From: a plasmid | Sequence record: NZ_CP139428.1 | Strand: one strand, 5' to 3' | Length of the DNA stretch: 64,000 bases | Translations under genes and position numbers: made by a program | Notes under the pieces: model-generated | Databases searched by the model: none | Told to the model about the DNA's origin: nothing | What the model saw: the letters and a program-made list of their open reading frames with translations, nothing else | Shown: positions 1-64,000 of the stretch, piece by piece | Position numbering within the stretch: position 1 is the stretch's first letter | How the letters are laid out: each line of letters begins with the position of its first letter

Positions 1-3
1 GCG

Positions 4-540
4 GTGCCGGCGTTCGTCACGCTGCGTACCCTCAAGCAGCGGCTCAACCCCAGGGTTGGCCGGCCGCCGGCGCTGAAACTCAATGCACCGGGACCGACCG
101 CCCGAACGGCATCCCCGGTCAAACGCACGGTGGCGCTCGAGGACGGGCCCTTTGCGGCGCGGCTGCGCGATCACATCCAAACCTTTACCGAGCACAAGAC
201 CAAACCGATCTGGCCGGTGACCGATGACACTGCGCGCAACTGGTTGAAGAAGGTACTCCGTGAGGCTGATCGTCAGGGCGTGCGGTTCAGCCTGGCGCGC
301 GTCACCCCCCACACATTCCGGCACAGCTTCGCGATGCATCTGTTGTTTCATGGGGTGGCGCCGCTGACGCTGCAGGCCTTGATGGGTCATAAGGATTTTA
401 AATCGACGCAAGTCTACCTGAAGGTGTTCAGTCTCGACACGGTATCAGGCCGGGGTGGCGTGCCGTTCTCGATGGATGTCGGCGTGGCGGCGGAGATGCT
501 GCAGCTGGCCGATAATGGTGTAAAAAAGGTGTTTGATTAG
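4..540 (+). CDS. Tyrosine recombinase / phage-integrase family, C-terminal catalytic part; the 5' end lies outside the window
   Basis: Motifs HTFRHSFAMHLL ... LMGH ... TQVYL, the R-H-R-Y catalytic box region of tyrosine recombinases. The ORF runs from the window edge. Confidence 0.75.
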   Translation: MPAFVTLRTLKQRLNPRVGRPPALKLNAPGPTARTASPVKRTVALEDGPFAARLRDHIQTFTEHKTKPIWPVTDDTARNWLKKVLREADRQGVRFSLARVTPHTFRHSFAMHLLFHGVAPLTLQALMGHKDFKSTQVYLKVFSLDTVSGRGGVPFSMDVGVAAEMLQLADNGVKKVFD

Positions 541-544
541 TACC

Positions 545-680
545 TTTTTGGTGTTATTTAAGTGCTTCTTTTACACTGCTAGTTGGGCGGCATCCATGAT
601 GTAGAGCGTGTTAACTATAGTGTGTTATTTTGGTACTAATTTAGTGTTTATTTGGTGTTTTATAGGTGCTATTTAGGCTC
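545..680. repeat. Iteron-like direct repeats (TTTGGTGTTATTT / GGTACTAATTTAGTG variants); candidate partition or centromere site
   Basis: Several near-identical short direct repeats seen in the sequence. Related copies occur at 1540-1560 and 2520-2560, flanking the parA-like pair. Confidence 0.35.
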
Positions 681-1331
681 CGGTTTGATGTGCTTGGGGG
701 CGGCTTTATAGCGTAGATGACGTGGCAAGACTGCGCCGGCGTACAGGAAAAATAACGTCTTAACTGACACTGGCGATGCAGCCCTATGCCCGATCCCACG
801 CTGCAGCAACAGGGCATCATGGTGATTATAGGCATGAACAGGCAAGCGATCGGCGCCATTCGCCAGCAGCCAAATTGTTCGAGTGATCCCATCGACAAAA
901 TCAAGCGCAGGAACTGGCAAGCCACGCTCTAGAATAAACCGACATGTCGGAGTGGCCAGCGGCACCGGGTTGCCCGCGCCAATGCTAAAGCATCTTTCTG
1001 CTTCGTGAAATTTACGGTCACGTCGCCAGGCGGCCTCATCACCACGGCTGAGTTCAGGCACAATGGAATTCGGCGTGTTACGCCAGGCTGACAGCAACTT
1101 ATCCCTATCGGCTACGACGATGTAATGCTCACTGGTGTCAGAAATCGCCTGCTCCATATAGGCAAATTCACCCTGCCGCAGCGGAATTTTGAATCGGCAA
1201 TAAATACTGTCGTTATACCTGCAGCTGTACACCCCCTCGACCAGGTGTACCGGATAGTCTTTGATGGCAACGTGTTTACCGATTAGATCAGGTGTCATAA
1301 CGGTTCCTTTATTAGGTCGTATTGATGCCAA
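669..1331 (-). CDS. Hypothetical protein; start probably at MTPDLIGKH near 1299
   Basis: Long ORF with ordinary codon usage and no recognisable motif. Confidence 0.35.
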   Translation of the reverse strand: MASIRPNKGTVMTPDLIGKHVAIKDYPVHLVEGVYSCRYNDSIYCRFKIPLRQGEFAYMEQAISDTSEHYIVVADRDKLLSAWRNTPNSIVPELSRGDEAAWRRDRKFHEAERCFSIGAGNPVPLATPTCRFILERGLPVPALDFVDGITRTIWLLANGADRLPVHAYNHHDALLLQRGIGHRAASPVSVKTLFFLYAGAVLPRHLRYKAAPKHIKPEPK

Positions 1332-1565
1332 AACGATACCATTAATATACCGGTTTGACGCCTTTAGTCACGCTGACACAAGCCCTTCCTGGCGTATGTT
1401 ACTGGCGGGCGTTGAAGTCCTGAACGGCAGGTGGGCAATCTGGCAGTGGACGCCATTGCTTGTTTCTGAGGGGGAAGGAAAATACGGGCCAGGAGAAAGG
1501 CCCCAAACTCTTCCGAATCAGATGCAGTGTCATATGATGTTTAAGTGGTGTAATTTTGGTGCCAA

Positions 1566-1592
1566 AAAGGAGCCTTTATGGCTCCTTTTTGG
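1566..1592 (-). terminator. Rho-independent terminator downstream of the parA/RHH operon
   Basis: Hairpin AAAAAGGAGCC-tttat-GGCTCCTTTTT, immediately 3' of the minus-strand RHH gene. Confidence 0.5.
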
Positions 1593-1607
1593 TCTTTCTT
1601 TGATGCC

Positions 1608-1889
1608 CTAATCACCGTGCTCATCATAAAATTTCAATGCATGTCGGATCATATTGAGTTTAGAGCGGTTGGTTTTTTTGCATAACTTCTCCAGCAACTC
1701 ATACTCGTATTGATTGAACGGCACACGGATGGCCTTGTAATCACGCGGTGCTTCACTGTCGGTTTGCTTGAGCGGCGTAACGACATGATCAGCTGCGGCT
1801 GCAAATTCTTCTATACGTTTTTCTACTGCCCCTGGAGAAACGACGGGTTCCCTGCGCTTTACCATGTCATCAGCTCCTTCACCAGACAT
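1608..1889 (-). CDS. Small ParG-like ribbon-helix-helix partner of ParA (centromere-binding protein). Alternative start MVKRREP at 1865.
   Basis: Roughly 85-93 aa, basic N-terminus, directly downstream of and co-oriented with the ParA-like ATPase. This is the arrangement of a type Ib partition system. Confidence 0.5.
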   Translation of the reverse strand: MSGEGADDMVKRREPVVSPGAVEKRIEEFAAAADHVVTPLKQTDSEAPRDYKAIRVPFNQYEYELLEKLCKKTNRSKLNMIRHALKFYDEHGD

Positions 1890-2494
1890 TGAATTTCGGC
1901 TTTGGCTTTCGAATTATCCATTTCGACCACGCCACGTCCTTCGGACATGCAATCCCGGTAAACCTTGCGGTCTCGTACCACCGTGCTCATCAACCCCAAC
2001 TCAGGGAAGTCTTTAAGGTACTCTTTGGCTTCCTGGATCTCGTTGATGACTGGATTGGACGGCGCGAGCGTCAGCATGGCGATCGCCTTCAACTTTGGAT
2101 TGAGATCCTTAGCTTCCGTCATAATTTCTGTCAGCCGTGGCAGCGTATCTAAATCGGGTTGTGAAGGTCTGAATGGAACCAGCAGCACATCGGCTGATGT
2201 CATACCCGTTCTCAGCTCTCGACTGTCACGACCGGCTGTGTCAACAACCACATATTCGTAGCGCTTATCGAGGTCGAGTAGCGTATCGCGAATATTATCG
2301 AATTTCTGAATGCAATGAATAGGTGCTATGCCTTCGATCGCATTGCGGTCTGCAATCCAGTTAGATGCGGTTCCTTGACGGTCAGAGTCGACCAGCATCA
2401 CATCGTGCCCTTGTCGTGACAATTCAGCTGCAATATTGACTGCTGTCGTTGATTTACCGCAACCGCCTTTTTGACTTCCAATTAGTATAATCAT
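1859..2494 (-). CDS. parA: ParA/ParF-family partition ATPase
   Basis: Deviant Walker A KGGCGKST at the N-terminus and overall ParA/Soj architecture, 211 aa. Confidence 0.85.
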   Translation of the reverse strand: MIILIGSQKGGCGKSTTAVNIAAELSRQGHDVMLVDSDRQGTASNWIADRNAIEGIAPIHCIQKFDNIRDTLLDLDKRYEYVVVDTAGRDSRELRTGMTSADVLLVPFRPSQPDLDTLPRLTEIMTEAKDLNPKLKAIAMLTLAPSNPVINEIQEAKEYLKDFPELGLMSTVVRDRKVYRDCMSEGRGVVEMDNSKAKAEIQCLVKELMTW

Positions 2495-2599
2495 AGTGCT
2501 TAATTGGTTCCTTGTTGGCTCCTGTTGGGTATTAATTTAGTACCACTTTGGTGCTCTGTCAATACATTGTAGAACCTTAGTCTTAAGGTATAACCTGTT

Positions 2600-2960
2600 A
2601 CTATGGGCGTGCCCCGCTGGGGACGGCTGTCGTGCTGCGCAGGGAGCCGGCCGGCCGTCTCCCCCCTGCGGGCTTCCATCCTCACGCAACCCCGCTTGCA
2701 GCCGGCGATGCCGGCGCCGCACTCACTGTCCTGCAGCCAGGCTGCAGGACGCTGTTGACGCCCCGCCGGCCGCTGTCGCGCCGTCGTGTCGGGTTGATCC
2801 GTATTCAACCTTCCAGGGCGCTTTAGCCGCAGTCAGTCTTCCCGCCGCAACTGATAACAGCACAACGCCTCGCTTAAACACCAAGGGGTGTATGAACTCC
2901 GCCAAAAACTTTTTCCTCCCTTCGGTCAAAAAAACTTTTTGTCTCCGCCCCTTGGTGCCG
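2600..2960 (+). repeat. Repeat family copy R1: hairpin-rich element plus conserved leader (candidate single-strand promoter, Frpo/ssi-like)
   Basis: Shares core ggctgtcgtgctgcgcaggg ... gccggcgatgccggcgccgc ... cactg and a downstream block caaggggtg ... aaaactttttcc with copies at 6840-7239 and 9595-10029. Contains perfect palindromes GCCGGC-gat-GCCGGC and CCTGCAGCC-agg-CTGCAGG. Confidence 0.6.
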
Positions 2961-3042
2961 CTCTTCGCCGTGCTGAATCAGTTTATTGCGACGGCGAATA
3001 CTCACAGCGGCATCAGTTATCACCCCACGGAGGATTTCAACA

Positions 3043-3332
3043 TGGCTCAACAAAACGTCAACGGCGCGACAACGAAGCCTACAGCAGCATCCGCACAGAC
3101 CAGCAGTGCTCTGACCATACCGCAGGTGTATGACCTGTTTTGCTATGTGAAGGCGGTGTGCGGTCGCTCGACCGGCACCATTGAACCGCCGGTCGTACCG
3201 GCAGAGGCGGAAGAGGTGTTCGCGGACTTTGGGGATTTCGACACCATTTCGGTGTGGACTGTCGGAGGCTGGCCGGTGGCTGCCAGCGATCAGATGACGA
3301 TGACCCACTGGCGCATGAATTCAGGGCAATAA
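3043..3332 (+). CDS. Small hypothetical protein (cassette ORF 1) beginning MAQQNVNG
   Basis: ORF directly after R1 leader. Its N-terminal QNVN codons are shared with ORFs at 7240 and 10030. Confidence 0.4.
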
Positions 3333-3336
3333 AAAA

Positions 3337-3360
3337 GCGGCATCGCTGCCGCTTTCTCAC
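3337..3360 (+). terminator. Rho-independent terminator
   Basis: AAAAAAGCGGCA-tcgct-GCCGCTTT hairpin immediately after the ORF. Confidence 0.5.
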
Positions 3361-3424
3361 CGCCAGCGCGGAAGCGTCCACTTCTGTCGCTGGCTCAACA
3401 GGCAATTATCAACGGAGATACACC

Positions 3425-5476
3425 ATGTCTATGACTGAGTCTAAAGCACCAACCAAGGGCAAGACAACCCGTCCGGCCAAAACCACCAAGAAAAACGCTC
3501 TCGCGGAAAAAATCGAGGCGGCGCTGGCCAAGGCCGTGCGCAAAACCGCCACGCTCGGCCAGCTGGTGCTGACCGACCTGAACGTGCGCAAGAAAAAATC
3601 CTCGCAGACGTCGATCGAGGGGCTGGCCGCCGCCATCCGTTCAGCCGGTCTACTGATGAATCTGGTCGTGTTCGAAATGGACGATGGCCGCTACGGCGTT
3701 GCCGCCGGTGAGCGCCGCACGCTGGCGCTGCGCTGGTTGATGTCACTTGAGAACGACGCCGACAAGACCACCCCGGACGGCATCGTGACCGACGATTACC
3801 CGGTTGAAGTGCTGGTCGTCAGCAAGGCGATGGCGCGTGTGGTGTCGATGATGGAGAACAGCCAGCGCGAGCAGATGCACCCGGCCGATCAAGTCATGGC
3901 GTTCCGCGACCTGTCGGCAGACGGGCAAACCCCGGCACAGATCGGCGATCTGCTGGGGTTCAGCACGCGCCACGTTCAGCGATGCCTGCGTCTGGCGACG
4001 ATGGCGCCGGTGCTGCTCGACGCGCTGGCCGACGACCAGATCACCCTCGACCAGCTGCAGGCGTTGTCGGCCACCGAAGATCATCAACGTCAGTGTGACG
4101 TGTGGGAAAACGCGCACGGCTGGGCGGCCGCGCCGCAGCACCTGCGCGAGGCGGTGCTGAAAGGTGAAGTCTCGGCCAAAGACAACAGCCAGCTGGCGTT
4201 CGTCGGGCGCGAGATCTACGAGGCGGCGGGCGGCACCTTCAAATTCGACCTGTTTACCGACGAAGGCTTTTTGACCGAACCGGCGATGCTGGAGCGTCTT
4301 GCCCGTGAAAAGCTGCACGCGCTGGCGCAGCAGGTGGCCGAGAACGAGGGCTGGAGCTGGGCGGAAGGGCGCATTTCGGCCATTAAAACGTGGGGGGAGG
4401 ATGCGGAGATTTACCGCGAGCTGGCCGAACCTCAGCCGGAATTTACCGCTGACGAACAGGCCGAGATCGCCCGTCTGAAAGCGCGGTTCAGTGAGCTGGA
4501 AGCGGCATTCGAGGCGGCGGATGCCGATACCGATACCCACGCGCTGAACGTCGAAAGCGACGCTGTCGAAGCCGATATTGCGCGGTTGACCGCACAGGCG
4601 ATCATCCGTGCATGGCCGCAGGCGATGCGCAGCAGCGGCGGGGTAGTGGCGTCCCTGCGTAACGGGGAGGTGGTTTACCAGCGCGGGATCGTGCTGCGGG
4701 CGAGCGAAGCAACCGACAAGTCCGGGGATGACAACGGCGAGGGCGCAGCGACCACTGAAACGACGGCACCGAAACCCAAGGAGAAAGGGCTGTCGGCAGC
4801 GCTGATCACCAGCCTGTCGGCGGAACGCACACTGGCGGTGATGGGGGCGCTGGTCGAGAACCCGACCGTGGCGCTGGCGCTGCACACCCACACGCTGGTC
4901 GTGAAAGTGTTCGGTTCGCGCTACGCCGGATCGCTGTTCCAAACCAGCCTGACCCCAAAACGGGCGGAGCTGCTGACCAAAGCCCCGACGGCGGAAGGGA
5001 GCCGTGCCGATCGCCAGCTGGGCGAGCTGCACGCGCAGTGGGAGGCGAAATTGCCGCCGGAGTGGAATACCGATTTCACATGGTTGCTGACGTGGGAACA
5101 GGCCGAGGTCGTGGCGCTGCTGGCGTACTGCGTCGGCCTGTCGCTCGATGCCGTGCAGCTGTGGCCTGCGAAGGATGGCAAAGTCGGCGATGCCCTGACG
5201 CCGCTCGAGCACGCGCTGGACTTCACGCTGCGCGACTGGTGGCAACCGACCAAGGCCAATTACTTCGGGCGCATCAGCAAGGAGTTAATGAGCGATGCAC
5301 TACTTGATGCCGGGAAGGTGGCGCAGGCGGCCTCGGTGCTCAAGATGAAAAAGGGCGACGCCGCGCAGCTGGCCGAGGATGAACTGACCGCCAGCGGCTG
5401 GGTGCCGGAGTGCCTGCTGCCGGTGGCCGATGACATCACCACTTTACAGGACGCTGACAACAGCGCCGCCGCCTAA
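3425..5476 (+). CDS. ParB/Srx nuclease-domain protein, large leading-region type
   Basis: N-terminal ParB-like domain with GERRTLA (compare ParB GERRxRA). About 684 aa with an acidic C-terminus. RBS GGAG lies before the ATG at 3425. The provided ORF starts earlier at 3254. Confidence 0.7.
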   Translation: MSMTESKAPTKGKTTRPAKTTKKNALAEKIEAALAKAVRKTATLGQLVLTDLNVRKKKSSQTSIEGLAAAIRSAGLLMNLVVFEMDDGRYGVAAGERRTLALRWLMSLENDADKTTPDGIVTDDYPVEVLVVSKAMARVVSMMENSQREQMHPADQVMAFRDLSADGQTPAQIGDLLGFSTRHVQRCLRLATMAPVLLDALADDQITLDQLQALSATEDHQRQCDVWENAHGWAAAPQHLREAVLKGEVSAKDNSQLAFVGREIYEAAGGTFKFDLFTDEGFLTEPAMLERLAREKLHALAQQVAENEGWSWAEGRISAIKTWGEDAEIYRELAEPQPEFTADEQAEIARLKARFSELEAAFEAADADTDTHALNVESDAVEADIARLTAQAIIRAWPQAMRSSGGVVASLRNGEVVYQRGIVLRASEATDKSGDDNGEGAATTETTAPKPKEKGLSAALITSLSAERTLAVMGALVENPTVALALHTHTLVVKVFGSRYAGSLFQTSLTPKRAELLTKAPTAEGSRADRQLGELHAQWEAKLPPEWNTDFTWLLTWEQAEVVALLAYCVGLSLDAVQLWPAKDGKVGDALTPLEHALDFTLRDWWQPTKANYFGRISKELMSDALLDAGKVAQAASVLKMKKGDAAQLAEDELTASGWVPECLLPVADDITTLQDADNSAAA

Positions 5477-5517
5477 CCGACAGGGAGCTGCCGCCCATCG
5501 GGCGGCAGAAAACAGCG

Positions 5518-5958
5518 ATGAAAAATGCATTCAATCTGGAAACACTGACGGCGATGAGCGCCGACGAACTGGAGCAGTACCGCGATCGGGGCAGAGAGTA
5601 CCGGATGATGCTCAACTGCGCGGTGCTGGGGCAACTGGCGGTGCCGGAAGGCTGGCGCGTGGTGGCGGAAGAGGGCTGTGAGTTCTGCGGGCGCGTGCCG
5701 GTGGTGTGCCGGATAAGCCCGGCAGGGGATGAGGCGACGGCGCTCTATTTGTGCAGTGCGGGCGCGGAGGTGCCGAACTGGTCAATGACGCTGCCGTTTG
5801 ACGGCGGTCAGTCGCTGGCGTGGCTGTACCTGGATGAGTATTACACCCCGGCCACGGTCAACCGGGTGCTGCATACCGTGGCGGGCTATTACCAGCTGGG
5901 GTTCTGGCGGCCGGAAAAGTTGGCGGCGGCGCTGCGGATGGGAGGGCATTGCCTGTGA
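5518..5958 (+). CDS. Hypothetical protein
   Basis: ORF co-oriented with the leading-region genes. No motif recognised. Confidence 0.4.
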   Translation: MKNAFNLETLTAMSADELEQYRDRGREYRMMLNCAVLGQLAVPEGWRVVAEEGCEFCGRVPVVCRISPAGDEATALYLCSAGAEVPNWSMTLPFDGGQSLAWLYLDEYYTPATVNRVLHTVAGYYQLGFWRPEKLAAALRMGGHCL

Positions 5959-6680
5959 TCCCCCATCATCTCGCATTGGTGCCGTGGCACCCGTACCGGC
6001 AGGCCGTCTGGCAAGCCATCGCACAGGTCGAAGCCCGCCGTGAAGCTGGCAGGCGGTTATCCGCCTACCCGTATGCCACGGCGTTTTTCCGCCAGTTAAC
6101 CGGGCGGCTCACAATTTCAGCCAAGGACATCCGCATGATAGACGTGACCTACCGGCCCGGCGATCGCCGCCGCGCCACGCGCAAGGAAGACTATATCGAC
6201 GCGCTCGACATCCTGATTGCCAGCCGGGGGGAGCACTGTTATTCCCCGTTGCCGGGCGACACCCGTGACACGCTGTTCCCGGAAGTGAACCGCCGCCGCC
6301 GACAGCGCTTCGAACACCGGCTGACGATGAAACACACCCGTCAGGCGCGCATCGATGCCACACTCCGGCGGCACAAGCGGCGACGTTACCAGGTGCGGCT
6401 GGCGCAGGCGGAAGTCGAGCTGGCGTTCATCACGCCGGGCGAGCTTGACCGCTGGGTACGGCGTGCGCAGCAGCAGGGACTTGCCGAGGATGATTTGAGC
6501 GGGCTGGTGATGGCGTGGACGGCGCGGTTTCCGTGCCTTGCCGAATTGGATCGTTATCTTTGGGCTGACATGCCGTTCTGGGAGGCGCGTCTTCAGGTCA
6601 GTCTGATCAGCGCGGAGTTGTCCGCTGAAGCGCATATCGATAACGCGGCGCGGCTGCCGAATCGCCTGGTACGCCGCTAA
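5949..6680 (+). CDS. Hypothetical protein, basic and Arg-rich in the centre
   Basis: ORF co-oriented and overlaps the previous stop. Confidence 0.4.
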   Translation: MPVIPHHLALVPWHPYRQAVWQAIAQVEARREAGRRLSAYPYATAFFRQLTGRLTISAKDIRMIDVTYRPGDRRRATRKEDYIDALDILIASRGEHCYSPLPGDTRDTLFPEVNRRRRQRFEHRLTMKHTRQARIDATLRRHKRRRYQVRLAQAEVELAFITPGELDRWVRRAQQQGLAEDDLSGLVMAWTARFPCLAELDRYLWADMPFWEARLQVSLISAELSAEAHIDNAARLPNRLVRR

Positions 6681-6839
6681 ACCCCGGACAACAGGCTGCA
6701 GTGGCTGCGCCACTGCGGCTTGTTGCTCTCTGATCCCTGTGCCAGGCCTGTCTCTGCTTTCAGCAGGGGAGACGGTTCCTGTTGATAGAGTCACGGTGAC
6801 TGTTGGGCATGAATGTGCCGCTTCTAAACGACTTGCCTG

Positions 6840-7239
6840 GCGAAACGATGCGGCGCTGGGCGTCCGGGCGCGCTGTCGTGCTGCGCATGGCGCCGGCAAG
6901 CCGTCGCCCCCCTGCGGGCGTCCATCGCTGACGCGAAATACACGCTTGCAGCCGGCGGTGCCGGCGCCGCTTCTCACTGTTCCTCGCCCTGGCGAGGAAC
7001 GCTAAGGTCGCCACGGCTTATCGCCGCGTCGGGTGTGTTCCTGCTCATCTCACCGGTGGTTATCTCTCATCGGCCCTTACGCGGCCGCTTTTGTAGCACC
7101 GTCACCCGCGTGCCGCAAGGGTGAAATGCACGCCGCAAGCGGCGCCCTTGCGTTCCCCCGTTCGCCGTCGCTACGTCAGCTTTTTTGCCGCGAAAGGTTC
7201 CGACGAGAGATAAATCAACCACCGAAGAGGGATGCCAGC
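6840..7239 (+). repeat. Repeat family copy R2 (candidate single-strand promoter plus leader)
   Basis: Core and block B conserved with R1 and R3. Hairpins GCCGGC-ggt-GCCGGC and CCTCGCC-ctg-GCGAGG. Confidence 0.6.
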
Positions 7240-7704
7240 ATGAACACACAAAACGTCAACGTCAACACCGCCGCTCAGGAACGCTCTGAAAGATATGGGA
7301 AAAGATCCACTGTTACCGGATCGTCTGATGATTGGGATGTAAAAGCCTGCCTGTTCGTTACGCAGGCGATCGGCCGCTTTTCCGTCAAATTCTCGGCGCC
7401 CTGCATCGGGGGCACGGTGAACCTCAATTGCAGCCACATCACCAACGCCTGCAATCCGTTTGATGCCGTAATGCGATTTGCGCGCGAAACCCGCGCGCAG
7501 GGATGCACGGTGTACGCCGTGGAACAGGTCGAGCCTGTGCGCCCCGTTTGCCTGAGCACAACCGGGTATCGCTTTATGCAAAAAGGCTTCATCTGGCTGT
7601 GTCTTGATACCGGCGTTTTCGTCGAGGTGTCAGACGATGGCCGGATGCGGCGCGGGGACGATGGCCGTACGTTGCCTTGCTACGGCACGTTAACCCGCAT
7701 TTAA
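7240..7704 (+). CDS. Hypothetical Cys-rich protein (cassette ORF 2) beginning MNTQNVNVN
   Basis: ORF directly after R2, sharing the ATGAACAC(A/G)CAAAACGTCAAC start with the ORF at 10030. Confidence 0.45.
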   Translation: MNTQNVNVNTAAQERSERYGKRSTVTGSSDDWDVKACLFVTQAIGRFSVKFSAPCIGGTVNLNCSHITNACNPFDAVMRFARETRAQGCTVYAVEQVEPVRPVCLSTTGYRFMQKGFIWLCLDTGVFVEVSDDGRMRRGDDGRTLPCYGTLTRI

Positions 7705-7740
7705 CCGGTGGCAAGCCACCCTAACCGAGGAGAAAAAACG

Positions 7741-8088
7741 ATGTATCAGACCGAAATCAGCACCGAAAACCGCATGGCGTGGGATGCGAGCACCGAGGCC
7801 GCGTACTGGCAACGGCGCGAGCAGCAGGCACGCAGCGACGTGGAAGAAATCACGCTGGCGGCGTTTATGGATGCCATCGCAGTGATGTACCCGAAAGACT
7901 GGGAGGGCGACGCACATAGCGAAACTTTCAAGCTGGCCGAAATGTACTGCGGGGACGTTGCCTACATTTTTGCAAAAGTCGGCGATCGCTATTTTAAGTT
8001 CCGCGATGTGGTGACGTTATCGCACAGCGCCATTCTGGCGCGGATCAATAAGGAGGTGTTAAGCCGGGAGACGCAAGCCCGTAAATGA
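7741..8088 (+). CDS. Hypothetical protein
   Basis: ORF starting MYQTEIS. No motif recognised. Confidence 0.4.
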   Translation: MYQTEISTENRMAWDASTEAAYWQRREQQARSDVEEITLAAFMDAIAVMYPKDWEGDAHSETFKLAEMYCGDVAYIFAKVGDRYFKFRDVVTLSHSAILARINKEVLSRETQARK

Positions 8089-8177
8089 AAAAAGCAGCGT
8101 TTCCGCTGCTTCCTCATGCCGGTTTACCCCTAGGAAAGTTAGACCGGCGTTCTATCAAACTACATGGAGTCTCAACC

Positions 8178-8441
8178 ATGAAATCAACAGACCCAAGCAT
8201 CATGACAGTAACCGACGAGTATGTAAAGCGCCTGCAGGCTGAGTGCGAGCAGGTGAAACGCCAGCGGCGGATCGCGCGCGGCGATATAGCCGCCGCCGAC
8301 GTCGATCCGGATCTACGGTCGTTCGGGCGTCATATCGCCGGATGTGTTCGAAAGGGCAAATCGGTGCGGGTGCCGTCGATGCGGGGCAGTGAGTGGGGGC
8401 ACGTTCTGCGTGCGCTGGAGTTAACGCGGGCGATGGCCTGA
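8178..8441 (+). CDS. Small hypothetical protein
   Basis: ORF starting MKSTDPS, co-oriented with neighbours. Confidence 0.3.
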   Translation: MKSTDPSIMTVTDEYVKRLQAECEQVKRQRRIARGDIAAADVDPDLRSFGRHIAGCVRKGKSVRVPSMRGSEWGHVLRALELTRAMA

Positions 8442-8492
8442 TAACGCGAGCCGCCCCGTATCGGGGCGGCTATTCACTGACCCGGAGGTTAA

Positions 8493-9293
8493 TTGATGTC
8501 ACAACTCTCTTTTGATGCCCTGTTTTCCGTGCCCGTCGATGCGGTGCGCCCGGCGGAAAAGAACGTCAGGGCTGATGCGGTCGAACCTTCAAAACCCGCC
8601 GACCCTGTACCGGGACGGAAGCGGACAATCACCGGCGATGATCCGCGCAAGGCGTTTTTGAGTACGTTTCGTGAAACGGCGCGTTATCACCATCGCTACG
8701 AAGTGTTCAGCGATTTTGTGAAACTGACGGCCTGTGCGCTGGAAAATCTGCTGTTAAAGTCGCCGGACATCGAGGCGGAGTATCTGGCCACCATCCAGCG
8801 CTATGAAAAAGCCGACCAGCAGCGCATGGCGCAGTTGTATTCATGGCTGATCATCGGGCTGGATCAGGACATGGGGGATTTTCTCGGATCGCTGTTTATG
8901 GAGCTGGAGCTGGGCAGCGGCAACATCGGCCAGTTTTTCACGCCGTTCCATCTCTCCGAACTGATGGCGGGACTGGTAGCCGGTGATCGGCTGGCGGCGT
9001 TGGACAATGAGCCGTATATCACGCTGTCCGAACCGACCTGCGGCGCGGGCGGGATGGTGATCGCGTTTGCCAAAGTGATGCTGGCGCGCGGATATAACCC
9101 GCAAACGCAGCTGCGCGCCGACTGCGTGGACATCGATCCGGTGGCGGCGCGGATGTGTTACATCCAGTTGTCGCTGCTGGGTATACCGGCGCGCGTGGTG
9201 ATCGGCAACAGCCTGACACTGACCTATCAGCGCGAGATGTATACGCCGTTCTGGTATCGCGTGACGTCCACGCGCTGGCCGATGTATCGCTAA
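8493..9293 (+). CDS. N6-adenine methyltransferase-like protein of the HsdM family: SAM-binding half only, no catalytic NPPY/F motif
   Basis: Motif X-like GQFFTP, motif I EPTCGAGG, and following DCVDIDPVAARMCYIQLSLLG block resembling HsdM. The ORF ends at 266 aa without motif IV. Confidence 0.6.
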   Translation: MMSQLSFDALFSVPVDAVRPAEKNVRADAVEPSKPADPVPGRKRTITGDDPRKAFLSTFRETARYHHRYEVFSDFVKLTACALENLLLKSPDIEAEYLATIQRYEKADQQRMAQLYSWLIIGLDQDMGDFLGSLFMELELGSGNIGQFFTPFHLSELMAGLVAGDRLAALDNEPYITLSEPTCGAGGMVIAFAKVMLARGYNPQTQLRADCVDIDPVAARMCYIQLSLLGIPARVVIGNSLTLTYQREMYTPFWYRVTSTRWPMYR

Positions 9294-9473
9294 CACCCGA
9301 GGCGGGCAGGGCGATCCTGCCCGATAACGCATGGCAGAAAACGACACGTTGCCGTTACCGGGCGAATTTACCGATCGGGGCGGAAACACGGGGCGTTTGA
9401 TGACGACGCCGTGTGCTACCTGGAAACGGTGGCTACGGTCAGCACCGCGCGGTAAAAGACGAACAGAATGAAA

Positions 9474-9503
9474 GGCCGGTGCCTGCGGCACCGGCCATTC
9501 TTT
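9474..9503 (+). terminator. Rho-independent terminator
   Basis: GGCCGGTGCC-tgc-GGCACCGGCC followed by ATTCTTT. Confidence 0.55.
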
Positions 9504-9594
9504 CCCTTCTCGCACACTGTCAAAAAGACCTGGTGGCGGTTTTTCTACCTCTCCCTCGCCGGCTGCCGGTATTTCTGCGGTGAACCGGGTTTTC

Positions 9595-10029
9595 GCATGA
9601 TGCCTGGGCGTGCCCTTCGGGCCCGGCTGTCGTGCTGCGCAGGGAGCCGGCACGCCGTCTCCCCCCTGGCGGGCTTCCATCCGTCACGCGATGGGCACGC
9701 TTGCAGCCGGCGATGCCGGCGCCGCTTTTCACTGTCCCTCGCCCAGGCGAGGAACGCTAAGGTCGCCCCGGCTTGTCGCCGTGTCGGCCGTGTTCCTCCT
9801 CGCTGCGTTTCCGGTGCGCCATCGGACGGCCGTTCCCCGGCGGAGGGCTGTTCGTAGCACCGTCGCGTCGCCCCGCAAGGGGTGAAATGCACTTCACCGA
9901 AAACTTTTTCCAGGTAAAAACTTTTCGTCTCGCCCCTTGCGTGTCTCCTTACGCCGTTGCTCCGTCGCCCTTTGCCGCCAGGGAACTCACCGAACGATGG
10001 AATAACCACCAGAGAGGAGCAAGAGCAGG
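9595..10029 (+). repeat. Repeat family copy R3 (candidate single-strand promoter plus leader)
   Basis: Most similar to R2. Hairpins GCCGGC-gat-GCCGGC, CCTCGCC-cag-GCGAGG and GGTGAA-atgcac-TTCACC. Confidence 0.6.
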
Positions 10030-10401
10030 ATGAACACGCAAAACGTCAACACCGCCACCAAAGAATCTTCCAAACGATGGGCGGGAAAATACCCCGATGC
10101 GGAAAACATCATGATCCGTCAACTGGCATTGATGGAGGAATTACACGGCGTGTATTTGTCCCCTGACGAACTGGCGCAATCGCTGTATGAAATTTTTAAC
10201 ACGATGACGGATCGGGTGGTGTTTAACGGCGTCGATAACTCGCCGTCCGATAAACCGAAAATTGCGTATGCCGTCGCGCAACATTGGATTAAGGCGCAGC
10301 GTCTGGCCGGTACGTATTTTGGCGAGACCGGCATCGTTGCCTGGGAACATGCGCGTTATCGGCTGCACCTTCAGCTGGCTATCAATCACTCATACCGTTA
10401 A
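10030..10401 (+). CDS. Hypothetical protein (cassette ORF 3) beginning MNTQNVNTA
   Basis: ORF directly after R3. Confidence 0.45.
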   Translation: MNTQNVNTATKESSKRWAGKYPDAENIMIRQLALMEELHGVYLSPDELAQSLYEIFNTMTDRVVFNGVDNSPSDKPKIAYAVAQHWIKAQRLAGTYFGETGIVAWEHARYRLHLQLAINHSYR

Positions 10402-10457
10402 TTCATCGCCGGTCTAAAAAAAGTGTCCGGCATTACTCAAAGAGAAAGGAGAATATC

Positions 10458-11285
10458 ATGCGTCTGACTTCCCGTTTTGGCCGTTATAACGCTATCCGTA
10501 AAGACCGTCCATTAACCAACGACGAATTAATGAACGTGGTGCCGAGTGTGTTTTCAGAAGATAAACACGATTCGCGCAGTGACCGCTATACGTATATTCC
10601 CACCATTACGCTGCTGGATAAATTACGCGAGGAAGGTTTTCAGCCGTTTTATGCCTGCCAGACGCGCGTCCGGGATGAAAGCAAACGCGGCCATACCAAA
10701 CACATGCTGCGGCTGCGTCGGGAAAATATGATTGTCTCCGGCAATAAGGAAGTCCCCGAAATCGTATTATTGAACAGCCACGACGGGAGCAGCAGTTACC
10801 AAATGATCCCGGGGATGTTCCGCTATGTCTGTGCTAACGGAATGGTATTTGGTCAATCGTTCGGTGATGTTCGTGTGCCGCATAAAGGGGATGTGGTCGG
10901 GCAGGTGATTGAGGGCGCCTATGAAGTGCTCGGCATATTTGACCGCGTCGATAATGACCTCGATACCATGAAATGCATTTCACTGACCGAGCGCGACCAG
11001 GAATTATTTGCGCGGGCGGCGTTAAGTTATCGCTACGAGTATGAAGATAAATCCCCGATCACGCCATCGCAAGTTTTGCGTCCGCGTCGGCGTGAAGATT
11101 ACGGCAATGATTTATGGACGACATTCCAGCGCGTTCAGGAAAACATGATTAAAGGCGGATTACCCGGTAAAAGCGTGACCGGTAAAAATACCCGTACTCG
11201 GGCGGTCAACGGTATCGATGGCGATATAAAACTGAACCGTGCGTTATGGCTGATTGCGGATGAATTCAAAAACCGAATGAAGTAA
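10458..11285 (+). CDS. DUF932-family protein (YfjQ/YafZ-like), common in plasmid leading regions and CP4-57-like islands
   Basis: N-terminus MRLTSRFGRYNAIRKDRPLT and length about 275 aa match my memory of the E. coli YfjQ family. Confidence 0.65.
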   Translation: MRLTSRFGRYNAIRKDRPLTNDELMNVVPSVFSEDKHDSRSDRYTYIPTITLLDKLREEGFQPFYACQTRVRDESKRGHTKHMLRLRRENMIVSGNKEVPEIVLLNSHDGSSSYQMIPGMFRYVCANGMVFGQSFGDVRVPHKGDVVGQVIEGAYEVLGIFDRVDNDLDTMKCISLTERDQELFARAALSYRYEYEDKSPITPSQVLRPRRREDYGNDLWTTFQRVQENMIKGGLPGKSVTGKNTRTRAVNGIDGDIKLNRALWLIADEFKNRMK

Positions 11286-11386
11286 CAGGTTGCCCCGGTA
11301 ATGACGCCCATCAATACCGGGGCCGAACACTGCTACAGAACGTACAGTTAATACAACGCGGACAGTATGAAATAACGAGGTGAAAG

Positions 11387-11683
11387 ATGCAAACGGAAAA
11401 TTTACGGGTATGCAGTACGGCACATTTTACATCGGAAGATAACGAGCTGTTAGCGACAATGGCAGGGCAGGCGGGTCTTAGTTCCTGGGTGGTTAACATC
11501 CAGTACGGTTATATTCTGGTGCTGACGGATTATCGCTGGCGGCTGCGGGTATTAAAGTCGCAAGGAGCGTCAAAACCGCTGAGGCGGTTTCTAATTCACC
11601 AGATAAAATATCACCGTACAGGCTACATCCATTTTGATTGTGATGCATCCATTCTTGCCGGCCACGAGGTTTTTGAGTGGTAG
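11387..11683 (+). CDS. Small hypothetical protein
   Basis: ORF only. Confidence 0.3.
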   Translation: MQTENLRVCSTAHFTSEDNELLATMAGQAGLSSWVVNIQYGYILVLTDYRWRLRVLKSQGASKPLRRFLIHQIKYHRTGYIHFDCDASILAGHEVFEW

Positions 11684-11970
11684 CGCGCTGATAAGAGTCG
11701 TCCCCATCGAGGGGGCGTCTCTTATTCTCCCCGCCCGCCCAGCGGGAAATAAATTTCCCGCTCCCGCTGCCCCAAAGGGGCGCCCTGGTTAGCACCCAAA
11801 AAACGGTAACGTTTTTTGGTGGTGTTCGTTAACTTTGCGATCCGCTTACCCACATCTACACAATCGACGTTATTTCACCTTGCCCCGGTGAAATAACCGC
11901 TCCCGTTCGTTTCCCATTAAGGGGAATGGGAAACCTCACTGGCTTTGTCTTATGTGCATATGTGGATAAA

Positions 11971-12441
11971 CTACGGGTTCTGGACGAGGAGGGGTTGCTG
12001 CTTGCTGGCTTTTATCGCCCGGTAGGTCTTTTCGATTTTGCGTGCATACTTATAACGTCGTTGCGCCTGCTTAGGCGAATCTTTAAATCCTGCATTATAA
12101 GCCCCCACTGCCTGCCAGGTCGCTCCCCACTTCTTAAAGGCAATCGCGAGATAATAAGCACCGGTGTAGATGTTCATGCACGGATCTTGCTTCAGGTGAC
12201 GTTCTGAAACCCCAATCGATGAGAGCGAGTTAAAGTGCTGGGAGTCAATTTGCATTAACCCGACGCCGTACCCTGTTGTAGGATTTGGGCCGATAGCCAC
12301 GGGATTAAACCGTGACTCGTTCCATGAAATAGCACGCAGCAGATCCGGGTCGATGTGATAATCACGACCCGCCATGTCAAAACAATCAGCCATAGCGGCC
12401 GTTGAACTGAATAGCATTAACGCTGCGATGAGGTTCTTCAT
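11971..12441 (-). CDS. Lytic transglycosylase of the F orf169 / R1 P19 type, with signal peptide
   Basis: [10 protein letters not shown] ... GLMQI (the E-S ... GLMQ Slt catalytic motif), an N-terminal signal sequence, and a position adjacent to oriT. Confidence 0.8.
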
Positions 12442-12449
12442 GGTATCCT

Positions 12450-12860
12450 TAAAATCCCTAGCCCTGGTGAAAATCTAGCCTTTTCGGGATCTCGAGTCAA
12501 CAAATTCGCGCTCTTTGGGGTAACAGCATCACACCCCACGCAAAATTGTATTTTTCAGAATTATTATTTTAAAACAGTTGGTTACGCGCTTTAAGTTGTT
12601 GTTGTATTTTTACATGGCAAGAGATTAGAGTTGTAAAGGACTCTAACTAGAGTCGTTATTCAAGTTTATACACAACTCTACATAGAGTTATCACTAAATT
12701 TCAAATAGATAAACAGACTCGACCCTAGAGGCGAGTTGTATTTTTTTGCTTTTATAGTTATCATTAGACTCGCAATTAGAGTCGGATTTGATTCGTGCAT
12801 GCCAACTCAAAATACATACAGATTATCTGTCAGCTAATAATGTCATGGAGTAAAAATTAT
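12450..12860 (-). other. Origin of transfer (oriT) of F type. The nic site is on the minus strand near 12530, and transfer proceeds toward lower coordinates.
   Basis: The reverse complement of 12519-12548 reads TTTGCGTGGGGTGT/GATGCT. This matches the F nic consensus TTTGCGTGGGGTGT/GGTGCT. The region is AT-rich and is followed by TraM operators. Confidence 0.7.
12620..12790. promoter_or_regulatory. TraM binding sites: four GACTC-N6-GAGTC inverted repeats upstream of traM
   Basis: GACTCtaactaGAGTC, aACTCtacataGAGTt, GACTCgaccctagagGCGAGT and GACTCgcaattaGAGTC. Confidence 0.55.
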
Positions 12861-13259
12861 ATGGCAAGAATTCAAGCATATGTCAGCAAGGAGGCGGTTG
12901 AAAAGATTCATGCAATTGTTGAACAGCGCCGTCAAGAAGGGGCTGCTGAAACTGAAGTAAGTACATCTAGTGTTATTTCTATGCTTCTTGAACTCGGTCT
13001 CAGAGTCTATGAGGCACAGATGGAAAGAAAAGATGACCCTTTTAATCAGACGGAGTTTAACAAAACTCTTTTGGAAAACGTATTGAAAACTCAACTTGCA
13101 ATGGCAAAGGTTCTTGGTGCAAGTACTCTAGCTCCACATGTTGCAGATAAACCAAAACTTAATAACTATCAGCAGATCATTTCAGAAATAAACGAATCTG
13201 TTAATGATAAGTTAGAGAGATTTTTTATTGGTGTTGATTCAGATAGTACTAACGAATGA
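12861..13259 (+). CDS. traM: TraM relaxosome accessory protein
   Basis: MARIQAYVSKEAVEKIHAIVEQRRQEG ... SMLLELGLRVYEAQMERK aligns closely with F TraM MAKVNLYISNDAYEKINAIIEKRRQEG ... SMLLELGLRVHEAQMERK. Confidence 0.85.
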   Translation: MARIQAYVSKEAVEKIHAIVEQRRQEGAAETEVSTSSVISMLLELGLRVYEAQMERKDDPFNQTEFNKTLLENVLKTQLAMAKVLGASTLAPHVADKPKLNNYQQIISEINESVNDKLERFFIGVDSDSTNE

Positions 13260-13325
13260 ACTATCATCAATAACTTAATTACCTCATGCCTCCTTTGGGA
13301 GTGAGGTAATTATGCTTGCTGATTT

Positions 13326-13688
13326 CTATTTGTTTAGACAGTCAATTATTTCAATTGCTAGTCGTTTGGCATCTTCAACTTTTTTAGCTAATTTTTTCTC
13401 TTCTATTACTGAACTGTAGAATTTATTTTTGGAGGGATTTGTTCTGTTTCTATGCATTTCAAGAAGATCTGTCGCTAAATCATCATCTATCGTATAGAAG
13501 TAATACTCTGGGTAATCCAATAAGTTGGCTATTTTTACTACTAAGCTGAAAGGTGGTTCTGTTCTGCCGACTTCGTAACTTGACAGTCTTGAGCTTGAAT
13601 TGGCCCCTTGTATACCTACAAGTTCAGCTAACTGCTCCTGTGTATAACCACTTGATATTCTGGCATCTTTTAGTCTTTTTGGTATCAT
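13326..13688 (-). CDS. HTH XRE-family transcriptional regulator (Cro/cI-like)
   Basis: GYTQEQLAELVGIQGANSSSRLSSYEVGRTEPP helix-turn-helix. RBS AAGGAGG lies before the ATG at 13688. Divergent from the next regulator. Confidence 0.65.
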   Translation of the reverse strand: MIPKRLKDARISSGYTQEQLAELVGIQGANSSSRLSSYEVGRTEPPFSLVVKIANLLDYPEYYFYTIDDDLATDLLEMHRNRTNPSKNKFYSSVIEEKKLAKKVEDAKRLAIEIIDCLNK

Positions 13689-13859
13689 GGTCCCCTCCTT
13701 TATTATGATTTTACATAGTGTTAGGAGGTGAAAAATCCACATAATCAAGAACTGTTGATAATGTGTAGTTCATGCTGTGCTATGTTTATTTCATCATCTG
13801 ATGTCTTTCATGTATCATCTTTTGACTAACCATCACTATTATTTGATCATGAGTATGCC

Positions 13860-14456
13860 ATGAATAATACCGAGATAATAAAAAAGAATATAAATTACCT
13901 TCTTTCTTCGAGAAAGGAAACACAAGTTTCTTTGAGTGATGGTGCCGGTGTTAATCGAACTACTATATATAAGATCCTTGAAGGTAGGGTAGAGCGCGTT
14001 CAAGAAAATACTCTTCGAAAAGTAGCCGGATTCTTTGGTGTTTCATTTAAAGAAATTCAATCTGTTGATTTACAAGAAAAGGAGTTATCTAATAAGTTAG
14101 TAACCATTGATGGTAACATGAACCCGTTGGCGGTTCCGATTATTAAAGATACAACTATACTCTCAGCAGTAAATGCAAAAATTGGACGGTTAGTTATGTC
14201 GTCACCTATAACTTATTTCTTCGGTGAAGGTCCTAATGTAGTTGGAATACTTCTAACAAAAGAGATAAAAGGATACTATAATAAAGGTGATGTGATCATC
14301 GTTCGCCGTGAGGCTATCATTCATGAGGCAAATGTTCTTGTGGTTACTTCAAGCAAAAGTTTAAAGGTGATTGATGGTAGTTCGGCTCATTTAGTTGCTG
14401 AGGATGTTGTTGGTACAATAATCGAGGAAAGGTATGGAAGCGAATATAAAATATAA
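13860..14456 (+). CDS. LexA/cI-like repressor: N-terminal XRE HTH plus C-terminal S24 peptidase-like domain
   Basis: N-terminal HTH (VNRTTIYKILEG). The C-terminal VMSSP ... KGDVIIVRREAIIHEANVLVVTSSKSLKVI block resembles the LexA/cI autocleavage domain. Confidence 0.55.
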   Translation: MNNTEIIKKNINYLLSSRKETQVSLSDGAGVNRTTIYKILEGRVERVQENTLRKVAGFFGVSFKEIQSVDLQEKELSNKLVTIDGNMNPLAVPIIKDTTILSAVNAKIGRLVMSSPITYFFGEGPNVVGILLTKEIKGYYNKGDVIIVRREAIIHEANVLVVTSSKSLKVIDGSSAHLVAEDVVGTIIEERYGSEYKI

Positions 14457-15291
14457 GCTAATTGGATTTGATATCCTCAATGGAAAAGCTAACGTTATGG
14501 TGTTGAATACTGGGCGGGTTATGTCAATGCCATACGAAAGACTACTATCTTCAGAGGTGATTGATGATTTTAACGCTAGAGAAGTGTCGGCGGTTTGTCG
14601 AAAAATATATAGCTCTGGTGAAAGTGTTAAAACTGAATATGAGTTTAAAGATAGAAATGAAAAGCAGTGGTTAACTTATGTTGCTTTTTGTTTGGTTATT
14701 AGTGTTTGTTATATATTTAGTAATATAGCTGCAGTCAAACCAGTTCACATACAATACTTTGATCTTATCATTACGCCTGGTACTTTTGTTTACCCGTTTA
14801 CATTCTTAGTAGTAGATCTTCTGAATGAATTTTATGGATTTAGGCTGGCAAGAAAAGCCATCTATATGTGTGTTGTTGCTAATGCGGCAATATTAGGGTT
14901 GCTTTATGTTTCTCTGAAGTTACCTGTTATACCTGAATGGATATTCAATGGTCCATATAATAGCCTTATTAATCAAATACAATCAACATTTCTTGCATCA
15001 ACTATAGCATTTCTTACCTCCGAGCTGGCTAATTCATATGTGCTTTGTAAAATCAAAGAACTGACTAATTCTCGCTACTTATATATAAGGATTCTTTCCA
15101 GTATATTCGTGGCCTCTGTTATAGATAGTGTTGTCTTTTGTTTCATAGCTTTCAGTGGTTTGATGACAAACGAACAAATAATAGGAATTATCGCCGTTCA
15201 AGTAATAATTAAGTTAGCGTATGCACTTGTTAATGTTTTTCCTGCGTATGGAGCAAGGTATCTATTTAATAAATACCTCACTCAAGAATAA
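14434..15291 (+). CDS. yhhQ: YhhQ-family (DUF165) queuosine-precursor transporter with an extra N-terminal domain of about 85 aa
   Basis: YPFTFLVVDLLNEFYGFRLARKAIY and the C-terminal VQVIIKLAYALVNVFPAYG segment align with E. coli YhhQ FPFIFLATDLTVRIFGAPLARRIIF ... VDYCFKVLISIVFFLPMYG. Confidence 0.65.
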   Translation: MEANIKYKLIGFDILNGKANVMVLNTGRVMSMPYERLLSSEVIDDFNAREVSAVCRKIYSSGESVKTEYEFKDRNEKQWLTYVAFCLVISVCYIFSNIAAVKPVHIQYFDLIITPGTFVYPFTFLVVDLLNEFYGFRLARKAIYMCVVANAAILGLLYVSLKLPVIPEWIFNGPYNSLINQIQSTFLASTIAFLTSELANSYVLCKIKELTNSRYLYIRILSSIFVASVIDSVVFCFIAFSGLMTNEQIIGIIAVQVIIKLAYALVNVFPAYGARYLFNKYLTQE

Positions 15292-15302
15292 TATTTAATT
15301 AG

Positions 15303-16004
15303 TCATAAGGCCTGTTTTTTTTGCAGGCTTTTTTTTATTTCTTCTTTGTTTTGTACGTATTCATTAAACCCTCTCAATCGTAGAAAACATGCGTCGCATT
15401 TCCCACACCCAAAACTTTTAACTCCATTGTAACAAGTTAAAGTTTCATCTCTGATGAGTTCCAAACATCCCATATTGTCTGCTAATGCCCATGTTTCAGC
15501 TTTGTTTAATGACATTAGTGGCGTTACAAACTTGATATCTCTTCCTATTCCTAAACTTACTGCGTGGTTTAACGCTTTCACAAAAACATCACGGCAGTCC
15601 GGGTATCCTGAAAAATCAGTCTCACAAACACCTGTTATTACGTCTTTCGCATTTACTTGAAATGCATAGATGGCGGCAAGGGTAAGGAATACGATGTTTC
15701 TGCCAGGAACAAACGTTGATGGTATTCCATCCGAATCAGCATTTTTGTGCTCGGGCACTTCAATCTCATTTCTAGTCAAACTACTTATTGCTAACTCATT
15801 GATTACATTAACATCTAGAATTTTATGTGAGCTTACGTTTAGCTTCTTTGCAAGTTGCTCCGCTATTTTAATTTCTTCACTGTGGCGCTGGCCGTAGTCG
15901 AAGGTTAAACAGTGCACGGAGTCATACTCAGCGAGAGCCTTCACTAAGCATGTAGTTGAATCTTGACCTCCACTGAATACAACTACTGCTGTTTTTCCTG
16001 ACAT
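15303..16004 (-). CDS. queC: 7-cyano-7-deazaguanine synthase QueC
   Basis: [16 protein letters not shown]-loop and C-terminal CxxC zinc motifs, 233 aa. Confidence 0.9.
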
Positions 16005-16387
16005 ATAAACTCCTTATTATTCAATTCGATGAAATTAAAAAGCATCATATGGTGCGTTTTGTGTTGCTTTGTTGTTGGATGTATTCTACAGTTTCATTGT
16101 TTTAGTTCAATCAGTCAAACCATTGGTAGCTGTAGAAGGTCATCTCGTAGAACAAATACATCACACTCATACCGCGAGATTAAGCTTTAATCTAATGATT
16201 TTATTGTTTTTTTTTGTGATTTGACTTCAGGTGGTTACATCAAAAACAGCTTATTTTTTATCAAAATATCTTTAATTTTCATAATGTAAGGGGGTGCTTC
16301 CAACTGTTCAAATAATCTCATTTCATACTAAGCCAAGGATGTTTCTCTATTGCATCCAAAGATTTACCTCATTCAAGGATAATTTAA

Positions 16388-16756
16388 ATGAATGCTTCAT
16401 TAAGCGCTCAGGGGCCTTCTGTTGCCCAACGTCAGGGATTTTCACTTCGTAAGCTGTTTTCTCGGCAACGCGTCGTGAATTTCCTCAAGGTGATCCTGCC
16501 GTTTGCCGTACTGGCCTCGTTCTTCCCGGAAGTGGCTCTCGCCGCCGGTGCTGGCGGTAAGGATATGCTGAAATCCGGCGATGCCGATGTGAAGGCAACG
16601 GCAGGCTCCGGTTCCACCATGGTCAAATGGATCGTCCTGGTCGAAGTGTTGGTTGGTGCCGTGATGTATATGGCCACCAAAAACCTTAAATACCTCTCCG
16701 GCTTCATCGTGGTCTCTGTTCTGATCGCGGTGGGGATGAAAGTCGCCGGGTATTAA
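16388..16756 (+). CDS. traA: F-type propilin TraA
   Basis: Near-identical C-terminal half to F TraA: [28 protein letters not shown] versus [28 protein letters not shown]. Confidence 0.9.
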
Positions 16757-16767
16757 TCGGGGGCGGT

Positions 16768-17073
16768 ATGTCGGGAAACGATCTGAATAAATACCGTTTC
16801 CCGAAAACACTGAGAACACAAGACCGCTGGTTTGGGTTTTGTCTTGATGAATTAATCCCCGTGGCTATTACTGGCGGCTGGTTTATCTGGCAGCAGAAAT
16901 ATATCACGGGGATTATTTTGGCGGCGCTGGTGTTCTGGGCCATTCACAAAGCCAAAAAGGGGAAGGGCAGTAGCTGGCTGCGTGACCTTGCATATTGGTA
17001 TTTACCGACCTCGCTCGGCAAAGGTGTCTACAAGGTCGTCCCTGAATCGTGTTTTCGGAAATGGATAAAATAG
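16768..17073 (+). CDS. traL: TraL
   Basis: [16 protein letters not shown] ... [15 protein letters not shown] matches F TraL. Confidence 0.85.
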
Positions 17074-17083
17074 GCAGGCGATA

Positions 17084-17647
17084 ATGGAACACTCAGCACG
17101 TCTCAACTCAAATCGTATTATTGCCATCGGCTTTATTGTCATGGCGCTGTTGATTGCTGCGCTGACGGTGGCCGTCATTATCATGGCTATCAACAACTAT
17201 CGCCTGCAGAACGAAAAACAGGTGGTGGCAGTTCCCATGTTGTTCAAGGCGCCGTTCGGCGTCTCTCAAAACAGCGCTGATGCATCGTATCTCGAGCAAA
17301 TGGCGCTCTCCTTTGTCGCGTTACGTCTCAATGTGACCCCTGAGACGGTCAACGCCTCACATTCCACCCTGCTCATGATGGTCAAGCCGGCGGCGCAAAA
17401 CGCCCTCAAAATCGTCCTGGCAGAAGAAGCCAACCGTATCCGAGCCAGCAACGTCAATGCGGCTTTCTTCCAGACCAGCGTGAAAGTCTATCCCGCCCAG
17501 GGGCGTGTTGATATTCGCGGTGAGCTGCGTACCTGGATCGGTGACAGCGCCCCGGAAAAAGCCCTCAAGCACTACTCCCTTTATATCGATCGCAGCGAGG
17601 GTGTGACCTGGCTGGCCAAGTTCGTCGAGGTAAACGATGAAAACTAA
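17084..17647 (+). CDS. traE: TraE
   Basis: NNYRLQNEKQ ... SQNSADASYLEQMALSF is almost identical to F TraE. Confidence 0.9.
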   Translation: MEHSARLNSNRIIAIGFIVMALLIAALTVAVIIMAINNYRLQNEKQVVAVPMLFKAPFGVSQNSADASYLEQMALSFVALRLNVTPETVNASHSTLLMMVKPAAQNALKIVLAEEANRIRASNVNAAFFQTSVKVYPAQGRVDIRGELRTWIGDSAPEKALKHYSLYIDRSEGVTWLAKFVEVNDEN

Positions 17648-18365
17648 ACGTCGCTATGCGCTGATGGTTGTCGCTCTGATGGCCTGCTTCGGCGCCCAGG
17701 CCGGCACGGTGGATGCGCCGGTCACTATCCCACTGCAGAACGGCAGTCAGGCGCATGTTTCACTTAGCAACAGCGAACCCAACCTGTTCAACGTCCCCGG
17801 CGATCGCGTGACGTTCGTCAGCGGCGTGGATGAAAGCCTGGTGAATTATGAGCCGGCGGCCAACGGGGGGCTGGTGCTGAGTACGCTCAATAAAAAACCG
17901 TTCAGTTTTGTGATCGAAACCGAGCGGGGTATGAACTATTCCATTCGCGCCGTACCGCGTGCCGGTGTCGGCCGCACGTTCTCACTGGTGGGGGAGAGCC
18001 AGGGCGTTTCTGTGGCTGCCAAAGGCTGGGAAGAGGGTCAGCCCTACGAGTCCATGCTGGTCTCGCTCAACAAGTCATTGATGGAGGGCCGGTTGCCGGC
18101 CGGCTATGGGCAGATGCCGGTCACGCGGGAAGCGCTGGCCGCACCTTACGGTTTGCGGGCGCAGGCGCAGCAGGTCTGGACAGGGCATCACCTGAAGGTG
18201 GTTCGCTTTGAGGTCAGCAATCCCGGCAGTGCCAGCCAGTGGGTCAACGAACACGACTTCTGGCAACGGGGTGTGCGGGCGGTGATGTTCGATACGCCTA
18301 CCCGGCAGATTATCGGCGGCGGTCGCATGAGCGTGTGGATCACCTTGTCCGAGGGAGGCCGCTGA
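17637..18365 (+). CDS. traK: TraK (secretin-like)
   Basis: NKKPFSFVIETERGMNYSIRAVPR ... WTGHHLKVVRFEV matches F TraK. Confidence 0.9.
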   Translation: MKTKRRYALMVVALMACFGAQAGTVDAPVTIPLQNGSQAHVSLSNSEPNLFNVPGDRVTFVSGVDESLVNYEPAANGGLVLSTLNKKPFSFVIETERGMNYSIRAVPRAGVGRTFSLVGESQGVSVAAKGWEEGQPYESMLVSLNKSLMEGRLPAGYGQMPVTREALAAPYGLRAQAQQVWTGHHLKVVRFEVSNPGSASQWVNEHDFWQRGVRAVMFDTPTRQIIGGGRMSVWITLSEGGR

Positions 18366-19759
18366 TGGCGAACATCAATGTGCTGGTCAAGCGCAAGCAA
18401 TATCTCTGGCTGGGCGCGGTCGCGCTGGCGGTCGCCGCGGCCATCGGCGGCGGTTACTACTTCTCGCAGGATGCGGAGCTGGAGACACAGCAACTTGCCG
18501 AACCGGCTCCCGACCTGACCGGGGTGGTCGACAATACCTTTGACGATCGCGTGCAGCAGCATGCCATCACCCAGACGCAGGCCGCGCAGGCCGAGATCAA
18601 CAAGCAATTTACCGCCCTGCGTCAGGAAATCGACCTGCTGAATAAATCGCGTCTGGAAGATCAGAAGCGCATGCAGGTGCTGGAAGACGAAAACAACAAG
18701 CTTAAACAGTTTGGCGGACCGGGGGCGCAAACAACACCAGGGAACCCGGCCCCCGGTTCCGCCGCCTCCTTACCACCGCTGGTTAACGGCGTGACGCCCG
18801 AAGGCGAACCAATGCCAACACAGTTCCCGCCGGCACCGGGCGGCGCGGTTCCGCCGCCGACGGCGTTCTATCCGGGCAAGGGCGTTACACCGCCACCGAG
18901 CGTTGACTACAAGCCTATCCCGGTGCCCGGCCGTCTCTATCGCAAGTCACTGGTGCCGGCGGAGACCGGCCCCAGGAAAAAGAAGTACCCCTATATCCCA
19001 ACCGGCAGCTTTGCCAAGTCCATCCTGATTGAGGGGGCGGATGCCAACGCCTCGGTAACCGGGAACACGGCCACGGTGCCGATGCAGGTGCGGTTGACCG
19101 GCCGGATCGAGATGCCGAACAGCAAGACCTATGACGCCACCGGCTGTTTTATCAGCATGGAAGCCTACGGTGACGTCTCCAGCGAACGCGCCATCGTGCG
19201 CACCCGCAAAATCAGCTGCATTCGCGGTGACGACATTATCGATCAGGACATCGACGGCCACGTTTCCTTTATGGGCAAGAACGGCGTCAAGGGCGAGGTG
19301 GTGATGCGCAACGGCAAGATCCTCGGCTTTGCCTGGGGCGCCGGGTTCCTTGACGGGTTGGGCGAGGGTGCCGGCCGGGCGGCGCAGCCGACCGTTGGTC
19401 TTGGGGCAACGGCCAGCATGGGCGCCGGCGATATTGCCAAATCGGCCATCGGCGGGGGGGCCAGTAAAGCCGCTTCAACGCTCAGCGACTATTACATCAA
19501 GCGGGCTGAGCAGTATCACCCGGTGATTCCGATCGGCGCCGGTAACGAAGTCACGGTGGTGTTCCAGGAGGGCTTCCAGATGAAAACCATCGAGGAAGTG
19601 GCGGCGGAAAAAGAGAGCCGTCAGCAGGGGCAGACCGAAGGGAGCGACCAGCCTAAATCCGGGCAAAGCCTGAACGGGTTCAACACCGATCAGATGCTGA
19701 ACCACCTCGGCAAGCTTGATCCGGCTCAGTTCGGAATCGGTAAAGGGAGTGGCCAGTGA
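18365..19759 (+). CDS. traB: TraB
   Basis: Starts MANINVLVKRKQYLWLG (F: MASINTIVKRKQYLWLG). The start ATG overlaps the traK stop. The provided ORF begins upstream at 18239. Confidence 0.9.
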   Translation: MANINVLVKRKQYLWLGAVALAVAAAIGGGYYFSQDAELETQQLAEPAPDLTGVVDNTFDDRVQQHAITQTQAAQAEINKQFTALRQEIDLLNKSRLEDQKRMQVLEDENNKLKQFGGPGAQTTPGNPAPGSAASLPPLVNGVTPEGEPMPTQFPPAPGGAVPPPTAFYPGKGVTPPPSVDYKPIPVPGRLYRKSLVPAETGPRKKKYPYIPTGSFAKSILIEGADANASVTGNTATVPMQVRLTGRIEMPNSKTYDATGCFISMEAYGDVSSERAIVRTRKISCIRGDDIIDQDIDGHVSFMGKNGVKGEVVMRNGKILGFAWGAGFLDGLGEGAGRAAQPTVGLGATASMGAGDIAKSAIGGGASKAASTLSDYYIKRAEQYHPVIPIGAGNEVTVVFQEGFQMKTIEEVAAEKESRQQGQTEGSDQPKSGQSLNGFNTDQMLNHLGKLDPAQFGIGKGSGQ

Positions 19760-20355
19760 TGGACATTAAAGAGCAGAAGTCCACGTTGAAGGCGTTATTG
19801 CATCTGTCAGAAGTTTATTCGCGGTTTGGAAACATTCCACATTTCAGCGTCGTGGGCTGGTTGGTGATGGGGGCTGTCATCGCGGTGGTGGAGTGGTTTT
19901 GGTTTTCATTGGGCGGTGGGTTGCTCTCTGGGACGCTGATATTTGCTCTGATTTTAATTGTGCATTGGGAGCTTACCCGGTTCACCCGCTCCTCTGTCTT
20001 GCAGGAAATATCGCGGTTGTTGGCGCGTTATCCAGCCCGGCTGCAATACGAATACCAGTCTTTACTCCGGGATATTGGCGCAGGGACGCCAGAACTTCCA
20101 GCGGCGATAAGCGGCTTTCACGACAGAGTCCTTATCCAAATATGGGGCTGTAAGTTAAGAGACTGGGCTTGTGAGGAATATGCCCTTCTGGGACATGGAT
20201 GCACGCAGAACTCACATGACGCTGTGGGGCAGTCAAATGAGGCTCATGCCGATGCCGCCCGCTTCTTGAGAATACCCACCACAAGGTGGTGGCGTTCCGC
20301 AAACCCGGCTCCGTTCAACAGGAAGATGAAGATAAGGAGACAGACCGATGAATAA
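19756..20355 (+). CDS. traP: TraP-position membrane protein
   Basis: Position after traB and hydrophobic segments. Assignment by synteny only. Confidence 0.45.
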   Translation: MMDIKEQKSTLKALLHLSEVYSRFGNIPHFSVVGWLVMGAVIAVVEWFWFSLGGGLLSGTLIFALILIVHWELTRFTRSSVLQEISRLLARYPARLQYEYQSLLRDIGAGTPELPAAISGFHDRVLIQIWGCKLRDWACEEYALLGHGCTQNSHDAVGQSNEAHADAARFLRIPTTRWWRSANPAPFNRKMKIRRQTDE

Positions 20356-20566
20356 CAACGACAAACCCACTATCTGGTATTTCGATGACTTTCCCTTCAT
20401 GGGTGTCGCTTCTGCAGAAATCGGGAACCGTGTCGTCTGCGGCCGAACCGGTGCGGGGAAAACGACGCTGATGCAGTCCATCGTGGATAAATACAGCGCG
20501 GATGCCGTGCGGCAGGGCATTTCTATTGCACCGACACCGCCTTCTGAGGATGAGGCCAAATCATGA
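20348..20566 (+). CDS. trbD: TrbD-position small protein with a GAGKT P-loop-like motif
   Basis: Synteny and size of about 72 aa. Confidence 0.45.
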   Translation: MNNNDKPTIWYFDDFPFMGVASAEIGNRVVCGRTGAGKTTLMQSIVDKYSADAVRQGISIAPTPPSEDEAKS

Positions 20567-20949
20567 CTGAACGAAAAATGACGGGGCTATATGTCTTTTT
20601 ATTGCTGACCTGGTGGGGCGGCTGGCTTGCGCTCGATATGTGGCGCATTGAGCACCTGCTGACAGATGCCGACAAGTGGGCCGGTTTTCGGCGTGACATT
20701 CTCTGGTGTGCGGGGTCGGCGGCGCTCTCTTTATTTTTCTTAATGACGGGTACCAACAAAAAATCATCTGCTTACGCACTGTCGGTATGCCTGGCACTGA
20801 TAGTGCCCATCTCGGTCGCAATCGTTGCCGGGAGTTCTTTCATTCACTGGGAATTTGATGTCCCGATGTTCTTGATGATGCATACGTGCGCCGGATGGGT
20901 AATGACCCTCGTTGTACCGTTAATGACTTTTTTCTCGGCCAGGTTTTAA
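20563..20949 (+). CDS. Hypothetical membrane protein at the trbG position
   Basis: Three or four hydrophobic helices. No F counterpart of this size. Confidence 0.35.
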   Translation: MTERKMTGLYVFLLLTWWGGWLALDMWRIEHLLTDADKWAGFRRDILWCAGSAALSLFFLMTGTNKKSSAYALSVCLALIVPISVAIVAGSSFIHWEFDVPMFLMMHTCAGWVMTLVVPLMTFFSARF

Positions 20950-20958
20950 GGAGACTTT

Positions 20959-21513
20959 ATGAAAACGCACATCATGAAATCACTGCTTTTACTCCCCGCC
21001 TTGGGTGGCGTGCTGCTGCTGGCCGGTTGTGCCGGCGTTAGCAGCGAGTTCGGCTGTAACGCCACCACCTCCGACAGCTGCATGACGATGGAGCAGGCTA
21101 ACGAGAAAGCCAAGTCGCTGGAAGAGGGCAGCGAAGCAAAGCCGGCTGCGGCCGCATTGCCTCGCCTGGCTGACGGCGACTTTGCGGCAGTGGGGCGAGA
21201 TACCGGCCCCGTCCCTGTCTCAGCCGGCAGCACTTCCCGTTTGTTGCCTCGTCAGGGGGCCGCATCCCCGGCGCCGGCAGTGCCGGCGTCTCCGACGATT
21301 GCGGCGCCGTCCGCCATCGTGACGACCGTCAGTACCTGCACGTTGCCGCGCTGTGCCGGTGTCGGCAGCACCCGACCGGCCCGCCAGGCTGAGCAGACCG
21401 CGCAGCTGTGGATCGCGCCCTGGATTGACAGTCAGGACGTCTATCACCAGCCGGGCAAGGTACTGTTCGTGGTTAAACCCGCCGTCTGGGGCAAGCCCCA
21501 GTCCGTCTATTAA
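20959..21513 (+). CDS. traV: TraV lipoprotein
   Basis: Lipobox LLAGC and EFGCNATTSDSCMTMEQANEKAK matching F TraV. Confidence 0.85.
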   Translation: MKTHIMKSLLLLPALGGVLLLAGCAGVSSEFGCNATTSDSCMTMEQANEKAKSLEEGSEAKPAAAALPRLADGDFAAVGRDTGPVPVSAGSTSRLLPRQGAASPAPAVPASPTIAAPSAIVTTVSTCTLPRCAGVGSTRPARQAEQTAQLWIAPWIDSQDVYHQPGKVLFVVKPAVWGKPQSVY

Positions 21514-21523
21514 GGAGAGTGTA

Positions 21524-21847
21524 ATGCAGGGAATATGTGCTGTACCGGTTGAGCGCGACGCGCAGGGATTCTGGACCCATCCGGCGATGCTGCAGGCAAA
21601 CCTTGAGACATCGGCAGAGATGACCTATTGGCTGCGGTCGCGCGGCCTGGAGTGCTGGGTGATGTTTATGCGGGATGAAGACCCTGAGGCCTTTCTTGCG
21701 GGGTTTGATGAGGACTGTCCGGATGCCCGTGGCTGGAACCCTTCGCCGCCGCCGGGGGAGTGCTGGTTCATCGGCTCCATTTATGACAACGAGGACGGGC
21801 CTATGTGCTTGTGGTTTAGGGCGGCCACTCGCGAGGTTGACGCATGA
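21524..21847 (+). CDS. Hypothetical protein between traV and traC, where F has TraR. No zinc-finger motif seen.
   Basis: ORF with RBS AAGGAG before the ATG at 21524. Confidence 0.4.
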   Translation: MQGICAVPVERDAQGFWTHPAMLQANLETSAEMTYWLRSRGLECWVMFMRDEDPEAFLAGFDEDCPDARGWNPSPPPGECWFIGSIYDNEDGPMCLWFRAATREVDA

Positions 21848-24474
21848 ATCTGATCGATAAAGTCACCCATACTGCCAACAGCCTGCTGTCGGCGCTGAAA
21901 ATGCCGGATGAAGCTGCCGCCGCCAACAAGGTGTTGGGTGACATGAACTTTCCCCAGCTGAGCAGCGTGCTGCCCTACCGCGACTACGACGAAGAGAGCG
22001 GGCTGTTCATCAATGCCGGCTCCATCGGCTTTGTGCTGGAAGCGCTGCCGTTGGCCGGCGCCAACGAGCAGGTGGTTCTGACGCTCGAAAGTCTGCTGCG
22101 CACCAAGTTACCGCGCGGGATCGCGTTGTCCGTTCACCTGATGGCCAGCAAGCGCGTCGGCGATCTGGTGGAGTCTGGCCTGCGTGACTTCTCCTGGTCG
22201 GGCAAGGACGCGGACAAATTCAACGCCATCACGCGGGCCTTCTACCTGATGGCGGCAGAAGGTCGCTTTTCCCTGCCGCCGGGCGTCGATATGCCGCTGA
22301 CGCTGCGTAACTATCGCGTATTCATCTCCTACTGCGTCAAGAGCAAGCGCCGCAACAAGGCGCTCATCACCGAGCTGGAGAACCTGGTCAAGGTGCTGCG
22401 TGCGTCGCTGATGGGGGCGAAAATTCCGACAGAGTCGCTTAATGACGAAGACTTTATCAACGTCGTGGGCGAAATCATCAACCACGATCCGAGCCAGCTG
22501 TACAACAAACGTCGCAAACTCGACCCGCTCAAAGACCTGAATTTCCAGTGCATCGACAACGGGTTTGGCATGGACGTCTATCCCGACTGCGTCAAAATCA
22601 ACCTGCGTGATGCCGGCAGCAAGAAAGGCAGCGTGGCGCGGGTGATGAATTTCCAGCTCGAGCAGAACCCGGAGATGGCCTTCCTGTGGAACACCGCCGA
22701 CAACTACGGCAACCTGCTGTACCCCGAGCTGTCGATCGCCACGCCGTTCATTATTACGCTGACGCTGGTCGTTGAAGAGCAGACCAAGACCTCTTTCGAG
22801 GCGAACCGCAAGTACATCGATCTGGAGAAAAAATCCCGTACCTCCTACGCCAAATTCTTCCCCGGCACGCTGGAGGAGATGAAGGAATGGGGCGATCTGC
22901 GCCAGAGTCTGGCGTCCAACCAGACGGCGATCGTTTCCTTCTTCTATAACGTGACGGTGTTTTGCGAAGACAACGACAGCGTGGCGCTGCGCTGCGAGCA
23001 GGACGTCATCAACAGCTACCGCAAGAACGGTTTCGACCTGATATCGCCGCGCTTCAAGCAACACTGGAACTTCCTGGCCTGCCTGCCATTTATGGCCGAG
23101 CACGGCGTCTTCCAGGATTTGGCGATGCATGGCGCGGTGCATCGTGCCAAGACCCTGAATGTGGTCAACCTGATGCCGATCGTCGCCGACAACCGTTTGG
23201 CGCCGTCCGGTCTGCTGGCACCCACCTACCGCAACCAGCTGGCGTTTATCGACATCTACTCCGAAGTGATGCGCAACACCAACTACAACATGGCGGTATG
23301 TGGGACCTCTGGCGCGGGTAAAACCGGTCTTATTCAGCCGATGCTGCGCAGCGTGCTGGATACCGGTGGCGCCGCCTGGGTGTTCGACATGGGCGATGGT
23401 TACAAGAGCCTGTGCGAAAACATGGGCGGGGTTTACATCGACGCCCAGACGCTGAAGTTCAACCCGTTCGCCAACGTGAAGGACATCAACCTGTCGGCGA
23501 CGCAGATCGCCAACCTGATTTCGGTGATGGCCAGCCCCGATGGCAACCTGGACGAAGTTCATGAGAGCCTGCTGGAGATGGCGGTCAAGGCAGCCTGGTT
23601 GAGCAAGCAAAAGAATGCCCGTATCGATGATGTACGTGACTTTCTGCGCGACGCAATGGATGAGGAGGTCTATCGCGATTCGCCGACCATCCGCAACCGC
23701 CTGCATGAAATGACCATCCTGCTGGATAAATACTGCTCCGACGGCACCTATGGTGAGTTCTTCAACTCCGACGAACCGTCGCTGCGCGATGACGTCAACA
23801 TGGTGGTGCTGGAGATGGGCGGCCTTAAAAACCGCCCTGACCTGCTGGTTGCGGTGATGTTCTCGCTGATGATCTACATCGAGGGACGGATGTACCAGAC
23901 ATCGCGTCAGAGCAAGAAGCTGTGCGTTATCGACGAAGGCTGGAAGCTGCTCAACTTCAAGAATGCCAAGGCGGGCGAGTTTATCGAAGAGGGTTACCGT
24001 ACCGCGCGCCGTCACCGCGGGGCGTACATCACCATTACCCAGAACATCAAGGACTTTGACTCGGACACCGCCAGCTCGGCCGCGAAAGCCGCCTGGGGGA
24101 ACTCCTCCTACAAGATCATCCTGATGCAGGACGCCTCCGAGTTCAAAACCTATCTGCAGAAAAACCCGGACAACTTCACCCAGCTGCAGCAGGACATGAT
24201 CGGGAAGTTCGAATCGGCCAAAGACCAGTGGTTCAGCTCCTTCATGCTGATGGTCTCCGGCAAGGTCAGCTGGCACCGCCTGTTTGTCGATCCGCTGAGC
24301 CGCGCCATGTACTCCTCCCAGGGCCAGGACTTCGAGTTCATGCAGGCCCGGCGCGAACAGGGGGTATCGGTGCATGACGCCGTGTATGAGCTGGCGCACC
24401 GCAACTTTGGCGAGGAGATGGCGCGTATCGAGCGCTGGGTGGAAGAAAACTACACAGGGAGGGCGGCCGCATGA
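21844..24474 (+). CDS. traC: TraC, VirB4-family conjugative ATPase
   Basis: NMAVCGTSGAGKTGLIQP Walker A and near-identity along its length to F TraC, 876 aa. Confidence 0.95.
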   Translation: MNLIDKVTHTANSLLSALKMPDEAAAANKVLGDMNFPQLSSVLPYRDYDEESGLFINAGSIGFVLEALPLAGANEQVVLTLESLLRTKLPRGIALSVHLMASKRVGDLVESGLRDFSWSGKDADKFNAITRAFYLMAAEGRFSLPPGVDMPLTLRNYRVFISYCVKSKRRNKALITELENLVKVLRASLMGAKIPTESLNDEDFINVVGEIINHDPSQLYNKRRKLDPLKDLNFQCIDNGFGMDVYPDCVKINLRDAGSKKGSVARVMNFQLEQNPEMAFLWNTADNYGNLLYPELSIATPFIITLTLVVEEQTKTSFEANRKYIDLEKKSRTSYAKFFPGTLEEMKEWGDLRQSLASNQTAIVSFFYNVTVFCEDNDSVALRCEQDVINSYRKNGFDLISPRFKQHWNFLACLPFMAEHGVFQDLAMHGAVHRAKTLNVVNLMPIVADNRLAPSGLLAPTYRNQLAFIDIYSEVMRNTNYNMAVCGTSGAGKTGLIQPMLRSVLDTGGAAWVFDMGDGYKSLCENMGGVYIDAQTLKFNPFANVKDINLSATQIANLISVMASPDGNLDEVHESLLEMAVKAAWLSKQKNARIDDVRDFLRDAMDEEVYRDSPTIRNRLHEMTILLDKYCSDGTYGEFFNSDEPSLRDDVNMVVLEMGGLKNRPDLLVAVMFSLMIYIEGRMYQTSRQSKKLCVIDEGWKLLNFKNAKAGEFIEEGYRTARRHRGAYITITQNIKDFDSDTASSAAKAAWGNSSYKIILMQDASEFKTYLQKNPDNFTQLQQDMIGKFESAKDQWFSSFMLMVSGKVSWHRLFVDPLSRAMYSSQGQDFEFMQARREQGVSVHDAVYELAHRNFGEEMARIERWVEENYTGRAAA

Positions 24475-24890
24475 CACTGCCTGCCATTATCACGCCGCCA
24501 AACAGCCCGGCACAGAAACGCGCCATTGTGCTGTGGGGTACGGTCTGCGTGCTGATTGCCGTCCTGCTCAGTGTGGGGGCCACGCTGTGGCTGCTGCATC
24601 GTCAGCCGGCGATCGTCACCTTCGACATGAAACAGACCATGGAGGCGTTCTACGAGAGCGCCGCCAAACAATCCCTGCCGCCGGAGCGCAGCAAGCTGCT
24701 GGCCGAACGGTTTACCGGCGCGCTGCAAACCAGCATCACGCAATACCAGCAGCGCAACAACGTGATCATCCTGGTCTCGCCGGCGGTGGTGGGAGGGGCA
24801 AAGGATGTGACGCGCGAGCTGCAGCGGGATATTGCTGCCCGAATGCAGCGAGGCAATACCGTCAGCGTTGATAAGGATAATCAGCCATGA
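24471..24890 (+). CDS. trbI: TrbI
   Basis: Synteny and a single transmembrane segment, about 139 aa. Confidence 0.75.
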   Translation: MTLPAIITPPNSPAQKRAIVLWGTVCVLIAVLLSVGATLWLLHRQPAIVTFDMKQTMEAFYESAAKQSLPPERSKLLAERFTGALQTSITQYQQRNNVIILVSPAVVGGAKDVTRELQRDIAARMQRGNTVSVDKDNQP

Positions 24891-25855
24891 ATCGAAATAC
24901 CCGAGATATTATGAAAAAGCGTCGAACTCGCATAAATACGGTGTTTTTTCTGGCCGCTATTGCTCTATTCCCTGTGACTGCCGCCATTGTTGCCCTTCAA
25001 TTCTTACCGTCGAAGAACAAGCAGCCAGTGGCCGCGACGCCGACGCCCCCCCAGGCTCACAGGGAGGCACCTCGACTGCGTGGCATCGATTATCCACCGA
25101 CGTTACCGTCCGTTAACGCCTTACCCGATCCGAGTCCGGCGTTTACTCCGGCGCAGCAGGAGGCCATCGGCACTCTTGCCCGCGATTACCTGCTGGCGCA
25201 CCCGGACATCCTGCTGCAGATGAGCGAGAAGCTGGAGGCGCAGCAGCAGACCTTGGCCAATCGCACGGTGCAAACCGCGTTGACCACGCAGCTGGAACTG
25301 CAGGCGACGTTATTGCACGATCCGGCGACGCCGGTTGTGCATCCTGACGGCGGCGTGACCGTGGTGCAGTTTTTTGACTATCAGTGCATCTGGTGCGCGC
25401 GTATGGCGCCGGTGGTGGCCGACTTTGTGCGGGACAATCCCGATGTGCGTTTCGTGTTCAAGGAATTCCCCATTTTCGGCAGTCGCTGGCCGATGTCGGT
25501 GCAGGCGGCACGCACCGGCCTGACGCTGTGGCACCTTAAGGGTGGTGACGCCTATCTGGCCTACCACAATGCGGTGTTTGCCTCCGGTGAGAACGAAGGT
25601 CGGTTGTCGCAACCCACGCTTAATGCGGCACTCCTGGCGGCCGGCACCGCGCCGATGACCGTACTGCCCGAGACGGAGAAAACGCTGCTGGCCACACGCG
25701 AGCTGGCCCAGCAGCTGAATATCAGCGGCACCCCCGCCTTTATTGTTATGCCGACCCGTGATGCGCGGGCGGAGCAGGTGACGCCGCTGTACGGCGCCGT
25801 GGATGTGAAGGCGTTGCAGTCTGCGGTCGCACAGGCAAAAGCAGGAGGCCACTGA
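24887..25855 (+). CDS. DsbA/DsbG-like thioredoxin-fold thiol:disulfide interchange protein (CIWC active site)
   Basis: FFDYQCIWCARM CxxC motif in a thioredoxin-like context, with an N-terminal signal/transmembrane segment. Confidence 0.6.
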   Translation: MNRNTRDIMKKRRTRINTVFFLAAIALFPVTAAIVALQFLPSKNKQPVAATPTPPQAHREAPRLRGIDYPPTLPSVNALPDPSPAFTPAQQEAIGTLARDYLLAHPDILLQMSEKLEAQQQTLANRTVQTALTTQLELQATLLHDPATPVVHPDGGVTVVQFFDYQCIWCARMAPVVADFVRDNPDVRFVFKEFPIFGSRWPMSVQAARTGLTLWHLKGGDAYLAYHNAVFASGENEGRLSQPTLNAALLAAGTAPMTVLPETEKTLLATRELAQQLNISGTPAFIVMPTRDARAEQVTPLYGAVDVKALQSAVAQAKAGGH

Positions 25856-26490
25856 TGCGCGTTGTCTGCCTGGTGTTCTCCTTATCACTGCTGCCTTGCA
25901 TGGCGGTGGCCAAAGACTTCGGCACCTGGGGCGACCTGTACCCGGTTACCGAGCCGGACATGCTGCAGACCATTCACGAACGGCTGACCGAATTGCAGCG
26001 CAGCGGCCGTTGGGATGAGGAAATGACGGCGTTCAAAGCGCGCACCGTGAAGCACAGCCAGCGGCCTGAGCCGGTCGCCGGCATCGGAAAAACCGAGCGC
26101 TATGCCGAACGCTTCTTCGACCCGAGCGTGCAGCTCTCTTCTGACCTGAAAGACGACAAGGGGCGCGTGTTTGCTCGCAAGGGCGACGTTATCAACCCGC
26201 TGGCCACAGTGCCGTTCGCGCAGACGCTGTATTTCATCGACGGCGACGATCCGCAGCAGGTTGCCTGGATGAAGGCGCAGCAGCCGGAGACCCTGATGGT
26301 GAAGGTCATTCTGGTCAACGGCGACATTCCCAAGACATCTGCCGCGCTCGACAGCCGTATCTACTTCGATCAGGGCGGGGCGCTGTCGCGGCGGTTCGGG
26401 CTGACGACGGTGCCGGTGCGCATCACGGCGGCGCCGAGCGGCCTGCGGCTGCGTATCGAATCCATTCCTGCCGCCGGCAGCGCGAACTGA
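25855..26490 (+). CDS. traW: TraW
   Basis: DFGTWGDLYPVTEPDML ... FDPSV ... YFIDGDDPQQVAWMK matches F TraW. Confidence 0.9.
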   Translation: MRVVCLVFSLSLLPCMAVAKDFGTWGDLYPVTEPDMLQTIHERLTELQRSGRWDEEMTAFKARTVKHSQRPEPVAGIGKTERYAERFFDPSVQLSSDLKDDKGRVFARKGDVINPLATVPFAQTLYFIDGDDPQQVAWMKAQQPETLMVKVILVNGDIPKTSAALDSRIYFDQGGALSRRFGLTTVPVRITAAPSGLRLRIESIPAAGSAN

Positions 26491-26501
26491 AGGGGACCAG
26501 T

Positions 26502-26879
26502 ATGTTTGTGACACGTAAACGTTTTATTGCGACCGAGAATCAGCTGCAGAGCTGTCGCCAATTGCTGGCCGCGTGCCACGGCGAGTTGATGGCCATCCGC
26601 CAGGCGGCGTCGGCAAAGGGTGGGATCTACAAATGCATTCTCGAGTGCCGTGAGGTCGCCCACGAGCTGCGTGAACAGCTGCCTGCCGATCAGGACGGTC
26701 ACAGCCCTTATTTGTTCGACAAGCTGGCGCTTATCGACAGTCTGCTGAGCACCCTGGCGGCGTTATTACCGCCGCAGGATGAGGCACGTCCCACCGCCCG
26801 GATGGTTGCCGCCGGTGATGTGCAAGAGATTTACCGGGGAACGCAGTGGGCGGCGCATTGCCAGGAGCGTCGCGCATGA
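26502..26879 (+). CDS. Hypothetical protein between traW and traU
   Basis: ORF only. Confidence 0.35.
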   Translation: MFVTRKRFIATENQLQSCRQLLAACHGELMAIRQAASAKGGIYKCILECREVAHELREQLPADQDGHSPYLFDKLALIDSLLSTLAALLPPQDEARPTARMVAAGDVQEIYRGTQWAAHCQERRA

Positions 26880-27874
26880 CCCGGTGCTGGCTCTCGGCAT
26901 TGCTGGTCGTGGCAGGCCTGTTTTCGGCACCGTCTCAGGCGGCGGATGCGGCCTGTCAGGGGCGCTTTGTTAACCCGATCACCGATATCTGCTGGCGCTG
27001 CATCTTCCCGCTTTCGATTGGGAGCATTCCGGTCGGCAAGGGGGATTTGCCGGATACCAGCAATCCGGGCAGCCCTATTCAGTTTTGCCCGGCACCGCCG
27101 CCGATTTTTCAGCGTATCGGGATGGCGATGGGGTACTGGGAGCCGATGGCCATGACTGACGTGACCCGTTCGCCGGGCTGCATGGTCAATCTGGGCGGCT
27201 TTAGTATCAATCTCGGCAAGATTGGCACCGGCACGGGTGGCAGCAGTGGCAAAGGGGACGTGACCACCGCGTTCTATCACGTCCACTGGTACAAGTACCC
27301 GCTGACCTACTGGCTGAACATCATCACGTCAGTGGGCTGCCTGCAGGGTGGCGACCTGGATATTGCCTATCTGTCGGAAATCGACCCGACCTGGGTCGAC
27401 AGCAGCCTGACCACCATTCTCAACCCAGAGGCGGTGGTCTTTGCCAACCCGCTGGCGCAGGGCGCCTGCGCGGCCGACGCCATTGCCAGCGGCTTCCATC
27501 TGCCGCTCGACGCATTGTTCTGGTGCGCCGGCAGTCAGGGGTCGATGTACCCGTTCAACGGCTGGGTCGCGAAGGAAATCAGTCCGCTGCAGTCGTCAGT
27601 TCTGGTCTCGGAAAAGATGGCGTTCAAACTGCACCGTCAGGGGCAAATCATGGAATCCATCGGCAAAGACCGGGCGGTCTGCTTCGAATACCCGTCGCCG
27701 ATCATGCCGAAAGAGCGCTGGCGTTATCAGATGGTGAACATGTACCCGGACAGCGCTCGCTGTCACCCGATGGGGCGCAGCGTGATGCGCTGGGAAGTGG
27801 GCCACAACTCGCCGGCCAGCAAGAAGAACTTCGGCTATGTCATGTGGCGCAAGCGCAACTGCGTCTTTTTATAG
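26876..27874 (+). CDS. traU: TraU
   Basis: CQGRFVNPITDICWRCIFPLSIG ... HVHWYKYPLTYWLNIITS is almost identical to F TraU. Confidence 0.9.
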   Translation: MTRCWLSALLVVAGLFSAPSQAADAACQGRFVNPITDICWRCIFPLSIGSIPVGKGDLPDTSNPGSPIQFCPAPPPIFQRIGMAMGYWEPMAMTDVTRSPGCMVNLGGFSINLGKIGTGTGGSSGKGDVTTAFYHVHWYKYPLTYWLNIITSVGCLQGGDLDIAYLSEIDPTWVDSSLTTILNPEAVVFANPLAQGACAADAIASGFHLPLDALFWCAGSQGSMYPFNGWVAKEISPLQSSVLVSEKMAFKLHRQGQIMESIGKDRAVCFEYPSPIMPKERWRYQMVNMYPDSARCHPMGRSVMRWEVGHNSPASKKNFGYVMWRKRNCVFL

Positions 27875-27884
27875 GGGAACGCCC

Positions 27885-28274
27885 ATGTTTTCTGAACGTA
27901 TTTCAATTTTCTATCCGCTGAGTTGGGCAGTATTTCTTGGGTTAGGGGCGGTTTCGTTGGTATCCGATTCCCAAGAGCAGACCTTTTTGAATTGGCCTTT
28001 ATGGATTGGTCTATGCGTGTTGGGAGCTTTCCTCATTACGTTGTGGGTGCTGGTTTTCGAACCCAATGACACCTCACCTGGTCCTTATGCCTCTGGCTTG
28101 GTCATTTGCGTTGCCTGGATCTTGTGGCTCGTGATTTGGCTATTCGGAATGGCGGTGCAAGGGGGCGATTTCTGGCCACCTATGGAAGCGTTGCTATTGC
28201 TTAATGCGCTGACTGTCGGTCTCGCTTCGTTTTTCTTCCTGTATTTCTTGATCATTGAGGGTGGTGTCTTGTGA
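27885..28274 (+). CDS. Hypothetical polytopic membrane protein between traU and trbC
   Basis: Four hydrophobic segments. Confidence 0.4.
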   Translation: MFSERISIFYPLSWAVFLGLGAVSLVSDSQEQTFLNWPLWIGLCVLGAFLITLWVLVFEPNDTSPGPYASGLVICVAWILWLVIWLFGMAVQGGDFWPPMEALLLLNALTVGLASFFFLYFLIIEGGVL

Positions 28275-28303
28275 AGGAGATAAACAGCAACGAAGGTACC
28301 GCT

Positions 28304-28978
28304 ATGATTAAAAAGAATTTTTTTGCTCTGGTGCTGACGCTTTCAGCGTCTTGTATGGCAAGCAGTTGGGCTGCAGGCAGCGCTGCGCCTGCCGGCGAGG
28401 TGACGATTGCGCAGCAACAGGCGGCAGGCCTGGTGGACAGCAACCGGGCATGGCTGCGCGAGCAGGAAAAGCGCTCGGCTGACCTGCACCAAAACACCCC
28501 GGTGCCGGAGTTCCTGCGTAATCAACCGCCGCGTTCGCTGCCCCAGGACGACCAGTCCTTTATTGACCAACTGGCCGCGAAGCAGCGTCAGGATGCCGCC
28601 GAGCAACCGGCCGAGGGGGCGCTGTACTTCGTGTCCTTCGCTATTCCCGAAGAGGGCATGCGTCGCATGCTGCAAGAGGCGCGTCGATTCGGCATTCCGG
28701 CTACGTTGCGCGGCATGGTGAATGGCGACATGCGCGAAACGATGCAGCGGGTGCAAAAACTGGTGGAAGCCGGCGGCATCGACGGCGTGCAAATCGATCC
28801 GCAGCCCTACACACAGTACGACGTGACCGCCGTGCCGGAGTTGGTCGTGCGCTGCGCGGCCGGCTTCGATGTGGTGCGCGGCAACCTGCTGATGGCGCAG
28901 GCGCTGAAGAAGGTCGCCAAAGACGGCGACTGCGCCGCCACGGCTCAGGCATTACTGGATAAGGCCGGTGTGAAATGA
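28304..28978 (+). CDS. trbC: TrbC
   Basis: YFVSFAIPEEGMRRMLQEARRFGIPATLRGMVN ... GVQIDP matches F TrbC. Confidence 0.85.
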   Translation: MIKKNFFALVLTLSASCMASSWAAGSAAPAGEVTIAQQQAAGLVDSNRAWLREQEKRSADLHQNTPVPEFLRNQPPRSLPQDDQSFIDQLAAKQRQDAAEQPAEGALYFVSFAIPEEGMRRMLQEARRFGIPATLRGMVNGDMRETMQRVQKLVEAGGIDGVQIDPQPYTQYDVTAVPELVVRCAAGFDVVRGNLLMAQALKKVAKDGDCAATAQALLDKAGVK

Positions 28979-29123
28979 ATACCGAAGCGAAGCTCTACCT
29001 TCTTAAATTAGTTTTGGGACTTCTGACCTGGGGGTTTTTGATGTGGCATTTGCTCGATCTCAGTGATTTTTTCAGGGATTTAATGCCGAAAAAAAACAAT
29101 AAAAAAAGCGGGAGGAAGGACAA

Positions 29124-31028
29124 ATGACCCACCTGGTGAAGTCTCTGCCCGGTCTGCTGGCGACACATGCCCTGGTGCTGGGGACGTTTATCTTCGCCAC
29201 CGGCGATTGTCGGGCGGAAGGTGATGACGTGTTCCAGACGGGCAGCGAGTTTGCCAAACAGATCGCCGGTCAGGGCACGGGGACGCTGCAGAACACCAAC
29301 CCGGCCAACGTGCTGCCGAACTACACCGATAACCCGAAAGAAAAAGGCTATTACGGCGGCGTGACGGCCGGGGATGCCAACAATCTCAAGACAGACGGCG
29401 GCACGGCCTGGGGCCAGACCGAGGTCGGGCAGGCGGTGACTGATTCGGTGCTCAAGAACCCCAAGGAGCCGATTTCGCACGATGCGCCCTTTATCCAGGC
29501 CGGCAAGGAGATTGAAGGCAAGGCCGAGAGCATCGTCGGCAAGACCGGCCCGGACTGCAAGGCCGAACAGGTGACGCGCAGTGAGTTCACCCGCCATGTG
29601 TGCGAGCGCGATACGGCGGTGATGCGCACCTGCGAGCGCGCCACCGACATCGGTGGCCACTATGAGACCCGCTATGAAGACCGTAACGCACACATCGATA
29701 AATCGATGATCCGTTGGTGGAAAGAGGGCAACCGCATTCACGGCATCTTTACCGCACCGTTTACCGGCAAGCTCACTACGGGGTCGATATACCTCGAGCT
29801 GCAGGACGATCTGCACAGTTATGGCGTGCCGCTGGCCTTTTCACTGCTGGGGAATGACGTGCGCTATGGCCGTCAGGACTGGGGCAGCCGGCCGCTGAAC
29901 GTCGGTAACGTCACGCTCACGCAGGGGCAGCAGGTCGATATTTTCCTCACCATGGACCCCGGTGGCCATCTGGATACCTTTCTGGATGCGATGGTCAGGC
30001 AGTTGAGCGGTGGCGGGGGCGGCTCGCCGATGGTGTTCTACGTGAAGTTCGACGGCAGTTCGTCGGTGCAGGTCTGGGTGCCGACCACATCGACACCGGC
30101 CGACTGTCCACTGGCGCAGGAGGCCGGGGCGGTGAAGGTCAATACCGTTTGCAGTGAGCCGGGCGGCGAGAGAACCGTTACGGTCAACGGCCAGACCTAC
30201 CCGGTGTGGGCCAGCTGCTGGCGCTTTACCGACACCTATCGGCTGCAGGAGGCCGGCCAGGGCAGCTGCGAAGCCTATGCCAACAATCCGGCCTGCACTA
30301 TTGCCACGCACGGCTGTGCCTTCTCCGATGAGTATGGCCAGTGCCTGCACGAGAACGTGACCTACTCCTGCGAAACCCGCACCACCGGGAATGTGATGTT
30401 GTGCGGTGGCCAGATGTACTGCCTGGACGGGGAGTGCGACAAGGCGCAGAAGGGCACCCAGGGCAACGACTTTGCGCACGCCGTTTCCGAGCTGGCCGCG
30501 GTGGCGGCCGCCGGCAAGGACGTGGCGGCGCTGAACGGCATCGATGTGCGCGCCTTCACCGGTAAGGGACAGTCCTGCCGCAAGGCGTTTGCCGGTTTCA
30601 GCGACTGTTGCAAGGACTCCGGGTGGGGTAACAGCGTCGGGCTGGCGCACTGCGACAGCGAAGAGAAGGCGCTGGGCAAGGCGAAAGAGAACAAATTGAC
30701 CGTCAGCGTCGGCGAATACTGCAGCAAGAAAGTGCTGGGTGTCTGCCTGCAGAAGAAGCGCAGCTACTGCCAGTTCGACAGCAAGCTGGCGCAGATTGTT
30801 CAGCAGCAGGGGCGCGCGTGGCAGCTGGGTATCGGCTTTGGCGACGCAAAATCCCCCGACTGCCGGGGCATTACCGTAGACGAGCTGCAGCGCATCAACT
30901 TTGACCAGCTGGACTTTGCCAATTTCTATGAAGACCTGATGAAAAACCAGAAGGTGCCCGAAGACGCGGCACTGCTGGAGAAGGTTAAGCAGCAAATCGC
31001 ACAACGTATGCAGGAGGCAGCCAAGTGA
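29124..31028 (+). CDS. traN: TraN, Cys-rich outer-membrane mating-pair stabilisation protein
   Basis: 634 aa with a signal peptide, many paired cysteines in the C-terminal half, and the expected synteny. Confidence 0.85.
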   Translation: MTHLVKSLPGLLATHALVLGTFIFATGDCRAEGDDVFQTGSEFAKQIAGQGTGTLQNTNPANVLPNYTDNPKEKGYYGGVTAGDANNLKTDGGTAWGQTEVGQAVTDSVLKNPKEPISHDAPFIQAGKEIEGKAESIVGKTGPDCKAEQVTRSEFTRHVCERDTAVMRTCERATDIGGHYETRYEDRNAHIDKSMIRWWKEGNRIHGIFTAPFTGKLTTGSIYLELQDDLHSYGVPLAFSLLGNDVRYGRQDWGSRPLNVGNVTLTQGQQVDIFLTMDPGGHLDTFLDAMVRQLSGGGGGSPMVFYVKFDGSSSVQVWVPTTSTPADCPLAQEAGAVKVNTVCSEPGGERTVTVNGQTYPVWASCWRFTDTYRLQEAGQGSCEAYANNPACTIATHGCAFSDEYGQCLHENVTYSCETRTTGNVMLCGGQMYCLDGECDKAQKGTQGNDFAHAVSELAAVAAAGKDVAALNGIDVRAFTGKGQSCRKAFAGFSDCCKDSGWGNSVGLAHCDSEEKALGKAKENKLTVSVGEYCSKKVLGVCLQKKRSYCQFDSKLAQIVQQQGRAWQLGIGFGDAKSPDCRGITVDELQRINFDQLDFANFYEDLMKNQKVPEDAALLEKVKQQIAQRMQEAAK

Positions 31029-31819
31029 AAACGCGCGGGACTTCAAATGTCAATTTGGCGGCACGCGGGTTGGCCAACCGCAGGGCGGCAGCGCTGTTGG
31101 GCCTGAGCCTGCTTGGCGCGGCGTTCACCGCGCAGGCCGGCGGCTGGCAGTGGTATGAACGGGAGGCCAACCCCGCTGACGACGATATGCCACCGCAGGC
31201 TGTAGCCCCGGCCGCGCCGGCCGGCGCACTGCAAAAGTTGCAGCTGCTGCAGCAGTCGCTCAAGGAGCGGCTGGCAGACGCCATCCTGTACCCCAGCACG
31301 GAGAACTTCGTGAAGTTCTTCCAGATGCAGAACTACTTCACCCAGCAGGCGGGGCTGTTTGAGCGCTCTGCGCAGCGGGCGTTTCTGGCGCACCCGGAGC
31401 TGGACTACAACCTGAAGCACAGCCACTACAACGGCACGGTGAAAAGCCAGCTGGCCGCCGACTTTGCCGCGCAGCGCGAGGCCATCGGCAAAATGGCGCA
31501 GCAGTACGGGCTGATGCTGTTCTATCGCGGCGCGGAGCCGATCGACGGTCAGCTGGTGAGCGTGGTGAAGGGCTTTCGGGACAGCTACGGGCTGTCGGTG
31601 GTGCCGGTGACTATCGACGGGGTGGTCAACCCTGCGATGCCGGAGAGTCGGCGCGATGCGGGACAGTCACAACGGCTGGGCATCAGCCACTTCCCGGCAC
31701 TGGTGCTGGTTGACCCGCGCAGCGGCGCGGTCAAGCCGCTGGCCTATGGCTTTATCAGCCAGGACGATCTGGCCAAACAGTTCCTGAACGTCTTTACCGA
31801 CTTCAAACCCAATTATTAA
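31025..31819 (+). CDS. traF: TraF (thioredoxin-like, lacks CxxC)
   Basis: GWQWY ... ILYP ... NFVKFF ... NYFTQQAGLF ... AHPELDYNLKHSHYNGTV ... GFISQDDLAKQFLNV ... FKPN matches F TraF. Confidence 0.9.
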   Translation: MKTRGTSNVNLAARGLANRRAAALLGLSLLGAAFTAQAGGWQWYEREANPADDDMPPQAVAPAAPAGALQKLQLLQQSLKERLADAILYPSTENFVKFFQMQNYFTQQAGLFERSAQRAFLAHPELDYNLKHSHYNGTVKSQLAADFAAQREAIGKMAQQYGLMLFYRGAEPIDGQLVSVVKGFRDSYGLSVVPVTIDGVVNPAMPESRRDAGQSQRLGISHFPALVLVDPRSGAVKPLAYGFISQDDLAKQFLNVFTDFKPNY

Positions 31820-31830
31820 CGGAGCGTTGA

Positions 31831-32145
31831 ATGCGTAAATTTAAATTCCCTGACATCGACGCGACCGGCGGTTGGGTCGCGGCCTTCGGGATCTGGTTCC
31901 ATATTGTGGCCGGCCTGGTGCACCGGGCGCCGGACATGGCGGTGACGCTGGCCGAGTTTATCGCGCTCACCCTGACGGTGTTCGGCGGCTACAAAATCCT
32001 CGATGAGCTGGCGCGCGTCCCCAAACGGCAGCGTGAGGAGGCGGAAAAGCAGGCCTATATCGCGGCACATCGTGAACAGGCGCCGTCGCCGGCGACCACA
32101 GACGAACAGCACGGGGCCGGGGAGGTGCAGAATGCGGATCGTTAA
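31831..32145 (+). CDS. traQ: TraQ pilin chaperone
   Basis: FHIVAGLV ... AEFIALTL ... FGGYKILDE compared with F TraQ. Confidence 0.7.
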   Translation: MRKFKFPDIDATGGWVAAFGIWFHIVAGLVHRAPDMAVTLAEFIALTLTVFGGYKILDELARVPKRQREEAEKQAYIAAHREQAPSPATTDEQHGAGEVQNADR

Positions 32146-32671
32146 CATCGCCTGGCTGGCGCTGCTGTTAACCGGGCTGGCACACGGCTCCACAATTGAT
32201 GAGATAGCTGCGCTGCAGAAAAACGCCGGCGTCAATCTGGCGCAATCAGCGACGTCCGTCCCCGCTCCGCGGCCGGCGGCAGCGCCACGCTGGTTTACGC
32301 TCAGCAACGGCGCGCGCGTCAACCTCAATGACTGGAAGGTGGTGCTGTTTATGCAGGGGCATTGCCCGTACTGCCACCAGTTTGATCCGCTGCTGAAATC
32401 GCTGTCGGAGCGGGTCGGCTTTTCCGTGTTCGCCTACACCTTCGACGGCCAGGGCGATGCCACGTTTCCGGAGGCCATCCCGGCTCCGCCGGAGGTGATG
32501 CGCACCTTCTTCCCCGGCCTGCCGGTGGCGTCGCCGACAACGTTTTTGGTGAACGTCAATACGCTGGCGACCTACCCGATGATCCAGGGGGCCAGCGACG
32601 AGCGCGGCTTTATGGCGCGTCTGGATACCGTGTTACAGGAAGCGACGTTAAGAGGAGACCATCGTGAATAA
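32132..32671 (+). CDS. trbB: TrbB thioredoxin-like disulfide isomerase (CPYC)
   Basis: Signal peptide and a GHCPYC motif, with the expected synteny. Start ATG at 32132. Confidence 0.8.
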   Translation: MRIVNIAWLALLLTGLAHGSTIDEIAALQKNAGVNLAQSATSVPAPRPAAAPRWFTLSNGARVNLNDWKVVLFMQGHCPYCHQFDPLLKSLSERVGFSVFAYTFDGQGDATFPEAIPAPPEVMRTFFPGLPVASPTTFLVNVNTLATYPMIQGASDERGFMARLDTVLQEATLRGDHRE

Positions 32672-33077
32672 ATCAGGGCGTCACATCATTACTGTCGAGC
32701 AGGGCGCAGTGTCTCCCGAACAGCGTATTGCCAGCGCGCGTGCGGAATACAAGCGCGAGAGCGCGCGGCTTATGATTTTTCTTCATCTGATGGTGCTGTT
32801 TTTTGTGGCGGCCGTCGCACTCTGGATGGTCAGCCACTGGTGGTTTGGGCATGCATTTGTCAAAGAGTACGCTGCGGACACTCGTGAGTTTCATATGATG
32901 ACTATGTGGAACGTACTGATGTACTTCATGCCTGGCATGTTTGCCGCGCTGTCCGCCGGGTGCCTCGCGGTCGCACTGGTCTTTGAGAGTCTGGGGCTGT
33001 TTAGCCTTTATACCACCCTGCTGTGGCAAAAGTGCTGCATGTACCGCCAGTCTCGCCTGAACCGGGAGGATGCATGA
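32664..33077 (+). CDS. Hypothetical membrane protein at the trbJ/trbF position
   Basis: Synteny and hydrophobic segments. Confidence 0.4.
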   Translation: MNKSGRHIITVEQGAVSPEQRIASARAEYKRESARLMIFLHLMVLFFVAAVALWMVSHWWFGHAFVKEYAADTREFHMMTMWNVLMYFMPGMFAALSAGCLAVALVFESLGLFSLYTTLLWQKCCMYRQSRLNREDA

Positions 33078-34441
33078 AATTACGAGCCCTCTTTATCGGC
33101 CTGACGCTGGGGCTGGCGACCGTTGCACCGGCCGTGGCCGACATGAACAGTGACATGAACCAGTTTTTTGACAAGCTGGGGTTTGCGTCCAACACCACGG
33201 CACCGGCGGTCTGGCAGGGGCAGGCGGCCGGGTATATCTCGGGCGGGTCGATTTACGCCCGCACCGGCGTGAAGCAAATCCAGCTGATCTCGATGTCGTT
33301 GCCGGATATCAATGCCGGCTGCGGCGGCATCGATGCGTACCTGGGGGCATTCAGCTTTATCAACGGAGAGCAGCTGCAGCGCTTCACCAAACAGATCATG
33401 TCCAACGCTGCAGGCTACTTCTTCGATCTGGCTTTGCAGACCACCGTGCCGGAGCTGAAAGACGCCAAAGACTTCATCCAGAAAATGGCCAGCGATATCA
33501 ACAGCATGAACATGAGCAGCTGCCAGGCGGCGCAGGGCATTGTCGGCGGGCTGTTCCCGCGCACGCAGGTCTCTCAGCAGAAGGTCTGCCAGGACATTGC
33601 CGGCGAATCCAACATCTTTGCAGACTGGGCTGCCTCGCGGCAGGGCTGCACGGTGGGTGGCAAAGGTGACTCGGTGCGTGACCGGGCAGGAGAGAAGGAT
33701 AAGGAGCGTATCTCCAAGAACATCAACATCATGTGGGATGCGTTATCCAAAAACCGGATGTTCGACGGCAACAAGGAGTTGAAGGAGTTCGTGATGACGC
33801 TGACCGGCTCACTTGTGTTCGGCCCCAACGGCGAAATCACGCCGCTGCCGCCACGCACTACAGATCAGAGCATCATCAAGGCGCTGATGGAAGGAGGCGC
33901 GGCCCGCGTTTATCACTGCAACGACAGCGACAAGTGCCTGAAGGTGGTAGCCGACAGCACCACGACGATAAGTCCGGACAATGCCCTGAAAGGGCAAATC
34001 AAGAAGATGCTGCTGAGCATCGAGAGCAAGGCGCGCAACGACGAGCGGCTGACGGATGCGGAGAAAGGGCTGATTTCCAGCACGCATGTGCCGTTGCTGA
34101 CTTACCTGACCGACCCGCAAATGCTCGGCGTGTCAAGCGCAATGGTGCACCAACTGGCCGACTACGTGGGTTACGACATCCTGATGCAGTACCTGCAGGA
34201 GCTGATGGGCGGCGCGCGCGCCATGCTGGCGACCGGCAACTACCCGGAGGCTACCGTTGAGCAAATCAACAACAACTTCACGCAGGCCGGGCAGCTTATT
34301 TCCTCCCTGCAATCGCGCGTACAGGTGCAGACCGATGCCCTGCTGGTCGTCGAGCAGCAGATGCGTTACATGCGCCAGCAAGTGTCGGCACGCCTGCTGA
34401 CGCGTTACCAGAACAACTATCAGTTCGGGGAGGCGCAATAA
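33074..34441 (+). CDS. traH: TraH
   Basis: MNSDMNQFFDKLGFASNTTAP ... WQGQAAGYISGGS ... AGCGGIDAYLGAFSFIN matches F TraH. Confidence 0.9.
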   Translation: MKLRALFIGLTLGLATVAPAVADMNSDMNQFFDKLGFASNTTAPAVWQGQAAGYISGGSIYARTGVKQIQLISMSLPDINAGCGGIDAYLGAFSFINGEQLQRFTKQIMSNAAGYFFDLALQTTVPELKDAKDFIQKMASDINSMNMSSCQAAQGIVGGLFPRTQVSQQKVCQDIAGESNIFADWAASRQGCTVGGKGDSVRDRAGEKDKERISKNINIMWDALSKNRMFDGNKELKEFVMTLTGSLVFGPNGEITPLPPRTTDQSIIKALMEGGAARVYHCNDSDKCLKVVADSTTTISPDNALKGQIKKMLLSIESKARNDERLTDAEKGLISSTHVPLLTYLTDPQMLGVSSAMVHQLADYVGYDILMQYLQELMGGARAMLATGNYPEATVEQINNNFTQAGQLISSLQSRVQVQTDALLVVEQQMRYMRQQVSARLLTRYQNNYQFGEAQ

Positions 34442-34442
34442 C

Positions 34443-37274
34443 ATGACGGAAATCTATGTCATTGGCGGCTCGGAGTGGCTGGCGCAGAACCTTAACGCGG
34501 TCGCGGCCTTCATGCAGACCGATACCTGGGACTGGATACGGAATTTTGCGGTGGCCATCAGCGTGTTGGTGCTGGCTGCGCGGTATACCGCCCGCCGCGA
34601 TCTGATGGATATCCTGGGCTGGGTGTTTGTGCTGGTGTTCTCCTCGGCGTTGCTGACCAAGGCGCAGCCGGTGCAAATTATCGACCTGTCCAATCAGCGT
34701 TCGATTCAACGGGTGGCCAATGTACCGCTGGGGATTGTGCTGCCGGCAACCATCATCACCCGCATCGGTTACGCCATGGTACTGGGTTACGAAATGGTGT
34801 TCAGCCAGCCGGATGCGGTGACCTACAGCAAGACCGGCATGCTGTTCGGCTCCTCACTGGTGTCCCGAAGCACCGACTTCACCGCCCAGAACCCGGAGCT
34901 GGCCAACCTGTTTGCCGACTATGTACAGAACTGTGTGGTGGGCGACATGCTGCTCAATCACAAGTACAGCTTTGAGGAGCTGATGCATTCCGAAGATCCG
35001 TATGCGCTGATCTTCCGCCAGCCGAGTCCGCTTCGCGGTGTGTTCAACAAGGACGGCCGTTTCCAGACCTGTGAAGAAGCCGCGATGCCGCTGAAGAATA
35101 TGCTGGGCCTGGAAGCGAAAACCGGCAGTCCGACCTACAGCTATTATGCGCGGCGCATTCTTGGCGGTCGCCCGGATCGCGATCTGCTGTTCGGGCAGCT
35201 GCTGGGGAACAGCTACCAGTATTTTTACCAAAACCAAAAGACGGCCAGCGACATCATCAAGCAGAACATCGTCATGAACGGCCTGCGCAGCGGCATCATG
35301 AGCTACTCGGCGCGCAGCGGTGACACCGCGGGCATGCTCAACATCGCCAGCACGTCGGCCATCGAGAAGCAGCGTCTGTCCCAGGCGACGCTCGGGCAGG
35401 TGATGATGCGCTCCTTGCCGCTGCTGCAGGTCATCCTGATCGGCATGATGATGGGGATGTTCCCCATTCTGGTGGTGATCGGCATGGTTAACCAGGGCAA
35501 GGAAGTGGCCAAAGCCTACGTGTTCGGCTGGCTGTGGGTGATGAGCTGGCCGCTGTTGTACGCCATTCTCAACAGCGCGATGGCCTTTTACGGCCAGAAG
35601 GCCGGCTCGCCCGTGGTGCTGAGCAATCTGTCTACGGTGAAGCTGAACTACTCCGATCTGGCCAATACCGCCGGCTATATCTCCGGCATGATCCCGTTTA
35701 TCTCCTGGTATATCGCCAAAGGGCTGGGGCAGGGGCTGATGAGCGTCAGCCACAGCATGACCGGCGCCTACCAGAGTTCGGCGGCGTCGGCGGCGATGAG
35801 CGTGTCGGATGCCAACTACAGCTTCAACAACATGCAAACCGACAACGTGCAGGGAAACACCTGGGATACCAACAGCAGCGTGCGTGCCGGCCAGATGACC
35901 GCGCAACTGCCGACCGGTGGTACACAGACCCGCACGGGCGATGGCAGCAGCGTCTGGGATGCGAGCGGCGCGATGTCCAAACTGCCGGTAGATATCGGCG
36001 TGACGAAGCAGATTGCGACCGCGCAGCAGGAAATGGCGCGGGAAGCCGAGACCCAGGCGCAGACATCCATGCAGGGCTTCAACAGCAATATCAGCAGCGC
36101 CTGGACGCAACTGTCGCAGTTTACCGGCCAACGTGGCAGCAGCGACAGCATGACCCACGGTGCCGACACGGCGCAAAACAGCCAGTCCAGCATCGCGGCG
36201 CACAAAATGGCGAGCGCGGTGGAAAGTTATGCCAAGGCCAACAATGTCAGCAAAGAGCAGGCAACGCAGGAGTTGGCGTCGAGAGCCGTTACTGATACCG
36301 CGGGCTTTAATACGCGAGCTGGTGTTTCCGCAAGTGGTGGATTGAAAGTGTTGGGGAATGGTGTAACGGCAGAAGGATATATGGGCGTAAGTTACGACAA
36401 AAGAGGGAGCGACACAGATTCTCATTCTGCTAGTAGCGGCACGCGTGGCAGTCAGGATGCGCGTCACGACCAGAGCGCCCAGGCCGCTGCTGACTTTAAG
36501 GAAGGGATGGACTACCTGACCAGCCAGCGCACCAGTCAGTCCGGCAGTCATACGGATAACAATGCGGACTCGCGCATTGATCAGCTTTCTTCGTCCTTGT
36601 CAGGCGCCAAGAGCAGCTACGAACAATACAGTAGTGCACATACCCGCAGCCAGGAGCTGTCACAGCAGGCTTCTCGTACCGAGAGTCTCAGTGGCGATAT
36701 GCGCGAGAACCTGAGCCAGCAGTTTGCGCAGTACGTGATGGACAAGGCACCAAACGATGCCGGCAACATTTTGACCGGTCAATCGCAGGACGCCGTTGCC
36801 GCGCGTCAGTCGCTGGCGCGTGATTTTGTGCGTGAACAGGTGGCGCCGCAGGTGGATGCACAATATCAGTCCAGCAGCGGTACGCTTGGCGCCGGCATGG
36901 GGTCTGTTGGTGGCGGAAGCTCCGGCCAGGATATTCAGGCTGATTATAACAATCACCAGAGCGCGATTGAAAAAAGAACAGCACAGGCCGGAATACGTAA
37001 TGATGTAGGGGCTCAGGTTAATGGTATGGTTGATAATAACCAAACAGCCCAACAAAAAATTCAGACAGATATTCATAGCCAACAGCAAAATGTTGAAGGG
37101 CAGAGAAACGAACTGCAGCAAAATCATTCATCAGCACGAACTGCACAAAATTTAAAATATAATCTTGAAAAAGAGAAGCAGGAAGGTATACCAGGTGCAA
37201 GTAGTCAAGATGAAATGATGGCACAGGCACAAGCCATGCAAGATAAATTCAATAAAGAGCGGGGTGGTAAATGA
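34443..37274 (+). CDS. traG: TraG (mating-pair stabilisation / entry-exclusion target)
   Basis: 943 aa, a polytopic N-terminus, N-terminal similarity to F TraG, and the expected synteny. Confidence 0.9.
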   Translation: MTEIYVIGGSEWLAQNLNAVAAFMQTDTWDWIRNFAVAISVLVLAARYTARRDLMDILGWVFVLVFSSALLTKAQPVQIIDLSNQRSIQRVANVPLGIVLPATIITRIGYAMVLGYEMVFSQPDAVTYSKTGMLFGSSLVSRSTDFTAQNPELANLFADYVQNCVVGDMLLNHKYSFEELMHSEDPYALIFRQPSPLRGVFNKDGRFQTCEEAAMPLKNMLGLEAKTGSPTYSYYARRILGGRPDRDLLFGQLLGNSYQYFYQNQKTASDIIKQNIVMNGLRSGIMSYSARSGDTAGMLNIASTSAIEKQRLSQATLGQVMMRSLPLLQVILIGMMMGMFPILVVIGMVNQGKEVAKAYVFGWLWVMSWPLLYAILNSAMAFYGQKAGSPVVLSNLSTVKLNYSDLANTAGYISGMIPFISWYIAKGLGQGLMSVSHSMTGAYQSSAASAAMSVSDANYSFNNMQTDNVQGNTWDTNSSVRAGQMTAQLPTGGTQTRTGDGSSVWDASGAMSKLPVDIGVTKQIATAQQEMAREAETQAQTSMQGFNSNISSAWTQLSQFTGQRGSSDSMTHGADTAQNSQSSIAAHKMASAVESYAKANNVSKEQATQELASRAVTDTAGFNTRAGVSASGGLKVLGNGVTAEGYMGVSYDKRGSDTDSHSASSGTRGSQDARHDQSAQAAADFKEGMDYLTSQRTSQSGSHTDNNADSRIDQLSSSLSGAKSSYEQYSSAHTRSQELSQQASRTESLSGDMRENLSQQFAQYVMDKAPNDAGNILTGQSQDAVAARQSLARDFVREQVAPQVDAQYQSSSGTLGAGMGSVGGGSSGQDIQADYNNHQSAIEKRTAQAGIRNDVGAQVNGMVDNNQTAQQKIQTDIHSQQQNVEGQRNELQQNHSSARTAQNLKYNLEKEKQEGIPGASSQDEMMAQAQAMQDKFNKERGGK

Positions 37275-37801
37275 TGGTTACTCATAAGATAATAAAAGAT
37301 GAGGCTGCACAGTTGAAAGAACTGATGGATGAACAACTTGAGATACCATCATTCTTTTCTTGTGTTAAACCTGCAATACTAATGGAAGTCTGGATGGTTT
37401 TATGCCCACTGGTTAGTTTCTTTTTGGCTGATCAAAGGGATTCGGAATTACTCATTGCAACAGGAATGAGTGCGTTTCTTGGTTTTTTAATATCAGTAAG
37501 CATTGTCAATGGACGGAGCTTGTATCTCTCACTACCAGTTCAATTGAGAGAGAGTTCGCAGGTGTTGGAGTTATTAAGTAAAAAAGTAAAAAGCTACGCG
37601 ATGGTATTTTTATTACTGGTGCTGATATTATCAGTTTTGGCGGCGAATAGTGCTTTAGGTTCTATGGCATATATCATACCGCTTATTTTCTTCACAGTAA
37701 TGATGGTGTTCATTTTTAATATGGATATTGGCCGCTATCGTCTTTCAGCATTTACCGCCGCTCTGGAGCTTATCAAATCCCGCAAACAGGGAGGTGAGTA
37801 A
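37271..37801 (+). CDS. traS: TraS-position entry-exclusion inner-membrane protein
   Basis: Low-GC, very hydrophobic 176-aa protein immediately after traG. Confidence 0.5.
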   Translation: MMVTHKIIKDEAAQLKELMDEQLEIPSFFSCVKPAILMEVWMVLCPLVSFFLADQRDSELLIATGMSAFLGFLISVSIVNGRSLYLSLPVQLRESSQVLELLSKKVKSYAMVFLLLVLILSVLAANSALGSMAYIIPLIFFTVMMVFIFNMDIGRYRLSAFTAALELIKSRKQGGE

Positions 37802-37803
37802 CG

Positions 37804-38013
37804 GTGGCTAAGATCTCTGCCAAAACGCATACCACCACCCTGCGACTCGATGACGGTACGTTTGGGCGCCTGCAGCGTATGGTGGCTGAGAACCCCCTCT
37901 ACAGCCCTTCTCATGTGATGCGCGGTGCCCTGCTGGCTCTCAGTCGATTAACCGACAGTGAACGTGAAGCCTGCATTCTGGCCGTAGCAAAGGGAGGTGT
38001 GGATGAGCTTTAA
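37804..38013 (+). CDS. Small ribbon-helix-helix-like DNA-binding protein directly upstream of traD (TrwA-like position)
   Basis: 69 aa. [18 protein letters not shown] looks like a beta-strand plus helix of the CopG/Arc type. Occupies the place where F has traT. Confidence 0.4.
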
Positions 38014-40201
38014 CGCTAAGGACATGACGCAGGGCGGGCAGATCGCCTTTATGCGCCTGCGCATGTTCACGCAGATCGGCAACCTGATTTTCTACTGCCT
38101 GTTTATCGCCTTCTTCCTGGTGGCGATTTGCACGCTGTTGTGGCGCGTGTCCATCCAGAACCTCACGAACGGCCTGATTTATTGGTGGGTCTGGATGGTG
38201 GAAGGCTGGCCGAGCATATCGCCGTCAGAGACCCTCTACCACCTGGATTATTACGGCAAGACGCTGACCTACACCGCCAAACAGGTGCTGCTCGACAGTT
38301 ACGTCTCCTACTGCGGTCAGCTGATTTGGCGTGAAGGGATCTTTGCCTGCATCGTGGCGGCCGTTGCGTGTGTGACGGGATTCGTGGTCACCGTGTGGAT
38401 ACTTGGCCGTCAGGGCAAGCAACAGAGCGAGGATGAAATAACCGGCGGGCGAACACTCACCGATAACCCTGCGGTGGTGGCCAACATGCTCAAACGCGAT
38501 GGTATGGCGTCCGATATCATTATTGATGGGCTGCCGCTGCTAAAAAACAGCGAGGTCAAAAACTTCTGCGCCATGGGCAGCGTCGGTACGGGTAAGTCAC
38601 GGCTGTATCGCAAGCTGATGGACTATGCACGCAAACGCGGTGACATGGTTATCGTCTACGACAAGTCCTGTGATTTTGTCAAAGACTACTACGATCCGCA
38701 GCACGATAAAATCCTCAACCCGCAGGATGCACGCTGCGTCGGCTGGGATTTATGGTCGGAATGTCTGACACTGCCGGACTTTGAGAACGTCGCCGATATC
38801 CTTATCCCCATGGGCAGCAACGAAGATCCGTTCTGGCAGGGGTCGGCCCGCACCATCTTTGTGGAAGCGGCCTACCGCATGCGCAATGACGAAGACCGCA
38901 GCTACGCCAAGTTGCTCAATACGCTGTTGTCCATCGATCTGCCGCGTCTGCGCGCTTATCTGGAGGGCACGCCGGCGGCCAACCTGGTGGACGGCAAAAT
39001 CGAGAAGACCGCCATCTCCATTCGCAGCGTGCTGACCAACTATGCCAAGGCACTGCGTTACATGCAGGGCGTAGAGAAACTGGGGGCACCGTTCACCATC
39101 CGTGACTGGATGCGCGGCGTGAAGGACAACGGCAAAAACGGCTGGTTGTTCCTGACCTCCGATTCAGCCAGCCACAAGGCGCTCAAACCGCTGATCTCCA
39201 TGTGGCTCTCTATCGCCTCACACAGCTTGTTATCAATGGGCGAGAACCCGGACCGCCGCGTCTGGATTTTTGCCGATGAATTACCCACCCTGCACAAGCT
39301 GCCGGACCTGGTGTCCATCGTGCCGGAAGCGCGCAAGTTCGGCGGATGCTTTGTGTTGGGATTCCAGACCTACTCTCAGCTTGAAGATATTTACGGCGTC
39401 AAGGCGGCGGCCACCCTGTTCGGGGTGCTGCGCACTCGATTCCTTTTCAGCGTACCGGATCGCGTGGGTGCCGAGTTCGCCGCCGGCGAAGTCGGTGAAA
39501 AAGAGTATCGCAAGGCCTCCGAGCAGTTTTCCTACGGGGCCGACCCCGTCAGGGACGGGGTGTCCGTCGGCAAGGATTTGGAGCGCATGCAACTGGTGAG
39601 CTACAGCGACATCCAGACGCTGCCTGATTTGTGCTGCTATGTGACGCTGCCGGGGCCGTATCCGGCCGTCAGGCTGCAGATGGTATACAAAAAAGTCAGG
39701 CAGGTTGCGCATCCCTATGAACCTCGCAAGATGGATGCCGCTGCCGATGGGCGGCTTATATCGGCGATCGAAATGCGGGAAGCCGAGACCGGCAATATGG
39801 ATACCTTGTTCGCTGCTACCCCTATCCTGCCGGCGGCAAGTGCGAACGAAACCGCTGATGCCCCTGTCGCTACCGTGAGCACAGTGCTGACAGAGACCTC
39901 CGTCAGTGATGTGCCTGTCGAGTCAGCTGCTGCCACCGCGACAGGGGGGCAGGAGGCGGAACTGAAACAGAAACCGGCGCCCGGTGATGATGATGCAGAA
40001 CGGGGGGAGCTGCCCCCCGGTATCAGTGGCGACGGCGAAGTGGTGGACATTGCGCAATATGAAGCCTGGCAGGCGCAGCAGCAGGCCATGGGGCAGCAAG
40101 CCATGCAGCGCCGGGAAGAGACCAACATCAATATCGACAGGCATCGGCGCGAACTGGCCGAAGTTCATCATGGGGACAGCGAACCGGGAGATGAATTCTG
40201 A
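38003..40201 (+). CDS. traD: TraD type IV coupling protein
   Basis: [22 protein letters not shown], Walker A GSVGTGKS, and near-identity to F TraD including the C-terminal [12 protein letters not shown]. Confidence 0.95.
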
Positions 40202-43200
40202 TGATGAGCATTGGCCAGGTCGGCCCCGCCGGTAAAGCCGGCGACTACTACACCCATCAAGACAACTACTACGTGCTGGGCAGCATGGACGAACGCTGGG
40301 TGGGCCAGGGCGCGGAAGCCCTGGGCCTGTCTGGCAAGGTGGACGTTAAAGATTTCGTAGCCGTGCTGGAAGGCAAGTTGCCGGACGGCAGTGACCTGAC
40401 CCGGATGGTCGGTGGCGAGAATAAGCACCGCCCCGGCTATGACCTGACGTTTTCGGCGCCCAAAAGCGTTTCCATCATGGCGATGTTGGGCGGCGATAAA
40501 CGCCTTATTGCCGCGCATAACCACGCGGTAGAAGTCGCGGTGCGGGAGGTCGAGAAACTGGCCTCAACCCGCAGCATGACCGAGGGTGTCTCCGAGACCA
40601 GGCTGACCGGCAACCTGGTGGTGGCGCTGTTTAACCACGATACCTCACGCGACCTTGACCCACAAATGCACACCCATGCAGTGGTGGCCAACGTCACGCA
40701 GCATGACGGGAAATGGCAGACGCTGTCCTCAGATACGGTCGGCAAGACCGGGTTTATCGAGAGCGTGTATGCCAATCAGGTGGCTTTCGGGCAGATATAC
40801 CGCCATGTGCTGCGTCAGGATACGGAAGCCATGGGGTATCAAACCGAGAACGTCGGGCCGCACGGCATGTGGGAGTTTAAAGGTATGGAGAACGTAATTG
40901 ACGTGTTCTCTAAACGCAACCATGCCATCGACGCCGCCGCTGGCCCAGATGCCTCACTCAAATCACGCGATATGGCGACGCTCGACACCCGCAAAGCCAA
41001 GGTCGCCAGCGATCCGGCTGCCCTGGCGGTCGAGTGGCTGCAGGAAATGAAGTCCGCCGGCTTTGATGCCAAAGCCTATCTGGCCGAGGCGCAGTCTCGC
41101 ACGATGGTGACGCAGTCCCCGACGCCGCTGGAGGCGGGGGGCGACGTGCTTGTCGACCAGGCCGTGGGGCAGGCCATTTCAGCGCTCTCTGACCGGCAGG
41201 TCAACTTCACGCACAACCAGGTGGCCAACAAGGCCATCAGCTACCTCTCCGGGGAGCCGGGCATGCTGGACGCGGTGCGTGACGGCATCGACCGCGCCAT
41301 CGAACGCGAGCAGCTTATTCCGCTCGACAAGGAGAAGGGCGTCTTTACCTCCGATATTCATCTGCTCGATGAGCTGAGTGTGGCGCAGCTCAGCCGCACG
41401 CACCTTGACGAGAGCGCGGTGGTGATAGGTGCGCCAAAGTCTGACCCGCGCACCGGAAGCCACCCGGCCTACAGCGATGCCGTGCAGACGCTTGCGCAGC
41501 ATGCACCGGCGATGGCGGTGTTGTCGGGCATTGGGGGGGCATCGGTAAACCGTTCCCGCGTGGCGGAAGTGGTGGAGCTGGCGCGTGAGCAGGGCCGCGA
41601 CGCCACCGTGCTGACCGTTGATCGGCAGTCACAGCAGTATCTGCAGCAAAGCGTCCATCTCGATGAAGACCGCGTGGTGACGCGTGCCGCGCTCGGCAGC
41701 GAGGCGCTGTTTGCGCCGAACAGCACGCTGGTCGTTGACCAGGCAGAGAAATTGACGCTCAAGGAGACCGTGGCGCTGCTGGATGGCGCCGTGCGTAACA
41801 ACGTGCAGCTGGTGCTGATGGATACCGAAAAGCGCAAGGGAACGGGCAATGCCCTCGCCGTCATGAAAGAGGCCGGTGTACCCCGCTATCAGTTCAGTGG
41901 CTGTCAGGCGGTGGTGGCAGAAGTGGTGAGCGAGCCGGACAAGGCGCAACGCTTCGGCCAGCTGGCCAAAGGCGTGGTGCAGGCATTTGTCGAAGACCGG
42001 CCGGCGGTGGCACAGGTGAACGGCCCGGCCGACCAGCGGATGTTGACGGCCATGATCCGTGACGAGCTGAAAGATGCCGGGCTGCTGGGACGGGAAGAGA
42101 CCACCGTGACGACGCTGACACCGGTATGGCTGGACAGCAAAAATCGGGGCGCCATCGATACCTACCGGGAAGGCATGGTGATGGAGCGCTGGGATGCGGA
42201 GAGCCGGCAGCGCGAGCGGTTCGTTATCGACCGGGTCGGTTCGCAAACGCGCAACCTGGTGTTGCGTAACGCCGAGGGTGAAAAGCACACGCTGGCCGTC
42301 AAAGAGGTGGACAAGGACTGGTCGTTGTTCCGGGCCGGTACGATGGGTGTTGCCGACGGCGAACGCCTGCGGGTGCTGGGTCAGGAAGGACGGGGCAAGG
42401 ATGCGCTGAAGGCCGGCACGGCGCTGACGGTTGTTCGTGCCGGCGCCGGCGAGCTGCAGGTGCGCGTGGCCGGCGAGCCGGATGCGACGCAGAAGCCGGC
42501 GGACCGAGCGCTTGCGGTCGGCAGCGATGTTTTCAGCGCCGTCAAGGTGGCGCCGGCGTATGTGGAAAGCCTCGGCGCATCGGTGAGCAGTACGGCGGCG
42601 GTCTATGCCGCGGTGAAGAAAAACGAGCTTAACAGCGCCACGTTGAGTGGCATTGCCCGCAGTGGCGGACACATCACCCTGTATTCAGCGCTCGATGCGC
42701 GCAAGACGCAGGAGAAAGTGGCCCAGCATCCGGCGTACCGTCTGGCAGGCGAGCAGGTCAAACAACTGGCCGGTGAGGAGGGGCTTGATGCCGCGATCGC
42801 CGGGCAAAAATCATCACTGTTTACCCCGGCACAGCAGGCCATTCATCTGGCCATTCCGACGCTGGAAGGGGATAGCGTCGCGTTTGGTCAGGCCAAACTG
42901 CTCGCCGGCAGTCTCGGTTTTGCGGCCAAAGGCGTGTCGATGGAGGCCATCCAGACGGAAATCGAGGCGCAGGTCAAACGCGGGGAGCTGCTGAAAGTGG
43001 ATGTTGCATCCGGCGTCGGGGCGGACTTGCTGGTCTCGCGCGCCAGCTTCGAGGCGGAGAAAAGCATTATCCGACTGATCGCCGACGGTAAGGACAGCCT
43101 GCCGCCGTTGGTAACAACCAGTAGCAAAACCCACAACGAGGACGGCCCCGGTCAGCGGGAGGGAAAGGTGGCTCCGTACCTGACCCAGGGACAGCGGCAG

Positions 43201-45507
43201 GCTGTCGACCTTATTTTAAACACAACCGACCGATTTGTGGCAATACAGGGCTATGCGGGGGTGGGGAAAACCACCCAGTTCAAGGCGGTGCTCGCCGGGA
43301 TAGAGCAGTTGCCTGAAAGCGAGCGGCCGCGCGTCGTGGGGCTGGCGCCAACGCACCGTGCGGTGGGGGAAATGCAGGCGGCCGGCGTCGATGCCCAAAC
43401 GCTGGCGTCGTTCCTGCACGATGAGGGGCTGAAGGTCGCCGGCGGCGAGAAACCGGACTACCGCAACACGCTGTTTGTGGTGGATGAGAGTTCGATGGTG
43501 GGCAACAGCGACATGGCGCGCACCTACGCGTTGATTGCCGAGGGCAACGGCCGCGCGGTGATGAGCGGTGACGAAGCCCAGCTGGAAGCGATTGCGCCGG
43601 GCGCGCCGTTCCGGCTGGCGCAGGGGCGTAGTGCCATCGACATGGCGGTCATGAAAGAGATTGTGCGCCAGACCCCCGAGCTGAAACCGGCGGTGTACAA
43701 GATGATTGATAATGATGTGCCCGGCGCGCTGGACGTGGTGCGCGCCGTGGCGCCGGCCAACGTGCCCCGACAAGCCGATGCCTGGGTGCCGGCGCAGTCG
43801 GTCGTTGAATATCCCGCCAAGGGGCCGGATGACATTCATGCCGCGATTGTCAGCGATTACCTGGGACGCACCGAGGCGGCCCGGCGCGATACGCTCATTA
43901 TCACCCACCTTAATGCCGACCGGCACATCATCAATGCCGGCATTCACCAGGAACGTAAATCGGCGGGCGAGCTGAAGGGGGCGTCCGTCAGTCTGCCCAT
44001 CCTTGAGAGCGCCAATATTCGTGACGGCGAGCTGCGCAAGCTGGACACCTGGGCGCGTCACCGGGACGCCGTGGTCCTGCTGGATAACACCTACTACCGG
44101 ATGGCCGACATCGACAGTCAGTCCCGTACCGTCAGCCTGCAGGACAGTGAGGGTAATACCCGGCAGTTTTCCCCGGCCAGTGCGGTGCGCGAAGGCGTCA
44201 CGCTGTACAACCCGCGCACCATCGAGGTGAACGTGGGCGACCGCATGCGCTTCTCCAAATCGGACGTCGAACGCGGGCATGTGGCCAACAGCGTCTGGAC
44301 GGTCGAGGCGATAAAAGGTGACATGGTCACGCTTTCCGATGGGCAACAGACCCGTACCGTCAATCCCCGCGAGCAGCAACACGACCGGCACGTCGATTTG
44401 GCCTATGCCATCACCGCCCACGGTGCCCAGGGGGCCAGCGAACGTTTTGCCATCACGCTCGAGGGTGTGGAAGGCGGGCGTGAGCCGCTGGTCAACCGGG
44501 CGTCGGCCTATGTGGCGCTCTCGCGCGCCAAGGAGCACGTGCAGGTGTACACCGATAACGAAGCCGGGTGGCTGAACGCCATCGGCAAGGCGAAGGCGCG
44601 CACCACGGCCCATGATGCGGTGCTGGGGATGACGCCGGGCAGCCAGAAAGCGGCCGCCGACCTCTACGGCAAAGCGGTCCCTTTATCCGACAACGCGCTG
44701 GGGCGCGCGGTGCTGCGCGGGAGCCAACTTACCGGCGACACGCTGGCGCACTATGTGTCGCCGGGCAAGAAATACCCGCAGCCCCACGCCATGCTGCCGA
44801 TGTATGACGCCAACGGCAAACCGGCCGGCGCCTGGCTGGCACCGCTGGCGGATATCCAGGGGAAAAGCGTTGGCGGACTGCCGACGCAGGGGCGAGTGTT
44901 CGGCAGTGACAGCGCGCAGTTCGTGGCGCTGCAGGGGAGCCGCAACAACGAGACCAGGCTGGCCGGGACGATGCAGGACGGTATCCGGCTGGCGGCACGC
45001 TATCCCGACAGTGGCGTGGTGGTACGCCTGCAGGGTGACGGCGTGCCGTTCAACCCTCAGGCGATGACCGGTGGCAGGGTGTGGGTGAACGACGAGACGC
45101 TCAAGGCCACTGCACGGGAGAGCGTCGCGTCCGACAGTGTCATCACATTGCCGGAGAGTCCGGAAGAACGCCTGCAGCGTGAACTGCAGACGCAGGCCGA
45201 CAAACTGGGCCGCGAGAAGACCACCCCTGGCTCGCAGCGGCTGGCCGGGCTTAACGACGAACAGCTGCGTGCGTTGCTTGCGCGCGGCGAACTGCGCGCC
45301 GAGGACGTGAAAGCGCGTCTGCCGGAGGCGGTCATGCGGGAGGTGATGGGTCAGGATGCGGCACTGCGGGTCGATGCCGCTGTCCGGCAGGTGGCGCGCG
45401 AGCCGGTATCAACACGCAGCCGGCTGCAGCAGGACGAACAGAATCTGGTGCGCGATACCCATCCCGAGCGGGAACTGAACAAAGAGAAAACCCTGGGCGG
45501 CGACTAA
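40201..45507 (+). CDS. traI: TraI MOB-F relaxase-helicase
   Basis: [18 protein letters not shown] ... HDTSRDLDPQMHTHAVVAN 3-His motif and a C-terminal EKTLGGD. 1768 aa and collinear with F TraI. Confidence 0.95.
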   Translation: MMSIGQVGPAGKAGDYYTHQDNYYVLGSMDERWVGQGAEALGLSGKVDVKDFVAVLEGKLPDGSDLTRMVGGENKHRPGYDLTFSAPKSVSIMAMLGGDKRLIAAHNHAVEVAVREVEKLASTRSMTEGVSETRLTGNLVVALFNHDTSRDLDPQMHTHAVVANVTQHDGKWQTLSSDTVGKTGFIESVYANQVAFGQIYRHVLRQDTEAMGYQTENVGPHGMWEFKGMENVIDVFSKRNHAIDAAAGPDASLKSRDMATLDTRKAKVASDPAALAVEWLQEMKSAGFDAKAYLAEAQSRTMVTQSPTPLEAGGDVLVDQAVGQAISALSDRQVNFTHNQVANKAISYLSGEPGMLDAVRDGIDRAIEREQLIPLDKEKGVFTSDIHLLDELSVAQLSRTHLDESAVVIGAPKSDPRTGSHPAYSDAVQTLAQHAPAMAVLSGIGGASVNRSRVAEVVELAREQGRDATVLTVDRQSQQYLQQSVHLDEDRVVTRAALGSEALFAPNSTLVVDQAEKLTLKETVALLDGAVRNNVQLVLMDTEKRKGTGNALAVMKEAGVPRYQFSGCQAVVAEVVSEPDKAQRFGQLAKGVVQAFVEDRPAVAQVNGPADQRMLTAMIRDELKDAGLLGREETTVTTLTPVWLDSKNRGAIDTYREGMVMERWDAESRQRERFVIDRVGSQTRNLVLRNAEGEKHTLAVKEVDKDWSLFRAGTMGVADGERLRVLGQEGRGKDALKAGTALTVVRAGAGELQVRVAGEPDATQKPADRALAVGSDVFSAVKVAPAYVESLGASVSSTAAVYAAVKKNELNSATLSGIARSGGHITLYSALDARKTQEKVAQHPAYRLAGEQVKQLAGEEGLDAAIAGQKSSLFTPAQQAIHLAIPTLEGDSVAFGQAKLLAGSLGFAAKGVSMEAIQTEIEAQVKRGELLKVDVASGVGADLLVSRASFEAEKSIIRLIADGKDSLPPLVTTSSKTHNEDGPGQREGKVAPYLTQGQRQAVDLILNTTDRFVAIQGYAGVGKTTQFKAVLAGIEQLPESERPRVVGLAPTHRAVGEMQAAGVDAQTLASFLHDEGLKVAGGEKPDYRNTLFVVDESSMVGNSDMARTYALIAEGNGRAVMSGDEAQLEAIAPGAPFRLAQGRSAIDMAVMKEIVRQTPELKPAVYKMIDNDVPGALDVVRAVAPANVPRQADAWVPAQSVVEYPAKGPDDIHAAIVSDYLGRTEAARRDTLIITHLNADRHIINAGIHQERKSAGELKGASVSLPILESANIRDGELRKLDTWARHRDAVVLLDNTYYRMADIDSQSRTVSLQDSEGNTRQFSPASAVREGVTLYNPRTIEVNVGDRMRFSKSDVERGHVANSVWTVEAIKGDMVTLSDGQQTRTVNPREQQHDRHVDLAYAITAHGAQGASERFAITLEGVEGGREPLVNRASAYVALSRAKEHVQVYTDNEAGWLNAIGKAKARTTAHDAVLGMTPGSQKAAADLYGKAVPLSDNALGRAVLRGSQLTGDTLAHYVSPGKKYPQPHAMLPMYDANGKPAGAWLAPLADIQGKSVGGLPTQGRVFGSDSAQFVALQGSRNNETRLAGTMQDGIRLAARYPDSGVVVRLQGDGVPFNPQAMTGGRVWVNDETLKATARESVASDSVITLPESPEERLQRELQTQADKLGREKTTPGSQRLAGLNDEQLRALLARGELRAEDVKARLPEAVMREVMGQDAALRVDAAVRQVAREPVSTRSRLQQDEQNLVRDTHPERELNKEKTLGGD

Positions 45508-45585
45508 CGCGCTGCGCTTGTCCAACGCCGTGCGAGACAGGTGACGAGCCCCTGTCCCGCACGGCATTACCTAAAGGAAGCACGG

Positions 45586-45804
45586 ATGAACACAACTCAA
45601 AACGTATCAACGACGCAGGGCGTCTTGTTAACCACTGCGGTCTTGCTGTCCGGGGCCGCGACGCTATGGGGATATGTGCAGTGGGACGTGCTGAGCGACC
45701 TGCCGCTGTATTGGCGCAATGCGCTTGTCCCGTTGCCGCTGCTGGTCTTCATGAGCTTGAAGCACCTGCAGGCGCGGCTGAACAGGGCGGACAAGCATGA
45801 GTAA
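45586..45804 (+). CDS. Small hypothetical membrane protein
   Basis: ORF with one or two hydrophobic helices. Confidence 0.3.
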   Translation: MNTTQNVSTTQGVLLTTAVLLSGAATLWGYVQWDVLSDLPLYWRNALVPLPLLVFMSLKHLQARLNRADKHE

Positions 45805-46351
45805 GGCACCGCGACTCCCCGCCCGCGTGCTTGGCGTTGCCGCCCTGGTGCTCAGCGGCTGGCTACCGGCATCGCCCCTGTTGGCGGCGCCGGCGGTACA
45901 GGTGGGGTTTTCACCGGAAGGGTCGGCGCAGCAGCTGGTACTGAGCGTTATCGGTGAGGCGCAGCGCGATATTCGCCTGATGGGGTACGCCTTTACCTCG
46001 CCGGAGGTGGCGCGGGCGCTGATTGCGGCGCACCGGCGCGGCGTGACTGTCGGGGTGGTGGTCGATGCGAAGGCCAACCAGAATGGCGCCGGCCGGGCGG
46101 CATTGAACCTGCTGGCCAACGCCGGCGTGAACGTCAGGACGGTCAACAGCTATAAAATTTTGCACGACAAGGTGATCGTCGTGGATGGCGTGACGACCGA
46201 AACGGGAAGCTTTAATTTCAGCCGATCGGCACATCGCGCCAACTCAGAAAATGTGGTGGTGCTGCGCGACATGCCGGAGGTGGCCAAACAGTACCTGGCG
46301 CACTGGCAATCCCGCTGGGCGCAGGGCCAGGACTGGCAGTCGACTTACTAA
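45797..46351 (+). CDS. nuc: Phospholipase-D family periplasmic endonuclease (Nuc-like)
   Basis: Signal peptide and the HKD motif HDKVIVVDG ... GSFNFS, about 184 aa, like Nuc of pKM101. Confidence 0.8.
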   Translation: MSKAPRLPARVLGVAALVLSGWLPASPLLAAPAVQVGFSPEGSAQQLVLSVIGEAQRDIRLMGYAFTSPEVARALIAAHRRGVTVGVVVDAKANQNGAGRAALNLLANAGVNVRTVNSYKILHDKVIVVDGVTTETGSFNFSRSAHRANSENVVVLRDMPEVAKQYLAHWQSRWAQGQDWQSTY

Positions 46352-46364
46352 GAAAGGAAATCGG

Positions 46365-47147
46365 ATGGCGATGTTTGATCCGCACAGCGGAAAACTGCAG
46401 CAGGTGCGCGAAGTGGTGCACTTCACCCCGTTGCAGCAGGACGTACTGAAATTTTTGGCGCTGGTGCTGATGGTGTTCGACCACGCCAACCGGGCGCTGG
46501 GGCTGCATGAGCCGGTGCTGTTGCTGCTGGGGCGCGGGGCGTTTCCGCTGTTCGCCCTGCTGTGGGGGTACAATCTGGCCTCGCGGCCTGTCCGGCAGGC
46601 GCAGGCGACCCGGCTGTGGATATGGGCCGTGGTTGCCCAGCCGGGCTACTGGCTGGTGATGCGTCATGACGGGCGTGAATTTTTTGATCCGAACATTCTT
46701 TTCTTGTTCGCCGTGGTAACGCAAGCGCTTGTGCTGACTTCACGGCCAATGAGCAAAGGTTCACCTAACCCGTTGTTGGTCGGTGTCGTTCTGTTGGCTT
46801 TGTGGGGTGTTTATGGCGCTACAGACGGTACTTACGGTACTGCCGGCGTTCTGTTGCTGTTGGCCAGTTATGGGCTGTGCGTTTCCCTGCCGGGGTACGT
46901 GACGGCCGTCTGGCCGGTGCGCGGGCTGGCGATCGTGGCCTGGCCGCTCTTGGTACTGATGCTCAATGCCGAGCTGGGCGGCACGATGATGCTGGCCGGG
47001 TTATTGTTGCCGGCACTGCTCATCCTGGGGACGCTGCCGCTGGCGACGGCGTTCAATCAACGGCGCCTGTTGCCGCGGGGGTTTTTCCTGCAGACCTACG
47101 TGGCGCACCTGCTGGCGCTGGGGCTGGCCGGCGTGTTTTTACACTGA
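46365..47147 (+). CDS. traX: TraX pilin acetyltransferase
   Basis: LKFLALVLMVFDHANRALGL ... GRGAFPLFALLWGYNL matches F TraX. Confidence 0.85.
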   Translation: MAMFDPHSGKLQQVREVVHFTPLQQDVLKFLALVLMVFDHANRALGLHEPVLLLLGRGAFPLFALLWGYNLASRPVRQAQATRLWIWAVVAQPGYWLVMRHDGREFFDPNILFLFAVVTQALVLTSRPMSKGSPNPLLVGVVLLALWGVYGATDGTYGTAGVLLLLASYGLCVSLPGYVTAVWPVRGLAIVAWPLLVLMLNAELGGTMMLAGLLLPALLILGTLPLATAFNQRRLLPRGFFLQTYVAHLLALGLAGVFLH

Positions 47148-47359
47148 GTCGCCGCTGATGTTACTAACCGCTTCGCACTTTGCCCAGGCCTCGTTACTTG
47201 ACCAGGTGACGATCGCCACGGCCGCGGGGCGCGTTGTCCGCTTTACCGATATGATGGCTTTTGGTAGAGTGGGAAAAATTTTGCATTCGATGGTTGTCCA
47301 CGCCAGAAGGTGGACGGGATGGAGCGGAGCTCCAGACGCAAAAACCCCCGGATTACGCA

Positions 47360-47419
47360 TGAACTTTGGTCGGTACGCGCGTAAATCCGGGGGTCACAAG
47401 CAGGCCTGCCGCCTGTAAG
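47360..47419 (+). CDS. Candidate 19-aa leader peptide upstream of repA
   Basis: MNFGRYARKSGGHKQACRL sits where IncFII replicons have the tap leader. Inferred. Confidence 0.25.
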
Positions 47420-47621
47420 GAAGTATACTGTATGCGTATCCTACGTCAATCCCCCCTGCCGACCCTAAGTGCAGGGGAACGTGCATAGTCAAAATGCCGC
47501 GCAGGTAAATCCTGTAAAATCAACCATTTCACGCCGTGGTGCCAATAATGCGCAGCGGCGCGGGCAACAAAAAATTCATCGTCGTTACACCCCAAACCTG
47601 TGCTGCCGGGTGCCGAAGGGC

Positions 47622-48569
47622 ATGGCGAGCAAGGTGGTGGCGCGCATGAGCAGCCACGACTGGCGGCGCAATGATGACCTGATCGGCCTGCGCCGGCAGG
47701 GTTATATCCCTTATACCCAACGCAACAATCCGGACTACCGTCCCAAACCGATGCGTATTGCTGCGCGTTCGGAAAGCCGCGAGGCGCTGACGGTGCTCTC
47801 GATGGTGCTGGGCGCCAACTGCGACTACAACCCGGACAGCGACTACCCGTTCGAGATCATGCTGCCGTTCGAGGACGTGGCCAAAGCGATGGGGGTGCTG
47901 CACGTCTACGAAAGCGGCCGCAAGGCGTATGACGTGGCGTTGCATGCGCTGTCGGTGCTCGAGCAGCTGGACTACCTCATCGTGTCGCGCGGGCAGGATA
48001 CTGACACCGGTCAGAACAAGCCACTGCGCATCTGGTTGACGGAGAACTTCTTCACCAGTCGCGGCATCCAGGTGGACGAAATTCGCCAGTGGCTGAATCA
48101 GTACCGGCTGTGGGCGATTAAAAACGGCCTGACCGAAACGCTCAGGCAAAAATACGAGCGCCACCTGGTGCGCATCGCGCATCTGGGGATCGACATCGAG
48201 CGCAAGCACTCGCTGAAAAACCGGCTGAAAAAGATCCGGCGCTGGGTAGTGAGCCCCGATCTGCAAAACCTCAAGCGCAACGCGGAGCAGGTGATTGGCA
48301 ACGAACTGGCCAGGCGGCAGCAGAACGAGCAGCGGTTGGATACGTTGCTGGATGACACCGCTGCCGGCATCAAAAAACTGGCCACCGCCCGGCGCCAGAA
48401 GCAGAACGGCTTTTATCAGGCCTGGGTGCAGTGGACGATGGGCAGCTCGCCGCTGAAGGCGATGCAGCTGGAGAATACGCTCAAGCATGAACAGCCCGGA
48501 CTGCTGAACAGCGATCCGGAGGCGTTCTATCGCTTGCTGCTGGAGCGCGCCGGCGCTATCCCCGCCTAA
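47622..48569 (+). CDS. repA: IncFII-family RepA replication initiator
   Basis: Central region collinear with R100 RepA1. Located downstream of traX as in F-like plasmids. Start taken at MASKVV. Confidence 0.6.
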   Translation: MASKVVARMSSHDWRRNDDLIGLRRQGYIPYTQRNNPDYRPKPMRIAARSESREALTVLSMVLGANCDYNPDSDYPFEIMLPFEDVAKAMGVLHVYESGRKAYDVALHALSVLEQLDYLIVSRGQDTDTGQNKPLRIWLTENFFTSRGIQVDEIRQWLNQYRLWAIKNGLTETLRQKYERHLVRIAHLGIDIERKHSLKNRLKKIRRWVVSPDLQNLKRNAEQVIGNELARRQQNEQRLDTLLDDTAAGIKKLATARRQKQNGFYQAWVQWTMGSSPLKAMQLENTLKHEQPGLLNSDPEAFYRLLLERAGAIPA

Positions 48570-48744
48570 CTTCCTCCCACATACAGAATTGTTACCCTGC
48601 CTGACCCGCGGGGGTTTTGTGCTGCCTGTTTCCCGCCGCTGATGCCAGGTTGGCCATTCGGCCGGGGTGTTTCGGCTGATGTCGGCGTGATTTTCACGGC
48701 CGCCGACGGCGATCCGGGGCGTTGCTAACATCGATCGGCAACGA

Positions 48745-48830
48745 ATAAACCCTTAACTTCGACATTAACTTCGTAGGCAGTATTAACTTCGAAATATCAC
48801 TCGGAGAGATGCTTAATTTCGAAGGTTGTT
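48745..48830. repeat. Direct repeats TTAACTTCGA x3 plus TTAATTTCGA downstream of repA; candidate origin element
   Basis: Seen in the sequence. Confidence 0.3.
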
Positions 48831-49579
48831 TCTGAACAAACTAAGCCCTTTAAATAAAGGGAGTCACTCAGCGCACCGGCTTTCGCCGTTGCTGTTGAGT
48901 ACCTCCCTCACTTTGTTCGGGCAAAAAACAGAGCCTTACTCAGTTCCATGCCTCTCTTAACAAAAACCTGATGTAGCACCTGCAGTCACGACTGCAGGCA
49001 AAAGGACCTGCACCCACGCCGGAACCGCCGAAATTTCCCAACCAATGAAATTAGCCAACCTTAGCCCCACAAACCTCCTCACCACCGCTGAAAAGCGGCC
49101 CCGCCCCCCGGCCAAAGGCCGGGGAACTGTGTCGCTTTTAATGATGGATGTTGTAACTAGCATTTAAATCGCTGTCAGAAGTGTTGCTGAACGTTCTTCT
49201 TACACGCCCGTAAGCGGCCCTACGGCCCGCTAACGCGGAGATACGCCACAGCTGCGGCTACGCCTTGCTGTGACCACTCCGACGGCGCACACAACGATGC
49301 ACAACGCGTTTAGCGGAACTGGTCTTGCAGGGCGAGGGATGGGATAGGTGAAATCTATCAAAACAGGGCGGCTTCGCCGCGTCTCCGGCGACCCTGACCA
49401 AATGGTGTTCTCTTACCGCGCGGCTGTCGCCTCCATGCGCTGAAGCGCATACAGGGGCGATGTTGTGAGGACTATGGAACAACACGGGCTAATCGCTGTA
49501 ACGGTATCGACTGGGTAAATTACTGGTTGTGCATACAGTTGTCTGCGCTGCCTATTTAATCGCAAAGAGGAGATACGTT

Positions 49580-50296
49580 ATGAGTGGAACCCCACATAAC
49601 AACAAAGTAACCTATGACGGCTTCAACTGTAACGGCGGTAAGCCGCCCGAAGCCAATACCAGTTGGAGCCATGTAACCAATGCATGGGAATGGAACGACC
49701 TGAAATTAAATCCCGGCTCGATATCTGACTGGTTTCCTGAAGAAGTAAAAGAAGCACTCGAAAATAACATATGTATCATTTGTGGGGAAAAGAACTGTCC
49801 CTATATTAAAAATAACAGAGACTACCAAAATCTCATCAATTCCCTGAAAAGTGGGAACGTGGAAGAAGCAAAAAAAGTTTATAGAACAAAGTTTGCACAA
49901 CTTCGGAAAATACACAAAGCGGAAGTGATGAAAGGACTACAAAAGGCCCGCGATGCAAGAAACAATGGTGTTTGTACCGTGCCTTATACCGGTCCAATTC
50001 AACATAAACGCGCCATCGCTACGCCTGGTGTATGGAGTGAGTGGATTGAGTTATTAAATTCCTTTGCTAACGAAACTTCCCCTAATGTTTATACCGTCAG
50101 TTTTAATCCTTCGTCGAATATGGAGTCTTCTTTTGATGTGGAGATAAAATATCCAGAAGCTAATGGAATGAAAACCATTAACACAATGGGGCCCGGTTCA
50201 TATACAATCAAAGCTACAGGGATCGGAAATACATACATCAGGGTAAAATCACACTCAAGCCCTGTGACTGTTACCTTTGAATTCCCTGATAAATAA
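49580..50296 (+). CDS. Hypothetical protein on a low-GC islet, with a CIICGEKNC cysteine cluster
   Basis: ORF with RBS AGGAG before the ATG at 49580. GC is about 40% against a backbone above 60%. Confidence 0.4.
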   Translation: MSGTPHNNKVTYDGFNCNGGKPPEANTSWSHVTNAWEWNDLKLNPGSISDWFPEEVKEALENNICIICGEKNCPYIKNNRDYQNLINSLKSGNVEEAKKVYRTKFAQLRKIHKAEVMKGLQKARDARNNGVCTVPYTGPIQHKRAIATPGVWSEWIELLNSFANETSPNVYTVSFNPSSNMESSFDVEIKYPEANGMKTINTMGPGSYTIKATGIGNTYIRVKSHSSPVTVTFEFPDK

Positions 50297-50351
50297 CGCT
50301 TCAGTTGAGCGGAGCCACCTTAACTTGGTGGCTCAAGCACTTGATAGGTAG

Positions 50352-50756
50352 TCATGGCTTATTATATGACGACAAAATATCATCAAGGATTTCTTTGTTT
50401 GGGATCATTTGCCTGTATCCATTCTCAGTCTTTAGGCTGCTGGCCACATGAGATTTCATAACTAAATTTGAATTGTAGTAAATGAATAAATCTCTGCCAA
50501 CACTTTTAGAAATAAGCACATTGAGTTTATTTGCACATGCTATATCATTTTTTAATTTTATGGCTAATGCATAGTCATTTTCCGCGCTTTTTTTAATTGG
50601 TGATATTTCCTCGATACACTTTTTATCCAAGATAAATTGAAGATTATTGCTTTCATATACAAGTTTATTTTTTTTACTATCCACACACCCTACTGAAGTG
50701 ACGCAAAGAGCAGTAATTAATATAAATTTAAGCATATTTTCAATCCACGATGTCAT
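50352..50756 (-). CDS. Hypothetical secreted protein or lipoprotein on a low-GC islet
   Basis: Signal peptide ending ALCVTSVGC. Convergent with the previous gene. Confidence 0.4.
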   Translation of the reverse strand: MTSWIENMLKFILITALCVTSVGCVDSKKNKLVYESNNLQFILDKKCIEEISPIKKSAENDYALAIKLKNDIACANKLNVLISKSVGRDLFIYYNSNLVMKSHVASSLKTENGYRQMIPNKEILDDILSSYNKP

Positions 50757-51036
50757 GCTAATAATTATTTAGACCACCATCGATAACACTCAACCCATGT
50801 TTAGTCCAACTTTTGAGCGCATTGGTTGCAGTGGCCATTCCTTTCACACTGGAAACGGTAGTGTTTTTAAGTTGCCAACACAGCTCTTGTTTGCATCCGG
50901 CTTGTCCTTTTCAAAGTGATATGCCCCTATGATGGTAGCATTACAGGGGGAGTATTCCAATGAAAGTGATAATCAATATCATTAACAGCTTTTCACGTTT
51001 TTCTCATTGAACTACGTGTTGCAGTGAAATCGCGCG

Positions 51037-52311
51037 TTATTTCAGTTGCACGACAGGCACATCGTTCAGCCGCGTGGTCCAGGCCGGCGACAGGCGCTGC
51101 CGTTTCATCTTCCAGCCGTCGGCCCGATCGGGAATACCCTGCCCGGCAAACCACACCGGCGCCCGGCCGTCCTGATTGAGGCTGTCGAGCAGCTGCATCA
51201 GACGATCGCCGTTTTTGCGCGGCGGCGCGTCGTCAAACAGGCCGAACTGCGCCACGCGTTCGCTGGTGAAGTCGCCCAGCATCACGCCGCAGCGATGATA
51301 GCGGTGGCCGGCGATGAAGATCCGTTCGAGCGCCCGCCGGGCGGCCTGAATGATGTCACGGCTGTCCTGAGTGGGCGTCGCCAGTCGGGTGGTGGCCTGG
51401 TTGCCATAATAGGTCTCGCCGGCGGCGAACGGACTGGTGGCAACGAACACCGAGATGTGCCGGCAGAACTGCCGCTCGCCACGCAGCTTTTGTGCCGCGC
51501 GCTCGGCATGTGCGCAGACTGCCTGACTGACGCTGTCCAGCTCGGTGGGCTTGTCGCCGAACGAGCGGGAGCAGACGATTTGCTCCTTCGGCGCCGCAAA
51601 TTCCTCCAGGCCCAGGCAGACGATGCCGTTCAGCTCGCGCACCGTGCGCTCGAGCACCACCGAGAACTGACGGCGCGCCGCGGCCGCCGGCATGTCGGCC
51701 AGCTGCAGCGCGGTGCTGATCCCCATCGTCGCCAGCCGGCGGGCAATCCGCCGGCCAACGCCCCACACTTCCTCTACCGGCACGTGCGCCATCAGGCGAC
51801 GTTGACGCGCCGGCGCGCTCAGGTCGACCACACCGCCGGTCTTGTGCCAGGTCTTGGCGGCGTAGTTGGCCAGTTTGGCCAGCGTCTTGGTCGGCGCGAT
51901 ACCGACGCCGACCGTCAGGTGGGTTCGGCGCCGCACCTCTTCACGCAGCCGGCGACCGAGTGATTCCAGCTGCGCGGCCGGGATACCGGTCAGATCGCAG
52001 AAACATTCATCGATTGAATATACTTCCAGTCGCGGCGTCAGCTGGCCAAGGATGGCCATCACCCGATGCGACATGTCGGCGTAGTAGGCATAATTCGACG
52101 AAAACGCCACTACGCCCTGCCGCTCGGCGTCCCGGGCGATTTTGAACCAGGGCTCCCCCATCTTGATGCCGCAGGCTTTCGCCTCGCGGCTGCGCGCGAC
52201 GACGCAGCCGTCATTATTGGACAGCACCACCACCGGCCGGCCGCGCAGATCGGGGCGAAAGACGGTTTCGCAGGAGGCGTAGAAGCTGTTGACGTCAACC
52301 AGGGCAAACAT
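51037..52311 (-). CDS. umuC: UmuC / Pol V Y-family DNA polymerase subunit
   Basis: [15 protein letters not shown] ... [11 protein letters not shown] is a typical UmuC/MucB N-terminus, 424 aa. Confidence 0.9.
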
Positions 52312-52365
52312 GGCGGGGTTCTCCGGGCTTTGCGGAATGGGCAGATGGCGATAACCGGGGTCGGG

Positions 52366-52443
52366 TTACAGCGTGTGAATGGCGTGGCGCACCACGCCGA
52401 AGATCACGGTTTCGATGTCGTCGCCGAGCGGAATGGGCGCAAA
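52366..52443 (-). pseudogene. umuD: umuD 3' fragment (C-terminal 25 codons), separated from its 5' part by a transposon
   Basis: FAPIPLGDDIETVIFGVVRHAIHTL matches the UmuD C-terminus. It joins in frame with the fragment at 62887-63194 through the 5-bp duplication. Confidence 0.8.
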
Positions 52444-52632
52444 GGGGGAACCGCAGAATTCGGAAAAAATCGTACGCTAAGCTAACGGTGTTCTCGTGAC
52501 AGCTCTTTGACTAGGCTTTCTAAGGCCATTCTGATAGCCCTGACTTCCTGAAAAGCCATGGCTAAAATTTGTGCGGCTAAAAGGGATAACCGATGGTAAA
52601 GTAAGTTATCCCTGTCGAGATACTGAAAAGCG

Positions 52633-53688
52633 TTATCCTCGTTTTTCCCAAAACTGTTTTGCCAGTTCGCTCAGAGCGCTAGTTAACTGAGCGACAGATT
52701 TCGCACTTTGCAAATTATTCTGCCCGGTCTGTACATTGGTATCAGCAGCATCGCGTATATTGATAATACTGCGGTTTATGTCTTCACTTACTGCTCCCTG
52801 CTGCTCGACCGCAGTCGCTATTTGCGCGTTCATGTCGGTAATTTCGTTAACGCGTTGGCCAATTCCATCAAGAGCTGTAGCTGCTTCCTCTGCGTGAGCT
52901 ACACTCGTGTGCGCTTGCCGACTACTTTGCTCCATGACTGTAACAGCGGATTGCGCTCGCTCTTGTAGAGCGCTGATCATGCTTTGAATATCCGTTGTCG
53001 ATTGCTGTGTGCGAGCAGCAAGACTGCGAACCTCATCGGCGACAACAGCAAAACCACGCCCCTGCTCACCAGCACGCGCGGCCTCAATTGCTGCGTTGAG
53101 TGCCAACAAATTCGTTTGCTCGGCGATCCCTCGTATAACGTCAAGAACTTTTGATATCTCGTTACTTTGACCTTCAAGCTCATGAATAACCTGAGTGGCT
53201 TGCCTAATTTCACCTTCAAGGGCAGTGATTGACTGGCTTGTGTGGGCTACCAGACGCTGGCCAGATGCCGTCTCAGTGTCTGCTCTTCCGGCCGCATCTG
53301 CAGCATGCTGTGCATTGCTCGCAACCTCTTGAATGCTTGCCACCATTTGGTTTACTGCCGTTGCTATTTGATCTGTCTCTGCCTGCTGCTCAACTGTAAG
53401 TACATTGCTTGACTCAATATCCTTTAGTAGGCCTCGGGTGTGTTCGCTAAGCCGATTTGATGCATCACCTATGCGACCTACTATGGCGCCTGTTTCAGCT
53501 TGCATCATTCGTAAAGCAAACTCTATTTGGCCAAACTCATCGGTGCGCCCAGTGTAGAGGGATTGACTTAATGGGTTATTGGAAATATTCCTGGCTCTTT
53601 CAACCAGTCTTCCAAGAGGAGAGAGAATAGCCAAAACACTAACAGAGCTTAAGCTTCCTGACATTAAAGTGGCTAACACCTAGATTCT
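52633..53688 (-). pseudogene. mcp: Methyl-accepting chemotaxis protein gene of the transposon, 3' part (HAMP plus signalling domain)
   Basis: MCP signalling domain [31 protein letters not shown]. Ends at the ISEcp1 left inverted repeat. Confidence 0.8.
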
Positions 53689-55334
53689 ACGTCAGTACTT
53701 CAAAAAGCATAATCAAAGCCTTGATAAATATGCATTCCTTCGAAATTCAGCTTTCACCCATTGGGTGAAAGAAAAGTGCTCAAAAATATGTTAAATTATC
53801 AGCTTTTATGACTCGATATATGGTAAAATAATAGTAAGAAAAGTAGTAAAAAGGGGTTCTAATTATGATTAATAAAATTGATTTCAAAGCTAAGAATCTA
53901 ACATCAAATGCAGGTCTTTTTCTGCTCCTTGAGAATGCAAAAAGCAATGGGATTTTTGATTTTATTGAAAATGACCTCGTATTTGATAATGACTCAACAA
54001 ATAAAATCAAGATGAATCATATAAAGACCATGCTCTGCGGTCACTTCATTGGCATTGATAAGTTAGAACGTCTAAAGCTACTTCAAAATGATCCCCTCGT
54101 CAACGAGTTTGATATTTCCGTAAAAGAACCTGAAACAGTGTCACGGTTTCTAGGAAACTTCAACTTCAAGACAACCCAAATGTTTAGAGACATTAATTTT
54201 AAAGTCTTTAAAAAACTGCTCACTAAAAGTAAATTGACATCCATTACGATTGATATTGATAGTAGTGTAATTAACGTAGAAGGTCATCAAGAAGGTGCGT
54301 CAAAAGGATATAATCCTAAGAAACTGGGAAACCGATGCTACAATATCCAATTTGCATTTTGCGACGAATTAAAAGCATATGTTACCGGATTTGTAAGAAG
54401 TGGCAATACTTACACTGCAAACGGTGCTGCGGAAATGATCAAAGAAATTGTTGCTAACATCAAATCAGACGATTTAGAAATTTTATTTCGAATGGATAGT
54501 GGCTACTTTGATGAAAAAATTATCGAAACGATAGAATCTCTTGGATGCAAATATTTAATTAAAGCCAAAAGTTATTCTACACTCACCTCACAAGCAACGA
54601 ATTCATCAATTGTATTCGTTAAAGGAGAAGAAGGTAGAGAAACTACAGAACTGTATACAAAATTAGTTAAATGGGAAAAAGACAGAAGATTTGTCGTATC
54701 TCGCGTACTGAAACCAGAAAAAGAAAGAGCACAATTATCACTTTTAGAAGGTTCCGAATACGACTACTTTTTCTTTGTAACAAATACTACCTTGCTTTCT
54801 GAAAAAGTAGTTATATACTATGAAAAGCGTGGTAATGCTGAAAACTATATCAAAGAAGCCAAATACGACATGGCGGTGGGTCATCTCTTGCTAAAGTCAT
54901 TTTGGGCGAATGAAGCCGTGTTTCAAATGATGATGCTTTCATATAACCTATTTTTGTTGTTCAAGTTTGATTCCTTGGACTCTTCAGAATACAGACAGCA
55001 AATAAAGACCTTTCGTTTGAAGTATGTATTTCTTGCAGCAAAAATAATCAAAACCGCAAGATATGTAATCATGAAGTTGTCGGAAAACTATCCGTACAAG
55101 GGAGTGTATGAAAAATGTCTGGTATAATAAGAATATCATCAATAAAATTGAGTGTTGCTCTGTGGATAACTTGCAGAGTTTATTAAGTATCATTGCAGCA
55201 AAGATGAAATCAATGATTTATCAAAAATGATTGAAAGGTGGTTGTAAATAATGTTACAATGTGTGAGAAGCAGTCTAAATTCTTCGTGAAATAGTGATTT
55301 TTGAAGCTAATAAAAAACACACGTGGAATTTAGG
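53689..55334 (+). mobile_element. ISEcp1 (IS1380 family)
   Basis: Left inverted repeat CCTAGATTCTACGTCAGTA at 53689 and right inverted repeat ending ACGTGGAATTTAGG at 55334. The transposase ORF lies inside, and the GC is low. Confidence 0.85.
53865..55127 (+). CDS. tnpA: ISEcp1 transposase
   Basis: 420-aa IS1380-family transposase starting MINKIDFKAKNLTSNAGL. Confidence 0.9.
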   Translation: MINKIDFKAKNLTSNAGLFLLLENAKSNGIFDFIENDLVFDNDSTNKIKMNHIKTMLCGHFIGIDKLERLKLLQNDPLVNEFDISVKEPETVSRFLGNFNFKTTQMFRDINFKVFKKLLTKSKLTSITIDIDSSVINVEGHQEGASKGYNPKKLGNRCYNIQFAFCDELKAYVTGFVRSGNTYTANGAAEMIKEIVANIKSDDLEILFRMDSGYFDEKIIETIESLGCKYLIKAKSYSTLTSQATNSSIVFVKGEEGRETTELYTKLVKWEKDRRFVVSRVLKPEKERAQLSLLEGSEYDYFFFVTNTTLLSEKVVIYYEKRGNAENYIKEAKYDMAVGHLLLKSFWANEAVFQMMMLSYNLFLLFKFDSLDSSEYRQQIKTFRLKYVFLAAKIIKTARYVIMKLSENYPYKGVYEKCLV

Positions 55335-55358
55335 GAATACTGATGTAACACGGATTGA

Positions 55359-56252
<894 letters not shown>

Positions 56253-56254
56253 CT

Positions 56255-57311
56255 GGTTTTGTTGAATAAATCGAACTTTTGCTGAGTTGAAGGATCAGAT
56301 CACGTATCTTCCCGACAACGCAGACCGTTCCGTGGCAAAGCAAAAGTTCAAAATCACCAACTGGCCCACCTACAATAAAGCCCTCATCAACCGTGGCTCC
56401 ATAACTTTCTGGCTGGATGATGAAGCTATTCAGGCCTGGTATGAGTCAGCAACACCTTCTTCACGAGGCAGACCTCAGCGCTATTCTGACCTTGCCATCA
56501 CGACTGTGCTGGTCATTAAACGCGTATTCAGGCTGACCCTGCGCGCTGCGCAGGGCTTTATTGATTCCATTTTTTCTCTGATGAACGTTCCGCTACGCTG
56601 CCCGGATTACAGCTGTGTCAGCAGGCGGGCAAAGTCGGTTAATATCAGTTTCAAAACGCCCACCCGGGGTGAAATCGCACACCTGGTAATTGATTCCACC
56701 GGGCTGAAGGTCTTCGGTGAAGGCGAGTGGAAAGTCAAAAAGCATGGCCAGGAACGCCGTCGTATATGGCGTAAGCTGCATCTGGCAGTTGACAGTAAAA
56801 CACATGAAATCATCTGCGCTGACCTGTCGCTGAACAACGTTACGGACTCAGAGGCCTTCCCCGGGTTAATCCGGCAAACCCACCGGAAAATCAGGTCAGC
56901 CGCCGCCGATGGAGCTTACGATACCCGGCTCTGTCACGATGAACTGCGGCGTAAGAAAATCAGCGCGCTTATCCCGCCCCGAAAAGGTGCGGGTTACTGG
57001 CCCGGTGAATATGCAGACCGTAACCGTGCAGTGGCTAATCAGCGAATGACCGGGAGTAATGCGCGGTGGAAATGGACAACAGATTACAACCGTCGCTCGA
57101 TAGCGGAAACGGCGATGTACCGGGTAAAACAGCTGTTCGGGGGTTCACTGACGCTGCGTGACTACGATGGTCAGGTTGCGGAGGCTATGGCCCTGGTACG
57201 AGCGCTGAACAAAATGACGAAAGCAGGTATGCCTGAAAGCGTGCGTATTGCCTGAAAACACAACCCGCTACGGGGGAGACTTACCCGAAATCTGATTTAT
57301 TCAACAAAGCC
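56255..57311 (+). mobile_element. IS903 (IS5 family), 1057 bp
   Basis: Terminal 18-bp inverted repeats GGTTTTGTTGAATAAATC at 56255 and GATTTATTCAACAAAGCC ending at 57311. Contains the transposase ORF 56287-57255. Confidence 0.85.
56287..57255 (+). CDS. tnpA: IS903 transposase (start may be internal to this ORF)
   Basis: DDE transposase of the IS5/IS903 family, bounded by the IS903 inverted repeats. Confidence 0.8.
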   Translation: MKDQITYLPDNADRSVAKQKFKITNWPTYNKALINRGSITFWLDDEAIQAWYESATPSSRGRPQRYSDLAITTVLVIKRVFRLTLRAAQGFIDSIFSLMNVPLRCPDYSCVSRRAKSVNISFKTPTRGEIAHLVIDSTGLKVFGEGEWKVKKHGQERRRIWRKLHLAVDSKTHEIICADLSLNNVTDSEAFPGLIRQTHRKIRSAAADGAYDTRLCHDELRRKKISALIPPRKGAGYWPGEYADRNRAVANQRMTGSNARWKWTTDYNRRSIAETAMYRVKQLFGGSLTLRDYDGQVAEAMALVRALNKMTKAGMPESVRIA

Positions 57312-58409
57312 ACGCGCTGGACACACCACGATGACAGCGGTTTTATCCCTTACGCCATCACCACCGGCCTTGATTACGAGGCGATGACCGAACAGCGCAA
57401 AGGCTATGAGAACTTTGTTTATCAGAACGGCGTTTACGATCTCGGCACCAAAGGTGATATGCGACGTAACGAACGTAACCTGATGTGGAACCTCGATCCC
57501 TACATTCAAACGCACTGGCAGCTCACCTCAGCCCTGGGGCTGGACGCCGGGGCGCGCTATAGCTCGGTATGGTTTGATTCCAACGATCGTTATGTTGTAG
57601 GTAAAAATGGTGATGATAGCGGCGAAGCGAGCTATCACAAGTGGCTTCCGGCGGCAGCGCTGAAGTATGCCATGACGCCGCAGTGGAACGTTTACCTCTC
57701 TGCCGGGAGGGGATTTGAAACGCCGACCATTAACGAGCTGTCCTATCGTCCCGATGGTCAGTCCGGGCTTAACTTTGCTCTGCAACCGGCCACTAACACC
57801 ACCGTTGAAGCAGGCAGTAAATGGCAGGTGGGCACCGGGATGGCGAGCCTGAGCGTCTTCAATACGGACACGAAAAATGAAATTGTCGTTGCCGCCAGCG
57901 ACAATGGCCGTACGTCCTATCAGAACGCGGGCAAGACGCGCCGCCGCGGGGTCGAACTGGGATGGGATCAGCAATTTGCGCCCGCCTGGCGCGCCAAACT
58001 GGCGTGGACGCTGCTGGATGCGACCTACCGTGAAAACGCCGGCGATGCTATTCAGAGCGGCAATCGGATCCCGGGGATTGCACGTAATAGCGCCTATGCC
58101 TCCTTTGGCTGGGTGCCGGAAGAGGGATGGTACGCTGGCGCTGAAGTCCGCTATATGAGCGATATTCAGGTCAACGATGCCAATAGCGAGCAGGCTCCAG
58201 CCTATACGGTGACGGCACTGAATACCGGCTATAAATATGTGCTAGATAACTGGACCGTCGACCTCTATACGCGCGTTGATAACCTGTTTGATAAGCGCTA
58301 CGTCGGCTCTGTTATCGTCAACGAGAGCAACGGACGCTATTATGAACCGGCGCCGGGCCGTAACTATGGCGTTGGGCTATCGGTCAGCTATCAGTTTGAT
58401 TCGCTGTAA
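57312..58409 (+). pseudogene. iroN: Truncated TonB-dependent siderophore receptor gene (iroN 3' fragment)
   Basis: C-terminal beta-barrel of a TonB-dependent receptor ending YQFDSL. It begins abruptly at the IS903 end. This is the classic ISEcp1-blaCTX-M-14-IS903-delta-iroN arrangement. Confidence 0.7.
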
Positions 58410-59013
58410 CAATACGGCTGCCGGAGAGTGCTATTGAGGTGAGGCTCCGGCAGCGGGTAAAGGCGTTGATTCCTGGTAACAATAAGCTGCTTATTGATGT
58501 ATCAGTAAGCATGCCGGCAGCCATTGCGCTTGATATAATACTACCCCATATGAGCAAGAGTATTTTCACGGAAAAGCTAGCAGCCAATTTCGGCCTCGCG
58601 GCCTTCCCGCTTCTCAATTGAGCATATAATTTTTCCGCAGCCAAAACCTGCTCAGGTTCAGGCTTGGTCCTTACAGACTGGTATTCAACAATCGAACCAT
58701 TCTTAGCTATTGGCGTTACATAAGCACTTACCCAATAGTGGTCGCCATTTTTACAGCGATTTTTTACTAGCCCCATCCATGAGCGGCCAGATTTTAATGT
58801 ACTCCACATATGCTCAAATGCAGCAGGCGGCATATCTGGGTGTCTTACGATGTTGTGAGGCTGGCCTAATAGTTCTTCCTCAGTGAAACCACTGATTTTA
58901 ATGAAGTCAGGATTAACGTACGTGATATGGCTTTGAGGGGAGGTAGTCGAAAGAATATTGGCATCTTTTGGGAGTTCTAAGTTTCGACCCGTCACTGGTA
59001 AATTCTGGCGCAT
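58407..59013 (-). pseudogene. mcp: mcp 5' part (PAS sensor domain plus transmembrane region), separated from its 3' part by the ISEcp1 transposition unit
   Basis: N-terminal PAS domain (ITYVNPDFIKISGFTEEELLGQPHNIVRHPDMP). TSD TAACA at 53684-53688 and 58407-58411 brackets the inserted unit 53689-58406. Confidence 0.75.
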
Positions 59014-59322
59014 AAGAACCTCAAGGGTTGGCTGTTTTATTTTATTGTTTTCGGCATTAAGCCCAATTTCTTGAGCGTTACGATAAAGCTAGCATGGAAA
59101 CGATAGGTGCAAGCAAGTTAAGGGTTGCATCGCGCATGTCAATCTAGGCTATACCCTAACTTGATGTCAGGCAGGGCCGCGCCGCTTCGTCAGAATAGAG
59201 TCTGCTTTCCCATTTTTTGACACATGCCCGCGAAGGTTATAGATTTCAGCCTGACAGAAATGGGCTTTGAGGCACAACGGAACAGAAAGTGCACTTAAGC
59301 CGCCTTCAACCAAGGAGACATC
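59014..59322. promoter_or_regulatory. res (resolution) site and tnpR promoter region of the transposon
   Basis: Position between mcp and tnpR, as in Tn1721/Tn21-subgroup elements. Confidence 0.45.
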
Positions 59323-59883
59323 GTGCAGGGGCACCGCATCGGCTACGTCCGGGTCAGCAGCTTTGACCAGAACCCGGAACGCCAGCTGGAACAAACCCAG
59401 GTGAGCAAGGTGTTCACCGACAAGGCATCGGGCAAGGACACCCAGCGCCCCCAGCTCGAAGCGCTGCTGAGCTTCGTCCGCGAAGGCGATACAGTGGTGG
59501 TGCACAGCATGGATCGGCTGGCCCGCAACCTCGATGACCTGCGTCGCTTGGTACAGAAGCTGACTCAGCGCGGCGTGCGCATCGAGTTCCTGAAGGAGGG
59601 CCTGGTGTTCACTGGCGAGGACTCGCCGATGGCCAACCTGATGCTGTCGGTGATGGGGGCCTTCGCTGAGTTCGAGCGCGCCCTGATCCGCGAGCGGCAG
59701 CGTGAGGGCATCGCCTTGGCCAAGCAGCGTGGCGCGTACCGGGGCCGCAAGAAAGCCCTGTCCGATGAGCAGGCTGCTACCCTGCGGCAGCGAGCGACGG
59801 CCGGCGAGCCCAAGGCGCAGCTTGCCCGCGAGTTCAACATCAGCCGGGAAACCCTCTACCAGTACCTCCGCACGGACGACTGA
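59323..59883 (+). CDS. tnpR: TnpR serine resolvase
   Basis: MQGHRIGYVRVSSFDQNPERQ catalytic-serine region and a C-terminal HTH, 186 aa. Confidence 0.95.
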   Translation: MQGHRIGYVRVSSFDQNPERQLEQTQVSKVFTDKASGKDTQRPQLEALLSFVREGDTVVVHSMDRLARNLDDLRRLVQKLTQRGVRIEFLKEGLVFTGEDSPMANLMLSVMGAFAEFERALIRERQREGIALAKQRGAYRGRKKALSDEQAATLRQRATAGEPKAQLAREFNISRETLYQYLRTDD

Positions 59884-59886
59884 CAC

Positions 59887-62853
59887 ATGCCGCGTCGCTT
59901 GATCCTCTCGGCCACGGAGCGGGACACCCTGCTTGCGCTGCCGGAAAGCCAGGATGACCTGATCCGCTACTACACCTTCAACGACTCCGACCTGTCGCTG
60001 ATCCGCCAGCGACGCGGCGACGCCAACCGCCTCGGCTTCGCCGTGCAGCTCTGCCTGCTGCGCTACCCCGGTTACGCGCTGGGAACCGACAGCGAGCTGC
60101 CCGAGCCGGTCATCCTGTGGGTGGCGAAGCAAGTCCAGGCCGAGCCGGCGAGCTGGGCAAAGTACGGCGAGCGCGACGTGACCCGTCGCGAGCATGCCCA
60201 GGAACTGCGCACCTACCTGCAACTGGCCCCGTTCGGCCTGTCCGACTTCCGCGCCCTGGTGCGCGAGCTAACCGAGCTGGCCCAGCAGACCGACAAAGGC
60301 TTGCTGCTGGCCGGTCAGGCCCTGGAGAGCCTACGGCAGAAACGACGCATCCTGCCGGCGCTGAGCGTGATTGACCGGGCCTGCTCGGAAGCCATTGCGC
60401 GAGCCAATCGGCGGGTCTACCGCGCCCTGGTCGAACCACTCACGGACTCGCATCGGGCCAAGCTGGACGAGCTGTTGAAGCTCAAGGCCGGCAGCAGCAT
60501 CACCTGGTTGACCTGGCTGCGCCAGGCACCGCTGAAACCCAACTCTCGGCACATGCTGGAACACATCGAGCGGCTGAAGACATTTCAGTTGGTGGACTTG
60601 CCCGAAGGCCTGGGCCGGCACATCCACCAGAACCGCCTGCTCAAGCTGGCCCGCGAGGGTGGGCAGATGACGCCCAAAGACCTCGGTAAGTTCGAGCCGC
60701 AGCGCCGCTACGCGACCCTGGCCGCCGTGGTGCTGGAGAGCACCGCGACCGTGATCGATGAGCTGGTCGATCTGCATGACCGCATCCTGGTCAAGCTGTT
60801 CAGCGGCGCGAAGCACAAGCATCAGCAGCAGTTCCAGAAGCAGGGCAAGGCGATCAACGACAAGGTGCGCCTGTACTCCAGGATCGGCCAGGCGCTGCTG
60901 GAAGCGAAGGAAAGCGGCAGCGACCCCTATGCCGCCATCGAGGCGGTGATTCCCTGGGACGAGTTCACCGAGAGCGTCAGCGAGGCCGAGCTGCTGGCCC
61001 GGCCGGAAGGCTTCGACCACCTGCACCTGGTCGGCGAGAACTTCGCCACCCTGCGCCGTTACACGCCGGCCTTGCTGGAGGTGCTGGAACTGCGCGCCGC
61101 GCCGGCCGCGCAAGGCGTGCTGGCAGCCGTGCAGACCCTGCGTGAGATGAACGCCGACAACCTGCGCAAGGTGCCGGCCGATGCACCCACGGCCTTCATC
61201 AAGCCGCGCTGGAAGCCGCTGGTGATCACCCCGGAAGGCCTCGACCGGAAATTCTACGAAATCTGCGCCCTGTCCGAGCTGAAGAACGCCCTGCGCTCCG
61301 GCGACATCTGGGTCAAGGGCTCGCGGCAGTTCCGCGACTTCGACGACTACCTGCTGCCGGCCGAGAAGTTCGCCGCACTCAAGCGCGAGCAGGCCCTGCC
61401 CCTGGCGATCAACCCGAACAGCGACCAGTACCTGGAAGAGCGTTTGCAGCTGCTGGACGAGCAGTTGGCCACCGTCACCCGCCTGGCCAAGGACAACGAG
61501 CTGCCCGATGCCATCCTCACCGAGTCAGGGCTGAAAATCACCCCGCTGGATGCGGCGGTGCCGGATCGGGCGCAGGCGCTGATCGACCAAACCAGCCAGT
61601 TACTGCCGCGCATCAAGATCACCGAACTGCTGATGGACGTGGACGACTGGACGGGCTTCAGCCGCCACTTCACCCACTTGAAGGACGGGGCCGAGGCCAA
61701 AGACAGGACGTTGCTGCTGTCCGCAATCCTCGGTGATGCGATCAACCTCGGGCTGACCAAGATGGCCGAGTCGAGCCCCGGCCTGACCTACGCCAAGCTG
61801 TCCTGGCTGCAAGCCTGGCACATCCGCGACGAAACCTATTCGGCGGCCTTGGCCGAGCTGGTCAACCACCAGTATCGCCACGCCTTTGCCGCCCACTGGG
61901 GCGACGGCACGACCTCATCCTCCGATGGCCAGCGCTTCCGCGCGGGTGGCCGGGGCGAGAGCACCGGGCACGTCAACCCGAAGTACGGTAGCGAGCCGGG
62001 ACGGCTGTTCTATACCCATATCTCCGACCAGTACGCGCCGTTCAGCACCCGCGTGGTGAATGTCGGCGTCCGCGATTCCACCTATGTGCTCGACGGCCTG
62101 CTGTACCACGAGTCCGACCTGCGGATCGAGGAGCACTACACCGACACGGCCGGCTTCACCGATCACGTCTTTGCCCTGATGCACCTGCTAGGCTTCCGCT
62201 TCGCGCCGCGCATCCGCGACCTCGGCGAAACCAAGCTGTACGTGCCGCAGGGCGTGCAAGCCTACCCGACGTTGCGCCCGCTGATCGGCGGCACCCTGAA
62301 CATCAAGCACGTGCGTGCCCACTGGGACGACATCCTGCGCCTGGCCAGCTCGATCAAGCAGGGCACCGTCACCGCCTCGCTGATGCTGCGCAAGCTCGGC
62401 AGCTACCCGCGCCAGAACGGACTGGCCGTGGCCCTGCGCGAGCTGGGCCGGATCGAGCGCACGCTGTTCATCCTGGACTGGCTGCAAAGTGTTGAACTGC
62501 GCCGCCGCGTGCATGCCGGCCTGAACAAAGGTGAGGCGCGCAACTCGCTGGCCAGGGCGGTGTTCTTCAACCGCCTTGGGGAAATCAGGGATCGGAGCTT
62601 CGAGCAGCAGCGCTACCGGGCCAGCGGCCTCAACCTGGTGACGGCGGCTATCGTGCTGTGGAACACGGTGTACCTGGAACGCGCCACCCAGGGGTTGGTC
62701 GAGGCCGGCAAGCCGGTGGACGGCGAGCTGCTGCAATTCCTGTCGCCGCTGGGCTGGGAGCACATCAACCTAACCGGCGATTACGTCTGGCGGCAGAGCC
62801 GCAGACTGGAAGACGGGAAGTTTCGGCCCTTACGGATGCCCGGAAAACCTTAG
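59887..62853 (+). CDS. tnpA: Tn3-family TnpA transposase
   Basis: 988 aa, ending just inside the right inverted repeat. Confidence 0.95.
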
Positions 62854-62886
62854 CGTACGATTTTTTCCGAATTCTGCGGGCTCCCC

Positions 62887-63194
62887 GCAAAGGCCGGATT
62901 GGCCGGCATCAGCATCGGCCGGGGCAGCAGCTGCAGGCGCTTGCAGGTGAACTCGCCGTCGACGGTGGCGATGACGATGTCGCCGTGCTGCGCCCGGTAG
63001 AAACACTCCACGACCAGCAGGTCGCCGTCGAGGATACCTGCGTCCTGCATCGATTGCCCCTCGGCGCGCACCAGGTAGGTGCTTTCCGGGTGGCGGATGC
63101 AGATGTCGTCCAACGACAGGCGCTGCTCGAGGTAGTCCTGCGCCGGCGACGGAAACCCGCAGGGCACGCCGGCGTCATAGAAGCGTACCGGCAT
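62887..63194 (-). pseudogene. umuD: umuD 5' part (N-terminal about 102 codons, including the LexA-like cleavage region)
   Basis: [26 protein letters not shown] ... GDIVIATVDGEFTCKRLQ matches UmuD and MucA. Interrupted by the transposon inverted repeat. Confidence 0.8.
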
Positions 63195-64000
63195 CACACG
63201 GCCTCCGGCGCGCTCTGCCAGGCATCGTCATCCGGGGGCGTGTCCGCGTCGGCTGAAGCCGCGGCCGGCAGCGCCGCCTGCAGGTAGTGCGTGCGCAGCT
63301 GCGCGGTCAATGTGGCCACCACGTCGGGACGGTCACGCAGCCAGCCGGCGGCCTTCTCGCGCCCCTGGCCGATTTTCTCCCCCTGATACTCGTACCAGGC
63401 GCCGGTCTTGAGGATATATTTGGCGTCGACGGCCAGATCCAGCACTTCGCCCTCGAGAAAGATGCCGGCGCCGAACAGCAGCCGGAACTGCGCCTGGCGG
63501 AACGGCGGCGAGACCTTGTTCTTGACCACTTTCACCTTGGTATCCCGCCCGATGATGGTCTCCCCTTCCTTGACGTTGCCGGCGCCGCGCACGTCGAGAC
63601 GCACCGAAGCGTAGAACTTGAGGGCGTTGCCGCCGGCGGTGGTTTCGGGGTTGCCGAACATCACGCCGATCTTCATGCGCAGCTGGTTGATGAAGATCAC
63701 CACCGTGCGGGTGGTGTTGATGCTGCCCTTCAGCTTTCGCATCGCCTGGCTCATCATGCGGGCCTGCAGCCCCATCTGGGCGTCGCCGATCTCCCCTTCC
63801 AGCTCGTTTTTCGGCACCAGGGCGGCGACGGAATCAACCACCACCACGCCGACGGCGCCGGAACGCACCAGGGCGTCACAGATTTCCAGCGCCTGCTCGC
63901 CGGTGTCGGGCTGGGAGATGAGGAGTTCACCGATATCGACGCCCAGCTGCTGCGCGTAACGCGGATCGAGCGCGTGCTCGGCATCGATAAAGGCGCACTG
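63194..64000 (-). CDS. recA: RecA recombinase homolog. The 5' end lies beyond the window, and the stop TGA overlaps the umuD ATG (ATGA).
   Basis: [60 protein letters not shown] ... [15 protein letters not shown] is collinear with E. coli RecA core and C-terminal regions. Confidence 0.85.

Follow-up and report, generated by a model that had tools for sequence, protein, structure and literature searches.

The leading region of the plasmid in record NZ_CP139428.1 contains three direct repeats, R1, R2 and R3, that are very probably diverged members of the class 1 single-stranded DNA (ssDNA) promoter family, to which Frpo1 and Frpo2 of F (ssiD, ssp1) and ssi1–3 of ColIb-P9 and pESBL belong. The window, that is, the whole stretch of DNA that was analysed, is 64,000 nucleotides long. 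An initial annotation had named the repeats Frpo/ssi-type elements from their architecture and had disclaimed sequence identity. That assignment is now supported by direct profile homology, together with orientation, position, a hairpin on the transferred strand and compensatory changes. The assignment is most secure for R3 and R1, whereas R2, which has a short apex, may be weaker or altered. Repeated leading-region Frpo/ssi elements have been described since 1997–1999 and were validated in vivo in 2023–2025 (PMC9849209, PMC12672017, PMC3817090). The device is already known, and the current picture of leading-region working is unchanged.

The repeats and their place in the leading region

Each of the three repeats is approximately 470 nt long and all are found in one common orientation: R1 at 2597–3075, R2 at 6849–7275 and R3 at 9600–10065. 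Their similarity is far above chance. A repeat search showed that the blocks common to the copies comprise 55 nt (82–89% identity, three copies), 28 nt (96–100%) and 140 nt (86%, R2 and R3), and a three-way MAFFT alignment has a mean column identity of 75% over approximately 450 columns. R2 and R3 are 69% identical. When a family profile was compared to both strands of the whole 64 kb, exactly three matches were obtained and all were on the minus strand: 10064–9603 (R3, E = 6.8e-95), 3073–2602 (R1, E = 1.3e-90) and 7273–6852 (R2, E = 2.1e-75). The copies had been placed at 2600–2960, 6840–7239 and 9595–10029 by the initial annotation, which was right about three repeats in the same orientation but not about their extent. 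The units are longer, and reach approximately 35–45 nt into the first open reading frame of each operon, past the ATG codons at 3042, 7240 and 10030. Each unit thus takes in the ribosome-binding site, and also a GTTGACGTTTTG motif that is conserved. In Rfam, no family reaches its gathering score in the repeats, and no match with an E-value up to 1 overlaps them.

The transferred strand is defined by the nick site. At 12529–12548, the plus strand contains CATCACACCCCACGCAAA. Its reverse complement is TTTGCGTGGGGTGT|G, the nick consensus of F; read on the minus strand, the nick region is TTTGCGTGGGGTGT|GATGC, in agreement with a nic site previously placed on that strand at about 12530. The strand that is nicked, and hence transferred, is therefore the minus strand, which enters 5′ first, toward decreasing coordinates. 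This region also contains traM (approximately 12861–13259) and an SLT transglycosylase gene (11971–12441, minus strand), arranged as in F. The repeats are 2.5, 5.3 and 9.5 kb from the nick site at approximately 12.53 kb, which puts them in the leading region (within about 10–13 kb of the nick).

The genes around the repeats are those of a leading region: psiB, psiA, ParB-like, DUF932 and methylase genes. They form three operons, all on the plus strand. R1 is followed by orf96, the ParB-like gene, psiB and psiA (3042–6680; Pfam ParB_N, PsiB and PsiA), R2 by orf154, orf115, orf87 and an N6-adenine methylase gene (7240–9293; Pfam N6_Mtase), and R3 by orf123, DUF932 and DUF5983 (10030–11683; Pfam DUF932). 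The earlier statement that all genes here are on the plus strand holds from 3042 to 11683, but not for the SLT transglycosylase gene adjoining oriT. The hairpin-forming sense of R1–R3 is that of the nicked minus strand, and the downstream genes are templated by the transferred strand. At ten other plasmid loci, all full-length or near-full-length copies have this same orientation with the leading genes on the opposite strand in every case, and in the 11 plasmids (this one included) every copy found is an operon head, start codon included.

Kinship to known leading-region elements

A profile made from R1–R3 only was compared to the leading region of F, where it matched at two sites only: 8091–8586 (Frpo2, E = 2.2e-30) and 13480–13976 (Frpo1, E = 3.3e-27). 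These matches cover model positions 10–458, which is the full length, and the published F ssiD sequence maps to the same sites. Conversely, an F-only profile run against the 64 kb identified R3 (E = 8.9e-24) and R1 (E = 1.1e-13), both over their full length, and R2 (E = 3.6e-7), all on the minus strand, and nothing else. The match in R2 is to the distal block alone, as the hairpin part was not matched by the F-only profile. The repeats are collinear with Frpo1 (ssiD, ssp1a) and Frpo2 (ssp1b) over approximately 470–500 nt, including a part beyond the published 351-nt ssiD, and in their orientation to the nick site they agree with F and likewise with ColIb-P9. In position, R1 is the counterpart of Frpo2, before ParB-like/psiB/psiA, and R3 is the counterpart of Frpo1 (ygeA–ygeB), before a ygeA-like open reading frame and DUF932. 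There are also differences. The global identity of the repeats to F Frpo is only 53–59%, there are three copies in the window versus two in F, and R1 is not followed by an ssb gene, unlike F. In addition, the distance from the GTTGACGTTTTG motif to the start codon is approximately 75 nt greater in F and, therefore, GTTGACGTTTTG is located within the first codons here.

In the IncI1 plasmids ColIb-P9 and pESBL, ssi1–3 are three dispersed 328-nt direct repeats that head three leading-region operons, one of which is psiB–psiA (PMC3817090, PMC12672017). The window likewise has three dispersed direct repeats heading three leading-region operons, one with psiB–psiA, and the apex and central hairpin are common to R1–R3 and ssi1–3. 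The plasmid backbone is unlike that of ColIb-P9 and pESBL, being MOBF/MPF_F. Aligned to F Frpo and to ColIb ssi, as had been proposed, the repeats display full-length profile homology to the former and a weaker similarity to the latter: with a profile of F ssiD and ssi1–3 alone, the single match is to the apex region of R3 (E = 2.9e-6).

Judged by sequence similarity, the nearest published sequences are the Frpo* candidates of Samuel et al. 2024. R3 is 74–80% identical to Frpo*5/6 (S. enterica AAEPNF010000010.1, which carries Frpo*5–7) over 262–398 nt (blastn, E = 1e-62), and the distal blocks of R1–R3 match Frpo*2 from an insect metagenome. Structure and weak box matches were the grounds on which the Frpo* elements had been put forward, with a rating of low certainty and only distant likeness to Frpo (Samuel et al. 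2024), whereas the window repeats are tied to F Frpo1/2 by profile homology and covariation. The class 2 and class 3 ssDNA promoters (ssp2 before ardB/klcA and ssp3 before a methylase gene; Wen et al. 2025) share the concept and the leading-region location, and R2 heads a methylase operon, like ssp3 in F and pESBL. Membership in these two classes was considered and rejected, as the window profile has no match in F upstream of antirestriction or methylase genes; kinship to ssp2 was likewise rejected, as nothing in the window matches insect Frpo'4, the counterpart of F ssp2.

A long hairpin on the transferred strand

When the transferred strand was folded as DNA, each copy formed an imperfect hairpin of 229–298 nt. 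That of R1 is 298 nt long (2774–3071, minus strand; minimum free energy of the unit −130 kcal/mol, 93 nested pairs, z = −4.6 versus shuffles) and encloses the complement of the ribosome-binding site and ATG (3030–3044) and of the first codons. The hairpin of R2 is 229 nt (7027–7255, minus; 78 nested pairs, z = −4.5) and that of R3 about 255 nt (9787–10045, minus; z = −5.8). In a scan of the 10 kb leading region, R1, R2 and R3 were the three strongest 300-nt folds, with R2 the strongest at −92.6 kcal/mol. Strongest 300-nt folds are also what was used to find such promoters in pESBL (PMC12672017).

The long hairpin is kept through evolution by compensatory changes. Among 20 homologues, 81.4% of cells were paired, compared to 40–51% for slid partners, and 64 pairs had changed on both sides, compared to 24–37 in slid controls. 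The covariation score was 0.282 versus 0.07–0.09 for the slid controls, and the observed values were reached by none of 500 shuffles. In all 20 sequences, folding favours the transferred strand over its complement by 9.5–30 kcal/mol. The excess of G–T over A–C pairs was 142 versus 58, a figure that carries a bias, as it was from folds of the transferred strand that the structure was obtained. As inverted repeats fold as RNA too, structure alone is no proof of a role at the DNA level.

The apex of the hairpin differs between the copies. In R1, it is an A/T-rich palindrome, CAAAAACTTTTT ... AAAAACTTTTTG (2902–2941, minus; helix 9, 92% paired), which in alignments is common to F Frpo and ColIb ssi. 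R3 has its A/T-rich apex palindrome at 9899–9927 (minus), and positions 182–213 of F ssiD match R3 9909–9878 at 87.5%. R2 is without this apex and has a short GC-rich one, CGCCGCAAGCGGCG (7132–7145, minus), within its long hairpin. Accordingly, the second block that the initial annotation had assigned to all copies is there in R1 and R3 but only by half in R2, where gcaagggtgaaatgcac is present and the aaaactttttcc (A/T-rich) palindrome is replaced by the short CGCCGCAAGCGGCG hairpin. Adjoining the apex is a conserved motif that alignment and folds identify as unpaired. On the transferred strand it reads GTTCATACACCC in R1 (2886–2897, minus) and GTGCATTTCACCC in both R2 (7119–7131, minus) and R3 (9880–9892, minus), the last being identical to F Frpo1. 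In R1, it belongs to the better conserved stretches of the alignment, and several of its columns are nearly invariant. Both the A/T-rich apex and the unpaired GTGCATTTCACCC motif are found in the long hairpin of F Frpo as well.

Two further palindromes are present in each copy. The first is a small hairpin that reads GCGGC-GCCGGC-ATC-GCCGGC-TGC in R1 (2698–2720, minus) and has counterparts, by alignment, covariation and fold, in R2 (6948–6970, minus) and R3 (9703–9725, minus). Its position is conserved and its stem sequence covaries between plasmids (helix 14; both-sided change in 6 of 9 pairs, 83.5% paired), the stem variants being GCGACCG/CGGTCGC, GCATCC/GGATGC and GCGTCC/GGACGC. The second is variable (helix 13; both-sided change in 4 of 8 pairs): CCTCGCC..GGCGAGG in R2 (6980–6999, minus) and R3 (9736–9754, minus) is replaced by CCTGCAGCC-A-GGCTGCAGG in R1 (2730–2748, minus). 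These palindromes are as first described, with GCCGGC-N3-GCCGGC in all three copies and the replacement in R1 at the same place.

It had also been anticipated that the stem would contain −35/−10-like elements; in class 1 promoters, the stem restores sigma-70 −35 and −10 boxes and has mismatches close to −10. The long, stable, imperfect hairpin was borne out in each copy, but a clean −35/−10 in the stem cannot be pointed to. The best transferred-strand −35/−10 pairs in the repeats score 7.2, 8.7 and 4.6 bits. For the window, the median is 6.1 and the 90th percentile 10.0, and no pair in the repeats rises above this background. With the same scoring, the validated F Frpo1/2 reach only 6.3 bits and, therefore, box scoring has little power. 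The best box match of F, TTGAGA-N17-CATCAC, aligns with a degenerate GTGAGT or GTCGGA in the window repeats. On the minus strand, R1 contains TTGACG-N16-TGAAAT (7.2 bits) and R2 contains TTGACG-N17-CATGCT over the start codon (8.7 bits). The plus strand between 2400 and 12900 has no sigma-70 consensus promoter, and within the repeats this strand gives promoter scores lower than the median of the window.

Proposed mechanism, alternatives and meaning

The activity that defines class 1 promoters is transcription, stimulated by SSB, from ssDNA and not from dsDNA. In F, early expression in vivo is lost when Frpo1 or Frpo2 is deleted (PMC9849209). The start sites of the pESBL class 1 promoters were mapped by 5′ RACE (PMC12672017), and an anti-CRISPR driven by Frpo is effective only if placed on the transferred strand of the leading region (PMC11541004). 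By analogy to these systems, R1–R3 would recruit RNA polymerase and support ssDNA-specific transcription, priming and shut-off as follows. During conjugation, the minus strand would enter the recipient 5′ first from the nick at approximately 12.5 kb, and each repeat, once inside, would fold into an imperfect hairpin of 230–300 nt, whose base would include sequence complementary to the ribosome-binding site, to the start codon and to the first 9–11 codons of the first gene of the operon. The hairpin would serve as a double-stranded entry point for host sigma-70 RNA polymerase on ssDNA that is otherwise coated with SSB. Transcription would then copy the transferred strand toward oriT, making the mRNA of the three operons (ParB-like/psiB/psiA, the methylase operon and orf123/DUF932/DUF5983) before the complementary strand exists. 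The same RNA would be able to prime complementary-strand synthesis, and duplex conversion would remove the hairpin and shut the promoters off.

Outside the long hairpin is a promoter-distal block of approximately 100 nt, which corresponds to the core of the initial annotation. It is found at 2600–2692 in R1 (minus; ..GATGGAAGCCCGC..GGAGACGGC..GCCGGCTCC..GCAGCACGACAGCC.. on the transferred strand), 6852–6940 in R2 (minus; alignments, blastn and the F-only profile) and 9603–9692 in R3 (minus; alignments and blastn), and is also conserved in F, downstream of both Frpo copies. By blastn, it has matches in 3,345 plasmid records, and other plasmids carry an alternative allele. Its conservation is one of sequence rather than structure, and no strand asymmetry was seen in its folding. 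In an IncN plasmid, a close relative of the block stands alone at a leading-region intergenic site, detached from the long hairpin. After it come a perfect palindrome and a gene that, unlike in the window, is on the same strand as the block. Relative to the transferred strand, the sense of the lone block is apparently unchanged, although its neighbouring gene runs the opposite way. The Frpo hairpin module itself has two forms, one having the A/T-rich apex and one lacking it, and each of the two sequence clades contains both. It is possible, if unlikely, that the repeat is a composite of two separable modules, the Frpo hairpin and the GATGGAAGCCCGC...GCAGCACGACAGCC distal block, with the block being an independent signal on the incoming single strand. 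It could be, for example, a site for priming or for the loading of polymerase or SSB, or it could block replication and so prolong the single-stranded state of the adjacent promoter.

The literature places the CUP (conserved upstream) regulon in the IncN region that contains this lone block (PMC3490853, PMC6289460), and the site is a candidate CUP. CUPs are described as ArdK-repressed duplex promoters, repeated ahead of the ard/ccg genes, and such a close relative would fit R1–R3 being conventional double-strand regulatory cassettes of the same kind, in which a promoter with a repressor operator, repeated before each leading-region operon, is induced in the recipient by the transient absence of the repressor. 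This is improbable, as the repeats contain no plus-strand sigma-70-like promoter above background and there is no ArdK-like repressor gene among the genes checked. Further, a duplex operator does not require a 230–300 nt hairpin that is kept by compensatory changes and is steadily more stable on the transferred strand, nor would it account for full-length homology to F Frpo1/2, which were shown to work from ssDNA (PMC9849209).

It is a little less probable still that the repeats are priming signals only (single-strand initiation), which make a short primer RNA and no operon mRNA. F Frpo was reportedly first isolated by Masai and Arai in 1997 (cited in PMC9849209) as ssiD, an RNA polymerase-dependent priming signal, which favours such a role. 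So do ssp1/Frpo transcripts, which are indicated to prime conversion in vivo (bioRxiv 10.64898/2026.01.09.698686). However, priming is an added role and not an exclusive alternative. Every copy is directly upstream of an operon and contains the ribosome-binding site and start codon of that operon, no other promoter is visible for the three operons, and the downstream genes in F depend on Frpo1/2 (PMC9849209).

Transcripts of any inverted repeat fold too, and the structure might instead act as RNA, either as an element of the sense-mRNA 5′ UTR or as a duplex-transcribed, minus-strand antisense RNA that silences leading genes in established cells. The minus-strand promoter-like matches in R2 and R1 would read into the element. 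Here, the evidence makes either role highly improbable: sense RNA is the complement of the transferred strand and folds 9.5–30 kcal/mol worse in 20 of 20 homologues, and the antisense matches are below the 90th percentile of background and absent from R3 and F (11-nt spacing, or a poor −10). Finally, intergenic imperfect palindromic repeats of a few hundred nt are typical of mobile or selfish elements (MITE-like, ERIC-like) and Frpo repeats are known recombination substrates (PMC3817090), but that the copies are such elements or recombination scars is scarcely credible, given one orientation relative to oriT and an operon-head site including the start codon in all copies of 11 plasmids, no terminal inverted repeats at the unit ends, no target duplications seen and no copy elsewhere in the 64 kb. 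With a stable hairpin predicted on the transferred strand and copies that are not IS/MITE-like, the earlier assignment stands.

As members of class 1, the repeats extend the F/IncI element, at 53–59% identity, to plasmids of Serratia, Klebsiella, Enterobacter and Yersinia. In BLAST-based surveys, these diverged copies rank no higher than low-certainty candidates; they would be recovered by a profile or covariance model. Mutagenesis can be guided by the parts that are conserved, namely the GTGCATTTCACCC motif that is left unpaired, the region of the embedded start codon, and the distal block. Single-strand promoters allow SOS inhibitors, methylases and anti-defence genes to be expressed in the first minutes after entry, ahead of host defences, and are possible targets against the spread of resistance plasmids.

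Three direct repeats at the heads of leading-region operons

The leading region carries three direct repeats, R1 (2597-3075), R2 (6849-7275) and R3 (9600-10065), each of which heads an operon. The family profile gives exactly three matches in 64 kb, all on the minus strand (R1, 3073-2602; R2, 7273-6852; R3, 10064-9603), which bears out the three copies recognized in the initial annotation, and the pairwise global identity between them is 60–69%. The repeat unit itself stands but its extent does not: it is ~470 nt long and reaches into the first 9–11 codons of the operon's first ORF. Similarly, the second block ascribed to every copy is present in R1 and R3, whereas in R2 its A/T-rich half is missing. 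The palindromes are as described in both the sequence and the alignments, and R1 indeed has another palindrome at the corresponding position. R2 is the least certain of the three copies, because its apex is missing and its similarity is weaker.

A megablast search with 2300-12800 matched 143 plasmid records, mostly Serratia, 11 of which have at least 80% coverage at ~93–96% identity. In pSERAS01, an annotated relative typed as MOBF/MPF_F, the gene order is parA-parG, a small ORF, a ParB-like gene, psiB, psiA, three small ORFs, an N6-methylase gene, a small ORF, DUF932, DUF5983, an SLT transglycosylase gene (on the opposite strand) and traM, which is the leading-region layout of F (NC_002483). 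Within the window, the corresponding Pfam matches are ParB_N/HTH_ParB, PsiB, PsiA, N6_Mtase and DUF932. In the interval from the SLT gene to traM, the plus-strand sequence is ...GCATCACACCCCACGCAAAATTG, and its reverse complement, CAATTTTGCGTGGGGTGT|GATGC, fits the F-type nick sequence. As this match sits on the reverse complement of the plus strand, the nicked strand is the minus strand. Its 5' end leads towards decreasing coordinates and, as originally proposed, the first DNA to reach the recipient is 2600-12450, in minus-strand form.

On either side of parA/parG lie clusters of TGGTG...TTTTGGTGTT-type repeats (516-692, 1557-1596 and 2483-2555), probably the partition centromere. Just past traM and two HTH regulator genes lie a queuosine-precursor transporter gene and queC (~14434-16004), an unusual cargo at the start of the transfer region. 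An Rfam match to PK-repBA, the pseudoknot regulating repBA (47342-47466, 70.6 bits), marks a replicon control region of the IncI/IncFII type.

Relationship to the Frpo family

Known Frpo/ssi sequences and new candidates were taken from Supplementary Table 2 of Samuel et al. 2024 (PMC11541004), and by blastn these match the window on the minus strand only. Here, R3 is 74–80% identical to S. enterica 'Frpo*5/6' over 262-398 nt (E ~1e-62), its apex is matched by F ssiD, and the distal blocks of R1, R2 and R3, which form the promoter-distal end of each repeat, are all matched by insect 'Frpo*2'. A profile built from the three window copies only was searched against 18 kb of the F plasmid and matched, over model positions 10-458, only at 8091-8586 (E 2.2e-30) and 13480-13976 (E 3.3e-27). 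F ssiD maps to the same two places, whose positions upstream of ssb and of ygeA identify them as the Frpo2 and Frpo1 sites described by Couturier et al. (PMC9849209). In the reverse search, an F-only profile recovered R3 and R1 at full length and the distal block of R2, with no other match in the window.

Initially, the Frpo assignment was made without claiming sequence identity; the reciprocal profile searches strengthen it to homology, with 53–59% identity. At this level of identity, BLAST-based surveys therefore rate such copies merely as low-certainty candidates. The blastn and profile comparisons with F and with the sequences of Samuel et al. ruled out class 2 or class 3 identity for R1-R3, and no Rfam family was found in the repeats, either at the gathering score or in a second scan at E up to 1. 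Sequence comparison thus places R1-R3 in the Frpo family as new, diverged members.

Matches to R3 occur in 4,273 plasmid records (blastn, distant mode). Ten leading regions were compared: those of F, a second E. coli IncF plasmid, Klebsiella, two Enterobacter species, Yersinia (with a MOBP/MPF_I backbone), an unclassified Enterobacteriaceae strain, two Serratia plasmids and a Proteus IncN plasmid. There are one to four profile copies per locus, with the IncN locus having a distal-block match only. All full or near-full-length copies lie in the transferred-strand sense, and the leading genes are encoded on the complement. The window also resembles IncI1 plasmids, in which three dispersed Frpo-like repeats at the heads of leading-region operons have been published (PMC3817090, PMC12672017).

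Structure of the repeat unit and its strand bias

Read 5' to 3' on the transferred strand, the unit begins with GTTGACG(TTGACG)TTTTG, which overlaps codons 4-9 of the first ORF in the window copies, whereas F has it in the 5' UTR. This is followed by the complement of the start codon and RBS, the left arm of a long imperfect hairpin, and the apex. In R1 and R3 the apex is an A/T-rich palindrome (AAAAAGTTTTT...) that F and ColIb share; R2 instead has a short hairpin, CGCCGC-TTGC-GGCG, of a type also present in Yersinia, other Serratia copies and insect Frpo'5/6. An unpaired motif, GTGCATTTCACCC, which is among the family's more conserved blocks, precedes the right arm, at the base of which a pseudo-copy (..GGAGGAACAC..CGACACGGCG) of the RBS/ATG region base-pairs with the genuine RBS/ATG. 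Two small hairpins, with stem sequences that vary between plasmids, and the distal block of ~100 nt complete the unit.

The first ORFs downstream of R1-R3 are otherwise unrelated to each other and to F ygeA, their sole likeness being M-x-x-Q/R-N-(x-x)-V-N-x-A at the start (window 3042-3070, 7240-7275 and 10030-10060; fetched F locus 14033-14065). These codons lie in the hairpin base, and therefore it is the DNA that dictates them. An upstream ORF was considered and rejected: the plus-sense GGGGTGAAATG resembles an RBS and ATG in a frame that runs to each main ORF, and in the alignment this ATG is absent from ~40% of homologues. The RefSeq annotation of a relative starts the ORF behind R1 at an ATG within the hairpin (window 2892; 2892-3332, 146 aa), while the SD-preceded ATG at 3042 would give 96 aa. 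The ORFs after R2 (7240-7704) and R3 (10030-10401) are named 'protein TraE' and 'dehydrogenase' and have no Pfam match. Both names and the 146-aa call are likely annotation artefacts.

The expected stable hairpin is predicted in the transferred strand of each copy, with z-scores relative to shuffles of -4.6 (R1), -4.5 (R2) and -5.8 (R3). A homology-free scan of 2000-12700, using 300-nt windows, DNA parameters and a threshold of -75 kcal/mol, as was done earlier to find the pESBL ssDNA promoters (PMC12672017), returned R1 (-81.6 kcal/mol), R2 (-92.6) and R3 (-84.5) as the strongest transferred-strand folds, with GC-corrected residuals of about 2.5–3.7 sd. Separately, a fourth hairpin-rich stretch, folding as five or six separate hairpins, occurs on the minus strand between the DUF5983 and SLT genes (11684-11975; -70.1 kcal/mol, z -7.6). 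In F, ssiE (D90180, which maps to 15373-15562 of the fetched F locus) lies at the corresponding intergenic site. The window stretch shows no similarity to ssiE by blastn and may be an analogous single-strand initiation site.

To assess covariation, 20 non-identical homologues were aligned. Run on the raw MAFFT alignment, RNAalifold recovered hardly any consensus, owing to apical indels, and individual folds were projected onto the alignment instead, yielding 108 consensus pairs. Paired cells amount to 81.4%, compared to 40–51% when partners are slid by 1–3 columns, a percentage that is inflated as the structure was derived from the same 20 sequences. Less exposed to this bias is the excess of two-sided changes, which occur in 64 pairs versus 24–37 for slid partners; the covariation score is 0.282 versus 0.07–0.09, and the observed values were reached by none of 500 shuffles. 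In all 20 homologues the transferred strand is more stable than its complement, by 9.5–30 kcal/mol, which argues for selection on the transferred strand and against a sense-RNA structure.

A sigma-70 weight matrix was applied to 27 family members to assign promoter boxes. On neither strand of the repeats does any -35/-10 pair exceed background; as validated F elements reach only 6.3 bits, this is not evidence against function. The best match in the F hairpin, TTGAGA-N17-CATCAC in the left arm, aligns with GTGAGT-N17-CGACGG in R3, GTGAGT...TAAACT in R1 and GTCGGA in R2. The sole recurrent strong match, TTGACG-N17-CATxCT, was rejected as the family promoter: it combines the conserved motif with the complement of the start codon, its spacing varies (11, 16 or 17 nt), R3 and F lack it, and transcription from it would run antisense. 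In the window, the weak minus-strand matches over the start codons of R2 (7237-7265, TTGACG-N17-CATGCT) and R1 (3033-3061, TTGACG-N16-TGAAAT) fall below the 90th percentile of background and would read antisense into the repeat in duplex DNA.

These results bear on other readings of the repeats. A role as priming signals only does not compete with the promoter reading; priming is a further function of the same family. Duplex, CUP-like promoter/operator cassettes are disfavoured, as the repeats hold no plus-strand promoter above background and the long hairpin is both strand-biased and covarying. Also disfavoured is a role of the structure in RNA, against which stand the folding bias towards the transferred strand and the inconsistency of the antisense promoter-like match across copies. 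A MITE-like origin is excluded, as the copies have no terminal repeats or target duplications and are invariant in orientation and position.

The distal block and the Frpo family

The distal block, called the core in the initial annotation, lies outside the long hairpin and beyond the published 351-nt ssiD. In F it is present after both Frpo copies, as in the window repeats, and it is matched in 3,345 plasmid records (blastn). In many relatives a different module, TTGACCTTCGCCATCAGACCCTAGCCG..GGCCCGAAACC..GGGTTCGGCGGAG, replaces the block as its alternative allele (CATCAGACCCTAGCC...CCGAAACC; 3' ends of the repeats in six other fetched plasmid loci, L003, L004, L005, L008, L009 and L010), so that the promoter-distal end of the repeat comes in at least two forms.

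In the IncN plasmid NZ_CP070575.1, the block occurs without the rest of the repeat at 9000-9090. A terminator lies between stbC and the block, and beyond the block come a perfect palindrome, TGGATTGCACAATCCA, and, on the same strand, a SprT-like gene; there are four places of this kind in the record. The site at 9000-9090 probably falls within the region of CUP repeats known from IncN plasmids (PMC3490853, PMC6289460). An R388-type nick sequence, sought in the IncN locus to fix the transferred strand, gave no match. With low probability, the block could be a separate single-strand signal; a strand-specific structure was rejected, as its fold energy does not differ between strands.

By analogy with relatives in F and IncI1 plasmids, where function has been demonstrated experimentally, R1-R3 are predicted ssDNA promoters. 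With these copies, profiles connect the 'Frpo*' candidates to F Frpo1/2 and compensatory changes support the hairpin; the short-apex variant and the distal block are further additions to the family.

Follow-up and report, generated by a model that had tools for sequence, protein, structure and literature searches.

Single-stranded-DNA promoters of class 1, described from enterobacterial plasmids as Frpo (F) or ssi (ColIb-P9), work while the transferred strand of a conjugative plasmid is entering the recipient: the strand folds, and the hairpin is used by the host RNA polymerase (PMC9849209, PMC12672017, PMC11541004). In F and pESBL, transcription proceeds from this hairpin towards oriT in an early burst, which ends once the DNA has become double-stranded (PMC9849209, PMC12672017, PMC11541004). 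The first gene behind Frpo1 of F encodes YgeA, a protein of 95 aa that is needed for efficient conjugation (PMC9849209).

Repeats resembling the promoters of F

The window analysed here (a plasmid stretch of 64 kb) gives a 96% match to F-like MOBF/MPF_F Serratia plasmids and corresponds to the leading region of such a plasmid. Its gene order is ParB-like gene, psiB, psiA, methylase gene, DUF932 gene, transglycosylase gene and traM, and all genes between 3042 and 11285 lie on the + strand, directed towards the transglycosylase gene, oriT and traM (11971-13259), a layout also found in F. Three first cistrons in this region open with near-identical nucleotides, as the original prediction had noticed. 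Its coordinates need small corrections: ORF1 starts at 3042, not 3043, and ORF2 has 154 aa, not 155, while the lengths of 96 and 123 aa stand. The shared N-terminus is called the tag below.

ORF1, 3042-3332, + strand: 96 aa, tag MAQQNVNGATTKPTAAS followed by the family A core (QVYDLFC...GWPVAASD); first cistron, ahead of the ParB-like gene, psiB and psiA.
ORF2, 7240-7704, + strand: 154 aa, tag MNTQNVNVNTAAQERSERYG, a linker and the family B core from W-D-V-K-A-C; first cistron, ahead of two small ORFs and an N6 DNA methylase gene.
ORF3, 10030-10401, + strand: 123 aa, tag MNTQNVNTATKESSKRW followed by a helical family C core; first cistron, ahead of the DUF932 gene.

Three direct repeats, each about 430 nt long (mean column identity 72%), terminate inside ORF1, ORF2 and ORF3, respectively, and the shared starts form their 3' ends.

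Repeat 1, 2600-3100, + strand: Frpo-like; left block at about 2604-2765 and hairpin (transferred, - strand) at about 2768-3079; recognised as a direct repeat and by BLAST to Frpo1/Frpo2.
Apex of repeat 1, about 2905-2945: AAAAACTTTTTCC...AAAAAAACTTTTTG.
Repeat 2, 6840-7300, + strand: Frpo-like; hairpin (transferred strand) at about 6953-7273, with a short GC-rich apex near 7125-7145.
Repeat 3, 9600-10090, + strand: Frpo-like; hairpin (transferred strand) at about 9789-10038, with its apex at 9900-9930.

When the three repeats were compared with F by BLASTN, their left block matched at L002 8092-8215 and 13480-13604, with E values of 3e-7 to 2e-11, and the apex motif GGGTGAAATGCAC..AAAACTTTTT is shared with F. 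Judged by sequence, the three repeats are homologues of F Frpo1 and Frpo2 and putative class 1 single-stranded-DNA promoters. They resemble Frpo1/Frpo2 (F) and ssi1-3 (ColIb-P9/pESBL; class 1 is ssp1) in sequence and in having several copies per plasmid, and they share with Frpo/ssi the same leading-region site upstream of the psiB and DUF932 operons, the transferred strand as template, and an extended, imperfect hairpin that has an A/T-rich apex and a predicted -35 resembling TTGCGG. The apex motif AAAACTTTTT...AAAAACTTTT, which had been ascribed to all three leaders, was confirmed upstream of ORF1 and ORF3 but not of ORF2, which has the shorter GC-rich apex instead. On the + strand between 2500 and 10500 we found no double-stranded sigma-70 promoter, including upstream of the three operons, and an Rfam scan of positions 1-14000 with E values up to 1 returned no RNA family.

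The translation start at the base of the hairpin

Folded as DNA, the transferred strand of repeats 1, 2 and 3 gives -120.4, -85.2 and -89.8 kcal/mol, respectively (z of -6.6, -5.5 and -4.7 against shuffles), forming one extended, imperfectly paired hairpin of about 240-310 nt. Relative to the ATG, the outermost long-range pair joins -274 and +37 in repeat 1, -287 and +33 in repeat 2, and -241 and +8 in repeat 3. The consensus fold has 52 pairs, with compensatory changes in 31 of them. The basal helix comprises 12 pairs, in which 98.2% of the cells are paired across the 19 coding copies and 8 pairs have changed on both sides; none of 500 shuffles matches this, and slid controls reach 29-68%. 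An example of this covariation is codon 2, where AAC or CAC is accompanied by GTT or GTG in the left arm. In repeat 3 the helix joins 9798-9810 of the left arm to 10026-10038. Covariation supports a stem base made up of the Shine-Dalgarno sequence, ATG and codons 2-4. Strong Shine-Dalgarno sites are located 7-10 nt 5' of each of the three ATGs.

Shine-Dalgarno GGAGGA of ORF1, 3029-3034, + strand: 7 nt 5' of the ATG, in the basal stem (from sequence and single-stranded-DNA fold).
Shine-Dalgarno GAGGGA of ORF2, 7227-7232, + strand: in the basal stem (from sequence and fold).
Shine-Dalgarno GAGAGGAG of ORF3, 10012-10019, + strand: in the basal stem (from sequence and folds).

The element does not end with the promoter. 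When 28 copies, 19 of them coding and 9 non-coding, are aligned with MAFFT, homology runs from the left arm to +60, at about codon 20, and then stops abruptly. With the stem base and this homology reaching into the reading frame, any gene placed first behind a copy takes on the same 17-20 residues at its N-terminus. Past codon 4 the left arm is paired inconsistently: such pairs are present in the MFE fold of 13 of the 19 coding copies and absent from the consensus fold, and the stem therefore fails to explain the invariant AACGTCAA..ACCGCC of the coding copies.

Promoter hexamers and the start site were picked out by eye in the predicted folds. On the non-template strand of repeat 2, a -35 TTGCGG and a -10 TACAAA, 17 nt apart, are predicted. 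For repeat 3 the predicted -35 TTGCGT is at 9937-9942, with its left-arm partner at 9873-9878, and the predicted non-template -10 TACGAA is the reverse complement of 9851-9856. The spacing between the two elements is 16-17 nt, the hexamers of repeat 1 are less distinct, and the -10 candidates TACGAA and TACAAA are weak. Transcription is predicted to start about 55-60 nt 5' of the ATG, in the right arms near 2985, 7183 and 9973. The conserved leader of the original prediction corresponds to the apex and the -35 side of the promoter hairpin; it is probably not a transcribed leader, because most of it would lie upstream of this start.

An RNA containing both arms, as produced by read-through, is predicted to fold its ribosome site and AUG into a long helix (-125.5 kcal/mol), where they would be hidden. 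The mRNAs beginning at the predicted start are A/C-rich, and their z values of -0.10, +2.59 and +1.34 indicate that they are no more structured than shuffles; that of repeat 2 is clearly less structured, with 200 of 200 shuffles folding at least as well. In mRNAs of the hok/sok type, long-range 5' pairing likewise hides the ribosome site, as the RNA with both arms is predicted to do here for the Shine-Dalgarno sequence and the AUG. Unlike in hok/sok, the translatable RNA would come from another start inside the hairpin and not from processing.

A common N-terminus on unrelated proteins

The window contains the 12-mer CAAAACGTCAAC exactly three times, where 0.01 would be expected (none of 100 shuffles reached three), and each occurrence forms codons 4-7 of ORF1, ORF2 or ORF3. 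The similarity had been reported to cover seven or eight codons; between ORF2 and ORF3 it spans about 18-20 (MNTQNVN[VN]TAAQERSERYG and MNTQNVNTATKESSKRWAG), and the tag of ORF1 is a diverged variant. The remainders of the proteins are dissimilar, in agreement with the original prediction: BLASTP gave no matches between them, and hhalign, with the tag trimmed, gave probabilities of 0.1% for A-B, 0.6% for A-C and 0.1% for B-C. Searches of Pfam, NCBIfam, PHROGs and PADLOC also assigned none of the three to a recognised family. In the AF2 models, pLDDT is below 50 for residues 1-39 of ORF2, whose core is beta-rich, and for residues 1-17 of ORF3, which are followed by four helices in an all-helical fold. 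The public labels 'ribulokinase', 'protein TraE' and 'dehydrogenase' on these small proteins are unsupported by the family searches and look spurious.

The same module was sought in other plasmids, where it is joined to different ORFs. Across about 100 genomes of Enterobacterales, 28 cargo families (205 tagged proteins) begin with this 17-20-residue N-terminus, the families being single-linkage BLASTP groups, which may chain or split families. One and the same 17-aa tag can head up to 6 families, and a single family has up to 22 tag variants. Homologues of family A have a canonical tag, a variant or none, and P0143 combines the family A core with an ORF2-type tag. The search profile was the tag doubled to reach at least 40 aa, and its listed matches were all of at most 81 aa; longer cargo was reached by a DNA pattern scan of the genome contigs, of whose 109 hits about 20 are chance matches in unrelated phyla, told by having no Frpo upstream and by absence of the rest of the tag. 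Among other leading-region genes of F, the gene before the methylase and klcA do not have the shared start.

The three leaders are, in our assessment, probably copies of a class 1 single-stranded-DNA promoter whose right arm supplies the start and the first codons of exchangeable cargo. The original idea of a grafted module holds in that promoter, ribosome site, start and first codons stand ahead of unrelated cargo in 28 families; we infer its other part, recombination, from patterns. The two outcomes that the original prediction had named as refuting it, untranslated shared codons and remote homology of the three proteins, were not obtained. Recombination inside the element would swap the downstream cargo, as suggested by the several copies per plasmid in many plasmids. 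New cargo would be fused in frame, or the start codon would decay and leave the segment as 5' UTR, as in F. The tag peptide would be a tolerated, disordered passenger, and translation would be limited to promoter-initiated mRNA, with read-through RNA staying untranslated. Copies are 0.80 identical within one plasmid and 0.72 between plasmids, a modest gap that comes from non-independent pairs dominated by one plasmid, and repeats 2 and 3 of the window are just 61% identical around the start.

Nucleotide sequence or peptide

The shared codons are held constant as nucleotides, not as peptide. Four-fold degenerate sites equal other sites in invariance, and the ERW and RKMGG endings of the tag are a 1-nt indel apart, with conserved flanking bases. 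In addition, AACGTCAA..ACCGC is conserved where the ATG is missing and frameshifts occur, namely upstream of ssb (six plasmids) and of ygeA (F); in these non-coding copies, from F and five other plasmids, the segment is located 83-94 nt 5' of the actual ssb or ygeA start, and the F remnant pairs with the left arm. In Frpo1 and Frpo2 of F the first-codon segment is non-coding (AGG TCC CCG CAA AAC GTC AAA ACC GCG GCT...) and forms the stem base. The actual ssb and ygeA starts of F lie 83 nt past the remnant, whereas all three window copies have an ATG there, and the element thus supplies the N-terminus of the first protein. ORF3 occupies the position that ygeA has in F, before the ygeB/DUF932 gene. 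YgeA itself starts with MSTRNIHVNTAS, a shortened tag, and YgeA homologues with the full-length tag are found in other plasmids (L005_12034, L009_13512 and L003_12046); the core family of ORF3 differs from YgeA, with no BLASTP match, and the window has no member of the YgeA family.

The invariant CAAAACGTCAA(n)ACCGC segment at the promoter foot, or its peptide, could be a functional site of its own, which we consider rather unlikely. Such a segment may take part in the handover from transcript to primer for complementary-strand synthesis, may be a site for a host factor on single-stranded DNA or mRNA, or may encode a common degron.

Selection on the protein is unlikely. The N-terminal 17-20-residue peptide would then be functional, either as a degron limiting the lifetime of first-cistron leading proteins or as a targeting or interaction tag. 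Residues 1-12 (M-N/H-T-Q/R-N-V-N-x-K-T-A-A) are also well conserved at the amino-acid level and are found again in over 200 proteins of many genera, and the leading-region proteins of F are made only transiently (PMC9849209). However, synonymous sites are conserved as much as non-synonymous ones, at the 3' end of the tag one stretch of nucleotides is read in two different frames, and the tag nucleotides are kept in the copies without ATG and with frameshifts. Families A and B also occur with truncated, shifted or absent tags, and the tag is predicted to be disordered in the AF2 models. A Sec/Tat-type signal peptide was considered as well and rejected, since the tag MNTQNVNVKTAAQESSERW, read directly from the sequence, has no hydrophobic run that could serve as the core of 7-15 residues of such a peptide.

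It is very improbable that the shared codons are untranslated, with the true starts downstream and the segment acting as 5' UTR or promoter only. This is the situation in the non-coding copies of F and five plasmids, and in ORF3 residue 28 is an internal Met. Against it, there is no in-frame ATG before residue 84 in ORF1 and residue 78 in ORF2, neither of these two ORFs has an alternative start with a Shine-Dalgarno sequence, and all three ATGs have the strong sites described above. The PGAP start calls in the 96%-identical plasmid are those of ORF1-3. Among Frpo-linked matches in other genomes with an ORF that ends at a stop codon inside the locus, we counted about 96% that open ORFs of at least 60 aa and continue in frame into conserved cargo domains, which would be unexpected were the frame irrelevant.

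Finally, ORF1-3 can hardly be diverged duplicates of one ancestral gene with only the N-terminus still recognisable: they do share start and upstream region on the same strand within 7 kb, but the tag-trimmed profile-profile probabilities are 0.1-0.6%, the predicted folds differ (beta-rich in ORF2, four-helix in ORF3), similarity ends abruptly at about +60 in all copies, and the same tag is carried by 28 BLASTP families that include ParB-like proteins and large proteins of 300-570 aa.

Discussion

The reading in which a class 1 promoter provides the start and first codons of exchangeable cargo has an analogy, and only that, in integron cassettes, where a fixed expression module serves unrelated, exchangeable and mostly small ORFs of adaptive function. 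In contrast to integrons, the window system has no integrase and no attC, and exchange would occur by homologous recombination between promoter repeats. The junction also lies inside the coding sequence, so that cargo becomes an N-terminal fusion. The promoter kind itself is already known; each copy here also carries a ribosome site and a start codon followed by about 20 codons. We found no description of the tag sequence, of the shared N-terminus or of a coding extension of the promoter in the literature searched.

For a conjugative plasmid, survival of the first minutes in a new host depends on the leading-region genes transcribed from single-strand promoters, and anti-defence functions are abundant among these genes. 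If the element extends through ribosome site and start codon to about codon 20, the promoter structure is physically coupled to the translation start. The tag and hairpin together would then be a simple signature, which has already caught 28 first-cistron families, mostly uncharacterised, across Enterobacterales, and these families would be candidates for establishment or anti-defence roles. It would also provide a hypothesis for the silence of these genes in the double-stranded plasmid, namely that read-through RNA buries the ribosome site. Should the segment or its peptide prove functional, each of these promoters would amount to a complete 'expression and capture' cassette, gaining new early genes through in-frame fusion, and searches with the tag could then lead to establishment or anti-defence genes still to be discovered.

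The three repeats and their genes

At 96% identity the window matches F-like (MOBF, MPF_F) plasmids of Serratia, and the region carrying ORF1, ORF2 and ORF3 is its leading region. Alignment revealed three direct repeats of ~430 nt each (mean column identity 72%), each running into one of these ORFs.

Repeats, ORFs and gene groups of the leading region
~2600-3100, + strand: repeat 1, 3′ end inside ORF1
3042-3332, + strand: ORF1, 96 aa
~6840-7300, + strand: repeat 2, 3′ end inside ORF2
7240-7704, + strand: ORF2, 154 aa
~9600-10090, + strand: repeat 3, 3′ end inside ORF3
10030-10401, + strand: ORF3, 123 aa
First group, + strand: ORF1, ParB-like gene, psiB, psiA
Second group, + strand: ORF2, two small ORFs, N6 methylase
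Third group, + strand: ORF3, DUF932, DUF5983
Downstream of the three groups: lytic transglycosylase (− strand), oriT, traM

The + strand genes are oriented towards oriT and therefore, like those of F, have the transferred strand as template. The near-identical starts described in the original prediction are borne out: CAAAACGTCAAC occurs three times in the 64-kb window (0.01 expected), only at codons 4-7 of ORF1-3. ORF2 and ORF3 are similar over ~18-20 codons, and ORF1 starts with a diverged version, MAQQNVNGATTKPTAAS, at 3042, one base from the position (3043) first assigned to it. The conserved leader said to precede all three ORFs is present, as the AAAACTTTTT motif, upstream of ORF1 and ORF3, but upstream of ORF2 it is replaced by a shorter GC-rich stretch.

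Directly 3′ of ORF1 and 5′ of the ParB-like gene lies a terminator-like hairpin (3337-3357; GCGGCATCGCTGCCGC followed by TTTCT), which might tune how strongly ORF1 is expressed relative to the genes that follow. At 9474-9496, after the methylase operon and ahead of repeat 3, a perfect GC-rich hairpin of 10 bp that has T runs on both strands resembles a bidirectional terminator insulating the third promoter. The operon behind repeat 2 ends with a gene (8496-9293) for a 265-aa protein that matches the N6_Mtase profile at positions 23-120 of 311 only (E = 2.6e-8); by analogy with M.EcoGIX, an orphan methylase acting on incoming DNA (PMC7736820), it may have the same role.

The repeats are homologues of the Frpo promoters

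Frpo1 and Frpo2 of the F plasmid, which precede ygeA and ssb respectively, show an alignment to the window repeats that starts at the left block and continues past the start codon. Frpo elements, single-stranded-DNA promoters named class 1 in PMC12672017, drive transient early expression, and work on F showed that ygeA, ssb and yfjA depend on them for being expressed early (PMC9849209; PMC12672017; PMC11541004). In each repeat, folding of the transferred strand gives a single long, imperfect hairpin, far stabler than shuffled sequence (z = −6.6, −5.5 and −4.7 for repeats 1, 2 and 3), and no ordinary double-stranded promoter consensus was found upstream of the three operons. From the F homology and these hairpins, what had been named a leader is therefore the apex and predicted −35 side of a promoter stem, and the predicted window promoters are further members of an already known class. 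In the predicted folds of repeats 2 and 3 the non-template arm carries candidate hexamers, TTGCG(G/T) and TAC(G/A)AA, separated by 16-17 nt, whose placement would put the transcription start ~55-60 nt upstream of the ATG.

A conserved block (2604-2765, 6865-7046 and 9605-9801) lies left of each hairpin and is not part of the long promoter stem; it is the part of the repeat closest to F (74-76% over ~105 nt). Within it are small hairpins rich in GC (GCAGCCGGCGATGCCGGCGCCGC, for example), and the block could function as a priming site or in another kind of single-strand initiation.

The gene start is built into the stem

We gathered 10 annotated leading regions and aligned 19 copies of the element with a start codon and nine without. 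Homology across these 28 copies extends from the left arm to ~+60 (GAAAGATGGG) and then ends abruptly. In the transferred strand, the left arm forms a helix with the bases next to the Shine-Dalgarno sequence, with the ATG and with codons 2-4. This basal helix has 12 base pairs; 98.2% of cells are paired, and eight pairs show changes on both sides. The observed values were reached by none of 500 shuffles, and slid controls were 29-68% paired. Compensation is seen at codon 2, where AAC (Asn) or CAC (His) occurs with GTT or GTG in the left arm, and in ORF1, whose differing codons 2-3 (GCT CAA) are mirrored in its own left arm. The minimum-energy folds extend long-range pairing to +23 or beyond in 13 of the 19 coding copies and to +37 or beyond in eight of the nine non-coding ones.

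The shared codons are probably translated in the window. A strong Shine-Dalgarno sequence lies 7-10 nt upstream of each ATG, ORF1 and ORF2 have no alternative plausible start, and PGAP annotates the same starts in a close relative. When one genome per species was scanned for the pattern ATGMACACNCRRAACGTCAA, ~95 of 109 matches were in Enterobacterales, behind Frpo-like sequence, and ~96% of the Frpo-linked matches with a stop codon inside the locus open an ORF of at least 60 aa, in frame into conserved domains. These observations run against untranslated shared codons, a possibility raised in the original prediction. About 20 matches in other phyla have neither the upstream element nor the rest of the tag, the common N-terminal 17-20 residues.

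One tag on many unrelated proteins

Trimmed of the tag, ORF1, ORF2 and ORF3 show no mutual BLASTP similarity, and comparison of their family profiles gave hhalign probabilities of 0.1-0.6%. The AlphaFold model of ORF2 is β-rich (pLDDT 60) and that of ORF3 a four-helix protein (pLDDT 80), with the tag below 50 in both. The remainders are thus as dissimilar as first described, and the profiles and differing predicted folds argue against remote homologues of one family. Four family libraries gave no match to ORF1-3, in keeping with the earlier failure to recognise a family, and the structure matches were uninformative.

Plasmid loci, the genome scan and protein searches together yielded 205 distinct tagged proteins of at least 60 aa, in 28 BLASTP families that include YgeA, DUF5983-like, DUF3560-like and ParB-like proteins; those of the genome-locus set on its own range from 62 to 566 aa. 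One identical 17-residue tag occurs on up to six families, and one family has up to 22 tag variants. P0143 joins an ORF1-family core to an ORF2-type tag, some ORF1-family members are tagless, and tags in the ORF2 family are long, short or shifted. Such mixing would be expected from cargo swapping by recombination inside the repeated element, and the search of other plasmids and genomes, with its many families, shared tags and tagless relatives, supports the proposal of a module grafted onto differing cargo. Identity around the start is 0.80 within a plasmid vs 0.72 between plasmids (p = 0.003), in pairs that are non-independent and dominated by one plasmid.

In Erwinia persicina pEP1 (1820-3810) the ParB-like gene itself carries a diverged tag (MSQHNVKGATAKPT) by direct fusion, and a separate ORF1 is lacking; annotation of this gene as two pieces suggests a frameshift. 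The tag variant MSQQNVNTTASES(K/E)ES is found at genome-scan loci on large proteins (192-566 aa), one DUF3560-like and one with a C-terminal methyltransferase-like region. The ORF1-3 homologues of a related plasmid (L001; 3542-3832, 7736-8200 and 10519-10890) bear the RefSeq names 'ribulokinase', 'protein TraE' and 'dehydrogenase', for which family searches gave no support and which look like propagated mis-annotations.

A promoter piece probably read as protein in some copies

Across codons 2-16, third positions that are four-fold degenerate (ACA, GTC, ACC, GCC) equal first and second positions in invariance, and several of the latter vary. The two frequent tag endings, ...SS-ERW-G/V and ...SS-RKM-GG, are the same nucleotides in two frames, offset by a 1-nt indel (TCC-GAAAGATGGG vs TCCAGAAAGATGGG). 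An ATG-less copy of the segment (AGG TCC CCG CAA AAC GTC AAA ACC GCG GCT) lies 5′ of ssb in F and in plasmids of Yersinia, Klebsiella, Enterobacter and E. coli, and the F copy 5′ of ygeA likewise has no ATG; some ATG-less copies are frameshifted. The segment is located 83-94 nt 5′ of the real start. In F the fold places the ATG-less segment at the base of the stem. These features point to constraint on the nucleotides and not on the peptide: the shared codons belong to the promoter element as a conserved part, read as protein in some copies. The stem does not explain the invariance of AACGTCAA..ACCGCC in coding copies; this motif, or the encoded peptide, may have a separate role.

In F (L002; 13950-14035 and 8560-8646) the tag remnant leaves a candidate 13-codon mini-ORF (ATG ATG GGG GCT GAA AAC ...), whose TGA overlaps the ygeA ATG (ATGA) at Frpo1 and which at Frpo2 reads in the same frame as the ssb ATG.

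Literature searches outside subscription journals, including full-text and tag-sequence searches, returned no description of an element reaching ~60 nt into its first gene, of a start codon in a covariation-supported stem, or of an element-supplied common N-terminus on dozens of unrelated proteins.

RNA folding

RNA spanning both arms, for instance from read-through on double-stranded DNA, is predicted to fold as the same hairpin, with the ribosome site and AUG buried (−125.5 kcal/mol). RNAs begun at the predicted start site have A/C-rich sequence and are no more structured than shuffled sequence (z = −0.10, +2.59 and +1.34 for repeats 1-3; for repeat 2, every one of 200 shuffles folds equally well or better). 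A highly translatable message may therefore arise from the element only if transcription starts within the hairpin, a possible rationale for this arrangement.

Follow-up and report, generated by a model that had tools for sequence, protein, structure and literature searches.

The recA-umuD junction

The stretch of DNA analysed here (the window, 64,000 nucleotides of sequence record NZ_CP139428.1) belongs to a Serratia-type, conjugative, F-like plasmid, and ends within a recA gene that is followed on the minus strand by umuD and, at a distance, by umuC. The features of this locus are the following:

63194-64000, minus strand: 3' part of recA, 268 codons (807 nt) with the TGA stop, running into the window edge at 64000
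63192-63206, minus strand: coupling junction, with GGAGG at 63206-63202, a 7-nt spacer and the umuD ATG
62887-63194, minus strand: 5' fragment of umuD, codons 1-103, with the Cys12-Gly13 cleavage site, Ser48 and Lys85
62850-62886, minus strand: foreign tail of UmuD, 11 codons from the transposon inverted repeat, with a stop at 62850
52366-52438, minus strand: 3' fragment of umuD, codons 104-126 and TAA
51037-52311, minus strand: umuC, 424 aa, an intact open reading frame 10.4 kb from the recA promoter side

The stop codon of recA (TGA, 63196-63194) and the start codon of umuD (ATG, 63194-63192) overlap by 1 nt, an A common to both, in the sequence TGATG, and a Shine-Dalgarno motif, GGAGG, is read directly from the sequence 7 nt 5' of the umuD ATG. 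The first-pass annotation had placed this overlap at exactly the right coordinates, but its label 'ATGA' was wrong; with an alternative umuD start, GTG at 63197, the overlap would read GTGA. The 20-nt junction is unchanged in the six related plasmids that were fetched (L001-L005 and L022), and the stop/start overlap is conserved beyond them, being invariant as TGATG in the operon type found here (type 1) and present as ATGA in a second type of Serratia operon (type 2, see below). The conserved overlap suggests that recA and umuD are translationally coupled, the coupling itself being a prediction.

The window lacks the promoter and the first 101 codons of recA, among them those for Walker A. 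The window copy of UmuD scores 125.6 bits against NF007621 (cutoff 110), covering profile positions 2-95 of 115, and its C12-G13, S48, and K85 align with C24-G25, S60, and K97 of the E. coli protein (chains 8gmt_B and 1umu). UmuC scores 667.4 bits against NF002955 (cutoff 431) over residues 1-422 of 422, and is 98.6% identical to the UmuC of the UMH5 plasmid.

A blaCTX-M transposon within umuD

A Tn1721-like transposon carrying blaCTX-M is inserted in umuD after codon 103. The element and its contents are organized as follows:

52444-62886: Tn1721/Tn1722-like transposon of the Tn3 family, 10,443 bp
52444-52481 and 62849-62886: 38-bp terminal inverted repeats, 35 of 38 bases matching (0 expected by chance)
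62887-62891: target-site duplication TTTGC, copy 1
52439-52443: target-site duplication TTTGC, copy 2
59323-59883, plus strand: tnpR, with serine-recombinase matches in NCBIfam below cutoff only
59887-62853, plus strand: tnpA (NF033527, 1289 bits)
58384-59013 and 52633-53679, minus strand: mcp, a methyl-accepting chemotaxis gene in two pieces, split by the insert
53865-55127: IS1380-family (ISEcp1-like) transposase (Pfam/NCBIfam)
55377-56252: blaCTX-M (621 bits, cutoff 570)
56287-57255: IS5-family transposase (Pfam/NCBIfam)
57384-58409: truncated gene for a TonB-dependent receptor (Pfam/NCBIfam)

The terminal repeat at 62886-62849 reads GGGGAGCCCGCAGAATTCGGAAAAAATCGTACGCTAAG, and the element displays a Tn3-type transposase, inverted repeats of about 38 bp, and a 5-bp duplication, as expected of the Tn3 family. 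The segment 52444-62886 thus represents an ESBL transposon carried by an F-like plasmid of the Serratia type. The junction between umuD and the transposon was found in none of the PLSDB matches listed, among which a full-length match would have ranked first.

A second transposon of the Tn3 family lies in the umuD gene of Serratia liquefaciens plasmid p2-125 (L022, NZ_CP033895.1), at about 5545-5555. The two insertions, on two plasmids, are approximately 3 bp apart (...GGCCTTTGC|GGGG in the window and ...GGCCTTT|AGGGG in S. liquefaciens) and involve different transposons, with transposases of 988 aa and about 1015 aa. This site in umuD may be a hot spot for insertion.

Homology of umuD to an intact relative ends at 62887, and the product of the interrupted gene consists of 103 native and 11 foreign residues, the last 23 of 126 being absent. 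The missing part corresponds approximately to residues 116-139 of E. coli UmuD (alignment to 8gmt_B and 1umu), and a complete C-terminal catalytic/dimerization domain is absent from the window copy, a loss that would be expected to deprive UmuD of function. Excision of the transposon together with one TTTGC copy restores the UmuD frame, as seen in a reconstruction translated to codon 122. In addition, the 52-nt spacer between umuD and umuC holds no operator or promoter signal, so that umuC has lost its connection to the recA promoter.

These observations bear upon the proposal, made in the first-pass annotation, that the plasmid carries an intact recA-umuD-umuC operon serving as a self-sufficient mutagenesis/SOS module. 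The junction and the gene identities on which the proposal was built are correct, and umuC is indeed an intact open reading frame elsewhere in the window. However, umuD is split by 10.4 kb of transposon, whose inverted repeats are clean and whose insertion duplicated 5 bp, UmuD has lost 23 of its 126 residues, and umuC is separated from the recA promoter, all of which makes an intact module on this particular plasmid very improbable. The three genes are contiguous in intact relatives, but not in the window. Since the blaCTX-M transposon landed in umuD, the Pol V arm is probably inactive in NZ_CP139428.1; recA is probably still expressed.

Intact operons in related plasmids

The 1114-bp region at 62887-64000 aligns with about 60 PLSDB records at 95% identity or more, nearly all of them from Serratia, and in 55 PLSDB records 80% or more of the complete operon is present. 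The operon was absent from all 5,426 complete E. coli genomes searched. A scan for UmuD in species-representative genomes returned only an unrelated match of 37% identity, the exact-peptide patterns employed being too strict to show species range. In annotated relatives, the intact order is recA (369 aa), umuD (126 aa, with a 1-nt overlap), and, after about 52 nt, umuC (424 aa), and such an operon is present in the plasmids UMH5, SCBI, pSM22, and SM39, as well as in that of the type strain ATCC 13880. F-like Serratia plasmids of the pSM22 type (MOBF/MPF_F) are probably the typical carriers of recA-umuD-umuC, and the window would hold a remnant copy of the operon. Values of dN/dS within the family are low for all three genes (0.07-0.11 for recA, 0.06-0.11 for umuD, and 0.05-0.17 for umuC), indicating purifying selection.

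Two further arrangements provide information on the age of the association. The type 2 operon, found on contigs of S. ureilytica, encodes a RecA of 385 aa, an S24 peptidase whose gene overlaps recA in an ATGA, and a Y-family polymerase; its proteins are 70% (RecA), 69% (UmuD), and 76% (UmuC) identical to those of type 1. The parallel divergence of the three proteins between the two types points to an old, co-inherited unit. On a Pantoea plasmid the order is umuD-umuC-recA, and RecA is 71% identical to that of type 1 while UmuD and UmuC reach only 53-58%; because the gene order differs and the UmuDC pair is far more distant, linkage of RecA to umuDC probably arose more than once.

The insertion seen in the window is not the only case in which the operon has been damaged. 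In at least four further plasmids umuC or umuD is disrupted and recA is intact, the gene being cut by insertions or rearrangements at about 9615 in L002, at about 14146 in L005, in AP028496.1, and at 6143-6250 in L011. A recA feature is not listed in the records of some other relatives, and recA pseudogenes may exist.

Predicted operator and promoter

In all six relatives fetched, a box with the sequence TACTGG-N8-ACAGT(A/G) is located 46 nt 5' of the recA ATG, in a region that falls beyond the window in NZ_CP139428.1. The box is LexA-like, with one mismatch to the CTGT-N8-ACAG core (a CTGG half-site), and an exact CTGT-N8-ACAG was found near recA in neither L001 nor L002. It overlaps a promoter-like site, TTGTCA-16-TATTAT, whose predicted -10 element it directly adjoins. 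Compared with the operator of E. coli recA, TACTGTATGAGCATACAGTA, the plasmid box matches at 16 of 20 bases. The type 2 operon carries a CTGT-N8-CCAG box, and the Pantoea plasmid has a perfect LexA box before umuD. In the Serratia operons, umuD and umuC possess no operator of their own, the sole operator being that located before recA, and control of recA-umuD-umuC by LexA is likely, through an operator that is itself predicted.

Identity and lineage of the plasmid RecA

The RecA fragment encoded in the window scores 380.5 bits against the RecA equivalog TIGR02012 (cutoff 325.3). At the DNA level, all 807 nt agree with the recA carried by a plasmid of S. marcescens LY1 (CP053919.1; 100% identity), and the full-length product of that gene, identical over the common stretch, reaches 510 bits. 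An alignment with E. coli RecA, to which the plasmid protein is 67% identical, reveals that Walker A and B, E96, loops L1 and L2, F217, M197, K248, and K250 are conserved, Walker A being read from relatives only since it falls outside the window in NZ_CP139428.1. Differences include D112G, N113E, and R243K, and the 112-117 region displays G112, E113, and S117.

Two other readings of the gene have to be considered: it could be an inactive paralog of the ImuA type, as the first-pass annotation had itself cautioned, or it could represent a recent capture of a host chromosomal recA. The first is contradicted by a score of 39.1 bits against the ImuA model NF033429 (cutoff 150), by the conservation of all ATPase and DNA-binding residues, and by the presence of the RecA_C domain, all of which identify the gene as a true recA. 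Capture of a chromosomal gene does take place, as illustrated by an IncHI2 Enterobacter plasmid carrying a pncC-recA-recX-alaS block. Nevertheless, chromosomal RecAs are only about 63-68% identical to the plasmid protein among the 120 matches listed, neither recX nor pncC flanks the plasmid recA in relatives, and the dN/dS of the gene is about 0.1. Taken as a whole, an inactive paralog or a recent capture is so improbable that it can practically be set aside.

The closest proteins, among those same 120 matches, are non-housekeeping RecAs from mobile elements of Enterobacterales, 361-385 aa in length and 64-77% identical; like the plasmid RecA, they are extended at the N-terminus and lack one residue in 'ALG-GGLP'. 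Sister paralogs are found in an ICE-like island of Salmonella, in a C. koseri prophage beside dinI, and in Klebsiella/Raoultella prophages beside a gene for a LexA_DNA_bind protein. In the prophages (L008, 5001-6379; L010 and L014, 5001-6795), RecA is followed by DinI or by a small protein and a LexA_DNA_bind protein, and in the Salmonella island (L006, 5001-10852) by DoxD, a UvrD-like helicase, and a TraI_2 relaxase. The pairing of RecA with a client or modulator of the RecA filament may thus be a recurring mobile module.

Plasmid recA genes had been regarded as uncommon, yet 379 PLSDB records carry one, so that they are not very rare; what is rare is the linkage to umuDC. Other plasmid copies lack an adjacent umuDC: those of Pseudomonas megaplasmids are solitary, that of the Enterobacter IncHI2 plasmid is part of the captured chromosomal block, and that of Providencia is a remnant.

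The carrier plasmid

The GC content of the recA, umuD, and umuC genes is 0.66-0.67, which is indeed higher than that of the tra region (0.598), but the difference is modest, and traI itself has a value of 0.64. The further suggestion that the genes were acquired from a high-GC proteobacterium was abandoned, given that the nearest relatives are mobile-element RecAs of Enterobacterales, at most 77% identical, and that all close relatives are enterobacterial mobile-element genes.

An island of low GC content (about 35%) at about 13300-16050 occupies the expected place of traJ/traY, between traM (12795-13259) and traA (16388-16756), and encodes two HTH regulators, a Vut_1 transporter-like protein, and QueC. 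The protein encoded at 13860-14456 (198 aa), previously described as a LexA-like S24 regulator, does not deserve that name, since Pfam detects solely an HTH domain and no S24 domain. At the start of the window, in the vicinity of a ParA-like gene and an integrase fragment, the minus strand encodes a protein with a PFIN (plasmid fertility inhibition factor) domain (669-1331). The leading region (5518-6680, plus strand) encodes PsiB (145 bits, cutoff 100) and PsiA, on a plasmid that has a recA of its own. PsiB is an inhibitor of RecA.

A proposed Pol V module with its own RecA

The evidence described above can be brought together in a scheme for the ancestral unit, in which a single promoter with a LexA-box-like operator would drive recA, umuD, and umuC. 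Upon DNA damage, relief of LexA repression would lead to the joint production of plasmid RecA, UmuD, and UmuC. Filaments of the plasmid RecA would then promote self-cleavage of UmuD at Cys12-Gly13, and the same protein would also enter the active polymerase, UmuD'2C-RecA-ATP, as its RecA subunit. In this manner, translesion synthesis and mutagenesis could take place independently of how well the RecA of the host fits the plasmid Pol V. We consider it likely, on the basis of gene order, conserved residues, and the predicted operator, that recA-umuD-umuC is such an SOS-controlled Pol V module with its own RecA, which in this plasmid has been broken by the transposon in umuD.

Work on the partnership between RecA and Pol V makes this mechanism a reasonable one. 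RecA residues 112-117 form the surface that activates Pol V, and a D112R N113R variant is specifically defective (PMC4374754); Pol V variants of A. baumannii require their own RecA when placed in E. coli (PMC13062779); and the activity of the Rum polymerase varies with the RecA supplied, the elements that carry rumAB being, according to the authors, without a cognate recA (PMC9262582). The plasmid RecA differs from that of E. coli at positions 112 and 113, but D112G and N113E are no proof of co-adaptation, since both positions vary among RecAs generally.

A different explanation is that the plasmid RecA serves the plasmid itself, and that umuDC merely shares its SOS promoter, with no specific partnership between RecA and Pol V. 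After entry by conjugation, RecA alone could serve in recombinational repair or in the filling of gaps; it could also tune the host SOS response, and might, for instance, be a RecA resistant to the PsiB of the plasmid. The existence of paralogs in prophages and in an ICE-like island that lack umuDC (the Salmonella island, the C. koseri prophage with dinI, and the Klebsiella/Raoultella prophages with LexA_DNA_bind) suggests that RecA may act at the level of the element, independently of Pol V. The loss of umuC or umuD by insertion in several relatives that have kept recA likewise hints at a use of RecA by itself, and the window encodes PsiB (5518-5958) and PsiA. This explanation, however, is at odds with the fact that recA still overlaps umuD in both operon types, in spite of a divergence to about 70% identity, with the probably independent linkage of RecA to umuDC on the Pantoea plasmid, with the lack of a separate operator for umuD and umuC in Serratia, and with the location of the RecA substitutions on the surface that activates Pol V. 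We therefore regard a RecA with no specific tie to Pol V as unlikely, and favor the module in which RecA and Pol V function together.

A bolder version of the module can also be envisaged, in which, on Serratia plasmids, a distinct mobile-element RecA lineage of Enterobacterales and its Pol V partner would have evolved together into an orthogonal mutasome. The altered 112-113 surface would activate the plasmid UmuD'2C better than does the RecA of the host, and might also allow the protein to escape the plasmid's own PsiB. This proposal is tentative, and we are inclined to doubt it. If it were true, the plasmid could silence the host SOS response on entry, yet keep a private pathway for damage tolerance and mutagenesis.

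Comparison with known systems

The plasmid operon has much in common with umuDC of E. coli, mucAB of pKM101, impCAB of TP110, and rumAB of the R391/SXT ICEs, all of which associate an S24 self-cleaving subunit with a Y-family polymerase. Carriage by conjugative elements is also common to the mobile Pol V operons and to the plasmid recA-umuDC, as is a LexA-type operator, a predicted one in the latter, and impCAB, too, has a third, upstream gene. The far boundary of the leading region is a frequent location of mobile Pol V genes (PMC11541004). None of these four operons, however, encodes a RecA, whereas the plasmid operon begins with recA and has its only predicted operator in front of that gene; its umuD overlaps recA, and not umuC. 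The N-terminal arm of UmuD that precedes the Cys-Gly site is also shorter, with 12 residues in type 1 (63159-63194, minus strand) and 14 in type 2 (L012, 6155-6200), as opposed to 24 in E. coli. In the E. coli protein, this arm segment carries protease-targeting signals.

Combinations of a RecA-fold protein and a translesion polymerase have been described in other settings. The imuA-imuB-dnaE2 'mutagenesis cassette' joins a RecA-fold protein and a Y-family protein in one LexA-controlled unit involved in damage-induced mutagenesis (PMC6511836); ImuA, however, has neither Walker motifs nor a C-terminal domain, and ImuB is devoid of catalytic activity, whereas the plasmid operon encodes a complete RecA and a UmuC recognized by the UmuC subfamily model. 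In Deinococcus deserti, an additional plasmid RecA occurs alongside plasmid-borne translesion polymerases, and the authors speculated that this RecA regulates or activates them (PMC2669436). The D. deserti genes, by contrast, are not united in an operon, their polymerases belong to the ImuY/DnaE2 type, control is exerted through a radiation-response motif in place of a LexA box, and the replicons are large, non-conjugative, and belong to an unrelated phylum. The recA of Pseudomonas IncP-2 megaplasmids and the recA-dinI pairs of enterobacterial prophages are members of the same wider set of non-housekeeping mobile RecAs, but have no adjacent umuDC; the prophage proteins resemble the plasmid RecA in their N-terminal extension and in the one-residue deletion in 'ALG-GGLP'.

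The individual genes are already annotated in public records, and what appears to be undescribed is the arrangement of the operon and the lineage of RecA. In agreement with the first-pass annotation, which named no such coupling at the well-studied umuDC/mucAB/rumAB loci, we found no paper in the open-access literature that describes either a recA-umuDC operon or the mobile-element RecA lineage of Enterobacterales, a search whose restriction to open access means that absence is no proof.

Mobile homologs of Pol V raise mutation rates and speed the development of drug resistance. Whether such a polymerase can make use of the RecA of any new host is a question that current work addresses (PMC9262582, PMC13062779). 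A conserved plasmid operon that joins RecA to UmuDC would be a natural counter-example to the notion that elements of this kind lack a cognate recA, and offers a direct test system for the specificity between RecA and Pol V. The operon also forms part of a broader group of RecA paralogs that Enterobacterales carry on phages, ICEs, and plasmids, for which we found no published study.
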